Part shown: positions 1 to 64,000 of the stretch, in pieces
Layout of the letters: the number at the start of each line of letters is the position of its first letter
Numbering within the stretch: the first letter of the stretch is position 1
Source: Yuukianura sp. NJ FZ-2021
Lineage: Eukaryota
Direction of reading: 5' to 3'
NCBI GenBank assembly: GCA_046563655.1
Contig: CM102287.1
Location: 3,658,001 to 3,722,000, forward strand
DNA length: 64,000 nucleotides
Made by a program: the position numbers and the translations under genes
The notes under the pieces: generated by a model
Told to the model about the DNA's origin: nothing
Seen by the model: only the letters and a program-made list of their open reading frames with translations
Databases searched by the model: none

Positions 1-541
1 CTCTGAATTGGCTTTATCCGAAATTTTTGTATGAGTTCAAAGTCCTTTGTCTTACGTATAAGTTGGTAACTGAGAAACAAATTCAAGCATTGCAATCGTA
101 TTATAAGCCAATTACAGACATGCATAGGTACCCAACGTCATCAGCAAAGAGTAAATTTGTTGTCACGAGTCAGGGAAAGTATGGCATCTCTACATTTCAC
201 TCTAAATCACTTATGTTATGGAATAATTTAGATGATAACATTAAGAAAGCCGGTACTTACTCAAGTTTTAAAATAAAATTGAAGAAAGCACTACTACAAA
301 AACAGTCACATGAATTAAGTTTAGGTTAAGTTTAGATGTAAGTTAAGTTAAGTGCTAATTTAAGTTAAGCAAGTTAAGTGCGCAATTTTAAATATATGAG
401 AAATTTTAACACTAATATTAGATAAAATTAAGGACTAGGTTATTAAGATGTAAAACCATTAGTGGGGGTCTTAATAATAGGTAACTCAAAGGGGATCAAA
501 GAATATAAATAAACGAATCAATCAATCAATCAATCAATCAA
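1..541 (+). mobile_element. 3' end of a CR1/L2-group non-LTR retrotransposon (ORF2 C-terminus, 3' UTR, microsatellite tail)
   Basis: ORF 27..329 ends in YGISTFHSKSLMLWNNLDDNIKKAGTYSSFKIKLKKALL, resembling the LWNxLP..SFKxxLK tail of CR1/L2-type ORF2. AATAAA at 508-513 is followed by an (AATC)6 tail at 516-539. Confidence 0.7.
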
Positions 542-865
542 AAGTGTGTTAACGCTTTATTTCATACCTAGTTCTCATGGATTCAAGTGAATTTTTGGGA
601 AGGACATGTAGGATTATGGTAGGTTTATATAGCGCATGCTTTTGACAGTTTTTCGGTAGGCAACGGACCGATTCTGTATCTGGGGTAGCCAAGCGTATGG
701 GAATAAACGGGGGTGATTTAGTGATACAAATTGGCAAATTGGATTTAACAAAAGAAAATACAATTCACCATATGCAACTTTCCAGTTATGTTGTTATGTC
801 TAATTTATGTATTCCTGAATTGTATATGTAGTCCACAGACAAAAATCGTAAAAACTTGGCTGTCC

Positions 866-2100
866 TTTTAGTCTTCTGGAGACGCACGTCTACGACGTGC
901 TGAAGAAGACTATTGATACGACTTTGTCTGTCTGTCTGTCTGTCCGTTCGCTTTTTTAGTATCTTTTGCGCTGAAACATTAGCCCTATCGCAGTCGGGGG
1001 GTCATGTATGGCTCAAGTGTTTTCTCTACCTCTACATTGCACTCAAAGTGTTAAGTTAACAACGTCAAAGTATGCGGCTGCTTCGCGTTGCAGTTTCTTA
1101 AGTCCTCAAAATTTCTGTGTTAGGTCTGCATTGCACTCAAAATATATTTAAACAACGAAGTTTTGATCTTCTCATTTTCTGATATTATGTTTAGGTACGT
1201 TGTTAAATTAAGACTAATTAGAGGGTAGAAAATCCGGCTTAAATTCGTAACATGCAAACAGTGATTGGCAGGGTTCAAATTTGCTTTTGCAACAATTTTG
1301 ATTATAAACAAGGGATATTCGAGTTTATAACTTATGCACTTAATTTAACACATGGTGCATTTATTTGAACCGATTTTGATTTTATAGAAGCTATATTCGA
1401 TCCCTACTCCACAACGTTCAATTTTGTGCATGTTGAACACTTATTGCACGAATGTAAAATTGTACAGTTATTTTGACGCTGGGTAATGGGCGTTGTTATT
1501 TCAAAATTTGTGCACACTGGAGAACAATAATTGAATGGCTTCGCGGAAAAAGGGGCAAACTGCAAATTGCAATTTGAGTTTCTACGGGCAACGAGTTGCG
1601 TATTGGCTTTTCTGCTGAAATCGGGCAGAAAAAACCGCTAAATCGGTCTGAAAAACCGTTTTTTCGCATGATTTTGTTTGTTTGAAAGCTGAAACAGAAA
1701 ACGTCAAAACGACGATTTTCAGTTTGCCCCTTTTTCCGCGAAGCCATTCAATTGTTCCGCGAAGCCATTCAATTGTCCACCAAATAATTTTGCTAACAGT
1801 TTGATGCAGAAATGTTGTGAACCAAAATAATTTTCAGGAGAGTGAAAACGGTTCAGGGCTAAAGCTGAACAACATTCTTATGCAAACGGTTTTTTCACAT
1901 TTTGGTGCAATTGTGCACAAAAAGGCCCCACATCTGCACTGAAAGTTATGAGCGACGTTTCGTTGCATAAATCCCGTGAAAACGGTTTCTTGACGTTTTT
2001 CTTCAACGGGTTTGTGGACAGCTGGTCTAAAAGTCGTATCAATTGCCAACTCCCTCCAGAAGACCTATGCTCAACCCTTGAGCATTGCCCTACCTTGTTT
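866..2100 (+). mobile_element. HINE/DINE-1-like non-autonomous Helentron, family A, copy 1
   Basis: 5' end TTTTAGTCTTCTGGAGACGCACGTCTACGACGTGCTGAAGAAGACTA (hairpin), then a (GTCT)n microsatellite. Subterminal IRs 871-881/2054-2064 and 912-924/2031-2043. 3' stem-loop ATGCTCAA-CCC-TTGAGCAT at 2067-2085. Ends in a T-run with no TSD. Confidence 0.9.
1533..1749. mobile_element. 217-bp MITE with AATT TSD (Sola1-like), nested in HINE copy 1
   Basis: TIR GAATGGCTTCGCGGAAAAAGGGGCAAACTG and its reverse complement. AATT at 1529-1532 and 1750-1753. A second copy lies at 18707-18924. Confidence 0.85.
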
Positions 2101-3074
2101 GTATTAAGCCCAAGACACTCAAGGTTCAAAAATGCAAACAGCTACTGCGATGTTGCTGCTTGCAGTTGTGTGCGGATTGGAATCACACCAACCCACACAG
2201 AAAACTTCTAGACCGTGCAGCACCTTTGGAGTTTCCACCCTTCAGCTCCACACAAAGTGAGAGATTGCATGTGTGTGTTGGACTTTGCGACTGCAATTTT
2301 TCTCTCGAATACAAGCGGGAGATATTTTCAAATGAAAGCCTCAATAAACTAAACAAAAACTTGACAACGGTTCAAGTTTGCGACGTCGCATATCAATTTA
2401 AGAAATCCAACGTACTTGTGCGCTCGATTTCTAACACAGCTTCGTTCTTTGAACGTTCTTTGATGTCGTTATTCCGAACATCCAAAAGAAAATTGTTATA
2501 CATTACCTTCCTGCATTGAACAACTTGAACCAATAACTCAAGAAGTTGAAGATTCTCTCCTGATCTTCCTCCCTCCTTTGTAATGGAAGTGGTACACTTT
2601 CTTCGGTGAAGATTTGAGAAATTGATATAGTTTTAAATTATTGGGACGTTACAAATGTAAAAATTTTTTTATTAATGTTAATTATGAAACCTCAAAATTT
2701 GCAAATGTAGAACACGAATATTGTTTTTGGCAATGGTTTCCTTATAATATGAGGTTCGCCGCCAGTAGGATTTCATGAGGCTATAGGAGAATCGCAACCC
2801 TTTTGTCTCAACTTTTTTGTACATCAATCAATTTGTAAGAGAAAACTGGTTGAAATTAATTAAATATGCATTAGATATTGAGAAAATAGTCGAATAGTCG
2901 TAGAAATGAGTCGAAAACCAAAAAACCCGAAAAATTCCGAAAAACCCAAAATTCAGATATTTCGGTTTTGGAGTAAGATTTCATGAACCTGACCAATGGG
3001 ACTTATTACCACACCTCTTGTGAAGCTCGATCTCGAATTTGGGGACATAGGAGTTAGCTAAAAAGATGGGCGGG

Positions 3075-3570
3075 TTATAGAAGAAAATGCGAATTTATAG
3101 GGTCAAATTTGGAAAATTCGCCCCGCCCTTCCGATTTGACGGCTCCACCCATGCGAGGTGGCAAATCAAAGACAATCTCAAGCACTACAACTTATCTAAT
3201 AGGCATTTTGTGGAGTTCCATAGTGGCAAACGCTATTACTCAAAATGAAATCACAATTCATGATGAAATAAACATTCTGTCACGAAAACCACTGTTTTAG
3301 AAATTTTCAACAATAGGTAAGAATAAGTTAGGTTGAGGTTAGAGTATTAGTGTTTGGAACTATGTTACCACACATCAAGAGTGTAATTTGCGTAGAAAAC
3401 TTTGAGGGGCCGTTTCACTAATTTCCAAAAGGAATTCGACGAAATGCCTAATTAATAAGTTGTTGTACTTGAGATTGTCTTTGATTTGCCATATTATTTG
3501 GGTGGAGCTGTCAAACCGGAAACCCGGGGCAATTTTGAAAGTTTAACCTATAAACTCACATTTTGTTCTG
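3075..3570. repeat. Degenerate palindromic MITE with arms of about 130 bp
   Basis: GGCAAATCAAAGACAATCTCAAGCACTACAACTTA (about 3160-3195) is inverted against TAAGTTGTTGTACTTGAGATTGTCTTTGATTTGCC (about 3455-3490). Confidence 0.65.
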
Positions 3571-4024
3571 TGTTGGAGGAATTGACAAGGTCAAGCCAAT
3601 AACCCTCGACCTTGATCAACCCCTCCAGTTAATTAAATTAAAATTCCATTTCCTTCCTCTGGAGTCTTACAGGCTCCAAAGCCTGTCTTAATGTCATGCC
3701 TTGTGACATGGTCCATGGCACAAGGTGAGGCATTTTGTGTACATGGACTGACGAGTGACCAAGGTCACGCAGCAAACCATGTCAAGACTCTCCTGCCCCA
3801 CCAACCTCAGTCAGTGTTCTGCTCTCTTTCAAGCAAGTAGTCATCAGTCACTGATTCAAAACTCCATATTCGAAACACCCCAATTGTACATCATTTCCTC
3901 AGTTTTTTCTTTCTTTTATAATAAAAGGGCGAAAGCCCCAAAAAATCCAACTTCTCATCTTGTTGTATTCGCCCGATTTTTTTCTCCACCAATCACAAAC
4001 CAGAGTTCGCTTAGAACTCCAACA
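3571..4024 (+). mobile_element. Solo LTR (454 bp, 5-bp TSD; Copia- or BEL-type)
   Basis: TGTTGGAG...CTCCAACA termini. TSD TTCTG at 3566-3570 and 4025-4029. A homologous inverted copy lies at 8737-9190. Strand is tentative. Confidence 0.85.
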
Positions 4025-4109
4025 TTCTGTAAGTCGGCCATTTCTAGGCATAAGTTACTTTGGAATGGAGCTTCACGATAGCTTTGGTTAGCGAAGGACT
4101 CGTTAGCGA

Positions 4110-4365
4110 AGCACGCCATAATCTAAGCAGCAAAAATCTAAGCACGCCAAAATCTAAGCAAGCCAGAATCTAAGCATGATGTTACAGTGGATTTCGATTA
4201 GGTTTGGTTAGTTAAATTGGTTGGATTAGGCTTTAATTAACGTTAGGTTAGGTTTGGTTAGCATAATTTCATTGCTAATTACCTAATTTAGCATGCTTAG
4301 ATTTTTGGTCAGCTTAGATTTTTGGATGCTTAGATTATTGTTGCTTAGATTATGGCATGGACTCT
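4110..4365. repeat. MITE with arrays of AATCTAAGCA / TGCTTAGATT
   Basis: Four AATCTAAGCA units on the left are mirrored by four GCTTAGATT units on the right, around a TAGGTT-rich core. Confidence 0.65.
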
Positions 4366-4848
4366 TTGGTAGTAAGCCCTCGGGCTCAGGTTTCCGAAAT
4401 TTTACTTCAAAACCGAAATATCCGAATATCGGATTTCTTAAAAAATTTCAGTTTTTCGGAATTTTATTCTCGAAATATATTTTTCAAAATACTTTTTTAC
4501 AAAATACCCGGTGTTTTATTTTAGGCCGAATTCATGTCTAGTGAACTCTCTCTCCTCTAACTAGAAATAGCGGGTGTAGATTGGTTCCTGTCGGTTGACC
4601 TGTGTCTAAACATTTAGACAGAAGGTGTGTCGCCTAGTATTTTTGAGACTCCAGTAGACATGAATTCGACATAGAAAAGAATGAATTCCACACTGTAAAC
4701 CATTACCTATGCAGAATATGAAATGCATTGTGTATAGTCCGGTACTTCAAATCTTTAACTTAACTTTAACCAATCATCCTCGTATCATTTGGAAGGCTTA
4801 ATGCTTGAAGGCTAGAATGTTTTCAACTGTTATACTGGGTATAGGTTC

Positions 4849-4924
4849 AACAATAAATTTGAAATTTTATTTCAAATTTATTGTTTCAACAATAAATTTG
4901 AAATTTTATTTCAAATTTATTGTT
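4849..4924. repeat. Tandem duplication of a perfect 16-bp-stem AT-rich hairpin
   Basis: AACAATAAATTTGAAA-TTTTA-TTTCAAATTTATTGTT occurs at 4849-4885 and 4888-4924. Confidence 0.9.
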
Positions 4925-6970
4925 AAACCTACTTGAATTGTTAATTTAATTTGAAAAAAAGAAGAAGATCCATTTCGAAAATTTGGCTGACTTGCCTGCA
5001 AATTGATAGGTCATACAAAATAACCTCCAATGAGTTCGGAGAGTGCTGGAAATGGTTAGGAAGTTCAAAATTTTTAAATACTGTCGGTTGTAACGCAATT
5101 CAAGTTTTACATATCCACCTTGGGTGATTTTTCGGAAAAAGAGCAACGGAATTATAGCCGAGGAAATACCTTATTCGGTGGATTTTTTTTGATTTTGATG
5201 AATTTTTGTCGCGAAGGCCCTACCGAGCTCATAATACCAAAAGAAAGCAAACAAAAATCCATTCCCATTTTTACCCCAGATTTTGTCAAAAAGATTTCTT
5301 TTTATCGTCCGGGTATAGTGATTAAAATGAGTTCTACATTAACTTCAAGGTACTCAATGCGAATATGAAGAGATTTGTCAATTTATATTTATGTTTGGTT
5401 AGGTGGCCAAGCATAGTGAAAATTTTTCTTCAAATTCTAGTCCAGAAACGTAAACATAAACTGATTTTCATCAAAATCCGTCCAATAACCTTTTTAACAG
5501 ATCTTTGAGGGAAGAATATTTTTTTTTTAAAGGCGGATTTTCTTTGACATCAGGGGTCCATAACGATTTTACAAAAAAAAAATATGATCAAATTCAAAAA
5601 CTTCCCACCGAAGTAGTTTTTCCCAGACTTTAACTTAATTACACGAAAAATCACCTAAACGGGACGTATAAGTTCAAGTTGAAAATTCCATAGAATTTCA
5701 AAATTTTGAACTTTTTGACGGTCTTCAGAATTTTGAGCTATTGCATCAAAAGAAAATGTGAGGGGTAATTTTGAGGTCACCTATTGATTTGCAGCCAAAT
5801 CTTAAATAACCTATTATGATAAGTTAACCGAATCCATGAATCGTCCATTAATAGTATAACAGATTGATCAAATTGAAATGTGGAAATATAAGATTGAAAA
5901 CTTCAAGATTAACGAGTACATGACACAAATATTAAACAGATTTAAGCAGTAGTTCAACAACAGTAGTTTTTTCTTTTTCTTTTGGGAGTGTCTAAAATAC
6001 TCGACACAACCATTTCTAAAGCGACTGTTCTGTATACTGGACCAGACACACACTCCCAAGTCTTCCTCCTCCGGAAAATTCTCACAGTGTCTAGTCCAGT
6101 AGACACAAAAAGGGATCAAGTTTGGGGGTAGAAGATTCGACATACTACTGTACACAGCATGTACCCAATTTCATTCACCGGGAATGCATTATTAATTAGT
6201 CTGAAATTGTTTTCTATTACAAATTTATGAGAAAAAAAGTTCGGACAAAAGGGTTGAAATCCTCCCATAGTGGAATGCGGCAAAATGGAGACAAAACTAC
6301 AGAAAAAAAGTATAGGTTTACCTAACCTAACAATGACTCGGTTCAACTTCCCACTTCTTGCAGCTTTGAGTCGCGGCGGCAGTTTGTGAGTTGACGTCTT
6401 CTTTAGTGTGGCTTCGTTGACTGCAACTGCAGAAGAGAAGCTGCTGCAGCCAGCTACAACGACCTGCGGTGCTACATGTAACTGTAGCGTGTATTTGTTT
6501 TGCGTAAAGCGTGTGTGTGCGTATCATTGCAGGTTGAGATTAACCTAAAGTAATATGAAATTGTGGTGCAATCCTGCAGCGCCAATTACAATACAAATAC
6601 CCATGGAAGAGTTTATTCGTCATCCCGTCGGCCATTTCCCGTCGGCCCCGTCTTTTCTCGTCAAAAGAATTTTCGTTTAAAGTTATATTTCCCTACTACA
6701 CTCTGAAATATTGACCGGTTTCATATCAAAACTTTAAATGAGTTCATTGAAATGAAATGTTGAAATCGCCGAAATGAAAACATTGAAAAGCGAATGCTTC
6801 AATAGCCAGTGTAGGACAACAATAATTGTAAGCATCCAGTGGATAAGGGGGCAACATAGTCCGGTGGTTACACTGCCTACCTCACTTTTTCCTACCCCGC
6901 AACAGCAGTACACAATTTATCTAATAATTTCGAAAGTTTTTTTTTTAGAATTTTTGAAATAATTTGTATA

Positions 6971-7849
6971 TTACAAACATTTCACTTTTTGAACCAGTTT
7001 GTTTTGAAAGTTTTCAATCGACACATTCATTTCAACAAATCGCGTCCATACATTTAAAGCCAGTATATCTATTAAGCGGTGAGTAAAAGCTGTAATTTGC
7101 GAATTCATGCGGTTACTGAAAGTTTTACAGTTCATACCAAAAGTTGTTAGTTGATAATAGCCTTCTGCAAATTCGTCAATGTCTACGTAATACGAGCATC
7201 CGCAAGTATAATCTACAAATTCCCATTTTTCTGCTTCGCAACCCAACATTTCTGGATCATCAGAAGGAACGAATTCGCAGTTCGTACGGCATGGGAGCCT
7301 ATTCTTGACAAGGTAACCATCAAACTTTCCAAATTCTTTATGCCGGTGGAAGATGGTCGTCGTATATCCTTTCGTCGAGCACCTCACCTGTAAAACATGA
7401 TACCTATTATACAAATTCACTACGCATCATTATACTACTCGGTGGGTTCTAAAGTATTACTTTGCATTGAGCAAGCAAATGCATTTATAAATTGAATTGA
7501 ATAAATAAATTGAATTCAAAATAATTATGTAATGTATTATACCACACTGTGATCTTACGTAATCTCCTTGCATTGTCAGACAATAGGTAAAATTGTACTT
7601 TGAAGAGTGCATGAAGTACTCAAAATAATCGGTATTTCCGCTGTCTTTTTTCCGATCCAAAGTATTGACATCTGTCGTTTGCAACACAAGTTCGTTTTCC
7701 TTGTAATATAGATCTTTTAAAGATATATCGCAACCGCTTTGGCATATTCCCGCGTTTGTTACCACAAATCTTTTGCCAAATATTAATGACCCTGATGTCG
7801 GAATCGTACAAGTCGCCAATAATGCAACAAGAGCCTTTAAGTTTGCCAT
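6971..7849 (-). CDS. Two-exon putative secreted Cys-containing protein, about 235 aa (exons 7849-7559 and 7387-6971)
   Basis: Signal-peptide-like start MANLKALVALLATCTIPTSG. A GTAAG donor after ..QGDY and a TTTTACAG acceptor join ORFs 7457..7921 and 6971..7420 in phase 0 with no stops. Confidence 0.65.
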
Positions 7850-8736
7850 AGTTGTGGGTACAACAAAAACTGTATTTGAATTGAAGGATCTTTGTATGCT
7901 AGGGACGTGTGCTAAGCACAATACAAGAGAAGTTTTATTGCTTCCTGGTCTACGCGGGTTACGGCCTATTTCCTTATTGATTTTGATTCAACTTCCTGGT
8001 ATGTCTCAGATATCCCAGATATTCTACAGTTGGCTCACCTTAAAACTGTCTGCATATTAGATATTAACAATAACACAAGAAATAGAAGGAAAACAAGTAA
8101 CTAGAACCTAAAATAATACAAACGACTTTCTTGCACGATTTTAGAAAGAGGAAAAAAATCGTTGTGGGTTCTGACTCCCTACGTTGTAAACATGTTCTTT
8201 AATCCCGCTAACGCGAGAATTGTTAGATGCATTGTAAGAGATGAACTACCCTGCACAGACCTCAGCAATTAGAACGTCTGGGTACCCGAATCCAAACTAG
8301 AACCTATGTTGTTTCCCCAAAAATGCGAAATTCCCAAAACTAGTTCACGACATGATGCCAAGCCTAACCTAGTACCTCTAAATTAACGTCGTTATTTGAC
8401 TCCAAAGCTTTCTTCGTGAGTAACTTGAATTTGTCTCAAAAATCTTCGCCCCATACGTGCTTACATCTGATCAGGTCCATAATCATTGTTGAATAATCGA
8501 TCCAATTTTAACTTAGGCACTGTTCAACCACCAGGTTAGGCTATCAAATTGCGTACAGTTTACTCAACAACCAATGAAACTGAAAATACTGAATGATCTT
8601 TAATTTGTTAAGGTTTATCTACTTTCAAATGAAAACCAATTAGTCTAATCTTAAATTATTAATCAGAGCCAAATCAGGTTAGGCTTCAGGTTTGATGAGG
8701 TAAGTCTGTATCTTGACCTTGATGGAGAATTGTATG

Positions 8737-9190
8737 TGTTAGAGTTCTACGCGAACTCTGTGAGAATTAGGAAAAACTTGAAATTAAATCAAGCCAGGTG
8801 AAAACAACAAGATGAGCGTTGGATTGTTTGGGGCTTTCACCCTTTTATTAAAAAAGGAAGAAAATGACGGAGCCTAATGTTTCGATTTTAGAATTAAAGG
8901 GAATCAGACTCTGTGACAACTGAGAAGTTGATAGGAGGAGAGCTACAGGCCGACTGAGGTTGGTGGGGCAAGAGAGTCTTGACATGGGCTGCTAAGTGAC
9001 CTTGGTCACTCGTCAGTCCATGAACACAAAATGCTTCACCTTGTGACATGGAGCATGTCACAAGGCATAGCACTAAGACAGGCTTTAGAGCCTGTAAGAC
9101 TCTGAGAAAAGAAAGAATTTTAATTTAATTAGTGGAGGGGTTGACCAAGGTCGAGCGGTTATTCACTCGACCTTGTCAATTCCTCAAACA
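8737..9190 (-). mobile_element. Solo LTR (454 bp), same family as 3571-4024, opposite orientation
   Basis: TG...CA termini with its own TSD GTATG at 8732-8736 and 9191-9195. Reverse-complement similarity to 3571-4024. Confidence 0.85.
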
Positions 9191-9634
9191 GTATGAGTTG
9201 ATGGTGGGAGAGCGAATCAACTTTGACTAGGTTAGGACCTAATTTCACCTATTTTCACTATTGTCACAATCTGGACTAATATTCCTTGATTTAGTAACTG
9301 TGATTATTGAAAGTAGCATTAACATGCGACTTATCGTTCGAGTTTCCGTCAGGAAGTCAGATCAAACTCCCATGTTTTGCAAGTTGGAGTTCTTGACAAC
9401 TGGAAACAAGAATTTCTTCTGTAACAGGAAGGTCTGTCTTATTGCTCACGCGCTTCATGGTTCTTGGGTTGATGATTAATCGAAATAAATTTATTTTTAA
9501 TTTTAGTTATACTGAAGAATTTGAGAAAAGTGGCTTTAAAAATATTTGACAAGAGATAATATCCCTTTCGCCTGCCTGTGGAAAAGACGGAACAGGGAGT
9601 TTTGAGTCATTATGTGTGTAAAATCCAATAAGTG

Positions 9635-10042
9635 TGTAGTGAAATGAATGCTTTTCTAAATGAAATATACACCTACTATTGCTTTTTGCAGTTTAGCAAT
9701 AATGAAAGGTTAATGAACTTTATTCAACGGACAAAGTTTGTGACAAGGCATGGGAGTAGGACACTAAGTCCTAGTGACCAGAGGTCTGGAAACAGAATGA
9801 ATGTTACATTGGCCGGACTGAGCCCATTTTATAGGGACTCAACCGGAAACCACAGGAGTAAAACAAAGTCAAATGTTACCCTACTCTGGGATTGGAAATC
9901 ATTTGTAGGCTTAAGTTCTAATTACAACAAAAGACAAGTTGTAGACAAAGCTCTAATTACAACAAAGGACAACAATGATCTATTTTTAGCAATTAACTCT
10001 AGTGAACTTTAGCAAATATGAAAAACTGACTGTTTCGTAACA
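9635..10042 (-). mobile_element. Solo LTR (408 bp, 4-bp TSD; Ty3/Gypsy-like)
   Basis: TGTAGTGAAA...TTTCGTAACA termini. TSD AGTG at 9631-9634 and 10043-10046. On the minus strand TATAAAA (about 9830) lies upstream of AATAAA (about 9720). Confidence 0.75.
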
Positions 10043-10046
10043 AGTG

Positions 10047-11700
10047 GTAAATTGAGTTGTTGAGTGGTTATTATCTGTGCATGGAAACTAATGTTGAATT
10101 AATCCAGAAATTGCTGCGATACACGACCTGGTTTCCATTGGTGGGAGGCATCCAAGAAAATGTTTTGAGCGACAAGCATACGTGAAACTATGTAGGGAGT
10201 CAGGAACGTGTAGTCGACGGATTTGTTTTTGAGTTCTGCATAATCATGGCGGTGATCCTATTGATCGCGCGTGAGTAGCTGAAGCTTTTCAGTTAAATTG
10301 TTAATTGCTTTTAGTCTTCTGGAGACGCACGTCTACGACGTGCTGAAGAAGACTATTGATACGACTTTGTCCGTCTGTCCGTAACGTTTTTTAGTACCCT
10401 TTTAGCTCAAACATTAGCCCCATTATTGACGGGGTTTGTGTATGGCTCAAGAGTTTTCAGTAGGTCTACATTGCACTCAAAGTCGTACATTAACAACGTA
10501 GAAGTGGGCGGCTACTTTACGTACCCGCAGTATCGTGGCTTCGCAAAACTGTTTTGGTTTCGATTGCACTCAAAGCATTTATAAACAACGGAGTTTTGAT
10601 CTGGTCATTTTCTGGCAGTATGTTTAATTACGTTGTTAAATTAAACCTTGTCAGGGGGTAGAAATTCCGGCTTAAATTCGTAACATGTAAACAGTGCATG
10701 GCAGGGTTCAAATTTGCTTTTGCAAGAAATTTTTATAATTTTGATTTCAAAGAAACGATATTGGACACCTGCCCCACAACGTACAATTTTGTGCATGATG
10801 CACACAATTGAAGGTTTGTGCATGTTTGAGAACTACCTTGAGCATTGCCATGACAACATCGACAATACATTATGTGCATCTTCCTCAACAAATGAAGAAC
10901 ATGAATCAAGAACGATGTTCGACCAACTTCTTCTTAACTTTCAATTTTGTGCATTTTGTTTTGTGCACACCAAATTAACAACATATTCAATGCAGATATT
11001 TTGGGCCTCAAAACTTTAACATGATTTTGGTTCAATTAAACGGTAAAATTGCCAAGACAATTCCATGAAAACTGTTTCTTAGTTTGTCCACAGTTTTTGC
11101 GGAAGGCCAGTCTAAATGTCGTATCAATTGTCAACTCCCTCCAGAAGACCTATGCTCAACCCTTGAGCATCGCCCTACCTTGTTTCCATTTTGTCTACGT
11201 TCTCAGTTTCCAGTAGCAATTTCTTTGGTTTCCACTTTTGATTGAACTGCTGCTAGGTTGCTGGAAGTTTTGACAGAGCGAGTGACGGAGGCTGCAGTAG
11301 TGGCGAGAATTACGATTGCGACGATTCCAAGTAGAATTCCAATTACTCGTTTGACGCGAATGTGCTGGTTGGTTGTTGTCTTTGGGCAAAGTTGATGGAC
11401 TGGACTTGGGCATGGACTGGAAGTACCAAAAATTTGATCGAATACCTCCCGAGTACTAACAAAAGTGGTATCGGTGTGGCGAGGAAGACTTCTTCTGTAG
11501 ATTCCAAGTTGTTTCCAGTTGCCAAGTACAGTTTGTTGGTAGTTAAAAATGGTTAATCACGGATCCTGTCTGAGAGTCAGCTGCTCACTCCCATTTTTCG
11601 GTTTACCACCGGCTGTGCAGATTTTAATCACCGTGCTTTCAATTTGTGAGAATTGACTCCACCACAACATTAGAGCTACGTTCGCAACGGTGGTAGACTA
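10047..11700 (-). pseudogene. Degraded envelope/class I fusion glycoprotein-like reading frame, split by HINE copy 2
   Basis: Manual translation gives ..CPSPVHQLCPKTTTNQHI-RVKR(11358-11347)-VIGILLGIVAIVILATTAASV... After a frameshift, and across the HINE, it continues ENVDKMEKAINNLTEKLQLLTRDQ*DHRHDYAELKNKSVDYTFLTPYIVSRMLVAQNIFLDASHQWKPGRVSQQFLD*FNIS. Several stops and frameshifts. Confidence 0.6.
10309..11185 (+). mobile_element. HINE family A, copy 2
   Basis: Same 5' hairpin/subTIR and 3' stem-loop as copy 1. Sits in a T-run without a TSD. Confidence 0.9.
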
Positions 11701-11820
11701 CGAAATCTTTAAACTAAATATTCAGGAAATGATTCAACGTTCAGAAACAAGAGTTTGGCTTTAACATATTTTATTGCAGTGATTATATTATTAATGTCAT
11801 GCAACTTGCATCTATACAGT

Positions 11821-12417
11821 TCAGAAAGCATCAGCTTGTTCCCGAGAACTGCTGCAGCAGATTACTTTTTCCCACGACAAGCTGTTGGGTCCGGGTTCCA
11901 TCAGCAATCCACATACCTTTATACTTGTCCCGCGACGACCTCTATCACTGTTATAACACCTATCTGAGGAGCATCTTCCATGTCCATCACTGGCCGCATT
12001 TAATCCATAATAGCCTCGACTGCAAAACTGGAAAGATTGAACCCCACCATCATAAGTATTCGCGACGCAAGTGTAAACATTCTCTATATTTGAATTGGAT
12101 GTTGAGACACAGATAGATGAAGCGCCAAGAATTTGGGTATATGTTTTGCCAATCGCTGGAGGTTTCTCTGAGCATAGTATACCATCCAAGAACTTTCCGC
12201 GCACAAAAGTGGTGGGAGGGCATATGTACGCACGAAGCATTTCAGCTCTGTTGTAAAATACACCCAAGTTGTCGTCGATTAACCAATAAGTGAAATCTCC
12301 AAATTCTGATGCGGTATATAAAGCCTCCGGGATTTCCTTTCCGTTGGTAATAAGATGGTTTGTAGCGTTGGAAATATCGTTCGTGAGTACTGAGATCGAC
12401 ATCGTCCTTGAAAAACC
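11821..12417 (-). CDS. Cys-rich family member A, terminal coding exon (about 198 aa); 5' exon uncertain (candidate 12524-12504, MRIRKYW)
   Basis: Open frame after a polypyrimidine/TAG acceptor (12418-12420). Motifs YICPPTTFVRG..GILCS and VCG..VICCS are shared with the units at 29.9, 41.2 and 46.9 kb. Confidence 0.65.
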   Translation of the reverse strand, partial: GFSRTMSISVLTNDISNATNHLITNGKEIPEALYTASEFGDFTYWLIDDNLGVFYNRAEMLRAYICPPTTFVRGKFLDGILCSEKPPAIGKTYTQILGASSICVSTSNSNIENVYTCVANTYDGGVQSFQFCSRGYYGLNAASDGHGRCSSDRCYNSDRGRRGTSIKVCGLLMEPGPNSLSWEKVICCSSSREQADAF

Positions 12418-12986
12418 CTACAACCAGCAAATAAAAACAATGAATCAAAGAGCGTCGTGTAAAGATGGGATTATAAACCCCAGGAGAAACTTATTTATAG
12501 TACCCAATATTTTCTGATTCGCATGTTTTTTGGCATCAAGCGTCTTAACAGAACTTGTGGAAGTTAAGAGTCAGTAGTGTCTAACACATTGGCGCCAGAG
12601 AACTAGAGGTTCCTCTATCCCAATTTTCCCAAGGGTAAGTTCGGATAAAGGTTTAATACTATTAGTGAGTCGAATTATTCCTTATGTAATGAACAATTTT
12701 CATTATTTACGAGTTAAGGTCTTGGAATAAATTTTGTTACCGTTCGAACATATTGCTCATGCTTGTTCTGGGGTAGGAGTGACCTTGGCTACTTATCAAT
12801 TTGGCAGTTTTACCGTCAAGCTAATTAATTTACTGGCTCAAGGTAGTCGGCTACCCTTCGGGGCAGCAGATGCTTTTGTAGTAGAGCCATTTTGAGCTAC
12901 TTTTAAAAATGGTTTAAACTTTACCCTAATTTACCCTAATTTTGTACTTTTGCCTGCAGCTTCGACGTGTCGTTAGGTTTCGTGCT

Positions 12987-15114
12987 TTGGGTGACTAACT
13001 CCCACCCCCCTAGCCCTCTTTTCTTTTGTACTTTTTTGCAACTTTTTATGTTTGGGTTTTTGGTCCATGCTCACTATGGACTTGAGAGTTTAATTAGTTT
13101 TTAAAAATAATTTATAAAAATACTTTGCGGTTTTGTGGTTTAAGTTCAAGTTCCTACCTGAAAAATCCTCTCTTCTTTGCACTTTTATGCAACGTTATAG
13201 TTTTGGTTTATAGCTTGGGCTCATTTTAAACTTAGCATTTAATTTGGCTTTTAATTTTTTTTTGTGTTTGAAAATACTACTTTCCCTGAACCTATTTTTC
13301 TCGGAAACCTTTTTAAATCGTAAATTCTCAAAAATGTTTCTTTCCATGCATCAGGTTCCTTTCTAACCAGCTTTCGAAAATATTTTGAGATGACAGAAGA
13401 CCTAACCTACAGGTTCGTGTTGCACGTTTGCGGTTTCTTAATTGCCGATTACTTTCGTGTCGCGATCGCTAATTTGAACGCACGAAAAAAGTTCAAGCAA
13501 TGAAAACTTTTACCTTTCTAGTAGATTGACTCGTGTTCAAATTGCAAACTTGACCGTAATTTGCAAGAACAAGGGCATTGGCGGGAGGTCTGCCAGTAGC
13601 TTTTCGCTAAGTGAATAACGTTTTGCTCACCGCAAAACCATTACGTGACCATTTCAATGCTGCAATTTGACTGGTCAGCGTTTCCGACACAGTACACTTA
13701 CTACTATGCTAGTTATTTATGACCCGAGGAGTTGGTGGTACGCAAGCTTCTGCGACACCCAGTGGTCACTTTAGTACTGGTTTTGTCCAAAATCATAAAT
13801 CTCACCGACTAATCTCTGCCGGTAGACGTCAACCTCGCTTGTGATTGGTCGGCGAGTCCTTCAAAACTGCACTTCCTCAAAAATGGGCGTTGGAATTCGT
13901 TTATCGCAATTTGATTTGCCAAGGACGTTCAAATCGCTGGATTTTAAAAACAAAGGCGTCAACCCGGCTTCTGATTGGTCGACGGGTCGTTGCCCCAGTT
14001 GGCGTGGCCAGTACAATGCTGAAATTTGATTGGTCAAAATCCCTACCCGAATACCAATTTCAGCCAATTTGCGTCCAACTCGCTTCTGATTGGTCGACAT
14101 GTCGTTCAAAAATGGCCTAGTCCCACCAATGGGAGTGGCTAGTTGCAAAATGTTTCAAAATTCTCTGCCAATTTTTTTGCTAGTGAATGCAACACACTCG
14201 TGTAATCATAAAAAATGCCACAGCCGGTTCAAAAAGAGCCAACCTAACCAATGTGGTTCAGAAATACTTGCCGTCTCACCGATTCGCTTAAAAACTACTT
14301 TTAAATAAATCCACAGTTAAACTATTGCTTTTATTTAGCTTTAATGTTGTTCGTTTTTATTTTCAAGCAAACCTAACCAAAGTGTACTGTGTCGGAAACG
14401 CTGACCAGTCAAATTGCAGCATTGAAATGGTCACGTAATGGTTTTGCGGTGAGTAAAACGTTATTCACTTAGTGAAAAGCTACTGGCAGACCTCCCGCCA
14501 ATGCCCTTGTGCTTGCAAATTACGGTCAAGTTTGTAATTTGTACACGAGTCAATCAACTCGAAAGGTAAAAGTTTTCATTGGTTGAACTTTTTTCGTGCG
14601 TTCTAATTAGCGATCGCGACACGAAGGTAATCGGCAATTAAGAAACCGCAAACGTGCAAGAAGAACCTGTAGGTTAGGTCTTGTGTCATCTCAAAATATT
14701 TTCGAAAGCTGATTAGAAAGGAACCTGATGCATAGAAAGAGACATTTTTGAGAATTTACTATTTAAAAAGGTTTCCGAGAAAAATAGCTTCAGGGAAAGT
14801 AGTATTTTCAAACACAAAAAAAAATTAAAAGCCAAATTAAATGCTAAGTTTAGAATGAGCCCAAGCTATAAACCAAAACTATAAAGTTGCATAAAAGTGC
14901 AAAGAAGAGACGATTTTTCAGGTAGGAACTTGAACTCAAACCACAAAACCGCAAAATATTTTTATAAATTATTTTTAAAAACTAATTAAGCACCTAAACC
15001 TACAGTGAGCATGGGCCCAAAACCAAACATAAAAAGTTGCACAAAAGTGCAAAAAGAAAAACGTCTTGTGCAAAAGAAAAATGGGGGAGGGAAGGGGGGG
15101 CTTTGTTCACCCAA
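12987..15114. repeat. Foldback-like element: inverted arms of about 700 bp around a spacer of about 680 bp
   Basis: About 12987-13699 is the reverse complement of about 14380-15114 (e.g. GTTTCCGACACAGTACACTT / AAGTGTACTGTGTCGGAAAC). The spacer has repeated GATTGGTC units. No credible ORF. Confidence 0.85.
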
Positions 15115-17280
15115 TACATTGACTGGAATGGCATAAGTTTAGAAAGTATCACGTGACTGTCCAGTGACGACAAAGAGAAAACTAGCTGCTATAACGTACA
15201 TAAAGTGAATAAATTATATAATCTGTTTTGGACAAATTTGGAGCGTATTTGTGGCATCGAATTGTGAGACTGCAAAAATAGCGTCATGTTGTTAAGAAAC
15301 AGAAATGCGCAACCTCTATTGGTAGTTTAGGGACAACTCTTCCACTTTTAATTTTTTCACTTCCAAGTCAAAAGCCAGGAAAAAACACAAACTCAACCAC
15401 GATTAATTAATCGAATTTAACTACACTGCGGCATGTCAATTATTGGTAGTTAGTACTGGTTGGTTCGGTTCGAGTCGGATTGTTGGTTGGTGCGGCATTG
15501 GGGTGCGGGATTCTGGATTGTCGGGCTGGAGTACTCGAGATCAATAACGGGCTGGAGTAGCTGATCAACTGAGGTCAAATTCTTTCTGCTACTACCAGAG
15601 GTAAAAAGGGGGTCAAGTCGTGACCTTGAGTGGCCGGCCGGCCCTTGGTAGGGGAGAAACCCCCTTCTAAGGTGAAATTGCTAAGGGCCCGGGAAAAACG
15701 TAAGGATAGGAACGGAAAAGGGGGGTTAAAGGTAGAGTGGAAGAGTTGCCACTTAAACCACTACGTAAATTTCCTTATCTTACAGAATTTATACATTTGG
15801 AAATTTTAACCGCGTGATGGATAAAAGTGGCGTCGATTCCCTTACGTTACTTGCATAAAGTGTATTGATTTTATAACCACAGGAAAACAAGAAGTTCCAA
15901 AAGTGCAGATTAGTTTTACCGTTTGCGCAATATTTCTAATATTTTTATGCTTAATTCCTGAATCCAAAACGCCCACATGATGTAATATAATATCCCAAAT
16001 ACGTTTTGTTTTGAAAAATTCCATATAAAAAATATATTTTCTTTTTTCATATCACACTTTGCATTTCCTTCAACCGCTCGACGTTACAGTTTTTCGAGGT
16101 ACTACTACGTGCGAATGGGATATGATGCTGACGGAATAGACATGACGTAATTAAGAATCGCCGCTACCAAAGTCAGTTTTTGCACACACACAAAATTATC
16201 TCACTAGCTCCACTTTTGGTCAAAATGTGATTCGCTGTTCAAATTATTTTCTAAAATTTGTTAAAACACACATGGGATGCAGGATTTCAAGAAAAATTTA
16301 TCTCATTGGGAAATAGTTGTACTTCAGAACAGATCTTTGGATTTGTCAAAATCTGTTTAGATTGAGAGACTTTAGTGGTCAAATTCGAAACTCAGAAGAA
16401 AACCATCACACTTAGGTGCACTTACCCTAATTAGGATCGAATGACCAGTTATATTGAGTACTTACATATTGTTTGCGGTAAAACTCGATGACTTCTTTCT
16501 CTTCCCCATGTCTTCCGCCATGTGTTGTCTGAAATAAATAGGTTAATTTAATCTGAGATAATCTAAAGAACTAATCTAACATTATCAGGTCCGGATTTTC
16601 TGCGTCTCTATACTAGGAACTAGTTTCTAACGAATAATTGATTGTGCTTGTGCGTGTGCTAGGTCTTTTGGTATTTTTTCGAAAACGACGCATATTTTTT
16701 CGGTTCAGCTGCTTTTTTTTAGCAAAAAAAGAATTCCGGAATTCGTACTTTTCTGACTCTTATATAAGGTAATCCTAATTCCACAGTAATTCTACTTCTC
16801 ATTTGCCTTCGTCACCTCTATTTTCATAGTTTCATTTATACTTTTGAAGAAAGTAGTGGAAGAATAGTTCCTGCTAGTGTCCATTATGTTAATAAAATAA
16901 TACTATAATACACGAAGTGAGTGGCCCAGATATCAATATTTCGAATGCTTTTCCATCTAAACTAATTGCTGGCGTCGTTGTTACTCCCATATTTTTACAT
17001 GTAGACGCAGAATGAATAGTTAAGTATTCTCCTCTACTATACAATGTTGTTCAGAAAATGTAGGCACAAAAAATCCGAATATAAACTTTAAACTTCGACA
17101 AAAACCCTGCTAAAGCGGCTAAATTATTGCCAGGCAACCTGTACGACTTTGGAATACATTTTGACTGATTTCAGCGCTTTTTAAATTGCGAATTTTCAGC
17201 GCTGTCTTCAAACTCTCTGCACAACAATCCGATGTTTCGCGTCAGTAGATTTCTGGTGCCCTCTGACTCTAAACAAAAAG

Positions 17281-18209
17281 AAAACAAGCTAGGGCGATGC
17301 TCAAGGGTTGAGCATTGGTCTTCTGGAGGTAGTTGGCAATTGATACGGCTTTTAGACCGGCTGTCCGCAAACCCGTCGACGAAAAACGTTAAGAAACCGT
17401 TTTTACTAGATTTATGCAACAAAACATCGCTCATAATTTTCAGTGCAGATGTGGGGCCTTTTGTCCACAATTGCACTAAAATATTAAAAAACCGTTTGCA
17501 TCAAAGTGTTGTTCAACTTAGTTTTCACTCTCTTCAAAATTATTTTGCTGCACACTTGTTCCCAAATATGCACAGATTTCGACATCACAACGTCCATTAC
17601 CGAGCGTCAAAAGAACTGCACAATTTTACATTGATGTGCAATACATGTGCAACATGCACAAAATTGAACGCTGATGAGAGGGTGTCGAATATCGTTTTTT
17701 TTAGAGTCAAAATCGGTTCAAATAAATGCACCATGTGTTATTAAGTGCATAAGTTATAGGGTCGAATATCGCTATTTAAAATCAAAATTTCTTGTGAACG
17801 CAAATTTGAACCTGTCATGCTTTGTTCATATTACACATTTAAGCCGTATTATCTGCCCTATCAGAAGTCCCAACTTAACAACGTAAATTAACATATTGTC
17901 GGAAAATGAGCCGATCAAAACTTTGTTGTTAAAAAATATTTTGAGTGTAATGCAGACCTAACACAAAACTTAGACGACTTAAGAAACAGCAACCCGAAGC
18001 AGCCGCATACTTTGGCGTTGTTAATGTAAGACTTTGAGGGCAATGTGGAGCTAATGCAAATACTTGACCCATACATAACCCCCCGACTGCGATTGGGCTA
18101 ATGTTTCAGTGGAAAGGGTCCTAAAAATGGGACAGACGGGCAGACGGACAAAGTCGTATCAATAGTCTTCTTCAGCACGTCGTAGAAGTGCGTCTCCAGA
18201 AGAATTAAA
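17281..18209 (-). mobile_element. HINE family A, copy 3
   Basis: Reverse-complement 3' stem-loop at about 17297-17315 and 5' hairpin at about 18160-18209. Confidence 0.85.
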
Positions 18210-18706
18210 GTCGACTTTATCGATGCCAACTTAAGTGAACTCCTACACTCCGATGCTTAACATACCTACCTATGCGCCATAATCCTACCACCCACCAACC
18301 AAACCACTATTATATTCCTCCATTCGAGGGCTAAAATGCGTGTGGCTAGGTTAGGTTACATTAGTTAGGTTAAGATATAAAATAGGTTAAGATAGGTTAG
18401 ATTTAAACAAGGTAGGGCAATGCGCAAGGGTTGTGCATAGGTCTTCTGGAGGAAGCTGATAATTGATACGACTTAGATCGGCCGGCCGCAAAACCGTGCA
18501 ACAAAAAGATGAGAAACCCTTTTTATGCATTTCATGCTACAAAACGCCGCTCAAAATTTTCAGTACGGAAATGAGGTCCTGCTTTGTGTATTAGCTGCAC
18601 CAAATTGCCCAATAGCAAAAAAGAATGAAAAAACCGTTTGCATTAAAATGTAAAAATTTAGCTCAGCAAAGTTTTCAAACTCCTCAAAATTGTTTGGTGC
18701 ACAATT

Positions 18707-18924
18707 GAATGGCTTCGCGGAACAAGGGGCAAACTGGAAATCGTTGTTTTGACGTTTTCTTTTTCAATTTTCAAACAAACAAAATCTGGCGAAAAAACGG
18801 TTTTTCAGACCGATTTAGCGGTTTTTTCTTGTCCGATTTCAGCAGAAAAGCCAATACACAACTCGTTGCCCATGGAAACTCAAATTGCAAATTCCAGTTT
18901 GCCCCTTGTTCCGCGAAGCCATTC
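18707..18924. mobile_element. 218-bp AATT-TSD MITE (second copy)
   Basis: Same TIR as 1533-1749. The sister HINE has a single AATT at about 42177-42180 (GTGCACAATTGTTCCC). Confidence 0.9.
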
Positions 18925-19128
18925 AATTGTTCCCAAATATGCACTCGTATTGGCGTGTCGTCTATTACCCAGCGTCAAAATAACTGCATAAATTTACATT
19001 TATGTGCAATAAGTGTGCAACATGCACGAAATTGAACGTTAGAAGGGTGTCGAATATCGTTTCCCTAGAATCAAAATCTGTTCACGTAAATGTAATTCAA
19101 CCACGTAATTCAAAGTTTATGTATCCTG

Positions 19129-20060
19129 GGGTGTATTTCACCACTTTTCATTTTGCACTTTTTTCTCCTCAATTTTCATGTTTTCGAGAAAATTGAGGAG
19201 TGGAGTGTTTCACCATAACAACGTTGCAAAGTGAAAATTGCAAATTGGGGATTGATTTTGAAAAGTGAAAATTGAGGAAATTTTCACTAAAAAAGCGTGA
19301 AGAGTGTTTCACTGCTTTTTCTTTGGCAACAAAAAGTTTGCAAAGTTTTGCACTTTTCAATTTTTTTTGAAGAAGGTCGAGGGCTTCTTCAAAGATTGAA
19401 AAGTGCTTGATTCTTATGAGTTGCCGTCCATTACTGAGCTGTTTGGTCATGAGATGTTGTATTAACGATTGAAATTGACTTACTAATAAGCTTTTTATAC
19501 AAATATAGTCAAATTGACACACACCGCCCCTGCCCAGACCCGGGGGACATCCTCCTTGGGAAAGTACGGAGTCTTCCTGTGAAGCTCCATAAGTGACTGT
19601 CCATAAGGATCCGGGAATTGTTCCTGACATAGAGCAAATGGAGAGTTTCGAAGGTCACCTTAAGGGGTAACGGTCACTGTTGGGCCGATATCCTAATGGA
19701 CGGTCACTAAACGACGGTCGCCAATGCATAGTCTCCAATTGACAGTCACTAATGGACGTTCACTAACGGACGGTGCCCATACCCGGTCACCACAAGTCTA
19801 CTTGGACCTCAACTTTCGATTTGCAGTAGTGCATATCCTTATTAATATTTAAGAGACATAAATGAAGAGTCATCACTCATCACTCTTCATTTTGCTCAGT
19901 TTTTCTTCATCACTTTTCAAAAAAAAAAGTTGAAAACTGCTGAAGGAAATTTGAGGAGCTTGTTGTTATGGTGAAACGCTCCTCATCCTCAATTTGCAAA
20001 AATTGAAAACTGCGGAGTGATTATTGAAAATTGAAAAATGTAAAGTGGTGAAATAGTCCC
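19129..20060. mobile_element. PIF/Harbinger-like non-autonomous element (3-bp TSD CTG)
   Basis: TIR GGGTGTATTTCACCACTTT / AAAGTGGTGAAATAGTCCC. CTG at 19126-19128 and 20061-20063. Empty site TATCCTGGTAT in the sister HINE at about 42383-42393. Confidence 0.7.
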
Positions 20061-22369
20061 CTGGTAATAAGTGCACATCCTGCACAAAATTGAACGTTGA
20101 GGATGAGCCCTCGAATATCATTTGTTTAAAATCGAAATTTCTTGTAAGTATAAATTTGAACCCTGCCAAACACTTTTACATATTATTAATTTAAGCCGGC
20201 TTTTCTATCCTGTAATAAGCCCAATTTTAACAACGTAAATAAGCAGACTGTCAGAAAATGACCAGATCAAAACTTCGTTTTTAAAAAATATTTTGAGTAG
20301 GTAATGCGGACCTAACACAAACTGTTTGAGGACTTAAGAAGCAGGTACGTAATGTGGCCGGCAATTCTTACGTCGTTAATTTATGTCTTTGAGTACAATG
20401 TAGACCTACTAAAAACATCTGTGCTGTACAAAACCCCCCGAACAGAAGGGGCTTATGTTTTAGTGCAAAGAATCCTAAAAAATCAGACGGACGGACAAAG
20501 TCGTATCAATAGTCTTCTTCAGCATGTCGTAGACATGAGTTTCCAGACTAAAACGAAGGTTATCCAAACCATTGATTAGGTTAGATTAGATTAGATTTGA
20601 TTAACATAGCTGTACATTGAACTCATGTTTGACAACTTAGTTTACCTGGAACTCAGCCATCAGCGCGTCCATAACATACTTTACTGCATCATCGTTAACG
20701 TTTCCGTCAATCAATGTCGCTTCCGGTACGCGATTTGGAAAAGTCCTGTGCTCCTGCAATTCAATTGTTGTTTAAGAAATTGTTTCATGTGAGACAGATG
20801 TGTACTGTTAAATCTGCGTACGACACTTGTATATGTTTATATTTCGGTCTTTCTTGTTTAGAAAGGCTTCTCAGAAACTACTTGATGTGTATTTGGCTTT
20901 CACAAAACTGATCTCTGCTTTCATCCCCCTTCCTGCTAGTATTGTATCTTGGAGAGTTGGCGAGAGCAATTTTATGGAGATGCAAGGCTAACCTATCCAG
21001 GACTTGTAATAATCATCGCTACGTGGTGTAACAACAAGCTGCTAACCCTCACCCTACCTCCTTCAGTTTAAACTACTACACTACCTAACGCTACAGTTTG
21101 ATCTAATTCGTCACTTCAGGGGAACAGGAGAGAAAGAACAACAAAAGGAGTTCGTTATCGAAGAACATAAATATTATTGTGGTGCAGTTACTTTGACTTT
21201 CTTTCCACCAAGCTGGCACAACCGGAGCAATATATATATTATAATCAGACAAATTACTACACACATGTCAAGGGCAAGGAGATCAGTTATATCAATTATG
21301 TATCAGCAGGCATTTATGGCAACGACAAACGCTCGAACCCAGGTTGCATAAATCACGCTGTTTGTTTATGTGAGGTTAGTGGAAAGTGTGAAAAGTGGAA
21401 TGGTGAGTACAAGGCTACTGCATTGAAGAAGCTCAATGAACCTATGACTATCATCCAGTGATCAATTTAAAAGGGACGTCTCTAAAGTTTTAACAAATAC
21501 ACTTAGGACCAGATTTAGTCAACAATCTGTGATTTTAACACAGAAAGTTCACTCCCCCAGTACCGTATGGTTTTTAGTAAAGGTTAGGTTCGTAACTTTG
21601 GAAAATACAGATTATTGCATTGGATAATTATATATGATATAAATATATATTTTGTATGTTATAGTGTAGGATAAGTTGGTTATTTCTATTTTTTAATTAA
21701 GACTAACTTTAAATTCCCGCCCTTTAAAACGAAAGGTCAGATTTTCATGAGACTTTGTGGACTTATAGGTTTAAGTGTTTTGTGTATCCCCTATAAGTTA
21801 TAGCTTCGCCACAAGTCGCGTTTCTGTATAGTGGGTGGAGATTGGGTGCGAGGGATAGCGTCCGCGTCTGTCCTCCGGCTATTCTGCTTTTTGGTCTCCC
21901 TTCCCTTTTGTGTGTTCCCATAAGTTTAAGTATAGAATAAGACTAGATTCAGACATTGAAGAGACAACATCTCCCTTTTAAGTTTCTAAGTTGTCAATAA
22001 TTGGATTTAATTGGTAAATACTAATAAACTAGTAAAACTAACAACCATTCGCCTTCAATCGATCAGTCCATTTAGTAGCGTTTGAGAGCCGGCCAAGTTA
22101 CAGAACTCCCATTGATATGACGTAAAGAACGGGTAGTTTTTTAGCGCCATATTCTACATTTGTGGTGACCCTCGGAGTAAACTTGGAGTTGTTGGATCCA
22201 CGCAGCCTTGGAGGATCGTTCTGGAAGGATCACTGGACATCACTTATAAACAACAGTATACGTAGAGGCGACCACTGCCGGAGTGTGGTTAAGCAAGGTG
22301 ATTGTCGCTCCAGTGACGATTGTTAGTATTCTTACTAATTTTGGTTTTGTTTGAATCTTATTTTGAGAC

Positions 22370-25339
22370 ATGGATCGTGCTAAGAAGGCAAGAGATCTAC
22401 AGAGACTTGGCGTGACGGACCTAATCGCGAATTTAGAGTCCGAATTGAAAAGGGAATCGGTTTCCGAAAATGACGTCATCGCGGCTGTCACGATGCTGGA
22501 TGATGCAGTGGAGAGATTGGCGGATCTTCACGAACAGGTGCTGACTTTTCTTTTGGATGATGAATCCTCAACCCCAGAGACGTTGCACACGGAGTGGCGT
22601 GTGGACAGTGACTTCAAGAGAAGAGCAACACTAGTGAAGATTGAAGCACAGAAAATTCTCAATCCACCTACCAAGTCACAGAATCGTTCGTCTAATGATG
22701 ATGACGCATCGTCTACCAGCCGACACAGGAAGATGAAGCTACCGAAGACAGAGTTACGAAAGTACTCTGGAGAACTAGTCGACTGGATTGGATGGTGGTC
22801 TCAATTCAAGAAGATTGACGACGATGACGAAATACACGTTGTGGACAAGTTCGGTTATCTCGTTCAATGTATGGTGCGAGGATCCAAAGCAGAGGAAGTA
22901 GTCAAGCGGTACCCTGAGTCGGCCGAGAACTACCCAAAGGCTTTGGAGGCACTGAAAGAGAGGTTCGGGAATCCGAAACTGCTGAAACAAGTGTATGTTC
23001 GAGAACTAATGAAGTTGATGTGGGACACTTGGGCGAAGGAGAAGAAGCCATTGGACATCCTTTACGGGAAATTAGAAGCTTCTCTCCAGTCACTACAGTC
23101 CCTTGGTGTAAGTGTTGACAACATGGTTGAACTGTTGTTTCCTATGGTGGAATCCTGCTTGCCGGAGGACATTTTGGTTGCTTGGCAACGAAGTTCTGAC
23201 TTTGGGCGTGATGGGTCCAAGGAGAACCCACCAAAGAGTGAACTTGATTTCCTACTGGCATTTCTGAAGAGAGAAGCGGGCAACAAGGAACAACGGGCAC
23301 TTACTCAGATTGGTTTTGGACCCGGTCCTAGCCAAAAGAAGAAAAGCCACAGCAGTCCCAGAGAAGAAGATGATGTGCCCACGGCGGCTGGACTGTTCAG
23401 TGGACAATTTGATAACAAAGAGAGAAGCCAGTGCTTGTTCTGTGAGAAGCAGCATCCATCCAAAGAGTGCTTTAAGGCACAGAAGATGACATTAGAAGAG
23501 AGAAAGGAGGTCATCAAAAAGAAGGGTGTTTGTTTTTCGTGTTTAAAAGGCGGACATAGGGCTAATAAGTGTCGTAGTTCTCCTCAGTGCCTTGTCTGCG
23601 GTAAGAAGCATTTGGTTCTACTCTGCCCCCAGATCTCATCGTCAACCAGAGGTTCCAGTGATGGAAAAGACAAAGATGATGGGAAGAAAAATCAGACGGT
23701 ACTCTCAAGTCTCAACTGTACCAGCGAAGTCGTACTCCAGACGCTGATCGTGCAGTTGGAGAATCCATTTTCAGTTCCTCTCCTTCTCCTGGACCAGCAT
23801 CAGATCTGCGGAGCAATTCCGAGAATTACGCCTGGCCCATGGATGAAGATGCTCAGAGACAGAGGAATTGTGTTGAACGACTTTGACCCGAAGAATCCCG
23901 TCGAAATTGAAGTTTTGTTGGGTGCAGACACCATTGGACAATTTCTGACTGGGAAGATCTTTCGTCTTAAGAACGGGCTGACGGCAACAGAGACAAGGTT
24001 GGGTTGGACGGTCATGGGTGCTACAGGAAGACAGAGCAATTCTGAAGACGTAGCCATGACTGTGGTTTCCATGACTATCGCTAGCTCGACAGTCGCCCAG
24101 CTTTGGTCTTTGGATGTCCTTGGAATTCGTGACCCCGTAGAGAAGAAGACGCAAGAAGACCGGGAGAGAGAGGCTATTGAAAATTTCCAGAAGACAGTTA
24201 CTACAGATCCGGAAGGAAGATACACTGTCTCTCTACCTTGGATCAATGGCTCTCAATCCCTTCCTACAAATCGTGCAGTGGCTCAGAAGCGGTTGGAAAA
24301 CACCACCAAGAAGTTAGTGTCTCTGAATCGGTTCTCAGATTATGACAAAGTGTTTCAAGAATGGGAATCCGAGGGCATAATTTCAGTGGTCGAGGACTTA
24401 GGTGACAGTGAGAGTGTTCCTTGTCATTATGTTCCTCATCGCGCCGTCTTCAAGGCTAGTTTAACTACTCCAGTGCGTCCAGTGTTCGACGCTTCGTGCA
24501 AGGTCGGGAGGAATCCGTCACTTAATGAGTGCTTGGAGAAAGGACCAAATCTGCTTGAACTTCTTCCCTCAATTTTACTTCGTTTCCGAATGGGGAAGAT
24601 TGGAGTCATAGCAGATATCCGTAAGGCCTTTCTTATGATCAATGTGAAAGAAAGTGATCGTGATTTCCTAAGATTTCTATGGTGGGAGGACAAAGAACGA
24701 CAAAAAGTGAAAGTGTTTCGGCACAACCGAGTCGTTTTTGGGATGAACTGTAGTCCATTCCTTCTAGGTGCAGTTGTCTTCCATCATTTGAACCAGCATC
24801 GGTGTGAAAATCCCGAGGTCGTAAGTTTGATTGAAAGGTCACTTTATGTGGACAATGTAGCTCTTACAGTGGACAGTGATTCCGAGTATGAAAAAGTGAA
24901 ATCAGTTTCTTCAGACATTTTTTCACAGGCTACAATGGACCTTAGACAGTGGGAGAGATCCGGTGTTTGGAGTGATCAAGTCATTACCAGTGTTCTAGGG
25001 ATGAAGTGGGATAAGAAGGCGGACACGATCTTTTGTGATGTTGTTCCTACCATTATTCCATTAAAAGTGACTAAAAGAGTTATTTTATCTCAGTTGCAGA
25101 AACTCTTTGACCCCCTAGGACTGTGGACTCCAGTTGTCACTCTACCGAAAGTACTTCTTCAGCAAGCATGGAACGAGAACAAGACTTGGGATGAAGAAGT
25201 ATCTACTGAAATGAAGACAGAATTCCTCAGTTGGTCAAAGGAATTAGCTGAAGTCAGTGACAAAGTTCAACTACCTCGAGACTGTACCAGTGGAACAACC
25301 AGAGACAACCGGAAAGATCCAAATTCATGTGTTTGGTGA
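22370..25339 (+). CDS. BEL/Pao Gag-(partial protease)-reverse transcriptase polyprotein, part 1
   Basis: Gag with three Cys/His knuckles (CLFCEKQHPSKEC, CFSCLKGGHRANKC, CLVCGKKHLVLLC). RT motifs RPVFDAS, ADIRKAF, FGMNCSPF, YVDN. Confidence 0.9.
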   Translation: MDRAKKARDLQRLGVTDLIANLESELKRESVSENDVIAAVTMLDDAVERLADLHEQVLTFLLDDESSTPETLHTEWRVDSDFKRRATLVKIEAQKILNPPTKSQNRSSNDDDASSTSRHRKMKLPKTELRKYSGELVDWIGWWSQFKKIDDDDEIHVVDKFGYLVQCMVRGSKAEEVVKRYPESAENYPKALEALKERFGNPKLLKQVYVRELMKLMWDTWAKEKKPLDILYGKLEASLQSLQSLGVSVDNMVELLFPMVESCLPEDILVAWQRSSDFGRDGSKENPPKSELDFLLAFLKREAGNKEQRALTQIGFGPGPSQKKKSHSSPREEDDVPTAAGLFSGQFDNKERSQCLFCEKQHPSKECFKAQKMTLEERKEVIKKKGVCFSCLKGGHRANKCRSSPQCLVCGKKHLVLLCPQISSSTRGSSDGKDKDDGKKNQTVLSSLNCTSEVVLQTLIVQLENPFSVPLLLLDQHQICGAIPRITPGPWMKMLRDRGIVLNDFDPKNPVEIEVLLGADTIGQFLTGKIFRLKNGLTATETRLGWTVMGATGRQSNSEDVAMTVVSMTIASSTVAQLWSLDVLGIRDPVEKKTQEDREREAIENFQKTVTTDPEGRYTVSLPWINGSQSLPTNRAVAQKRLENTTKKLVSLNRFSDYDKVFQEWESEGIISVVEDLGDSESVPCHYVPHRAVFKASLTTPVRPVFDASCKVGRNPSLNECLEKGPNLLELLPSILLRFRMGKIGVIADIRKAFLMINVKESDRDFLRFLWWEDKERQKVKVFRHNRVVFGMNCSPFLLGAVVFHHLNQHRCENPEVVSLIERSLYVDNVALTVDSDSEYEKVKSVSSDIFSQATMDLRQWERSGVWSDQVITSVLGMKWDKKADTIFCDVVPTIIPLKVTKRVILSQLQKLFDPLGLWTPVVTLPKVLLQQAWNENKTWDEEVSTEMKTEFLSWSKELAEVSDKVQLPRDCTSGTTRDNRKDPNSCVW

Positions 25340-27485
25340 CGCAAGTAAGAAGGCTTACGCAACAGTGGTGTTTCTTCGCATTGAAACTCAAGACGGTGTC
25401 AAAATCCGATTTATTCAAGCGAAATCAAGAGTAGCACCACTGAAACCAACCACAATCCCCAGATTGGAGCTTCTTTCGTGTTGCATTTCAGCAAGACTGG
25501 TGACAGCTATCAAGTCAGCATTAGACCTCGAAGACGACGTTCCGACTTTCCTTTGGACGGATTCCAGCACGGCCTTGTCGTGGATTCGCCGGAGTGACGA
25601 GTGGGGGACGTTCGTGGGGAATAGGGTCAAAGAGATCCTGAAGCTGACAAAAGTCGAAGACTGGAACCACATTCCGGGTTTGGATAATCCGGCAGATCTG
25701 CCATCCAGGGGGACTTCTCCAACCAGGTTCGTGTTGTCGCGATGGTGGGAGGGCCCTGATTGGCTGAAATTAGAAAAGGAGATGTGGCCCAGATCAGAAT
25801 CATCGGTGGACGAGGATGCAGTCAATCAGGAGCGTAAGAAGAGTATCACGACACTCACGAACATTACTACTCCTGCGCCTGTCTCGTCACCATGGTATGT
25901 GACTAAGAATTCGTTTCATCAGACTCTTCGTGTTTTTGCTTATGTCATCCGGTTTGTGAGTCTTTTGAAGAAGGAGTCGACGGAGAAGTCCGAGATTCCT
26001 ACCATCACAGAACTGGAGGAGGCAGAACGAAGATTGATCATGATCATTCAAGAGGAATCATTTCCCATGGACAAAAGTGTAATTCAGGGTTTGAGAGTGC
26101 TAGTGGACTCAGATGGACTACTAAAAGTGAAAACCAAAGTGACTAATCGAGTTGACACAGACACTTTTAGGAAACCAATTTTACTTCCACATTCTCATCC
26201 CATTGTCAATCTCATCATCCGAGACACTCACATCTTCAACGCACACGGAGGAGCACAGCTGATGATGGCCAAGTTAAGAGAAAAGTACTGGATCATCCAG
26301 GGAAGAAGGGCCATCAAGAAAGTCATAACCAAGTGCATCGTGTGTAAGAGGTTTGATGGTAAGACTGTTGAAGTTGTGGCTAGTGCTCTACCGGAACCGA
26401 GGGTAAGGGAGGCCAGTGCCTTTGAAGTGACTGGAGTGGATCTGGCAGGCCCCTTAACTCTAAAGAACAGGAAGAAAGCATACATTGTCATGTTTACTTG
26501 TGCAGTGTTTCGGTGTGTTCATCTGGAGGTGACCGAATCATTGTCTACTGATGACTTTCTTCTCTCATTTATCAGATTCTGCAAAAGGAAACAACGGCCA
26601 TCGATCGTCTACTCTGACAACGGAACGAACTTCGTCGGAGCAGTGAATCTGTTTAAGGAGATCGACTGGGACCTTGTTCAAGAGAAGACGCAGAAACAGA
26701 AAATCAAATGGATCTTCAATCCACCTTCTGCACCGTGGTGGGGCGGATGGTGGGAGAGGCTCATCAAGAGCACCAAGGATCTTCTCCGTAGGATGCTTGG
26801 ATTCCAGAAGCTGACTTACGTTCAATTGGAAACTGTCTTGTGCGAAGTGGAAGCTGCGGTGAACCACAGACCATTGACGTACGTCACAGAAGATCAAGAC
26901 GACTTTGTACCATTGACCCCGGCCATGTTCATCCATAATCTTCCGAATTGTGAAGTGCCGGAGGCTCAACTGATCATACCGAAGACCCTTGGACAAGAGA
27001 AGAGATGGCTGGACCAATTACTGCAGGAGGTGAAACAGCGTTTTCGTTCTGAGTACTTGGGTCAGTTAGTCCAACGGGGCAAGGAACAGAAGACCAGGAC
27101 TTTCAGCATTGGAGAAATCGTGCTCATCGAGGTGGACAACAAGAAGCGGATTTTCTGGCCAATGGGGAGGATTCTGGAGCTGCTTCCTGGGAAAGATGGA
27201 GAAATTCGAGTTGCCAAATTGAAGACGAAGAATGGTGAGCTGCTGCGTCCCATTCAACGACTAGTGCCATTGGAACTGAGACATGACGAGATACCGGAGC
27301 CACCAGTCAAGACAGCCGAGAGCTCCAACGTCATCGACTACGAATCTGCAGTGGAGAGTGACAGCGACACTTATTGCGAGTGCCTGCCGTGTCAGGACGA
27401 AGACGAGGTCAACACTGCAGAACCAGAACAGAAGACTACGAGAAGCGGACGGACCATTCGGAAACCGATTCGCTACGGACAGTGA
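25257..27485 (+). CDS. BEL/Pao RNase H-integrase, part 2 (frameshifted relative to part 1 at about 25290-25320)
   Basis: RNase H motifs HVFGDASKKAY, TIPRLEL, NPADLPSRG. Integrase HHCC zinc finger and DDE motifs (GVDLAGP, YSDNGTNF, WERL). Confidence 0.9.
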   Translation: MTKFNYLETVPVEQPETTGKIQIHVFGDASKKAYATVVFLRIETQDGVKIRFIQAKSRVAPLKPTTIPRLELLSCCISARLVTAIKSALDLEDDVPTFLWTDSSTALSWIRRSDEWGTFVGNRVKEILKLTKVEDWNHIPGLDNPADLPSRGTSPTRFVLSRWWEGPDWLKLEKEMWPRSESSVDEDAVNQERKKSITTLTNITTPAPVSSPWYVTKNSFHQTLRVFAYVIRFVSLLKKESTEKSEIPTITELEEAERRLIMIIQEESFPMDKSVIQGLRVLVDSDGLLKVKTKVTNRVDTDTFRKPILLPHSHPIVNLIIRDTHIFNAHGGAQLMMAKLREKYWIIQGRRAIKKVITKCIVCKRFDGKTVEVVASALPEPRVREASAFEVTGVDLAGPLTLKNRKKAYIVMFTCAVFRCVHLEVTESLSTDDFLLSFIRFCKRKQRPSIVYSDNGTNFVGAVNLFKEIDWDLVQEKTQKQKIKWIFNPPSAPWWGGWWERLIKSTKDLLRRMLGFQKLTYVQLETVLCEVEAAVNHRPLTYVTEDQDDFVPLTPAMFIHNLPNCEVPEAQLIIPKTLGQEKRWLDQLLQEVKQRFRSEYLGQLVQRGKEQKTRTFSIGEIVLIEVDNKKRIFWPMGRILELLPGKDGEIRVAKLKTKNGELLRPIQRLVPLELRHDEIPEPPVKTAESSNVIDYESAVESDSDTYCECLPCQDEDEVNTAEPEQKTTRSGRTIRKPIRYGQ

Positions 27486-29337
27486 GATCATTTCATTTTA
27501 GATAAGTTTTAATTTTAAGATTTGATTTCAGTTTTAATATTCATTTTAGAGTTTAAGTTTTGTTTTCATTGATTCATTTTAGGTTAAGTGTTTAGGTTAC
27601 TTTGTAACATAAGGCACTTTCCCCTTTGTTGGTGGTGCTAAGCCATAACGTTATTTTAATTTTAATTGTTGACTTTCCCTTTCGTTAGCACTAAAGGCAA
27701 AGGTGGGAGTAAATGTAGGATAAGTTGGTTATTTCTATTTTTTAATTAAGACTAACTTTAAATTCCCGCCCTTTAAAACGAAAGGTCAGATTTTCATGAG
27801 ACTTTGTGGACTTATAGGTTTAAGTGTTTTGTGTATCCCATATAAGTTATAGCTTCGCCACAAGTCGCGTTTCTGTATAGTGGGTGGAGATTGGGTGCGA
27901 GGGATAGCGTCCGCGTCTGTCCTCCGGCTATTCTGCTTTTTGGTCTCCCTTCCCTTTTGTGTGTTCCCATAAGTTTAAGTATAAAAATAAGACAAGATTC
28001 AGAGATTGAAGAGACAACATCTCCTTTTTAAGTTTCTAAGTTGTCAATAATTGGATTTAATTGGTAAATACTAATAAACTAGTAAAACTAACAACCATTC
28101 GCCTTCAATCGATCAGTCCATTTTAGTAGCGTTTGAGAGCCGGCCAAGTTACAGAACTCCCATTGATATGACGTAAAGAACGGGTAGTTTTTTAGCGCCA
28201 TATTCTACATATAGTTCAAATTTATATATATTGGTGTTATAATTTAACTCCAGAAAGAACGCGTAGGTACAAAAACTTCTGCCGGCGGAATTGGACGTTG
28301 GCTAAGCTGTTGACCAACACACCTTCCTCCTCACATCTTTGTTTGGGCTCGCCAACACTGCCCATACAAAGGAGGAAAAGTGTGAGGAACCCAATGGGTT
28401 TAACCCACCCCTACCCTCCCGGGGAGTAACGTTTGGTTTGTTGTAATAACCCGTCATATTGCTGAGCTATTATCAGTGTGCGAGGTTTACAACTGGTTTA
28501 TTGAATATTATATTAATCGTAAAATTTGCTAAGTTAGGTTGCTTTTATTTAAATTAAATTAATTTAAATATTACCTTATACATAATTGACTCTGTTTCAT
28601 GAAAAATTTGTACAAAATCTGAATCTGAAAGTGTGATGCAATAAGTTAGGGTTGAGTTAGGCACAGGAGAGACCCAGTTTGGGGTTAGATCAAATATTTC
28701 AACAGATAGGAGCGCCCTTTATATGTTGTTTCTATTGTCCAACTTCAGAGTTGGGACAACGCTAGGATTTGCTACCAAAATATCATTATTAAGGAAGTCA
28801 TAGCGAAGTCCCAACTTTTGTCCCATATAGTTGTGATTCTAAAGTTAGGTGATCCTATGATTCCTACGAACAAGTCTGCTCCGAAGACGTATGCCGACTT
28901 AACCAGATTAACAAGCCTTACAGTACATTGTTTTAACGTCGCGTGATTTGTATTAGGCGAAAGTAAACTAACGTAATTGCTGCTGAAGGATTTGAAATGC
29001 TGATCTAATTGTAACTGCTGTGCATGTTTAGCATGATTCTCTAAGACAGAAAGGATTATTAGTGACGCGCTTGTTCATTTTATAAATGAGTCCTATATAA
29101 TTAAACGGCTTCGCGGGGAAAGACTTTACCCATATCACAATTATGATACCTCAAAGCAACCAAAAATTCGACATTATTTCTCACCACAACTGTTGTGGAC
29201 GGCACTACCTACTTCGCGGAAGGCACGACTTCATGTTTTGATCAAGAATACTCAAAATAGTACAATAGACTATGACGCATTCTTTATGGATAATGTGTCA
29301 TTGATAGGAAAATTAATTCATCTAGTTTAACTTGAAT

Positions 29338-29931
29338 TTAATTAAATTTAAATCTAGGAATGTTTGCGGAGATTACACAAAAAGATATAGGGCTTACCTC
29401 GCAACATATTAAAACAACGGGATGAGAGTACACATAGCTTGTGGTCCCACACACGCCGTTGTTAGCGCCACAGGGATCCACCTGACATTGTTTCCCGGCT
29501 TTACCGTAAATCGGAGCAAAATATTCTCCGTTTACACATAAATCAAATTGCTCGCCTTTAGATGTTGGGCCACAACTCCAATAATCATCCGAAGATTTTA
29601 GTGAGGGGCAAAATTTATCTCCTCCCACAAGAACAGTTTCACCTTCATAAAATGTTGTGGGCTCCTCACTACATAATATTTGAAAATCCATTGTTGCGGC
29701 ATGATTCTTCTGAAATCCACGCACGTAGCTGTTATTTGGGCACATCATAAAGGCTTCAGGGTAACGAAACGTTTCGGAATAGGTTCCGTGTATCCACAAT
29801 TTCCTTCCATAAAAGTTTGATAAGTACGTGTCCAGCACCGCGTTTGGACTGAGATTTTCCTGTATGTTTTTGTTGAGGATTTGCGAAAGTGTATCCTTGG
29901 CACCGACAACAGTTAGAGTACTTTTGCGACG
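29338..29931 (-). CDS. Cys-rich family member B, terminal coding exon (about 197 aa); 5' exon not identified
   Basis: The frame extends upstream of the ORF-track start to a TTTAG acceptor (29932-29934): RRKSTLTVVGAKDT... Motifs MMCPNNSYVRGF..QILCS and VCG..LICCE. Confidence 0.65.
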   Translation of the reverse strand, partial: RRKSTLTVVGAKDTLSQILNKNIQENLSPNAVLDTYLSNFYGRKLWIHGTYSETFRYPEAFMMCPNNSYVRGFQKNHAATMDFQILCSEEPTTFYEGETVLVGGDKFCPSLKSSDDYWSCGPTSKGEQFDLCVNGEYFAPIYGKAGKQCQVDPCGANNGVCGTTSYVYSHPVVLICCEVSPISFCVISANIPRFKFN

Positions 29932-31000
29932 CTAAATAATTCAAAATTTAAGCCTTTTAGGTTTTGGCAGCGGATTGCATAATACAAACCATTAAACATT
30001 GGTTATGCTAAGTTACGTAATATAACAAGGAGAGTTCACTAAAACCTTAAATTTATCATAATTAAAATTGGAAAAAGTATTCACCTTCAGAAGATGATAA
30101 AGGTGTAAGAGCTCGTGCTTACCCCCTTTTGCGAAATCCCTCGCCTGAAGGCTTGCCTGTATCAAATTAAACGTAAATTATGTCGACAGATGGCTCTCCT
30201 CTTATTCCCCTGAGGATCGAAATTCGTTGGCTTTATGCGCAAACTTGAATTCCAAATGAATTCGAAGTTTACCTGGCCAAATTTGAATTCAAATTCGAAT
30301 TTCAGTTTCCCCGTGTTTTACCGTCATAGTTCAAGATTTTAACAGTAGAAGCTTGTAAATTTTACTGGTAAACACGGAAGTGCAGTGCTCAAGGGTTGAG
30401 CACACGTCTTCTGGAGGTAATTGGCAATTGATATGGCTTTTACACCTGCTGTCCGCAAACCCGTTGAAGAAAAACATTAAGAAACCGTTTTCACCAGATG
30501 TATGCAACGTAACGTAGCTCATAATTTTAAGTGCATATGTGCGGCCTTTTTATGTACAATTCCACCGAAGTGTTAAAACGGTTTGCGTCAAAGTGTTGCC
30601 CAACTTGAGCATTGAACAAATCAAAATAATTTTGATGCACAATGTTTTTACATCGAACTGTTCTCAAATATGCACTAAGTTAGAATGTCCTTAAATCTGT
30701 TCATGTAAGTGTACGATAATTCGGATGTAATCACCGTTCTAAAAGATGTAAGTTCAGTTGTTCTCGATCATGCACAAATTGTTATTCTATACCACGTCTA
30801 TAACGTCCACTACCCAGTGTCAAAACAACGAGGTATAGATGTTCTTCATGCACAAATTTTGAACGCTAAAAGGCAGGGGCGAATATTGTTTCTTTAAAAT
30901 CACGATCGGTACAAATGGTTAGCATGTGTTAAACTATAGTTCATTTTAGTCTTCTGGAGACGCACGTCTACGACGTGCTGAAGAAGACTATTGATACGAC

Positions 31001-31046
<46 letters not shown>

Positions 31047-32061
31047 CGTTCGCTTTTTTAGTATCTTTTGCGCTGAAACATTAGCCCTATCGCAGTCGGG
31101 GGGTCATGTATGGCTCAAGTGTTTTCTCTACCTCTACATTGCACTCAAAGTGTTAAGTTAACAACGTCAAAGTATGCGGCTGCTTCGCGTTGCAGTTTCT
31201 TAAGTCCTCAAAATTTCTGTGTTAGGTCTGCATTGCACTCAAAATATATTTAAACAACGAAGTTTTGATCTTCTCATTTTCTGATATTATGTTTACGTAC
31301 GTTGTTAAATTAAGACTAATTAGAGGGTAGAAAATCCGGCTTAAATTCGTAACATGCAAACAGTGATTGGCAGGGTTCAAATTTGCTTTTGCAACAAATT
31401 TTCGTAATTTTGATTATAAACAAGGGATATTCGAGTTTATAACTTATGCACTTAATTTAACACATGGCGCATTTATTTGAACCGATTTTGATTTTATAGA
31501 AGCTATATTCGATCCCTACTCCACAACGTTCAATTTTGTGCATGTTGAACACTTATTGCTGCTTTTGCACTGAAACATAAGCCCCATCGCAGTCGGGGGG
31601 TTATGTTTGGCTCAAGTATTTTCATTAGTTCTACATTGCACTCAAAGTCTTACATTAACAACGCACAAAGTGTGCCTCTGCATCGCGTTACTGTTTCTTA
31701 AGTCCTCAAAATTTTTGCGTTAGGTCTGCATTATACTCAAAATATTTATTAACAACGAAGTTTTGATCTGGTCATTTTCTGGCAGTTAGTTTAATTACGT
31801 TGTTAAATTAAGCCAAATTAGAGGGTAGAAATTCCGGCTTAAATTCGTAATACGTAAACAGTGCCTTGTAGGGTTCAAAGTTCCTTTCTCAACAATTTTG
31901 ATTATAAACAAGGGATATTCGAGTTTATAACTTATGCACTTAATTTAACACATGTTGCATTTATTTGAACCGATTTTGATTTTATAGAAGCTATATTCGA
32001 TCCCTACTCCACAACGTTCAATTTTGTGCATTGTGAACACTTATTACACAAATGTAAAATT

Positions 32062-34867
32062 GGGCTGCTGGGACGTAAAACCACGACTTTCGTGTTTACA
32101 CATTTTTTAAACTTTTTTTTCGCAACAACAGCGAAAACCGCGCAAAAAACGAACACGCGCCAAACTTATTTAGAAATAGAATTTAGAAATTGAAATTTCA
32201 TCCTACCTCCTTTGTCTTTTGCTCTAAAGCTTTCTCAAATTCGTATTTACACTTTTCAATTAATTATTATCGCCTAATCCCTAGTTCTAATGAAGTTACA
32301 GTTAGCGTAGAGTTAGTCAAAATGAAAGTGCTAACAACTGCTGATCTGGAAAGAACGAACGAGAAGAAAAGGAGACATCAGCATCCAGATCAAACTAAAG
32401 ATGAACGACGGAAGCAAAACAAGAACGCTGGTAACCCCTACAGATCCAGAAACGGGAATTTTGTCCCTGGAATTCAGCCACCAACTCAAGTACGCTATTA
32501 CGAGATTCAATATTATGTAACTTTTAAATGTTTCAGATAAAGATTTTCATATTTGAATAGGCTAAAACGTGCGGACCTTGCACAAAACAAGGCTGCTTCC
32601 TCCCATTGGCCATCAAAATGGAAGTCTTCACAGCATACTGGAAGGAAATGGACACTTATGAAAAAAAGGCTGCCTTCTTGATGAAATGTATTGAGATCCG
32701 GAATCCTAGGACAAGATCAATTCCGAATCAACCCAGCCGGATACAAAATGTATACAAATACACGATACTGCATCAAGGAATGCCACTGGAAGTTTGCAAG
32801 AAAGGATTCCTGGACATACTTCAAATTAAGGAGAATGCCATCCGTACTGTCATTAAGAAGATGAGAGCCGGACATATGACGATTTGTGATGGGCGTGGCA
32901 AACACCAAAAGTCAACTATACCCACTGTTACAAAGAATGCTGTAATCTCGCACATTCAGAACTACCCAGCGATTGAAAGTCACTATCGACGGGTGAATGG
33001 GAACCCTCAACGTCTATACTTGGATCCAGCACTGAACATTTCCATAATATACAATGATTATATCAAGGCATGTCGGGACAACAATGTGCAGCATCTCGAG
33101 GTGGAAGAGTCGTATTTCCGTAAAGTCTTCTATACGTTCAAATTGAGTTTCGGAAACCCAAAGCAAGATACATGTGATCTTTGCGACAAATACTCCATTG
33201 CGGTCGCCTCCAATCCACTGCTGGCAGCAGAGCGGGACCTGCACCATACCCAAGGTAATCAACAGTTACCTTAACAGTGTTGCTTTTACGCCTGGATTTG
33301 AGCTTTACATTGTTGCAAGTTTCATTGTATTAGATCCTGACAACGATGCCATTTTAACTGAGTTAGATCTTCGTAATGTTGCTAGGTTAGGCTCACTGCA
33401 TTAGATCCTTATACATTGTTGCCACCTTTACACTAAATCTCCATACCCTTTTTCACCATTCAATTTCTTAACAGTGTTGCCATTATGCTTGCATCTGACC
33501 TTTACATTGTTGCCATTTTAAGTGCATTGGATACTCGCAATGTTGCCATCTCAACTGCATTAGATTAATACAATGTTGCCATGTTCTCATTTTGACCATG
33601 CAGTTTCTTAACAGTGTTGCCATTATGCTTGCATCTGACCTTTACATTGTTGCCATTTTAAGTGCATTGGATACTTATAATGTTGCCAGTTCAGTAACTC
33701 GACTTTCTTTTTTTAGCTGATGCAACGTATCACGCGTACAAGAACGACAAGTTACGATCCAAAGCTGACACTTCTTACGTCACAATCACTGTAGACCTGC
33801 AACAAGTAATCTTCACTCCTTGGCTAAGAAACAATTCCGCCTTCTACCTGCGGAAGATGAGCAATTACAACTTAGGTATTCATAATGCTGCTGATGATGC
33901 TTCTGTCATGACCTTGTGGAGCGAGACAACCGGGAAAAGGGGATCGAACGAAATAGCCAGCGCAATTTGGAATTACTTGACCTTGACTTACAACATTCTC
34001 CTTCCTGGGGAAATGCGAGAACTTGTAGTTTGGTCTGATCGTTGCATTGGGCAAAATAATAATTTCATAGTCCTGAGTATGCTGACATTCCTGGTGCAAA
34101 TTGGGCTCTTCACTTCTGTAAACCATAAACTCTTCGTTACAGGTCATTCCTACAACGACTGTGACAGAGATTTTGGCAACATCGAGTCACGACTAAGGGT
34201 TAACCCACTTATCGTTCCCAGCGACATTGAAATCGCAATAAGAAACGCTAGATGCGAAAATCCATTTTCGTGTGACTGGATTCCCTCCTCCAAAATCAAG
34301 GATTTCAAAGAGGCCAGCACTTCTTAGATACGACCACCAACTCTAAAAGTAACGGAAAGTCTTTGGTTTTTCTATGATGCAAACTTCCGGCAGCAACTAC
34401 TGTCTAGAGAAGATCACAGTGTCGTAAGTTAATTTTGCGATAAAAACATATCCATATTGAAATAATAATTTGCAATTTTAGGGAGGAGTTTGGACAAGAC
34501 ATCATCTTGTCCTCAAATCAAGAGTCCGAATCGGGAACTTCAATCCAAACACCCTAAGCCGTGCTTACAACGATGATCTGCCATTGTCACATGAGAAAGT
34601 GAAGGATTTAGAGAAACTTCTTCCGTTCCTTAAACCGCAACAGGCCTCATTTTATGAGTATATAATCTTAGAAAATTTAGACGCATTCTAAATTACTCAC
34701 TGCTTGCTTACTTAAAATCGTCCGGTAAATTTAAATAAACGTTGTTCTATCAGAAAACAGACGCATGCGCAACCTGGTATAACCGAGAACCACGGACGTC
34801 ATTTTTAAATATTGCCCGGGTGATTTTGAGTAAACACGAAACTCGTGGTTTTACGTCCCAGGCGGAT
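32062..34867 (+). mobile_element. Sola1-type DNA transposon (2806 bp)
   Basis: AATT TSD at 32058-32061 and 34868-34871; empty site in HINE copy 1 at about 1452-1470. TIR core CTGGGACGTAAAACCACGA(C/G)TTTCGTGTTTAC. Confidence 0.85.
32322..34691 (+). pseudogene. Four-exon Sola1-type DDE/D transposase with one in-frame TAG (34325-34327)
   Basis: Exons 32322-32489, 32561-33254, 33717-34423 and 34482-34691 splice GT-AG in frame. Motifs ESHYRR, CDLC, DLQQV, KRGSNEIAS, WSDRCIGQN, GHSYNDCDRDFG and C-terminal LPLSHEKVKDLEKLL..FY. AATAAA at 34734-34739. Confidence 0.85.
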
Positions 34868-35673
34868 AATTGTACAGTTATTTTGACGCTGGGTAATGGG
34901 CGTTGTTATTTCAAAATTTGTGCATACTGGAGAACAATAATTGTTCCGCGAAGCCATTCAATTGTCCACCAAATAATTTTGCTAACAGTTTGATGCAGAA
35001 ATGTTGTGAACCAAAATAATTTTCAGGAGAGTGAAAACGGTTCAGGGCTAAAGCTGAACAACATTCTTATGCAAACGGTTTTTTCACATTTTGGTGCAAT
35101 TGTGCACAAAAAGGCCCCACATCTGCACTGAAAGTTATGAGCGACGTTTCGCTGCATAAATCCCGTGAAAACGGTTTCTTGACGTTTTTCTTCAACGGGT
35201 TTGTGGACAGCTGGTCTAAAAGTCGTATCAATTGCCAACTCCCTCCAGAAGACCTATGCTCAACCCTTGAGCATTGCCCTACCTTGTTTTTAATGCGCAG
35301 TTGTTGATTGTAATTTTTCAAGCGTCTCCCATAGAAACTGCTTAGGTTGAAGTGATTAGTAGAGGTTGAAGTGAAGTGAACAACACGGCTATTTCTTTTC
35401 TAAAACAAAATGTCTAATGTCAACAGCCTAGGTCGAAGGTGACAGGTTACACAAGGGCACCCTGGCACTTTTTTCATTATCAATAGACGCCACAAGGCTG
35501 ACAATCGTTTGCTTTCATGCTGAAGTTTCGTGTTCCGGCATTTAGAAAATTAATTAATTCAAAAAAGAATTCTGTAAAGGACAGTAACTCTTTTAGGCTA
35601 AGTTTTCCTTACGTCAACCTAACACGTTTCTAGGGGTGACGCTTGAGAAATTACAATGAACAACTGCACAGTA

Positions 35674-37627
35674 AAAACAAGGTAGGGCAATGCTCAAGGG
35701 TTGAGCATAGGTCTTCTGGAGGGAGTTGACAATTTATAAGACTTTTAGATCGGCCGGCCGCAAAACCGTGTAACAATAAGGTGAGAAACCGTTTTCATGG
35801 AATTGATGCACCGAACCATCGCTCAAAATTTTCAGTGCGGAGGTGAGGTTCTATTTTGTGTATGATTTACACCAGAATTGTGTTGGCAATTCTACCGTTC
35901 AATTGCACCAACATCATGTTCCTGTTTTGAGGCTCACAATACCTGCACTGAATTGATGTTGTTAATTTCTTGAGCAAGATACACACTGTATTTTAGATTG
36001 TTGGCATGGCAATACATCATACATAACAGCGTTAATTTAACTGCATAATAATGTTGTTCAAATTGGGCTCAGCAGATTTCACTCTGCTCAAAATTATTTT
36101 GATGCACAATCGTTCTCAAGCATGCACAAAACTTTCAGTTGTGTGCATCATGCACAAAACTGACGTGGGGGGAGGGGTGTCGAATGTCGATTCCTAAAAG
36201 TCAAAATTGGTTCATGTAAATGCACAATTCAACGTTTATGTATCCCTGTTGGTCATAAGTGTGCAACATGCCAGAGGTGGTAGCCTGCAACTATTTTCCC
36301 CAACCTGCCCCGCCTGCACTGCAGGAATTTTTAGCCTGCACGCCTGCAGCCTGCAAAATTGTCGAAAATCGGCAGCCTGCACGCCTGCACCTGCAAGGCT
36401 CTTTGGCAGGCCAGCCTGCAGCCTGCGCAGGCTGCCTGCAGTCAGCCTGCAATTTTTTTATGCGAACTGTAATCTGCGAAAATTTCAATATACACTTATA
36501 ACTACTGCGTAGATTCGTTTGCGTATAATGGCAATTACTCAATCACCCTCAATTATCTGTCGGTTGTCCTTTCCAAACACGTAGGGAGAAAAATTTCTAG
36601 TAATAAATTGTTTTACGACACTGCTACCTTACTTTTGGTTTGTTTAACTTTTAAAAATTCTTGATCCTTGCACATAAAAAAATCCGCAAAAGTTATACTG
36701 TCAAATCTTGCGTTGTCTACACGTGCAAGTGTAACGTCAACTTTACTTAACAATATTTCTTCTGCCTCCGGATTCATTATTTATTGTTTAAAAGCCCTAT
36801 AGTGCAACTAATGTACAGCAAAAAGTTTGCATAGTTCCATTGATTTTAATTCTTCAACATTCCAAAGTAATTTTTCTATTCGTTTCTATCTTTTCTTGAA
36901 GTTTCTGAGAATAAAACGCTCAAAAAATCACAACCCGCAGCCTGCAGGCCAAATGCAGGCGCCTGCAGAGCATTGCTGGCTGAACCCGCCCGCCTGCAAC
37001 ATTTCCAAATAAAAACCTGCACGCCTGCAGCCTGCAAAAATCCACCGCAGGTTGAGCCCGCCTGCACGGGCTGCAGGTTGGCCTGCAACCTGCGCAGGTT
37101 TACCTGCAGGCTACCACCTCTGCAACATGCACAAAAATGAACGCTAGAGTGAGGGGTCGAATATGGCTTGTAAAACTCGAAGTTATAAAAATTTCTAGTA
37201 ACTGCAGCTTTGACCGCTGTCATGCACTATTCACATATTAAACATCTAAGCCAAATTTTCTACCCTCTAGTTAAGTCTTAATTTAGCAACGTAATTAAAC
37301 ATATTGCCAGAAAATGACCGGATCAAAACTTCGTTGTTTAAATATATTTTGAGTGTAATCGAAACCAAAATGTTTCCGGGAAACGACTGCACTTAGGGTG
37401 CATAAAGTGGTCGCCCATTTCCACGTTGTTAATATAACACTTTGAGTGCAATTAAGACTTATTGAAAACACTTGAGGCATACATAACCCCCCGGACAAAA
37501 TGGAGCTTATGTTTTAGCGCAAAAGATACTAAAAAAGCGAACGGACAGACAGACAGACAGACAGACAAAGTCGTATCAATAGTCTTCTTCAGCACGTCGT
37601 AGACGTGCGTCTCCAGAAGACTAAAAA
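35674..37627 (-). mobile_element. HINE family A, copy 7
   Basis: Both termini present. The 5' about 0.35 kb is nearly identical to copy 12. Confidence 0.9.
36272..37122. mobile_element. hAT-like non-autonomous element (851 bp)
   Basis: 18-bp TIR CAGAGGTGGTAGCCTGCA. 8-bp TSD CAACATGC at 36264-36271 and 37123-37130. Many subterminal GCCTGCA motifs. Confidence 0.9.
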
Positions 37628-37748
37628 TGTACTATAAGTGCATAAGTTATAGTGTCGCATATCGCTTGTTTAATACCAAAATTACAGAAACATCTTGTAA
37701 AGGCCAATTTGCAGTCTGTCAAGGCCTATACAGATGTTACAAATTTAA

Positions 37749-37910
37749 CGTCTTGTACCGAAAGCCAAAATATCGGCTTTGTTTGTTTCCTATGGTAGCC
37801 CGAGAACCCATATTTCGGTTTGTTTATTTCTGCTCACTAGACCAAAAGCCGATATTTCGGCGAAGTTTTGCAGTCTCCTGAGTCAAAGAGCCGAAGTATC
37901 GGCTTTTAAA
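37749..37910. mobile_element. Terminal fragment of the piggyBac-like family seen at 56039-56984
   Basis: Follows TTAA and matches the reverse complement of about 56820-56984 (GCCGATATTTCGG repeats). Confidence 0.7.
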
Positions 37911-39189
37911 AATGTTTCCTAGGTACCTATTAAGGTTACCTAACCTAACCTATGCAATTAGGAGAACACAAATGACTACCGAATCCTAGCTTATGACGAT
38001 GCCCACCGAATCCGAGCTTATGACGTCACAGTTTCAAATTCTGGAATTTCTTTATTTGTTTCATTTGAAAAGTTTTCTCATGGTGCTCTACATTTATATT
38101 TTATCGATCAAAAAAAAACTTTATAACAAAAAAATGTTTTTTAAAAAACTTTTTTTTAATATAAAAAAATTATTCTAATAACTTAGAGAAATACTTTTAA
38201 GTACAAAAATTATTTTTTAAATACAAGAAAAATTCTGTTTCAAAACATTTTTTTCTTTTTGCAGACTTTTTTTTATTTTAAGGACGTGTGCTATGCGTCT
38301 AATTAACAGCAGTTGTTAAATTTAGTTACCACGATAACCGAACTTGTGTAGTTAGTAAAAGTTGCAGACATCGACAAAAAGAAACACTAATGTGAAAAGC
38401 GATAAGTGCAAAGATGGTCAAAGAAGTATGAACTTTCAAACAAAATGCTGACTCAAGTTCGGTTGCCGTCGTTTGGGTTTTGTAAATAAGTTTTCTGAAA
38501 CTGCGACATTGAAAATGAAAAATCGTGGGGATCAGCGTAGAAAGGTCGAACAATGACCGACAATATATCAAACTTTAGGAAAAGACCTGATCTAGTATCC
38601 TGTTGAAAAAAAATTACAAAATTTTCGTTTTCGTTCATATTTACATAGAACTAAAATTTTGTAAGTTTTTTTCAACAGGATACTAGGTCAAGTTTTTTTC
38701 TACAGTTTGATATATTGTGGGTCATTGTACGACCTTCCTACGCTGATCCAGACCATTTTTCATTTGATGAGTTACAGCCGAATTTTGACCCCCCCCAGTT
38801 TCCAGGGTATTCGCGAGCCTTAAGAAAAAATGTTTAATTATAAGATAAAAATAATTAATAGTAAAAGTCGTTAGTACCCCTCCATACAATGGCCCCTATA
38901 TCCGCACGTAGCATGTGATATGGTCAGAAATATTTGGTCAGAAGTGGAATGATCAGAAGTGAAAAGGTCAGAATTCAAAAGATCTCAGGTTAGGTTTGGT
39001 TACGTTCCTTCCTTTTCTGACATTTTTTTCTGATCATTTCACTTTTGATCTTTTCACTTTCTGACCAAATCACATGGAACCATATCCGCATTGAAAACTA
39101 TGAGCAAAGCTTCGGTGCAGAAATCTCGTGAAAAAAGTTTTTCGTCGTATTTGTGCAACAGCTTTGCAGTCGGCGATTTAAGGCTGATA

Positions 39190-40060
39190 AACTACCTCCC
39201 GAACACCACTCAACTCAGCCCTTATATATATATACGTTTATAGAAGGGGACTCACTACCTATTGATTGGAATAGCGAGATCCACGCTGAGCATGCTCATT
39301 GGAATATTTCAGACTCTCCTAGAGAAACAGCGTTACTCTACCGGGCTGTCCCTCTGCTTAGCCCGATTTAACTTCCCTGTTTTTATGACAAAGTCGAGTA
39401 GGGAAGGCAGAGGGACCGTCGCATGGTCTTTCTTGTCTAGGAAGGGCTTCCCGAACAGAATCAACCTTGTGTGTACAAATACTGCACACTCTGCCAGGAA
39501 ATGATCTCTGCTTTTGTCCCCCTTCCCGCAAGTGCTGCAGGTAAGGGAGTCGGCGAGCCCCATTTTATGGAGATGTGAGGCCAATAGACAGTATCCTGTT
39601 ACAATCATAGCTAGGAGTCTCCGGCCCTACCGGAGACTACCCTAACGACCCCCGGCTTAGACAGAGACAGAACTTTGCTGTTTTGTCGCTGAAGGTTTGC
39701 AGCAGAGTTTTGGTGTCCTTGTAGTTCTTGCTGTTTCTGCACCTTTGTTCGTGACGCATCTTAGCCCATCTGCTAATGGCAGTATGAACTCTGCGCATCG
39801 AAACAGGTAGAGTAGGTACAGGGACATTGAACGGTAATTGTGTAGCCTCTTTCGCTAGCACGCCGACAGTTTCATTCCCTTCGTACCCACTGTGGGCCGG
39901 TATCCAGTGAACTTGTCGGGTAATCGATAAGTTGTTTAAAACGTCGAAACACTGTCTGAGCATACCCGTTTGTGGCCGCGGGTTTCTCAGAGCGTCCATT
40001 ACGCTTAAAGAGTCTACGTAAATGTGCGCAGGGCGCACGTTTTTTTCCAGAATGAGCCCT
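39190..40060 (-). pseudogene. 5'-truncated non-LTR retrotransposon (RNase H plus CCHC; Loa/R1/I-group-like)
   Basis: RNase H motifs HIYVDSLS..HWIPAHSGYEGNE..LAKEA, then the knuckle TGYCLLASHL..CSTC..HFLAEC. The frames are broken. Confidence 0.8.
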
Positions 40061-40638
40061 TCTGCAGTAAATCTTAAGTAAAAGGTAGTTCTGGACTTAT
40101 TTTTAAGTAATTTAAATCAGAAATAAAGTGAAATAATTTACAGCCCCAACTTGTTAATGATTATTTGCGGTCTCGATTTTTTTTATTTCCGTTTTCACAT
40201 AGAATTCTGTGCCTCAAGTGCATGCCGTTTGCATGCATTCGGAGGATCCGAACTCTGAATTATTCGAATTCGCCAAAAATTTGAATGTAAATTCGGCTTC
40301 AAAATTCGAATTGACACCCCTACGTTCCGCGTAATATAGGTGATAATTATCTCCAGGAATTCCTAAACCCCTGTGAAAACCTCGAAAAGTAAATTAGACT
40401 GACGTCATTCCTAAGATACGTGGCGACGATTAGCAGAAATATGGTAGAAAAATTGTTGCTTCCAATTTAATGTTTGACTTAATCTCCCAAAACAATTTAT
40501 CGATCTATATTTTATGTTCAAAATGAAGTACTATTTAATATTTCTCACGCTATTAAAATATAGAATCAATAGAAGCGTTCAATATTTTGTATCACCATAT
40601 AAGTATTCTACGTGTTCGTGAGCAAAGGTTAGCTAGAA

Positions 40639-41217
40639 TTAGAAACTTACAGGTTCAGAAGAACAGCAGATCAAACCCTTGGTTGACCAACCCATTCCAA
40701 AGTGTTTTGCTATAATACCACAAGGAAAAGTATCGCTTTGGCATTCAACTGCACTATCCGCACCAGCAACACATTGAAATCCTCGATCTTGTAATACGTT
40801 GCTGAACAATTCCGAGTTACTGCAAGCATCTTTCGACTCTGGTACTTTGATTGCCGACACAAAATTTGTTTCACATATGATATATTTTGGAGAAGCTTGT
40901 GGAATGCATGGGACATTCCCGTCTTCCGGAAAACATACCCGTTGCACGCATTCATGGCGATCATTGTCGAGATATGTTACATCAATAGTGTGGACTTTTT
41001 TTGCACAGATAATGGATTGGCCATTGAAACCCTGTATGTAGTAATCTGATGGGCACATGGCGAAATAGAAACCAAAGTTTCCTTCTTCCGACATAAATAT
41101 TCCCGCGAAAGTTTTTCTTGACGTTTGGTGAAAATGAGTTTGAATACTCTTTATAACAACTTGTGATGCTGAGTTTTCACTTCTGTCAGCGGCTTCCATG
41201 GAGAGAACAGCAATGTT
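40639..41217 (-). CDS. Cys-rich family member C, terminal coding exon (about 192 aa); an upstream exon probably ends at ..ATGACAAAG|GTAA (about 41325)
   Basis: Acceptor TTTCTTTAG (41218-41220), then NIAVLSMEAA... Motifs AMCPSDYYIQGF..IICA and PCG..LICCSS. Confidence 0.65.
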   Translation of the reverse strand, partial: NIAVLSMEAADRSENSASQVVIKSIQTHFHQTSRKTFAGIFMSEEGNFGFYFAMCPSDYYIQGFNGQSIICAKKVHTIDVTYLDNDRHECVQRVCFPEDGNVPCIPQASPKYIICETNFVSAIKVPESKDACSNSELFSNVLQDRGFQCVAGADSAVECQSDTFPCGIIAKHFGMGWSTKGLICCSSEPVSF

Positions 41218-41879
41218 CTAAAGAAAACCAGTTATGTTTATAATCCGGCATAGAATTCAGTTTTATGAGACGAACTTCACTGGGTGAAAATGGAATGAGA
41301 ATAAGTACATTGTAATTTTATTACCTTTGTCATAATAGACTCAGCTAAATTGTAATAACGAATTTGTTTCATTTTAGAGAACAAACTGTTGTAACAGGTA
41401 AATCTACGAATTTTCAGGTGGCGAAAGTCTACGGGACGAGCGTCTACGATTTAAGTGATTGGGCTTTGCGGGGATTATATGTAAACCATATATATTATTT
41501 AGCCGCATTGACTCTAGCCAACAATAGCCGAATTATTTCAGAGTAGCAAACCGTTAAATTCGTGAATGTACTTAACCTAAAGCATAGAATAAAAGTAGAG
41601 TAAAGTGGGGTAGAACTATAGTACAAATTGACAAACAAATTGCAAACAATTGACAGTTTGTTGATTTCGAATTTCTCACCGCTCGCCCAGGCAACACCAC
41701 GGTTGACATAAACCAAACAATACAATTGTGAACTGCACAAATATTTTGTAAATAATATGGGTTTTGCGGTAGTGGTAGAATTTAGAGATGAAATAGAGCC
41801 AAGCCACTGTGGCGTCGTAAAATTCAGGAATGCGTTGCTTCAAATGACGTCATTTAAAGCGTCACATGGGGCTCTCAAA

Positions 41880-43203
41880 AAACAAGGTAGGGCAATGCTC
41901 AAGGGTTGAGCATAGGTCTTCTGGAGGAAGCTGACAATTGATACGACTTAGATCGGCCGGCCGTACAACCGTGGAACAAAAAGATGGGAAACAGTTTTTA
42001 TGCATTTCATGCTACAAAACGCCGCTCAAAATTTTCAGTCCGTATATAAGGTCCTGCTTTGTGCGTTACCTGCACCAAATTGTCCAATAGGAAAAAAGAA
42101 TGAAAAAACCGTTTGCATTAAAATGTAAAAATTTAGCTCAGAAAAGTTTTCAAACTCCTCAAATTATTTGGTGCACAATTGTTCCCAAATATGCACTCGT
42201 ATTGGCGTGACTCAGGCGTCTATTACCCAGCGTCAAAATAACTGCATACATTTACATTTATGTGCAATAAGTGTGCAACATGCACGAAATTGAACGTTAA
42301 AAGAAGGGTGTCGAATATCGTTTCCTTAGAATCAAAATCTGTTCACGTAAATGTAATTCAACCACGTAATTCAACGTTTATGTATCCTGGTATTTATAAG
42401 TGCGCATCATGCACAAAATTGAACGTAGAGGATGAGCCCTCCAATATCATTTGTTTAAAATCGAAATTTCTTGTATAAATTTGAACCCTGCCAAACACTT
42501 TTACATATTATTAATTTAAGCCGGATTTTCTACCCTGTAATAAGCGCAAATTTAACAACGTAAATAAGCATACTGTCAGAAAATGACCAGATCAAAACTT
42601 CGTTTAAAAAAAATATTTTGAGTATAATGCCGAATTTACACATTCCCATGCCGTTTTTCTTTCTGTTGTTATTTCTGCTTTGCTTTCCAATTTTTCGTTT
42701 TATAGTTGCCCTTCTCGTGACAACGGAATTCATCACATCATTCTGATGTGAAACAAGCAGGGAACGGAATTGGGTTTATACATTCCGTTCCTATGCCATT
42801 CCTCTTTACTTTCTTTCTTTTTCAAAAGTTGAACCGAGTTCAACTTTTCGAAGGAAAGTAGAGGGGAAAAGAATTAAATAATAATCTCCGTGTGTTGCTT
42901 AGGGGATGAACCAGTTTCCTAAATCAACGGTTTACAGTTTCTCCGCAGAATTCAGCAAGGAAAGAAGAACATCATTGGAAAAAATTCCTTTCTGCTGAAT
43001 TTTGGTAGCAAGTATAAATGAAACACTGAATGTAAAGGTAAGGGAGTGGGAACGTTCACGGCATGGTAACAGAATGTCTAAATTCGGCATAATGCAGACC
43101 TAACACAAAAATTTTGAGGACTTAAAAAGCACGTACGTAATGTGGCCTGCAATTCTTACGTTGTTAATTTACGTCTTTGAGTACAACGTAGACCTACTAA
43201 AAA
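41880..43203 (-). mobile_element. HINE family A, copy 8 (5'-truncated)
   Basis: 3' stem-loop present, 5' hairpin missing. Sister of copy 4. Confidence 0.8.
42628..43089. mobile_element. PIF/Harbinger-like MITE (TSD TAA)
   Basis: TIR TGCCGAATTTACACATTC / GAATGTCTAAATTCGGCA. TAA at 42625-42627 and 43090-43092. Confidence 0.75.
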
Positions 43204-43489
43204 CGAAGAGAAGGGACTTTACCGCTCGTAAAAATTTGAGAATAAACGATTCTGTTTTTAGAAACACATAGGCCCGTAGGCCGGGGGACTAGAGCTTCGG
43301 CTCTATCCCACCAAAACCTTGGGCTGGAGCGGGTTCGAGTCCCGGTGTCGCCGACACGAAAGTCGTTTTCCAGAAATGGTTTTCCCACTTACCTAGCCTG
43401 CATGGTGTGTTCGGATGATAGTTCAATTTGGGGGATGATGAATGCGTGTGAAGAGGTCAGTAGTTGCTGTTGTGGAGGGGGGTCGTGGG

Positions 43490-45370
43490 CAGTGTTCCGT
43501 AAAAAGCGCTTTTTTAAAGTCGATGCTTTGCTTTTTGCTTTAAATAGCTTTTTTTGCTGTTTTAGTCTTCTGGAGACGCATGTCTACGACATGCTGAAGA
43601 AGACTATTGATACGACTTTGTCCGTCTGTCCGTCACACTTTTTAGGATCCTTTGCACTGAAACATTAGTCCCATTTTGTACGGGGGGTACTGTATCGCTC
43701 GATTATTTTCGTTAGATCTACATTGTACTGAAAGTGTTATATTAACAACGGAGAAATGGGCGGCCACTTTACGTACCCGCAGTATCGTGGCTACCCGAAA
43801 ACGTTTTGGTTTCGATTGCACTCAAAATATTTTTAAACAACCAAGTTTTGACCTGTTCATTTTCTGGCAGTATGTTTAGTTGCGTTGTTAACTTAAACCG
43901 GATTAGAGGGAAGAAATTCCGGCTTAAATTCTTAACATGTAAACAGTGCATGACAGGGTTCAAAATTGCGTTTGCAAGAACTTTTCATAATTTTGATTTT
44001 AAACAAGTGATTTTCGACTCTATAACTTATGCACTTAATTTAACACATGGTGCACGTATTTGAACCGATTTTGATTTTTAATAAGCTGTGTGCGACCCCT
44101 GCACCTCAACGTCCAATTTTGTGCACATTTGTAAGTAGATGCACATACATGTCGAATAGCGCAGCTATTTTGACGCTGGGTAATGAACGTTGTTATTTCA
44201 AAATTTGTGCATACTGGAGAACAACTGCACTACATCTTGTAGAATGGTGATCACATCCGAATTACATTAGTCAAACCTGCAGAGCATAATGTTTACAACA
44301 TTTTAATGCAAACGGTTTTTTAATATTTTCTGCTATTGCACAATTTGATGCAACTTATGCACAAAGTAGGACCTCATTTCCGCACTGAAAATTTTGAGCG
44401 ATGTTTTGTAGGATAAAATGCATGAAAACGGTTTTTCATCGTTTTGTTACACGGTTTTGTGGCCTGCCGATCTAAGCCGTATAAACTGTCAACTACCTCC
44501 AGAAGACCTATGCTCAACCCTTGAGCATTGCCCTACCTTGTTTGCTTTTTATGCTTTAAAAGCAGCAAAATTGTTGTTAATGGGAGGGACGGGAGGTGAC
44601 AGGTAAACAAGTACAAAACAAACGAAGGAATTAGGAACAGAGTCTTCCTTTTTGTACTTGTATTGAGTTAGTATGTCTTTTTAAAAATCTTTCACTTGAT
44701 TAACTTGCCAATCAATTGCTAAAAGTGAAGTGTAAGTGAGAATTGCAGCGAAGAACTCCAAATTCAAGGGATCGGATTGGTGGAGACATAGACAATAGTT
44801 TGATTTGAGTTCGTATAGTTCATTTCCATCTGCCAATGCCAATGTGGTATGCTCAAACCAAGTTTGACATAGAGTCTTATGCTGACAATCTACAGCCTCT
44901 AGTTCCATTTTCCAGTTCCTGTCGACACTGGCACAGATAAGGCCGGCACTGGCACAACAGGAATGGAAATGGAGTTAATTTGCGATTGAAGGACAGTTAA
45001 TTGGCTAGCGGTTTCTCGGTACCTGTCGTGCCAGTGCCAGCGTTAGCTGTGCCAGTGTCGACAGGCCCTGGTAACGCCACTGGACTAGTCACTTGAATCA
45101 TATGTTTGGTGTAGGTGTAGGTAGAACACTAGAGAAACCGGGACACTAACTTTTACTTTATTTTTGGCAAATTTGACAATTTGAGTGCATTTAGTAGTTC
45201 CCGCGAGTCCCTTGAAGCTGCGCGTTCTCTTGTTCACGTTGTTTTTGTTTACCAAAAAAACAGCAAAATTTAAAAAAGCAAACTCGAAAAGCGCATGCTT
45301 GCTGGTTTTGCTTTAAAAGCAAAAAAAGCAAGCAAAAAAAGCATCTGCTTTAAAGCACCGCGGAACACTG
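43490..45370. mobile_element. hAT-like non-autonomous element containing HINE copy 9
   Basis: TIR CAGTGTTCCG / CGGAACACTG. 8-bp TSD GTCGTGGG at 43482-43489 and 45371-45378. Confidence 0.9.
43560..44543 (+). mobile_element. HINE family A, copy 9
   Basis: Both termini present; T-run target. Confidence 0.9.
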
Positions 45371-46160
45371 GTCGTGGGCCGGTATGGGTACGATGCTGTT
45401 CCTGTCACTTGCCTGGAGCTGTGATATGTGGTAGGGCCCTAGCCCGTTCAGCTCTAGCAGAAAGCCTTTCGTCCATCCCTCAGAACTTCTCGCCAACTAT
45501 CTGACTGTACCACCGCCCCACCCCAGAGGACATCAACCCAACCCAGAAATTCCTTACCCCTGTTGATAAAGCTATAAATGCTAATGTCAATTAACTCTCC
45601 AAAAATAAAACGACAACTTGCTTTTCAACACAAGTTGAGCTGTTAACAGCAGTGAACTGAGGTAAGAACTTTAATTCAATATCTGGGCTTCCACTTCAAA
45701 AATTGGAATTGAATTGTCAACATAATAGGAGACATAGCGTTGTTAGGTTACGGTTAGGTTATACCCTAACCTAGGGAATACCCTAGCCTTAACGTGCTGC
45801 TCGCTGCACCCAATATGGGCCCGATCATAGGACACGTTAAATTAGAAAACGGCACGACTGGCTAAGATATCCTTTACTACTTTTCGTTCTTTTCGACATA
45901 AACTCATGTGTAGTATATCTAAATTGACAAGATAACTTGCCTGCACAACATCCATGTTACAACCGTGCTATGGCCTACACGAACGGTTCCGAATTTACAA
46001 CCAACAAAGTGTCAATCAAAAATTATTAATGGCACTATTCTCTGCTGCCCAAGTTTCACTAGTTTCACTACAGTGAAAGAAGTGATGATTTAACTATGTT
46101 AGGAAACCTTAAACTCAAACAAACATTCTTGTGATGTAATAGGGAAGCCTGAAACTCAAA

Positions 46161-47058
46161 CTAACATATTTCTGATGTGATACTAGGACATACCTCAACA
46201 GACAGCACGCAGCAAATAACCCCAATCCCGTTCTCACCATCGTCTTGAAGTATTTCCAAAATACCACAAGCAAACTGATGTTCCAAGCATAACATTTCCC
46301 CCGGGGTCGTTGTCTTCGCGCAGGAATATTGTTCGTCCCTAAACCCGCGAATTCCTGCATTGGAGCACATATCCACCCCGAAAATCCTGCGAATTTTAAA
46401 ATTCTTTTAGGAAAATAAATTTATATGGCGAAATGACAAATTTATAGTCTTTACTTATCACTCTTGACGCAATCAAAGCTTCGAGTTAAATAACTGCTCT
46501 CGGCTTCAGGATTGACGGAGTATTGCGCAGGTATTGCTGAATTGGGTTCATTTACTTTTGGACAAGTGTTAAGACGCACTTGGCACCACGTGCCATTGAT
46601 GTTGAAATTATCTTCAACAATAGTACGCAGTCTGGAGCATACGAGAAAGTTGTTTCCGTACCCTCTAAGTTGGTATCCATCTTGGCAGAGAAAGGGAATG
46701 AAACCCGATTTATCGTAAACTAATTCTAGCCCGTCATATTTGTTTTGTACAATGTCATTTAAGGATGTCGTTCGGATGATGTTGTACAACTCTGGTAGTG
46801 AAGACTTAAAATTTACATACTCAGAAAATGGACAGAATGTGCTGATCGTACTTTTCGTGGAGATCATCACGTGTACCTACGTTTTGACAAAACAGAGTGG
46901 TGTGTTTATTGATTCACATTAAGTGTACGATCTGACGTACTAGAAGGATTTGTGTTACAGTATACCTCGTCCCAAGCAGACTCCAGGGTGTCGGCATGTA
47001 TTATTCGGATGAATATATCGGCGACACTGATGAACAGGAGCATATGGTACACACCCAT
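46161..47058 (-). CDS. Cys-rich family member D, three exons (47058-46966, 46876-46455, 46386-46161), about 246 aa, signal-peptide-like N-terminus
   Basis: Leader MGVYHMLLFISVADIFIRIIHA. GT-AG introns give an open frame. Motifs FLCQDGYQLRGY..LVCS and ACG..VICCV. Confidence 0.7.
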
Positions 47059-49357
47059 ACTGAAAGGGAATGAAAAGGATTACTATAACTTTTTCGGACG
47101 GCAACAATGTCGGTGGATTGCGTTTCAAGTTTCAATCCAAAATATCAAACGGTAACTAAAACAGCCTCTGTTTTTGTATTAACTAAGATATGAAGAAACA
47201 TGCGCAATCTATGTATGAAGAACAGCAAAGTAGTCATACCTGTCTGCTACGAAGCTGCCGCCTTTTTGCTGAGTAATTTAAAACTAAGTTATCAATAGAA
47301 CTAGACACTGGGATAAGTAGTTTTGCCAATTATGTATCCTTTATAATATTTCAATACTTTATACCTTCATGTATACATAAACTTACAAATTAGCTTACAA
47401 CGCTTTGATAGGCTGCCTCCTCTTAAACTCAAGTATGGTATCATAGTATCAATCAGTATCATATATTATTATGTAAGTGCTCTTGCCTTAGTTTTGATTA
47501 TACATTCACATAATAATAGTATATTGTAGGGGTAAAACCATTTTTTATTTAAAAACCTATACATGATTCTGGTATAATTCAACACTTTAAGGCATTGTAT
47601 TTGGTGAAAACAATTTCTACGATAATTGAACATGTTTTAAAAAATAATGTGGAACTAATTTTTTGTTGACTATTAACAGAATCGGAACTCCCATAAGTGT
47701 AGTTCAATTCATAATTTGGTTTCAAATCATTTACCACGCAGGCAAAAAATGAATAGCATACGGCACTGAATGCTTTTGATATTCCTGATATTCAACTGGG
47801 CTAACTGCGCATATGGCATCTGGAATTATAGCAGCGCCTCAATTTCGACGTCAAACTTCCGAACCTCAATTTTAAGCCAAGATCTTCTGCTAACAAAAAC
47901 ATGTGGAAAATGTAACCGCACGGCATATCCACAGTCGGCATTTGTATGACCACCCGATAGTTTTACAGGGTTATCACACTCAAGGGTATTGCAAACAAGG
48001 CAAAAGCCGCTATGTATGTCTAACTTGACCTGAGCGTCACCACTAGAACAAAACCGGCTTAAACATTTGACTAAACCAGAATTGCACCATTACCCCATTG
48101 TATTGCAGCCACCGACGTCATATCTAACCACGCATTGCTTATATGAGTAAGCCGCATGAAGCCATAATTATAAATAATTTAATAATACTTCTTAATTATT
48201 ATATTATAATATTATTATTTATCATATTTATAATATAAATAAATTTAACACTTATTTTTAAACTAAATTTCGTTTTGGCAGGCAAGGAAAGTCTCATTCT
48301 CCCCTAAAACAAAGGGATTCCTACCATCGCCTCCGAAGCAGATACGTTTTTGAGGAAATGGCCTCAAATTCTCAAAACGGATGGTGGGATTGTAGTTACC
48401 ATCACCGTCTACCACCCATTTCTCAGAAAATCAAACTTGTCTAATAGCGTGAGTTGGAAAAATTTAATTGATTGGTATGTAACACATACAGTGTTACTTA
48501 ACTATAGGTTAACTTACTAATTAGATTTAACTTACCTAACTTTGAAATATTTGAACGCCGTAGAGCCTTTTGCAGTTATTTGTTGTCGAGTCGTCTATGG
48601 ATGGAGCTGAACTCTTTGTTCTGGGCTAACCAGTTTGTGTCTTCTAAATATAGCAACGAGTACAAAAGCCAGGAAGTAGTTGATACCTTATTGTGATTAC
48701 GTTTATTGTTTTGCCCGAGTTTAGCTTCATGACTTCCTCATTTACATCAAAAAGAGTAATACATGTCAAGCGGAAGTAGCGAAATGGGCACAGACGTTGC
48801 AAGGGTGATGATGACTTCAAAGCTTGAGATGAAAGGTCCTGTTGACCTGCAGATACTTTTTCATTCCAATATAATGTTCAACTTTTGAGGGGGCAATTCC
48901 CTTTAATTTTCGGTATTAAGAAAGAATCAGACCGTTGACTCTGTACTCCCATTAACTCGGAAATCAATTTATCCCGCTAAGTCATGTAAAATTCACCAGT
49001 CAAAAAGACCATTTTAAATCGGTTCATTAGATCTTGGCAGACGGACATATATTTGAGACGTTTATATCTATCTATATGTCATAAAGTAGTTTTTAAAAAA
49101 GTAACGTAATTTCCGGCATAAAATGCCTTTTCGCTTATAATACAGTTGTGTATATTTTCTCAAAACACGTAAAGTAGGTAAAATTACCTTGCGGGATAAT
49201 TACCTTACCTTCCAGCCAAATGTGTGTCGTAGCGGATTTTCTCTTTCTCCAGTTGAAATCAAAACTCCTAACCAAATATTTTCAACCCTTATGGCCGAAT
49301 ATTTTTTTTAAATATAAAAATGTTTAATATTTAAGAAAATATTGTTTGCAGCCCTGA

Positions 49358-50198
49358 TTATTAAGTATCGTCAGAGACTTATAGGGATCGTAGTGTCCGT
49401 CCGTCCGTCCGTCCGCCTGTAATGCTTATAACCCGATAACCACTGCACCGATTTCAAAGCGTTTTTATAATTAGTAACTACTGACTAGATTACTGCAAAT
49501 CAGTTGTTGGATTCACCTCAGGTGACTCCTAATGGTGTCAAAGGTCAAGGTTATGCCCATTTACAATACGGAAACGGATGCACAGACTCGGAAGGGGTTT
49601 GCAGGAATTCGGTTTTTATGAGCTCGAGTGGGTTGAAGTAAACTTGGGTGCCCTGCTTCTCCTCACCAGTTCAAATTTTCGCGCTGCCTCCATTGTACCC
49701 ACCCAGTGTCCCCACTGGATGGAGACATTTTTCCCCACCACAATCAAAAGCAGTAGGTCCACCTAGCGTCAGTATAGTAACCTCTGAATTCAAGCTGGCG
49801 CCGTTCTTTTCTGCCTGTGAAAATGATTACGTCTTCTGTAGGTTTGGCTGACTGAGTTTCGCTATGTTGACTACATCTGACTTGAGTGGGTACAATGTAG
49901 TAATCGTACAACGTTGCCAGCTCGAATCCGCTAGTTCCGCTTCAGCCGCTAGTGGGACTCGGTGTAAGGCTGGTGGGTACATATTTCTCTACAATTCGGA
50001 AATGGATGGACCGATTCGGAAGTAGTTTCCGGGAATGGATGTTTGACGACGGCAAAGACTAAAATTCCGAATGTTGTTTGAGCTCAAATGACCTCCTAAT
50101 TACAGAAATCTAGGCCAACAATATCCTGCGCGGGAACCCTCTATAATTATAATTCATCTGACGATACTTATTTACATCGTCTTTGCAAGAAGTTTATT
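49358..50198 (+). mobile_element. Second DINE-1/HINE-like family (B), copy 1
   Basis: Subterminal IR TAAGTATCGTCAGA / TCTGACGATACTTA. (GTCC)n microsatellite near the 5' end. Ends are shared with 57979-59477. Confidence 0.75.
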
Positions 50199-50439
50199 TA
50201 TTAAGAAGTTTTCTATGGTTTCAGCTAATTCTACATTCAATATTTCTAATCGATAATCATTTCCCTACGGTTAGTAAATCTACGTTTAACTTAAATTTTA
50301 GTTCTAAGAAGCTCCAAACTTTCAGCAAATGACTATGGTTCTAGCAACAAGCAGCCTCTCTGCAAACGACTACTACTAAAAATTCTACACAATAGTTCTG
50401 CAACATGAGCCAAAAGTTGACAAAAGTTGAGTACATTTC

Positions 50440-51030
50440 AAAAAACAAAGCCTATCGCAATCAATCACTCTGAACTCACGAGCGAACGTTCCCAACCGTT
50501 TGTCGATTTTTTGAATTTAAACAATATAGCCATATTCTGTATGTTAAAAGAAACTTTTCTGCACTTGTCTCGGTTTGCACCTCCGAAAAAAAATACATCA
50601 ACCTTGGCTCGAACCGGCGGCCCCACTCCAGAAAAAAGAGAAACAATATTTTTTATGTCGAATTAGGAGAATAAGAGAAAACGTCCAGATAGTATGATAG
50701 AACACACTAAACACGTTTTCTGAAGAATATTTTCTTCTTCGGTCACGGGTTCGAAAACCTGCACATCCCAAAAGCAGCTTTTGTTTATTTTGCTAAATTG
50801 CGAGGGGAAAACGGTATCACGAAAACAGCCGAAATGATAGTTTTGCAACAAAATCAAGGTTGTCAGCGCAAAAATTACGTTTTCGCCTCCAAAATTTTAT
50901 TTGTTGCCATGGAAACAAATTTGGGGCGTGCCGGTATTCGTGGCACTCACTGTATTTTTTAAATTCAAAAATTTGACAAACGGTTGGGTATGTTCGCTCG
51001 TGAGTTCAGAGTAATTGGTAGGGTTTGTTT
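50440..51030. repeat. TIR element with inverted arms of about 80 bp
   Basis: CTCTGAACTCACGAGCGAAC..CCCAACCGTTTGTC (about 50467-50505) is inverted against GACAAACGGTTGGG..GTTCGCTCGTGAGTTCAGAG (about 50975-51011). Confidence 0.7.
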
Positions 51031-51131
51031 TTAGTCTTCTGGAGGGTGCATGGTGCACATGGTGCATGTATTCATCGAGTTACCAAGACGATTTCGATTT
51101 TTTTCTCTTTAACTAGAGTGGACATGCACCA

Positions 51132-52054
51132 TTTTTAGTCTTCTGGAGACGCACGTCTACGACGTGCTGAAGAAGACTATTGATACGACTTTGTCCGTCC
51201 GTTCGCTTTTTTAGGATCTTTTGCACTGAAACATTAGCCCCATCGCAGTCGGGGGTTATGTATGGCTCAAGTATTTTCACTAGCTCTACATTGCACTCAA
51301 AGTCGTACATTAACAACGTCAAAGTATGCGGCTGAATCGCGTTGCTGTTTCTTTAGTCCTAAAATTGTTGTGTTAGGTCTGCATTATACTCAAAATATTT
51401 TTTAACAACGAAGTTTTGATCTGCTCATTTTCCGACGATATGTTAATTTACGTTGTTAAGTTGGGACTTATTAGAGGGCAGAAAATACGGCTTAAATGTG
51501 TAATATGTGAACAAAGCATGACAGGTTCAAATTTGCGTTCACAAGAAATTTTGATTTTAAATAGCGATATTCGAGCCTATAACTTATGCACTTAACAACA
51601 CATGGTGCATTTATTTGAACCGATTTTGATTCTACAGAAACGATATGCGACACCCTTTCCTCAACGTTCAATTTTGTGCATGTTGCACACTTATTGCACA
51701 TCAATGTAAAATTGTGCAGTTATTTTGACGCTGGGTAATGGACGTTGTGATGTCAAAATCTGTGCATATTTGGGAACAATTGTGCAGCAAAATAATTTTG
51801 AAGAGAGTGAAAACTGTTCAGTTGAACAACATTTTGATGAAAACGGTTTTTAACATTTTGGTGCAATTGTGCACAGAAGGCCCCACATCTGCACTGAAAA
51901 GTATTAGCGATGTTTCGTAGGATAAATCTCGTGAAAACGGTTTCTTAACGTTTTTCTTCAACGGGTTTGCGGACAGCGGTCTAAAAACCGTATCAATTGT
52001 CAACACCCTCCAGAAGACATATGCTCAACCCTTGAGCATCGCCCTACCTTGTTT
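51132..52054 (+). mobile_element. HINE family A, copy 10
   Basis: Both termini present. Confidence 0.9.
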
Positions 52055-52073
52055 CAACAAAAATTTTGAAACA

Positions 52074-54520
52074 TTTTAGTCTTCTGGAGACGCACGTCTA
52101 CGACGTACTGAAGAAGACTATTGATACGACTTTGTCCGTCTGTCCTGTTTTTTAGAAATCTTTCTACTGAAACATGAGCCCAATCCCGTTCGGGGGGTTA
52201 TGTATGGCTCTGTTTTTCTTAGATCTACATTATACTCAAAGTGGTATATTAACAACGTGAGAATGGCCGGTCACTTCTGCAGTGCTGCTTCTTAGGTCCT
52301 CAAAATGCTTGAATTAGGTCTGCATTACACTCAAAATATTTTTTAACAACGAAGTTTTGATCTGGTCATTTTCTGACAGTTAGTTTAATTACGTTGTTAA
52401 ATTAAGCCTAATTAGAGGGTAGAAATTCCGGCTTAAATTCTTAATACGTAAACAGTGCATGGCAGGGTTCAAATTTGCCTTTGCAAGAAATTTTTTATAA
52501 TTTTCATTTTGAACAAGCGATATTCGACTCCACAGCTTATGCACTTAATAAGCCATGGTGCATTTACTTGAACCGATTTTGATTTTAAGAAACGATATTC
52601 GACACCGTTTCTTGAACGTTCAATTTTGTGCATGTTGCACATTTATCGCACATGAATGTAAAATTGTACAGATATTTCGACGCAGGGTAATGGACGTTGT
52701 TAGCTCAAAATCTGTGCACATTTGGGAACAATTGGGCTGCTGGGACGTAAAACCACGAGTTTCGTGTTTACAGAAAATGGTGCATTTTCCCTGGCGATTT
52801 GCACCAAAATTGTGTGATTTTAAGGCCGTTGCACACATTTTTTTACAAACCGTTTTCCGCGAATTTCCGCTGAACTACGATTAGCAAATGAGGGCCGTTT
52901 TACATACGACAAACTACAACTTGTAGTATGATTGTTTATGGTTGGCATAGCTTAAGATTGACAAAAACGATTTTAGACTAAAAAAGGATTGTCGAGTGCC
53001 ACTCCAAAGCCGTTTTCACTTTTAACTTAGAATTGGCTGCACATCCAGGGGCTGCCACCGTTTCCGTGTAAAACACAAAACAGAAAAGTTTTTTGAATTT
53101 TTTGAAACGGTACCTTTTGCTTCGTTTCCGTTTTCGCCAAAAAACCAAACGAAAACGAAAATCAAAACACGGAAAGCAGAAAACCTAGGAAAAATGTCCA
53201 TTCTTGCGACAACCCGTACTGATTTTTTGCGAAATTAAAATTATACGTTAGAATTATAGTCCATTCAAACAATTTTGACCTGCTTCGGAATGAAAAGAAG
53301 TGGATTTTTGAAAGGCAGAACATGAAACCAAATTTCTGAAATTTCGCTATGCATTCAACCGTTTTACCGTTTCCAAACAGTTTTTTCGTTCAGTTTTCGT
53401 TTATCTGTTTTATGACCGTTTCCGTGTCCCGGTTGCGGCCTAACATTCCGTGCCGTTTCCGTTGTTAGAAAAAACGAAAACGAAACGCACGACGGAACCC
53501 CTAGACCTAATGAATCCGAAAGGAGCTTCGTGCAAAAAGTATGAGTTACTTGAAAACATAAAAAATAAATAAAACGTACAAAAGAAAAGCAGCATCGGTT
53601 TCAAAAAATTCGTTAATCTAAACAAAGATGAACAAAACTTTATTAACATTTTGTGAATTTCGATCTTCGACCTTCAATTTTTTCTTCGAATTTCGCGCTA
53701 AATTTTAATGTCTCGTATTATTCCTCGTCTAGTAGAGGTATGTTTCTTCCACTGCATATCCAATGGAAATATCAAATAAACCTATTTGAAGACACAATGT
53801 TTTCGCGTTTACAGTATGGTAAATACTAAAGAAAAATTTTTGCATCAAAAATGAAAATTAAGCAATTACAATTTAGTGGTTTCTAATGTTTGATTTAACT
53901 TGATCCAATTTTTCTTTAATTGAAAAAGTTTCACTACTTCATTTTCAAAATTTTATTCAACTTTTTTTTATCATATTTCAGTTTATATTTTGAATCTCTC
54001 GCACATTCGTCACTATCCTTAATCTTCTAGAACATGCTGGGGACAATTTTCTTACAGCGGTAAATTTCCTTCATTCAGTAATTTCATTAAATCCGCCAAA
54101 TGGCGCGGCGCGAAAAAAAAACGGGGCGGACAGTACCTCTGTGTGAACTCGCCTTAACACTTCCAAATTTTTGAAAATTGCCGAGGCAACGCATCAAAAT
54201 TTTTAGTAAATACGAAAGTCGTGGTTTTACGTCCCAGCCGGATAATTATGCAGCAAAATAATTGTGAAGAGAGTGAAAACTGTTCAAAGTTGAACAACAT
54301 TTTGATGCAAACGGTTTTTTAACATTTTGGTTAGGTGCACAAAAGCCCCACATCTGCACTGAAAATTATGAGCGATGTTTTGTTGCATAAATCTAGTAAA
54401 AACGGTTTCTTAACGTTTCTCTTTGACTGGTTTGCGGACAGCCGGTTTAAAAGCCGTATCAATTGTCAACTTCCTCCAGAAGACCTATGCTCAACCCTTG
54501 AGCATCGCCCTACCTTGTTT
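52074..54520 (+). mobile_element. HINE family A, copy 11 (19 bp downstream of copy 10; hosts a Sola1 derivative)
   Basis: Both termini present. Confidence 0.9.
52734..54243 (+). mobile_element. Non-autonomous Sola1-type element (1510 bp)
   Basis: Same termini as 32062-34867 (GGGCTGCTGGGACG...CGTCCCAGCCGGAT). AATT TSD at 52730-52733 and 54244-54247. No transposase. Confidence 0.85.
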
Positions 54521-55199
54521 GAAGTAGAATCGAGTGGGAAAAAACCGCTTTCATCCCAAGCTTAAGACACGTTCACACAAACGATGAAGTTATTCAGTTT
54601 TCAATTTCTTAAATTCTAAAATTTCTTAAATTATAAATAATAATGCTAACAAGGTAGGGCGATGCTCAAGGGTTGAGCATAGGTCTTCTGGAGGGAGTTC
54701 ACAATTCATACGACTTAAACCGGTCTGCATGAAAACTGTAGAAGAACTGAGAAGCCGTTTTCATGTACTTGATGCACCAAAACGTCGCTCAAACTTTTCA
54801 GTGCGGGTGGTGTGAGGTCCAATTTCGTGCATGAGTTGCACCAGAATTGGGTTGGCAATTCTACCATTTAATTGCACCAAAATTATGTTTCAGTTTTGAG
54901 CCCCAAAATATTTGCACTAAATTGATTATGACACATAATGTATTATCGGTGTTGACAAGGCAATGTACTAGTATTAGCGAAACGAGCGTAAATAAAACGG
55001 CATCAAAATAATGATATCGAATTGAGCTTTGTGCATGATGCACAAAATTGAACGCTGAGGAGAATGGGTCGAATACCCCTTCTTTCAAATCCAAATCGGT
55101 TCATGAAAATGCACGGTGTGTTAAATTAAGTGCATAACTTATTGAGTCGAAAATCGCTTGTTTATAATCAAAATTATAAAAATTTCTTGCAAAGGCAAA

Positions 55200-55960
55200 G
55201 GAGGGTTTCGGTTAAGCTCAGTTTTTGGGCCATTCAAAAGTGGGTGTATTTGAAATTACGCCATGATGAAATTTTCAAGGTAGCTAGATGAAGGCATGTA
55301 GAAAAGTATGTGAAATTTTCAAAATGGCGTCATTTCAAATACTGGCTAAACTTGTGGTCCAACTCCGGCAACTTTAACGGATTCAAAGCACAAAAATGCC
55401 GGAATTAGAAAAAATACCTGGGTAACCGTGTTTTTGGATAAAACTAGTACCCCAGTAAAACGTAAAATTAGAAATTGTGCATCCGAGCAACAGAAAGGTG
55501 GTAATTGTGCAACAGAAGCACCTAAAAGTGGCAGGTTGTGCATCTTTAAGGCTAAGTACTTTGAGATTGTACAACATCAAAAACCGAAAAGTTGGAAATT
55601 GTACAGTACAGAAAACACAAAAGTACCGAGGTGCACAATGCCACTTACCTAAAAGCTGGAATTGGTGCACCAAAAACGTAAAAAGGTGAACGTTTACAGT
55701 GCACAAGTTCAAAAAATTGAAATTGTGCAATGTGAAAAACTGAAAACCGGTGGAATTGTTCCATCCAGCAACGAAAAGTTTACGGGGTGCAACTTAAAAA
55801 CCCGAAAGGTGGTAGTTGTGCAACTTAAAAACCCGAAAAGTGGTAGTTGTGCAAACGAAAAATCCGAAAGGGGGTTAAGTTGTGCAACGTGCACACAAAA
55901 CGTAAATAATTTCCAAATATGGGCATTGGGCCCAAAAAATGACCTTAACGCAAACCCTCC
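55200..55960. mobile_element. Spy-like non-autonomous element (AAA|TTT insertion, no TSD)
   Basis: TIR GGAGGGTTT..TTAAG..TTTTTGGGCCC / GGGCCCAAAAA..CTTAA..AAACCCTCC. It sits between GCAAA and TTT of the HINE consensus GCAAATTTGAACCCTGCC with nothing duplicated. Confidence 0.75.
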
Positions 55961-56038
55961 TTTTAACCCTGCCAAGCACTGTTTCCATATTATGAGTTTA
56001 AGCCAGATTTTCTACCCTCTAGTTAAGTCTTAATTTAA

Positions 56039-56984
56039 CCTCTTGAGTACCGGTTTCAATTTTAATGTTGCTATATTTGCCCAGCATTTTTTTAATGGTA
56101 TCCATGGAGAGGTGCATTAGATTTTTATGAACACGCCAATTTCCACTACTACTTAAAAATTCGCAAAATTCTCCTGAGACCGAGTCATTTTTTTTAATTA
56201 TAATGAGGTCCTGCGAAATGGTGAAATGCACAAATTCCACTTTTCGGGTTTTTACATTGCACAAATTCCACTTTTCGGGTTTTTGCGTTGCACAAATTCC
56301 ACTTTTCGGGTGTTTACAATGCACAAATTCCACTTTTCGGGTTTTTGCATTGCACATCACCACCTTTCCCGTTTTTACATTGCACGTGTTCTACCTTTCG
56401 AGTTTCTCAAGTTGCACAACTACCACCTTCGGTTTTTTCAAGTTGCACAACTACCACCTTTCGGGTTTTTCAAGTTGCACATTTAAACTTTTGGTTGCCG
56501 GAGTGAACAATTTCACAAGTTTTCAGTTTTTGATATGCACAATTTCCATGCTTTTGAGTTATTTACATGCTACACCAATTTCTGCACCTGCACAATTCCA
56601 AACTTTTCGGTTTCTGATGTTGCACAATTTCAAACTGTGTAACATTTACAATGCACAATCGGCCACTTTTCGGTTTTTCCGCTGCACCAAATCCACTTTT
56701 TGGTTATTCTCCTGCACAAATTCCACTTTTTCGTTTTTCTTAATGCACCATGAATGATTATTATAACAAAAACGTACAACCAAAAGCCGATATTTCGGTT
56801 GTTGGTCTCCTGAGCTTTTTTTCAAAAGCCGATATTTCGGCTCTTGGGCTCAGGAGACTGCAAAACTTTGCCGAAATATCGGCTTTTGGTCTCCTGAGCA
56901 AAAATAAACAAACCGAAATATCGGTTCTCGGGCTACCAGGGGAAACAAGCAAAGCCGATATTTCGGCTTTCGGTACTCAAGAGG
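56039..56984. mobile_element. piggyBac-like non-autonomous element (946 bp)
   Basis: TTAA TSD at 56035-56038 and 56985-56988. 14-bp TIR CCTCTTGAGTACCG. Internal minisatellite of about 30 bp. Confidence 0.85.
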
Positions 56985-57978
56985 TTAACAACGTAATTAA
57001 ACTAACTGTCAGAAAATGACAGGATCAAAACTTCGTTGTTTAAATATATTTTGAGTGTAATCGAAACCAAAATGTTTCCGGAAAACGACTGCACTTAGGG
57101 TGCATAAAGTGGCCGCCCATTTCCACGTTGTTAATATAACACTTTGAGTGCAATGTAGACTTAATGAAAACACTTGAGGCATACATAACCCCCCGGACAA
57201 AATGGAGCTTATGTTTTAGCGCAAAAGATACTAAAAAAGCGAACGGACAGACAGACAGACAGACAAAGTCGTATCAATAGTCTTCTTCAGCACGTCGTAG
57301 ACGTGCGTCTCCAGAAGACTAAAAATGACTCCCAAGTGAGAAATGAGGGACTAATGTCCGTCTAAAAATGCAAGACCCTTTGTTTATTCTCAAAATTTAA
57401 AATTTTTGATTTTTTCTGCGCGGGTTGGGTTGCGCTTGCGCAAAGTCATGTATACACCGTTTCACCGAAATGTTTCGCCCATCAGATAACATTGATTAAA
57501 AACAATTGGTCAAAAAGTGAGTTGATTTAAAAAAAATGATTCATTGAAGCATTTGTTGATTGAATTCATTATTTCCAAGTTATTATTTCGAAGCTAGTTT
57601 AGTTTTCGGCTCGTCTATCATTGTTGCTGGATGGATAAAGTATTTCTTCCACACTCTTGGCAAATGGTGGATGTATCAAGATATTGATAATTTCTTCCGG
57701 ACGAAAACTCAATTTCGTCCGTCAAAACGGATTTTATCCCGATTTATACAGATATTTTTTTTTATACATTTGCATTGGAGTCGGGGAACAATAAAGTAGC
57801 GAAGTAAAGGAAAACTGACTATTTAGACGAATAGTAAGGTTACTCCTGGATAGCCACATTTTTTGCGCTTCGTCCAGTGGGTGATATATTTCATCTCGTG
57901 TATTGGGTTGTCTAGTTTCTGTCAAAAACGCCGCTTAGTAATATGGCGCACCAAAAACTGCATACTCGAAACTAATAA

Positions 57979-59477
57979 TTATTAAGTATCTTCAGATACT
58001 TATAGGGATCGTATTGTCCGTCCGTCCTTCTGTCTGTCCGTCCGTCCGTAATGCTTATAACTCGATAACCACTACTCCGATTTCTAAAGGTTTTTTTTTA
58101 AATTAGTAACTGTTTACCTGAGGACTATAAATCAGTTTTCGTCTTCTGGAGACGCACGTCTACGACGTGCTGAAGAAGACTATTGATACGACTTTGTCCG
58201 TCCGTCTGTCACATTTTTTAGGATACTTTGCACTGAAACATAAGCCCCAATTTGTTCGGGGGGTTATGTTTGGCTCAATTGTTTTCATTAGGTCTACATT
58301 GCACTAAAATTGTAGAATTAACAGCGTAGAAATGTGCGGCCACGTTACGCACACGCAGTGTAGTCGTTTCCCGAAAACATTTTGGTTTCGATTACACTCA
58401 AAATATATTTAAACAACGAAGTTTTGACCCTGTCATTTGCTGACAGTATGTCTATTCACATTGTTAATTTAAGCCTAGTTAGAGGGTAGAAAATCCGGCT
58501 TAAATGTTTAATATGTGAATAGTGAATGAAAGGGGTCAAATTTGCATTCACAAGTCAATTTTTATGATTTGGATTTTAAAGAAACGATATTCGACTCCTA
58601 CCCCACAACGTACAATTTGGTGCATGATGCACACAATTGAAGGTTTGTGCAGGTTTGAGAACTACATTGAGCATTGCCATGAAAACATCGACAATACATT
58701 ATGTGCAACTTTCTCAAAAAATTAAGAACATCAATCAAGAACGATACTCGACCCCTTCTCCTAAACGTTCAATTTTGTGCATTTGGTGCACAACAAATTA
58801 ACAACATCAATTCAGTGCAGTGAGTTTTCGGCCTCAAAACTTTAACATGATTTTGGTTCAATTAAACGGTAAGATTGCCAAGACAAATTTGGTGCAACTC
58901 ATGCACAAAGTAGTGTCTCACATTCGCACTAAAAATTTTCAGTGACCTTTTAAAGCTTCAATTACATGAATACGGTTTCTCAGTTCGTCCAGTTTTGCGG
59001 TAGGCCGGTCTAAATGTCGTATCAATTGTCAACTCCCTCCAGAAGACCTATGCTTAACCCCTGAGCATCGCCCTACCTTGTTTCGCTTCACCTCAAGTGA
59101 CCTCCAATAGTGTCACAGGTCAACGTTATGCTCCCCAACAGGGTCACAGGTCAAAGTCATTTTTCTTGTACAATTCGCAAACGGATGGACAGACTTGGAA
59201 GCGGGTTTACGGGAATGATATCTTGATGACCTCGAGTGACCTCTAACAGGGTCAGAGCTCAAGGTCATACTTTTCTCTACATTTCGAAAACAGATGGACC
59301 GATTCGATATGCAGTGGTTTGCGGGAATGGGTCTTTGACTGAGGTCTATGATTCCGACCGTTGTTTGACATTAACCTCTAATAATGTCAGGGGTCAGGTT
59401 CAACAGTATCATGCGCGGTAGCTGTCTATAATTGATCTGACGATACTTATTTACATCGTCCTTGCAAGAAGTTTATT
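57979..59477 (+). mobile_element. HINE-like family B, copy 2 (contains family A copy 13)
   Basis: Same termini and microsatellite as 49358-50198. Confidence 0.75.
58136..59083 (+). mobile_element. HINE family A, copy 13
   Basis: Both termini present; T-run target. Confidence 0.9.
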
Positions 59478-59485
59478 ATTATAAT

Positions 59486-59943
59486 CAGTGTTGGTAGGGC
59501 TGTTATGGTTCCAGTTCCAGAAACCGGAAAGGAACCGGTTTCCAGTTCCGTTTCCGTTTCTATTTTCAAAAAATTATGGAACTGAATTTTCCGGTTTCAG
59601 TTCCAAACCGGTTCCATACCAGTTCTGTTCCAGTTCCGTTTCGGTTTCTTCCGTATGACACTAGTTCCAGTTCTAGTTCCGATCATACTGGTTCCAGTTC
59701 CGGTTCCAGTTTCCACTTGGAAACGGAACGGAACGGAACTATAACAGCCTTAAGTGTTGGTGGATGGATAAAATATTTCTTCCACTCACCTCGAAAGTGG
59801 TGGATAACTCCGGATTTTTGTGGTTTCTACAGGACAAAACTCAATTTCGTCAATCGGAAACTCGATTTGATCAAGATTTATCCATTTATCCAGTGGATAT
59901 ATCCTGGACGATATGTTAAAAAAGTGGATATCCACCAACCCTG
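59486..59943. mobile_element. hAT-like MITE with a second hAT-like MITE (59495-59752) inside its left TIR
   Basis: Outer TSD ATTATAAT at 59478-59485 and 59944-59951. Inner TSD AGTGTTGG at 59487-59494 and 59753-59760, with TIR TAGGGCTGTTAT / ATAACAGCCTTA. Confidence 0.85.
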
Positions 59944-61706
59944 ATTATAATATTATTGATAGTAATATTTATAATATTATTATTAATGCAAACATCATTA
60001 ATAGTAATATTTATACTATTACTATTAATATTGAAGGTGAGCGTTAGGCATTCGCAGTGGACCCTAGTATTGGACGAAAGAAAAATAACAACTGATACAT
60101 ATTTAATACGAGAACCTTATTCGGCGACTCCCTGAAAAGAATTGGAAGCATTCTTGTTCTACGCTTAAATCCAAAACAGAAATGTTGATTTTCCACTTCA
60201 AAATTGTAAACAAAAACAAAAGTTACAGCATGTTCTTGTTACCATGGCGTTAATTCTTGACGGACATTCGCGAAATTCCGGATTCCTAAATGTAAATCCA
60301 ACCTAACTTTCGATAGGTTAGGGGGTCCAATCGGGTTATTTTGTTATTAATTTCTAACCTCCATGACCTTTCCAACGATATCTCAATCGGTAGGATTGGT
60401 CACGGATTTCCGTAGTTTTTCGCATTAAATAGGAACCCCTGATGCTTTTTAAATTGGAGAAGGCGGTACTTTGGACACCATTATCTCTGGCCCTGGCTGG
60501 GGGTCCACCGTTTTAGTCTTCTGGAGACGCACGTCTACGACGTGCTGAAGAAGACTATTGATACGACTTTGTCTGTCTGTCTGTCCGTCTGTCACGTTTT
60601 TTAGGACTCATTGTACTGAAACATTAGCCCCATCGCAGTCGGGGGGTTATCTATAGCTCAAGTTTTTTCATTACCTCTACATTGCACTCAAACTCGTACA
60701 TTAACAACGTAGAAGCAGGCGGCTACTTTACGTACCCGCAGTATCGTGGCTCCGCAAAACAGTTTTAGTTTCGATTGCACTCAAAATATTTATAAACAAC
60801 GGAGTTTTGATCTGGTCATTTTCTGGCAGTATGTTTAATTACGTTGTTAAATTAACACCGATCAGAGGGTAGAAAATCCGGCTCAAATGTTTAGCATGTG
60901 AATAGTGCATAACAGGGGTCAAAGTTGCAGTTACTAGAAATTTTTATAATTTTAATTTTCACAAGCGATATACGACCCCTCGAGCCAGCGTTCATTTTTG
61001 TGCATGACTCATACTTATGACCAACAGAGATACAAACGTTGAATTGTGCATTTACATGAACCAATTTTGATTTAAAAGAAAGTATATCCGACATCCTCCT
61101 CATCGTTCAATTTTGTGCATGATGCACAAAGCTAAATTTCGATATCATTATTTTGACGTTGGGTTGTGGACGTTGTTATTTCTATAGTAGCAATTTCTGA
61201 ATACTTAAGACCAAGTGTTTCAAAATAATTTTGAAGAGAATTAAAATTGTTTAGAGCACAATTTGTACAACATTTTGATGGAAGCGGTTTTTAATCATTT
61301 TTATTGTGTTGCACAATTCGTTCAAATTTTATGCCACAGCAATGGCATGACAACATTAACTTTACTTTACGCTTAAGTTGTTTATCAGTTGTACCTCGAA
61401 AAAAATTGCATAAAGTTTTTCTGACTGCAATTCATGACTGTTTTTTACAACGTCTTTTACATTTTGTTTCTTATCGCTTCAACTGTTAAAAGTATAAATT
61501 TCATACACTGACAACAATTCTTTCATTATATTCATTCAAGTGCTTAACGTATAGTTTAACTCATAGTTTACAGTTCTATTCTAAGTAGTATATAATTTAA
61601 ATCTTCAACTCTATACAGCTTCGTCGGGTAAGAATATGTATTTTAATCATTTATCTTATTGCAAAATATATTCACTGACGTTTCATTGTATTATACAGGT
61701 ATAATT

Positions 61707-64000
61707 ATGTCTAGTCGTGATCAACGGGCGAAAGCCAGAAACCGCAGGCAAGCTGTAAGGCTCAGAGAATCTAGCAATCAAGGCGAGCGGAGAATGGACA
61801 ACACGGCACGTCGCTTAGCTCGTGAAAATGACGACTACAGAGAAATGGAACAAGCACGGAATACTGCAGCGCATCGTCAACTACGTGAAAATGACGACTA
61901 CAGAGAAATGGAACAAGCACGGGATACTGCAGCGCATCGTCAACTACGTGAAAATGACGACTACAGAGAAATGGAACAAGCACGGGATACTGCAGCGCAT
62001 CGTCAACTACGTGAAAATGATGACTACAGAGAAATGGAACAAGCACGGGATACTGCAGCGCATCGTCAACTGCGTACTCAGGTTCATGATGAGCCCTGGG
62101 AGTCGGTGGTTGAGGTCTTCGAAGAAAAATGCAGGGAAGGCCCTTCACATATCTGTATCTCCTGTGGTGGACTTTGGTTCAAGAAATCTATCAAGCAGCT
62201 GCGGCGATCCGACTGTACTCGATACGATGACAACTTTCTGAACGCTGTTTTCTCTACGCAACTGGAAGGAAACTTTTGTAATACTTGTCATGCTGCAGTT
62301 AGATCTGGTCGAGATTCACGCTTGGCGCTTACCAATGGACTCAACTTTCCGGTCATCCCTTCAGAGGTTTCGTCTTTGACGCGTCTGGAAGCTCGTTTAG
62401 TTTCACCATACCATGTTTTCCAGGCGATTTGGGCTGTACAAGGACAGCATGGTACAGTTTAACTGTTCATAAATAAGCTCAAAATTTGATTAGTTTTGCT
62501 AATAACAATATTTGCAGGTCAATTGAAGACGAAAGGACGGATTGTGAATGTTCCAGTTTCCGTGACAAATATTGTTCAAAGTCTGCCCCGCCTCCCTTCA
62601 GACGATTCAGTCCTGCATCTCCGGCTGGCCCGTCAGATGCATGTGGAGAAGAACTACACGTCTGGAAATATACGTCCACAAAAAGTAGTTGACGCTGCTA
62701 AAGTTTTATGTCAATCACCTTTGTACTCTCAACATGGGATATCAGTTTCGAATTCCTGGATCGCGGATTCTCAAGAATTGAATTCCTTTGACTCAGCCAT
62801 GGAGAGTCAGCTTGAAAACTCTCATATAATTGCGAACGAAGAAAGTCCGGACGCTGAAACCGAAGACTCGACAGCGGGTGAGACGATGCTAACAGATGCC
62901 TCGGGGCTTCGGATGGCCCCCGCTGAGGGTAATCGGCCTGTTTCTGTTCTTCTGGATGACGACGCTATATTTCTAGCCTTTCCTCAAATATTCGGCGGAG
63001 AAAAGCTCAATCCAATGTATGCCGGCAAAAAAATCTCAAAAGCTGACATGTTCATGTCGTTTGCAAGGAACAAAGACCGACGTGCTGCCGAGTCAGTGGA
63101 TTTCCTCTTGTACATGGCGAAGACTCTAGAAATTGCACGAATATCTAGCAATCGCACCATTCACTTGAGGAAACGAAAAATAAATGGTGAGCATATCATT
63201 CCAACTGCGGGACAAGTCTTGCACCAGACTTACGTTGATGGCCTCATCAAGGACGACAACGCTTATAAAGTCTTGTCCGGAATACGGAACGCAGGAGTAC
63301 ACTGGAAGAATGAAGGCAACAAAGTTCGAGCGATGATACGTACGTTTGGGATTGCCACATTGTTTGTCACGATTAGTGCTGCAGAGTTGAAGTGGAACGA
63401 GCTGTTGGTGTTATTGAAGAAAGTTCTGGACGGCATCGACATTTCTGAGCAGGAAGCCCAAGAATTGTCCACTTCTGAGAAAGCGTTGTTGATTCAGCGT
63501 GATCCAATCACATGCGCGCGGTACTTTGACCACCGTTACTCCGCTCTGAAATCTACTTACAGATCTCGAAATGGGCCTTTTGGTAATCGTGAAATCCGAC
63601 ACTTCTACGAAAGAGTGGAGTTCCAGCACCGAGGAAGCCCCCATGTGCATGCAATGTTTTGGCTCTCAGACCCACCAATTTTCAATCCAGAGAATGAATC
63701 GCATGACGAAGTGACTAGTTTCATTGACAGTATGATAACATGCCGTACAGACTACCCTCCGGAGGATCCAATCACTGGTCTACTAACTCTCCAGACTCAT
63801 CGCCATACACATACTTGCTACAAGCGAACACACAAGGGAGTTAAATGTCGTTTTGGAATACCATTCTTCCCAATGGATCAAACTCGCATCCTTTTACCAC
63901 TGGACAACCCGGCAGACTACAAGGAACTCAAGCTACGGCATAAATTGATTCGTGACTTTTTGGAAGCTCAAATGCCGGACGCGGGAATGTCATTTACACA
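61707..64000 (+). CDS. Helentron Rep(/helicase) protein, exons 61707-62451 and 62518->64000 (open to window end)
   Basis: Cys cluster CISC..CNTC. After a 66-nt GT-AG intron: GQLKTKGRIVNVPV..LPR, LAFPQIFGG, TLFVTISAAELKW, RDPITCARYF, the HUH motif VEFQHRGSPHVH (63615-63650), and QTHRHTHTCYK..CRFGIP. No stop in exon 2 by manual translation. Confidence 0.93.
61821..62072 (+). repeat. 63-bp coding tandem repeat x4 (RENDDYREMEQARDTAAHRQL)
   Basis: Units start at 61821, 61884, 61947 and 62010 and are nearly identical. Confidence 0.95.

Follow-up and report, generated by a model that had tools for sequence, protein, structure and literature searches.

The locus examined here raises the question of how two HINEs came to lie as mirror images at the same position in both TIRs of a single MITE. 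It is found in a 64,000-nucleotide stretch of the Yuukianura sp. contig CM102287.1, hereafter the window. A preliminary description of this DNA proposed either strong sequence- and orientation-specific targeting by the Helentron Rep or the copying of one insertion to the other arm by intra-palindrome conversion. We believe that a simpler account is very probably correct: two HINEs inserted independently, steered by a moderate target preference, in the course of ordinary nested transposition.

Architecture of the nested locus

A TA-flanked MITE of 410 bp lies within an older HINE, and one HINE is found inside the T-run of each TIR (read directly from the sequence; Table 1). From the outside inward, both sides present the TA, a 7-bp stub, a short T-run and a HINE 5′ end, and the HINE 3′ ends face one another over a MITE interior of 381 bp, which itself ends in inverted repeats. 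Intact copies of the TIR read TA-(TAGTTCA or CTGTTCA)-T7..10-A[AC]TGTGCAGTTG. Because the order is the same in these copies, the stubs and the inner arms represent one family TIR that has been split at its T-run. All coordinates and the structure of the mirrored HINEs 7 bp inside each TIR, as first described, were reproduced; the MITE, put at about 400 bp, has an empty length of 410 bp by hand count. Excising the MITE in silico restores the interior of the older minus-strand HINE with a single TA, and since the host flanks rejoin in this way, the TA duplication of the MITE is demonstrated. The left outer stub and the TA also match uninterrupted copies of the MITE.

Table 1. Positions in the window of the features of the nested locus and of two related elements.
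Feature	Position	Strand	Remarks
Older diverged host HINE, 3′ part	30370..30934	-	BLAST 73-80% against other HINEs; 3′ hairpin near 30370-30416
Left TA target duplication of the MITE	30935..30936	.	Host HINE rejoins with a single TA
Left TIR, outer 7-bp stub TAGTTCA	30937..30943	+	Agrees with the termini of intact copies
HINE copy 6 with flanking T4 and T5	30944..35291	+	T4 at 30944-47; terminal G of the HINE at 35286; T5 at 35287-91; inferred target T7 after TTCA
Two HINE interior units of ~498 bp in tandem, in copy 6	31065..32045	+	TRF 87%; tile painting
Sola-like DNA transposon inside copy 6	32058..34871	+	Inverted ends; 4-5-bp direct repeat
MITE interior with inner TIR parts	35292..35672	.	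TIR parts about 35292-35323 and 35641-35672
HINE copy 7 with flanking T5 and T5	35673..37627	-	A5 on the plus strand at 35673-77 and 37623-27; inferred target T8 after TACA
hAT-like MITE of 851 bp inside copy 7	36264..37130 (element 36272-37122)	.	8-bp target duplication
Right TIR, outer 7-bp stub	37628..37634	-	TGTACTA on plus, TAGTACA on minus
Right TA target duplication of the MITE	37635..37636	.	Flanks rejoin to host HINE with one TA
Host HINE, continued	37637..37748	-	74.6% against HINE interior 31341-31454
HINE nearest in sequence to copy 6; insertion site unrelated	863..2103	+	99.7% identical
Autonomous Helentron of 10.4 kb, start	60511..64000, continues beyond the window	+	Ends as in copies 6 and 7; Helitron_like_N, PIF1

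The MITE has both the TA target duplication and the TIRs of a Tc1/mariner-type element (the accessible portion of PMC10741241 gives the TA rule). Its imperfect TIRs of ~45 bp and the internally deleted copies of many lengths are further likenesses to this type, from which it differs in that an intact transposase was not found: a search for one in the MITE family returned deleted copies only. A remnant of 186 aa in the copy at C2:5936288 has no Pfam hit. In the Atlas, its top three matches are unnamed, later matches have DDE_3 on 18-25% of members and the IS630-type rows lie below 0.9, a likeness to DDE_3/IS630 proteins at the level of features only.

Both HINEs carry younger insertions. The Sola-like element in copy 6 has a broken transposase (ORFs 32561-33274 and 33698-34327; Pfam DUF7869, E 6e-11), and public contigs hold its empty joint, skipping 2810 bases; the empty joint of the hAT-like MITE is likewise present in public contigs. 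Beside the length of the target duplication, the superfamily labels (Sola-like, hAT-like) lean partly on features that we presume to be typical of these groups. The duplication lengths used for the Sola label and the 8-bp hAT label follow the accessible portion of PMC10741241. By tile painting, the second ~498-bp unit of copy 6 is mostly of another subfamily type; HINEs are mosaic in this sense, and recombination between copies therefore occurs.

Three steps are demonstrated at the locus. A Tc1/IS630-type MITE entered a TA within the older HINE; HINEs of two subfamilies separately entered the T7 and T8 runs of its TIRs, a step demonstrated by sequence relations; and the Sola-like element then inserted into copy 6 and the hAT-like MITE into copy 7.

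This nesting also bears on whether the arrangement could be a misassembly, with one repeat folded onto the two sides, which we regard as extremely improbable. The public runs consist of contigs only, and three of the four share one sample, from which the assembly itself may derive. Among the listed contigs of X1, X2, X3 and X5, none crosses the whole stretch and none covers a HINE-MITE junction by 31 letters to either side, which counts in favour of a misassembly; run X5 holds a fraction of 0.12 of the words and leaves the unique flanks uncovered. However, the three nested layers restore exactly, target duplications included, which makes an assembly artefact unlikely; the two HINEs are different sequences; and in the X1 contigs, depth is equal and single-copy (42-56) for the Sola-like insert and the unique flanks. 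The correctness of the assembly is thus backed mainly by internal consistency.

Origins of the two HINEs

The sequence features of the family identify it as HINE, a non-autonomous Helentron (defining features in the accessible portions of PMC4067079 and of the HELIANO preprint, 10.1101/2024.02.08.579435). Copies 6 and 7 have perfect subterminal inverted repeats of 11 bp (GTCTTCTGGAG / CTCCAGAAGAC), a 3′ stem-loop with an 8-bp stem and a 3-nt loop, read from the sequence 12 nt before the terminal G, and a GTCY microsatellite. Insertion into T-rich targets without duplication is evident from empty paralogous sites and from the T flanks of 175 of the 176 paired copies. According to the available text of Thomas et al. 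(2014; PMC4067079), HINE/DINE-1 elements likewise have subterminal inverted repeats, a 3′ stem-loop, a microsatellite, T-rich insertion sites without target duplication, terminal Ts of their own and an autonomous Rep/helicase partner that shares their ends, whereas their subterminal repeats measure 12-15 bp. At the edge of the window lies a Helentron of 10.4 kb. Its first 53 nt match those of copies 6 and 7 without a difference, its last 40 nt with one, and its coding capacity includes Helitron_like_N (E 1e-20) and PIF1 domains. The 288-aa frame that follows the helicase has no Pfam hit, and by its motifs we take it to resemble an AP-type endonuclease. This Helentron is a candidate mobiliser of copies 6 and 7 and may have supplied the Rep/endonuclease.

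Comparison with other HINEs traces copies 6 and 7 to two different donors. Copy 6 differs from its closest relative, elsewhere in the window, at 2 of 577 and 1 of 348 columns (3 in 925), and copy 7 differs from an element on another contig (C1:5181038) at 13 of 495 and 8 of 582 (21 in 1077), that is, the segments are 97.4% and 98.6% identical. Compared with each other, copies 6 and 7 reach only 82.6% identity (15 gaps) and 79.8% (20 gaps), and are no closer than random HINE pairs (median identity 79.5%, 15132 pairs). In every 100-nt tile, the partner copy ranks between fifth and last among the relatives.

Is it nevertheless possible that one insertion was converted from arm to arm and that its interior was later replaced from another subfamily? 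The ends give this idea its appeal. As the preliminary description stated, the 5′ ends are shared apart from microsatellite length and the interiors differ, being ~80% alike: the first ~125 nt are identical except for the microsatellite, as are the last 44 nt, and identity drops ~50 nt past the microsatellite and ~45 nt before the 3′ end. The longer exact 5′ variant common to the two copies is a rare one, seen in just 7 of 175 copies, of which 4 lie in the window, and only 5 of the 175 share both end variants with them; mosaic HINEs, moreover, exist. However, the shorter ends are widespread, the first 53 nt being identical in 116 of 177 paired copies and the last 44 nt in 50 of 177. Relatives of copy 7 elsewhere carry the same ends natively, and those on other contigs carry the rare 5′ variant or differ from it by one base. 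Counting inward from either end, copies 6 and 7 each show the allele of their own subfamily as soon as a diagnostic site is reached. Conversion is recognized by near-identical inserts in both arms and by homogenised flanks. The inserts here are ~80% alike, and between the TIR arms 5 of 39 positions are different, within the 2-6 differences seen in intact copies, so there is no homogenised tract; three of the five differences lie within 5 nt of the T-runs (3 nt outside, 2 and 5 nt inside). The T registers are also unequal, 4|5 for copy 6 and 5|5 for copy 7, and two events would be required, the second covering the whole interior. With different subfamilies, a near-identical full-length relative elsewhere for each, arms that are not homogenised and a 5′ end common to most of the family, the proposal of intra-palindrome conversion is unsupported, and we consider arm-to-arm conversion with later replacement very improbable.

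The composite with extended inverted ends does exist as described, but once, and it gives no sign of having moved. In a genome search, the inner junction pattern matched only this locus; the outer pattern gave 9 matches, of which the other 7 have different flanks. We therefore rejected a mobile, foldback-like transposon, for which there is no second copy. HINE insertion 7 bp within both TIRs has probably immobilised the MITE.

Target choice by HINEs

An exact 24-nt 5′ pattern matches the 98.7-Mb assembly 258 times, and 255 of these matches were listed; diverged copies are missed, so these counts are lower bounds. DNA was taken from six larger blocks and from 160 regions of the 168 planned, and both ends were paired for 177 elements. 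For the motif, elements were left out if their T flanks were short (13), if they formed head-to-tail joints (4) or if the pairing was over-long (2), and the collapse of duplicates gave 141 events at 131 sites, or 129 without the two focal sites. The background comprised 4006 T-runs in 433 kb of DNA near HINEs, rather than the whole genome, with three satellite blocks excluded.

The logo built from these sites reads T strand, T≥5 and TC-N upstream. TT precedes and T follows the element on its own strand in 175 of 176 paired copies, and the A strand was used in none. The target run has at least five Ts at 122 of the 129 sites. Upstream of it, TTCA occurs at 12 of 129 sites (1.35 expected, p 1.5e-8), TACA at 5 (0.87 expected, p 0.002) and TC-N at 28 (4.9 expected). 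TTCA and TACA are the commonest upstream words, and the left arm of the MITE has TTCA and the right arm TACA; by motif weight, the two TIR runs rank top among the 5 T-runs of the MITE. Where two or more empty paralogues were available (21 distinct sites), the net gain is two Ts at 17 sites (hand count) and three or variable at the other 4. A gain of two implies targets of T7 for copy 6 and T8 for copy 7, which are within the T7-10 of the MITE family.

Around the targets, no 4-6-mer passed correction beyond the few bases beside the run. L1-like elements prefer junctions between a T-run and an A; this was not seen here, the next base being A at 46, C at 32 and G at 51 sites. A resemblance of targets to HINE ends, prompted by one satellite flank, also found no general support. 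The same base has been hit by unrelated HINEs (77-84% alike) in 6 other repeats. In a 510-bp satellite with seven T-runs, the TTCA run was used by three paired copies and one further 5′ end. In a 224-bp satellite, 5 separate events fell on one of five runs, which has a weight of only 0.73, and this low score indicates that the motif is incomplete. The Helentron Rep/endonuclease may read the upstream context.

According to the accessible text of PMC4067079, HINE/DINE-1 targets are TT or T-rich, whereas here they are mostly T≥5, the strand is fixed and the bases just upstream are biased toward TC-N; the motif found here thus exceeds the published rule in length. No extended Helentron target motif was found in the open main texts examined, and one may be in print; the empty sites shown in the supplement of PMC4067079 may bear on this.

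By these observations, the proposal of strong sequence- and orientation-specific targeting is correct in kind but too strong. The orientation is indeed absolute. However, it is simply the T-strand rule: the HINE 5′ end is always set toward the 5′ side of the T-run on the T strand. Once both arms of an inverted repeat have been hit, the two insertions can only lie as mirror images, so that orientation adds no information. The sequence preference is only moderate, about 6- to 9-fold for the two contexts found here, and a genome-wide count of HINE insertions per TIR gave 2 hit ends, both in this element, against 26 intact ends without a HINE (hand count). A TIR that serves as a dedicated HINE target was rejected on this count. 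The nearest MITE copy is 88.9% alike over 395 aligned columns.

Odds of the double hit

In the genome-wide pattern search for TIR copies, no TIR with a single HINE hit was found. However, 24 of the 26 intact ends lack any HINE 5′ end up to a distance of 32 kb, which accounts for a double hit without single ones; at genome-average rates, 0.06-0.12 single hits are expected in these 24 ends. The window itself is crowded: of the 255 listed 5′ ends it holds 10, a count that no other 64 kb exceeds, about 60 times the average and equalled only by one tandem-amplified array. Both TIR runs were hit because they follow the favourite words TTCA and TACA in the HINE-densest region of the genome, and the double hit would otherwise be a matter of chance.

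The size of this chance depends on the model. With genome-uniform insertion, a double hit in any of about 13 MITE copies has a probability of 6e-5 to 2e-4. In simulations of 11-15 insertions over the T-runs of the window, both TIR runs were hit in 2.3-4.3% of cases with 4-mer weights, in 0.5-0.9% with matrix weights and in less than 0.1% without the motif. Two of the seven TTCA/TACA runs in the window are filled, and two runs drawn from seven would be this pair in 1 of 21 cases. That the coincidence still stands at 0.5-4% within this window counts against independent insertions, as do the shared rare 5′ variant, the lack of singly hit TIRs and the site choices that the motif leaves unexplained, but for a pattern picked post hoc from a whole-genome scan it is unremarkable. 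Among 25 opposite-strand HINE neighbours within 15 kb, this is the only mirrored pair, a further point against independent insertions.

Could the second insertion have been coupled to the first, either because the MITE folds back as a stem-loop or cruciform or because the first insertion recruits the transposase to the partner arm? Both hit TIR ends (2 of 2) belong to one element, and HINE ends do cluster, with a density of 0.99 per kb over the first 50 bp from a 3′ junction compared with 0.15-0.2 at 600-1000 bp. At 200-400 bp, however, the neighbour rate is 0.28 per kb, which is not above the window average (23 ends in 64 kb). A partner arm (at least 10 bp, at most 185 bp away, a range shorter than the 390 bp of this MITE) was found at 1 of 128 targets compared with 146 of 3054 background runs, and because targets are not enriched in inverted repeats, hairpin targeting was rejected. 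Moreover, there is only this one case. We judge coupled targeting improbable.

Independent insertions at preferred targets have a parallel. According to the available text of PMC5932611 (Genome Res 2018), such insertions pile up and produce paired elements, some of them inverted. The likeness lies in pairs driven by site preference; the difference is that both elements occupy one target site in that work, on Drosophila, whereas the targets here are two MITE arms 390 bp apart, and in that text the words "Helitron" and "DINE" are absent. By analogy, this locus appears to work like a site-preference double insertion in which two symmetric targets replace one.

It is improbable, to the same degree as coupled targeting, that Helentrons have a second layer of targeting beyond TC-N-T5 in which the symmetric T-run is preferred once an arm is occupied or the repeat is folded. 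If this were true, rolling-circle elements would systematically lengthen TIRs in cut-and-paste elements, with foldback-like composites as the product. Under the preferred reading of two independent insertions, the locus is a neat case of nested transposition for which no new mechanism is required, and the HINE motif (T strand, T≥5, TC-N), together with the reuse of single sites, represents a testable substrate for the putative Helentron endonuclease.

Recurrent HINE insertion sites

Some satellite arrays hold more than one kind of HINE at one site (see table). Of the five T-runs present in the 224-bp satellite, one T5 with a low motif score is occupied by five separate HINE variants (seven copies), and the flank downstream of this T5 is similar to the 3′ terminus of a HINE when that terminus is reverse-complemented. 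The TTCA-T5 site of the 510-bp satellite is occupied at four positions by differing HINE subfamilies, and approximately 36 empty units adjoin the filled ones. Eight near-identical HINEs in the 182-bp satellite were amplified together with it; a ninth, distinct one (83-84% alike) lies in the site used by those eight.

HINEs also occur next to one another. A T6 directly after the microsatellite of another HINE is a recurrent insertion site. In the genome-wide set, another HINE end lies within 50 bp of 7 of the 141 HINE 3′ junctions; the neighbouring ends are mostly co-oriented, and the rate falls approximately five-fold by 600-1000 bp. Back-to-back 5′ ends were found at separations of 105 bp and 48 bp, and the flanks of the 105-bp pair are no genuine mirror sites.

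Other elements in the window and relatives of the MITE

The autonomous Helentron (window 60511-64000 and assembly region L042) also carries an RPA OB-fold frame on its opposite strand. At window 51034, 100 bp ahead of a HINE, a second element type has the 5′ subterminal repeat of a HINE followed by a different sequence. Window 22367-27485 has two overlapping long reading frames, of 990 and 745 aa, with the appearance of gag-pol from a putative BEL/Pao LTR retrotransposon. Short cysteine-rich frames, similar to each other in appearance, are dispersed among the window repeats and possibly represent a host gene family. Among the MITE relatives, one copy has an extra, inverted left end 4.4 kb away, and in another a gag-like frame plus a tandem array bring the length to 3.9 kb.

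Locations of features in the window and elsewhere in the assembly (L-numbers, assembly regions)
Feature	Location	Strand	Match
RPA OB-fold frame, autonomous Helentron	L042 8847-9383	minus	Pfam REPA_OB_2, E 1e-8
Cysteine-rich short frames	window 6971-7987, 11821-12417, 29338-29931, 40639-41217, 46451-46876		
HINE in T6 past another HINE's microsatellite	G000:C3:547213, C9:1321318, C1:5181038, C3:7081377, C4:8443248, C9:407728		
224-bp satellite	G000:C3:6823880-6897032 (L107-L109)		
510-bp satellite, filled sites	G000:C9:121503, 1290790, 1295914, 1321409 (L046-L051)		
182-bp satellite	G000:C3:4515531-4543220 (L056-L059)		
Back-to-back 5′ ends, 105 bp	G000:C5:2026946 and 2027051 (L168)		
Back-to-back 5′ ends, 48 bp	G000:C4:10316254 and 10316302 (L144)		
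MITE copy, extra left end	G000:C4:6271262-6275657 (L045)		
MITE copy, 3.9 kb	G000:C1:6529902-6533812 (L044)		

Mosaic interior of copy 6

In copy 6, the second of the two interior units (window 31562-32045) is 98-100% identical over 300 nt to the HINE copies at C3:45xxxxx, which represent another subfamily, and the type of its own subfamily is regained at the end of the unit. This unit is a mosaic, which would have been produced by template switching or unequal exchange.

Follow-up and report, generated by a model that had tools for sequence, protein, structure and literature searches.

The 5' part of a probable Rep-encoding HLE2 (Helitron2/Helentron) transposon and its diverged HINE relatives in an arthropod-like genome

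Helentrons and their HINE/DINE-1 partners, as portrayed in excerpts of Thomas, Vadnagara and Pritham (2014; PMC4067079), carry subterminal inverted repeats (subTIRs) of 11-15 nt a few nucleotides from the 5' end, a palindrome set back 8-35 nt from the 3' terminus, ends in T-runs that leave the target site unchanged, and internal microsatellites. Abundant non-coding copies share their ends with a rarer Rep-encoding element. A DINE-1-type inverted repeat is nested in the 5' subTIR, and motif 2 of the Rep protein reads (V/I)ExQxRG-S-P-HxH, the S between G and P being diagnostic. The same excerpts treat non-autonomous copies as simple deletion derivatives with 84-99.9% (usually >95%) identity to their partner, and give >95-98% for published Helentron/HINE pairs. 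Helitron2 elements, in the sections of Bao and Jurka (2013; PMC3627910) that deal with their termini, have two hairpins and terminal inverted repeats that are short and asymmetric; the 5' repeat builds the 5' hairpin, the 3' repeat lies just ahead of the 3' hairpin, the 5' end starts with T, and insertion takes place after T-runs. Canonical Helitrons are described there with 5' TC and 3' CTRR ends and insertion between A and T. The parts of the HELIANO paper that treat HLE2 (PMC11417382) describe its end structure, with terminal inverted repeats of 12-16 nt, a stem-loop after the right repeat and T-T insertion; they name DUF6570 as a marker of the group and confine the endonuclease mostly to one HLE2 subgroup.

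We analysed a stretch of 64,000 nucleotides (hereafter the window) and find that its last 3.5 kb (60511-64000) very probably make up the 5' part of an HLE2 (Helitron2/Helentron) rolling-circle transposon that encodes Rep, from an arthropod-like genome. The window edge cuts the element inside the Rep domain, 116 codons past the HUH histidines. Judged by its sequence features, the element is a textbook HLE2 transposon with HINE/DINE-1-like partners, belonging to a divergent lineage of a known group. The Helentron traits listed in a preliminary description of this DNA are all present: a GSPH HUH motif, subTIRs, a 3' stem-loop (on the HINEs), T-run ends and the lack of a target-site duplication. 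So are an internal microsatellite, the DINE-1-type repeat nested in the 5' subTIR, and the sharing of ends between abundant non-coding copies and a rarer Rep-encoding one. The two hairpins, the asymmetric repeats and their placement, with the 3' side taken from the HINEs, and the T-starting 5' end match the Helitron2 account, and the 11-nt subTIR falls within the 8-16 nt range of HLE2 terminal repeats. Small offsets are seen relative to that account: the 5' subTIR starts 5 nt past the first T, compared with 0-2 nt in Helitron2, depending on how many Ts are assigned to the element, and the 3' subTIR of the HINEs ends 36 nt before the terminus, compared with about 20-30 nt (PMC3627910). Nothing in the window contradicts the HELIANO description of HLE2. 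Assignment to the canonical Helitrons (HLE1) was rejected, as the ends read TTTTAG.. and ..CTTGTTT, two hairpins are present where canonical Helitrons have a single 3' one, and the motif is GSPH and not GLPH. The coordinates of all features are collected in Table 1.

Table 1. Features of the HINE copies and of the Rep-encoding element, in window coordinates.
Feature	Position	Strand	Evidence
HINE copy A1, 1235 bp, complete	866..2100	+	hairpin, 3' motif, BLASTN
HINE copy A2, 877 bp, complete; nearest in the window to the Rep element (84-87%)	10309..11185	+	BLASTN, segment identities
HINE copy A3, 928 bp, complete	17282..18209	-	hairpin, 3' motif, BLASTN
HINE copy A4, 2.1 kb, 5' end diverged	18405..20553	-	3' motif, BLASTN
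HINE 3' fragment, diverged	30370..30668	-	BLASTN
HINE copy A5, 4.3 kb, with partial internal duplication and 2.8-kb foreign insert	30944..35289	+	BLASTN
HINE copy A6, 1.95 kb	35675..37626	-	hairpin, 3' motif, BLASTN
HINE copy A7, 5'-truncated	41880..42642	-	3' motif, BLASTN
HINE copy A8, 984 bp, complete	43560..44543	+	hairpin, 3' motif, BLASTN
HINE copy A9, 922 bp, complete	51133..52054	+	hairpin, 3' motif, BLASTN
HINE copy A10, 2.4 kb, head-to-tail, 19 nt past A9	52074..54520	+	hairpin, 3' motif, BLASTN
HINE copy A11, 2.7 kb	54647..57324	-	hairpin, 3' motif, BLASTN
HINE copy A12, 948 bp, complete	58136..59083	+	hairpin, 3' motif, BLASTN
5' terminus of Rep element, TTTTAG (T-run; exact boundary within the Ts ambiguous)	60511..60516	+	flanks of 11 copies lose similarity directly upstream of TTTT
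Stretch homologous to HINE internal sequence, 64-87% identity	60511..61318	+	BLASTN and segment identities
5' hairpin, takes in part of the subTIR	60514..60557	+	DNA fold -12.2 kcal/mol, z = -4.4; 0/200 shuffles fold as well
5' subterminal inverted repeat (subTIR/ATIR) GTCTTCTGGAG, 11 nt	60516..60526	+	reverse complement CTCCAGAAGAC upstream of the 3' stem-loop in 12/12 HINE 3' ends
Second inverted block ATTGATACGACTTT, 14 nt, corresponding to AAAGTCGTATCAAT near HINE 3' ends	60556..60569	+	local alignment of 5' end with reverse-complemented 3' end of copy A1
(TGTC)n microsatellite, length varies between copies	60570..60593	+	
Exon 1 of Rep gene, 248 codons and 1 base; basic N-terminus, 21-aa repeats, CxxC..CxxC zinc-finger-like motifs, start of DUF6570	61707 (ATG)..62451	+	
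63-bp x 4.0 tandem repeat, in frame, 21-aa units	61821..62075	+	TRF, 98% matches
Predicted intron, GT..AG, 66 nt, phase 1, stop codons inside	62452..62517	+	homology
Exon 2 of Rep gene, open at window end; remainder of DUF6570 to ~62756	62518..64000	+	
Helitron_like_N	63069-63656	+	Pfam, E = 4.1e-21
HUH motif GSPHVH	63633-63650 (H-V-H at 63642-63650)	+	within VEFQHRGSPHVH

The Rep element opens, as had been proposed, with the 5' hairpin, subTIR and microsatellite of the surrounding HINEs. The window contains the 39-nt hairpin sequence (60517-60555) 11 times at no more than 3 mismatches, compared with 0 expected from 100 shuffles, and 7 occurrences besides that of the Rep element are exact. Over its first 66 nt the element is identical to the HINE 5' ends at 58-66 positions (88-100%; segment identities), and its subTIR 11-mer recurs unchanged in 9 of the 10 HINE 5' ends located by the hairpin scan, an identity of the length (at least 11 bp) by which Thomas et al. 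assign elements to one family in the excerpted text (PMC4067079). The position of the terminus is supported by public sequencing runs, in which many loose contig ends with unlike flanks fall at 60510/60511. Homology to HINE internal sequence then continues for about 0.8 kb, in line with the preliminary description: in a BLASTN search of 60511-62000 against the window it spans element positions 1 to 791-808 (to ~61301-61318) and ends ~390 bp ahead of the Rep ATG. Between element positions 100 and 500 the identity to the window HINEs is 78-87% (segment identities).

Twelve to thirteen HINE loci were counted in the window, close to the 'about 13' given before; 12 of them have the 3' end motif and the other is a diverged 3' fragment. 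The predicted 3' end motif, of which 0 occurrences were expected, has the layout ..CTCCAGAAGAC..ATGCTCAACCCTTGAGCAT..GTTT, and the 3' stem-loops fold with z of about -3. All six complete short HINEs start with TTT(T/A) and finish with GTTT, and none of the six has a target-site duplication of at least 2 nt. A TBLASTN search of the window with six full-length relatives (Rep, helicase, endonuclease) gave the gene at 61701-63995 as its sole match, and no coding remnants ahead of the HINE 3' ends. The proposal that these HINEs are internal-deletion derivatives of a 'master' element was not supported as it stood: inside, they are 64-87% identical to the Rep copy, unlike the >95-98% of published Helentron pairs in the excerpts (PMC4067079). 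As compared here, the window HINEs are relatives that have conserved ends in common with the Rep copy, and appear too diverged to be its recent deletion derivatives. Other parts of the genome seem to contain HINEs closer to the Rep copy.

The spliced frame of the Rep gene comprises two exons and 742 codons, with no stop up to the window end. The gene had been called intact and spliced; the splicing stands by homology, while 'intact' and 'master' can be judged over the N-terminal 742 codons only. Exon 2 is missing from the default list of open reading frames, as had been remarked, because it runs off the window end, and it is listed once open-ended frames are allowed. The spliced junction aligns without a gap across 11 homologues, and the DUF6570 profile (PF20209, E = 4.3e-6) continues across it, with profile positions 3-48 in exon 1 and 50-130 in exon 2 (30.0 and 27.6 bits, both above the 24.3 cut-off). 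By this homology the intron is real. A 1-nt deletion variant at 62494, found in the public runs, falls inside it. In exon 2, VEFQHRGSPHVH carries the Helentron-type S of motif 2. The triplet just ahead of that motif is Y-E-R, where relatives have YYR, FFR, YWR, YIR or FYR; set against the published diagnostic triplet F/Y-(w/l/y/k)-R (PMC4067079), the outer residues agree and the middle one does not.

Across a collection of 5.8 billion proteins, identity to the window protein does not exceed 53%. Its closest relative, P0001 (49% identity, 1957 aa), contains PIF1, a domain found in each of the five close relatives that were scanned. The tree places the window protein and P0001 as sisters (support 90), within a clade that holds Mucorales Helentron proteins (support 99). 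GSPH is present in 202 of 212 homologues, including all 18 that have an Exo_endo_phos domain. A single-sequence search of the PDB with the window protein gave no match; the family profile matches Helraiser, the reconstructed bat Helitron transposase (PDB 7LCC), over residues 499-612 with the HUH motif included (E = 6.8e-5). Helraiser has the same HUH Rep fold family, but it is an HLE1 element, with RGLPHAH in place of the RGSPHVH found here. When metagenome, prokaryote-genome and viral contigs were scanned with the protein as guide, no relative and no extension of the element emerged, and the 32-nt 3' end motif had 0 exact matches among metagenome contigs.

From the family to which it belongs, we infer that the Rep gene would run on into the catalytic tyrosines and a PIF1 helicase, probably with a C-terminal AP-type endonuclease, and that the element would end in a 3' subTIR and stem-loop like those of the HINEs. 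Transposition would follow published Helitron-like elements. The HUH/Tyr Rep would cut a nick in one strand at the 5' end, from which the helicase would peel that strand away in the 5' to 3' direction. Termination would be signalled by the 3' subTIR together with the hairpin, perhaps through base pairing to the 5' subTIR that opens the 5' hairpin. The single-stranded copy would then enter a T-run with no target-site duplication. HINEs would keep only the ends and be mobilised in trans, which would account for ends conserved far above their insides.

Copies of the element were followed in public DNA runs, three from one sample (X1, X2 and X4) and one from a second organism in a separate study (X3). 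The best-matching sample may be the source of the window itself, so only X3 is independent. The Rep gene is present in several diverged copies, with two variants of 62564-62705 within one run, and pieces with 99-100% identity occur in both organisms. Among the 40 of 133 substitutions listed, 17 of the 24 coding ones are synonymous, compared with 23% expected (binomial p = 7e-7). The coding indels listed are +3 and +3; 1-nt indels fall in the intron and upstream of the ATG. In X3, depth per contig, which does not equal copy number, is 327-353 for contigs 98-100% identical to 60625-60858 and 5-9 for the Rep pieces. X3 coverage is almost nil past ~62900.

It is a substantial possibility that the element is of the type proposed here but dead, whether in this copy alone or across its lineage, with the gene broken or truncated past 64000 and no autonomous 'master'. 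Most transposon copies in genomes are defective. The sequence read stops at 64000, the window HINEs are 13-30% diverged from the Rep copy inside, and one X3 contig joins 60861 to 62793, a deletion derivative in which half of the gene is lost. A dead element is harder to reconcile with 742 codons free of stops, with the synonymous excess and the coding indels in threes, and with near-identical pieces in two organisms.

The proposed endonuclease is a separate matter. The element may instead be of the Helitron2 type, an HLE2 transposon with Rep and helicase only and not a strict Helentron, a reading we consider unlikely. A 5' hairpin with asymmetric inverted repeats corresponds exactly to the Helitron2 definition in the sections cited above (PMC3627910), and the restriction of the endonuclease mostly to one HLE2 subgroup in the HELIANO text (PMC11417382) points the same way. 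A precomputed Exo_endo_phos match is found in just 18 among the 120 longer homologues listed, a count that understates the frequency of the domain, since the endonuclease of P0001 is missed by Pfam and found by BLASTP only. In that search the C-terminal 255 aa of P0001 match the endonuclease regions of P0007, P0004 and P0011 (E = 1e-36 to 1e-32). Against this reading, the nearest relatives of the window protein, these four, all have a C-terminal endonuclease-like region.

The gap of ~390 bp between the end of HINE homology and the ATG, in a window crowded with nested repeats, would also fit a HINE 5' fragment that came by chance to lie ahead of an unrelated Rep gene or gene fragment. We regard such an adjacency as very improbable, since contigs from X1, X2 and X4 and from X3 span the boundary between HINE-like and unique sequence (~61318), reaching from ~61148 or 61220 to 61419-61850. 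The X3 contig (61148-61850, 706 nt) has 3 differences, and the per-contig depth of the bridging contigs exceeds that of the single-copy flank. Furthermore, an HLE2 Rep is the type expected for such ends, and gene and ends have the same orientation. The linkage asserted in the preliminary description was thereby borne out. Only the window itself joins the very 5' terminus to the Rep gene; no run contig was seen to do so, and the high-copy 5' part breaks contigs.

Domestication of a Helentron transposase as a host gene selected for a cellular role would account for the strong synonymous excess between copies, but is hardly credible given several diverged copies in one sample, a transposon 5' terminus kept in the right place and orientation, and a repeat-dense setting in which none of 16 long open reading frames was recognised as a host gene.

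With this element, the annotation gains a putative autonomous partner, a 5' boundary and a gene model with a 66-nt intron for what is seemingly the most abundant repeat family of the region, and thousands of HINE copies become classifiable as rolling-circle elements instead of MITEs or unknown repeats. The finding adds a Helentron lineage that is divergent (no more than 53% protein identity to the collection) and has signs of selection on its transposase; it leaves the known working of Helentron-type elements unchanged. Tentatively, and with considerable doubt, we suggest a currently mobile animal Helentron lineage, with a Rep under purifying selection, near-identical copies in two organisms and a very large HINE population that is still being fed, and, as a bolder thread of the same proposal, the 21-residue array as a conserved HLE2 module. 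If this were true, the full element could be an experimentally tractable active HLE2 transposon.

The 21-aa units of the window protein have homologous repeats in the relatives P0001, P0006 and P0008. Our search for a published description of N-terminal arrays found none, which is weak evidence, the main structural and biochemical papers on Helraiser lying outside the search. An HMM of the 21-residue unit matched 5 of 213 proteins; it is too short for sensitivity, so the wider claim is drawn from periodicity, by which 39 of the 110 homologues with enough N-terminal sequence have period-21 arrays. The array may represent a module that HLE2 transposases conserve while varying its copy number, and that could, for instance, bind repeated DNA. 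Elsewhere in the window, the best named matches of a BEL/Pao polyprotein are from Folsomia candida (50-54%), a loose pointer to arthropods.

The Rep-bearing element, which is cut by the window end at 64000, starts at 60511 with TTTTAG and shares its 5' end with the short, non-coding copies (HINEs) of this eukaryotic, repeat-dense window. Many contigs of the public DNA runs stop at 60510/60511 and have unlike continuations, confirming this position as the family's 5' boundary. Folded as single-stranded DNA, the 5' hairpin (see the table) reaches -12.2 kcal/mol (z = -4.4), a stability matched by none of 200 shuffled sequences. Its 39-nt sequence has 11 matches in the window when up to 3 mismatches are allowed (0 expected), and the 3' end motif predicted in the preliminary description is found 12 times (0 expected). 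The estimate of about 13 HINEs made there was fair, with 12 copies having a 3' end and one 3' fragment located at 30370-30668.

Features of the Rep-bearing element and of a retrotransposon in the window
Feature	Position	Strand	Remarks
BEL/Pao LTR retrotransposon	22367-27485	+	two long overlapping ORFs, 990 and 745 aa
Imperfect 5' hairpin	60514-60557		incorporates part of the 11-nt block
11-nt block GTCTTCTGGAG	60516-60526		just inside the 5' end of the Rep element
14-nt block ATTGATACGACTTT			downstream of the 5' hairpin, before the microsatellite
(TGTC)n microsatellite	60570-60593
Exon 1	ATG at 61707		frame up to GT at 62452
Intron (predicted)	62452-62517		66 nt, AG at 62516-62517, phase 1, stop codons inside

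The flanks of the copies differ right outside TTTT on the 5' side and ..CTTGTTT on the 3' side, and a target-site duplication is present in none of the six complete short copies. When reverse-complemented, the 3' end shows both the 11-nt and the 14-nt block of the 5' end; between these blocks the 5' end has extra sequence compared with the 3' end, which is the 5' hairpin. The inverted block is followed on its 3' side by a stem-loop (8-bp stem, 3-nt loop, z about -3) and a 15-nt tail.

Splicing of the Rep gene is predicted from homology. The reading frame carries on from 62451 into 62518, and the junction is gap-free against 11 homologues (..QGQH-G-QLKTKGRIVNVP.. compared with ..MGPT-G-QYRSKGGIVNVP.. 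in the closest one). The Pfam domain DUF6570 continues across it: the final part of exon 1 matches profile positions 3-48, and the first part of exon 2 matches 50-130. Exon 2 further encodes a Helitron_like_N domain (E = 4.1e-21) with the motif VEFQHRGSPHVH and H-V-H at 63642-63650. The spliced frame has 742 codons and no stop up to the window end, which lies before the catalytic tyrosines, the helicase and beyond, so that intactness refers to these first 742 codons only. A continuation of the element past the window was absent from the three sequence collections scanned. Exon 1 also contains an in-frame tandem repeat at 61821-62075 (63 bp x 4.0, 98% matches), encoding 21-aa units (..ENDDYREMEQARDTAAHRQLR..). 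About ten such units are present in P0001, the closest homologue in the protein collection, and six in the moth homologue P0008; the Lucilia homologue P0006 matches them by TBLASTN, and 39 of the 110 homologues with enough N-terminal sequence have period-21 arrays in the N-terminal region. We found no description of N-terminal 21-aa repeats in a literature of limited cover.

The element is very probably of the Helentron type (HLE2), with the HINEs as its relatives. Thomas et al. (PMC4067079) distinguish Helentron from Helitron proteins by a serine that stands between the G and the P of motif 2. This serine is present in the window protein and in 202 of 212 collected homologues, among them all 18 for which an Exo_endo_phos domain is annotated. 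The second diagnostic triplet, Y-E-R in the window protein, fits in part only. According to the HELIANO study (PMC11417382), DUF6570 marks the HLE2 group, which inserts between T and T and whose ends carry inverted repeats of 12-16 nt, the right repeat being followed by a stem-loop. Bao and Jurka (PMC3627910) define Helitron2 by asymmetric terminal inverted repeats, of which the 5' one forms the 5' hairpin, and by the presence of two hairpins. Apart from the partly fitting triplet, all features visible in the window agree with HLE2. In contrast, the 5' TC, the 3' CTRR and the GLPH of canonical Helitrons are all lacking; the family profile matches the Helraiser transposase (7LCC) weakly (E = 6.8e-5), and Helraiser has RGLPHAH where the window protein has its exon 2 motif. 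Pairs of Helentrons and HINEs are already known from mites, mosquitoes, Drosophila and oysters (including PMC4067079), and elements of this type have been surveyed across eukaryotes (PMC11417382).

The best homologue, P0001 (1957 aa), is 49% identical to the window protein, and the protein collection holds none of any length class that is more than 53% identical. In a FastTree phylogeny built from 66 Rep regions, P0001 and the window protein are sisters (support 90), and the pair falls among proteins of Mucorales (clade support 99); this placement is approximate because the branches are long. Among the homologues, P0007 and P0011 have a Pfam endonuclease above the cut-off and P0004 below it, and the C-terminal 255 residues of P0001, blank in Pfam, align to these endonuclease regions (E = 1e-36 to 1e-32). 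By analogy with these relatives, the window element likely encodes an endonuclease as well. The ORFs of the BEL/Pao element contain DUF1759, Peptidase_A17, RVT_1, an integrase zinc-binding domain and DUF5641, and their best named relatives are proteins of Folsomia candida and other arthropods (42-56%), which points to an arthropod host whose annotated proteome is missing from the protein collection.

With 60511-62000 compared to the window by BLASTN, the short copies match from element position 1 to 791-808 (~61301-61318) at 64-87% identity, and 61221-61301 corresponds to a region of the short copies ~200 nt upstream of their 3' end. Such a layout would be expected if the short copies were missing all of a long element between ~61318 and its last ~200 nt. 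The HINE-type 5' end followed by a gene with a predicted intron, noted in the preliminary description, is confirmed. The first 66 nt are identical at 58-66 of 66 positions between the Rep-bearing and the short copies, whereas positions 100-500 are 78-87% identical. Among themselves, the short copies are 85-100% identical over the final 60 nt; therefore, the ends are kept and the interiors drift. A1 and A5 are 99.7% identical over 351 nt; by this measure, some short copies such as these two are young relative to one another. The further proposal of an intact master of these HINEs stands in part: the frame is open over the first 742 codons, but the HINEs of the window differ too much from this copy to be its descendants and, judged by their sequences, are not its recent derivatives.

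Four public DNA runs carry parts of 62080-64000: X1, X2 and X4 come from a single sample of organism A, possibly the source of the window, and X3 is from organism B in a separate study. Contigs cross the boundary between HINE-like and unique sequence at ~61318 in all four (X1, 61220-61419; X2, 61220-61722; X4, 61239-61850; X3, 61148-61850, with 3 differences in 706 nt). Therefore, it is not at the window locus alone that the Rep gene is joined to the HINE-like 5' part. The segment 62394-62618 has 0 differences in X3, and the intron is thus in the DNA there too. Two distinct X2 contigs cover 62564-62705 (1 and 6 differences), and contig depth in X1, which does not equal copy number, is 98-455 for Rep pieces and 47 for the unique flank; these data point to several copies of the Rep gene. 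Among the 40 of 133 substitutions listed, 17 of 24 in exons are synonymous (23% expected, p = 7e-7), a sign of selection on the Rep gene. The only exonic indels listed are two 3-nt insertions, and 1-nt indels occur at 62494 (intron) and 61599 (upstream of the ATG).

In X3, contigs that match 60625-60747 and 60731-60858 exactly or almost exactly reach depths of 327-353, compared with 5-9 for Rep pieces. Another X3 contig jumps from 60861 in the HINE-like 5' part to 62793 in the middle of exon 2, omitting 1931 nt; its depth (27.7) exceeds that of the Rep pieces of this run, and its shorter side is only 27 nt. It may come from a deletion derivative of the coding element, and these contigs hint that closer non-coding derivatives, as well as at least one true deletion derivative of the coding element, exist elsewhere. 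Element pieces in X3 (61148-62618), the intron and non-coding sequence upstream among them, have 0-3 differences per 138-706 nt, and the unique flank 60300-60423 has no cover; the near-identity could reflect a very close relationship of the two organisms or a recent spread of the element.

In the most likely mechanism, drawn from work on Helitron-like elements (PMC4067079, PMC11417382 and PMC3627910), the Rep nuclease would nick one strand at the 5' end and become joined to it, the fused 5'-3' helicase would unwind this strand, and the 3' inverted repeat with the stem-loop would signal the end. Pairing of both inverted repeats has been proposed to open the 5' hairpin (Bao and Jurka, PMC3627910). 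The single strand would enter a T-run without duplication. Short copies with both ends would be mobilised in trans, and their 66-nt 5' and 60-nt 3' ends would be well kept relative to the interior because they moved in this way.

The HINE copy A5 has a partial internal duplication (31562-32062) and carries a foreign 2.8-kb segment (32062-34868) with ORFs at 32187-34327, one with DUF7869 (E = 6e-11), which may be a nested insertion or a capture. At 35289 (+) and 35675 (-), in the region 35259-35705, the 3' ends of two HINEs point towards each other across 385 bp. Their outer flanks are identical, in inverted orientation, at 35 of 40 positions, suggesting that a HINE end was duplicated in inverted orientation together with its flank. 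A9 and A10 follow each other head to tail with 19 nt between them (52054-52074), and may have arisen by tandem insertion or as a rolling-circle read-through product.
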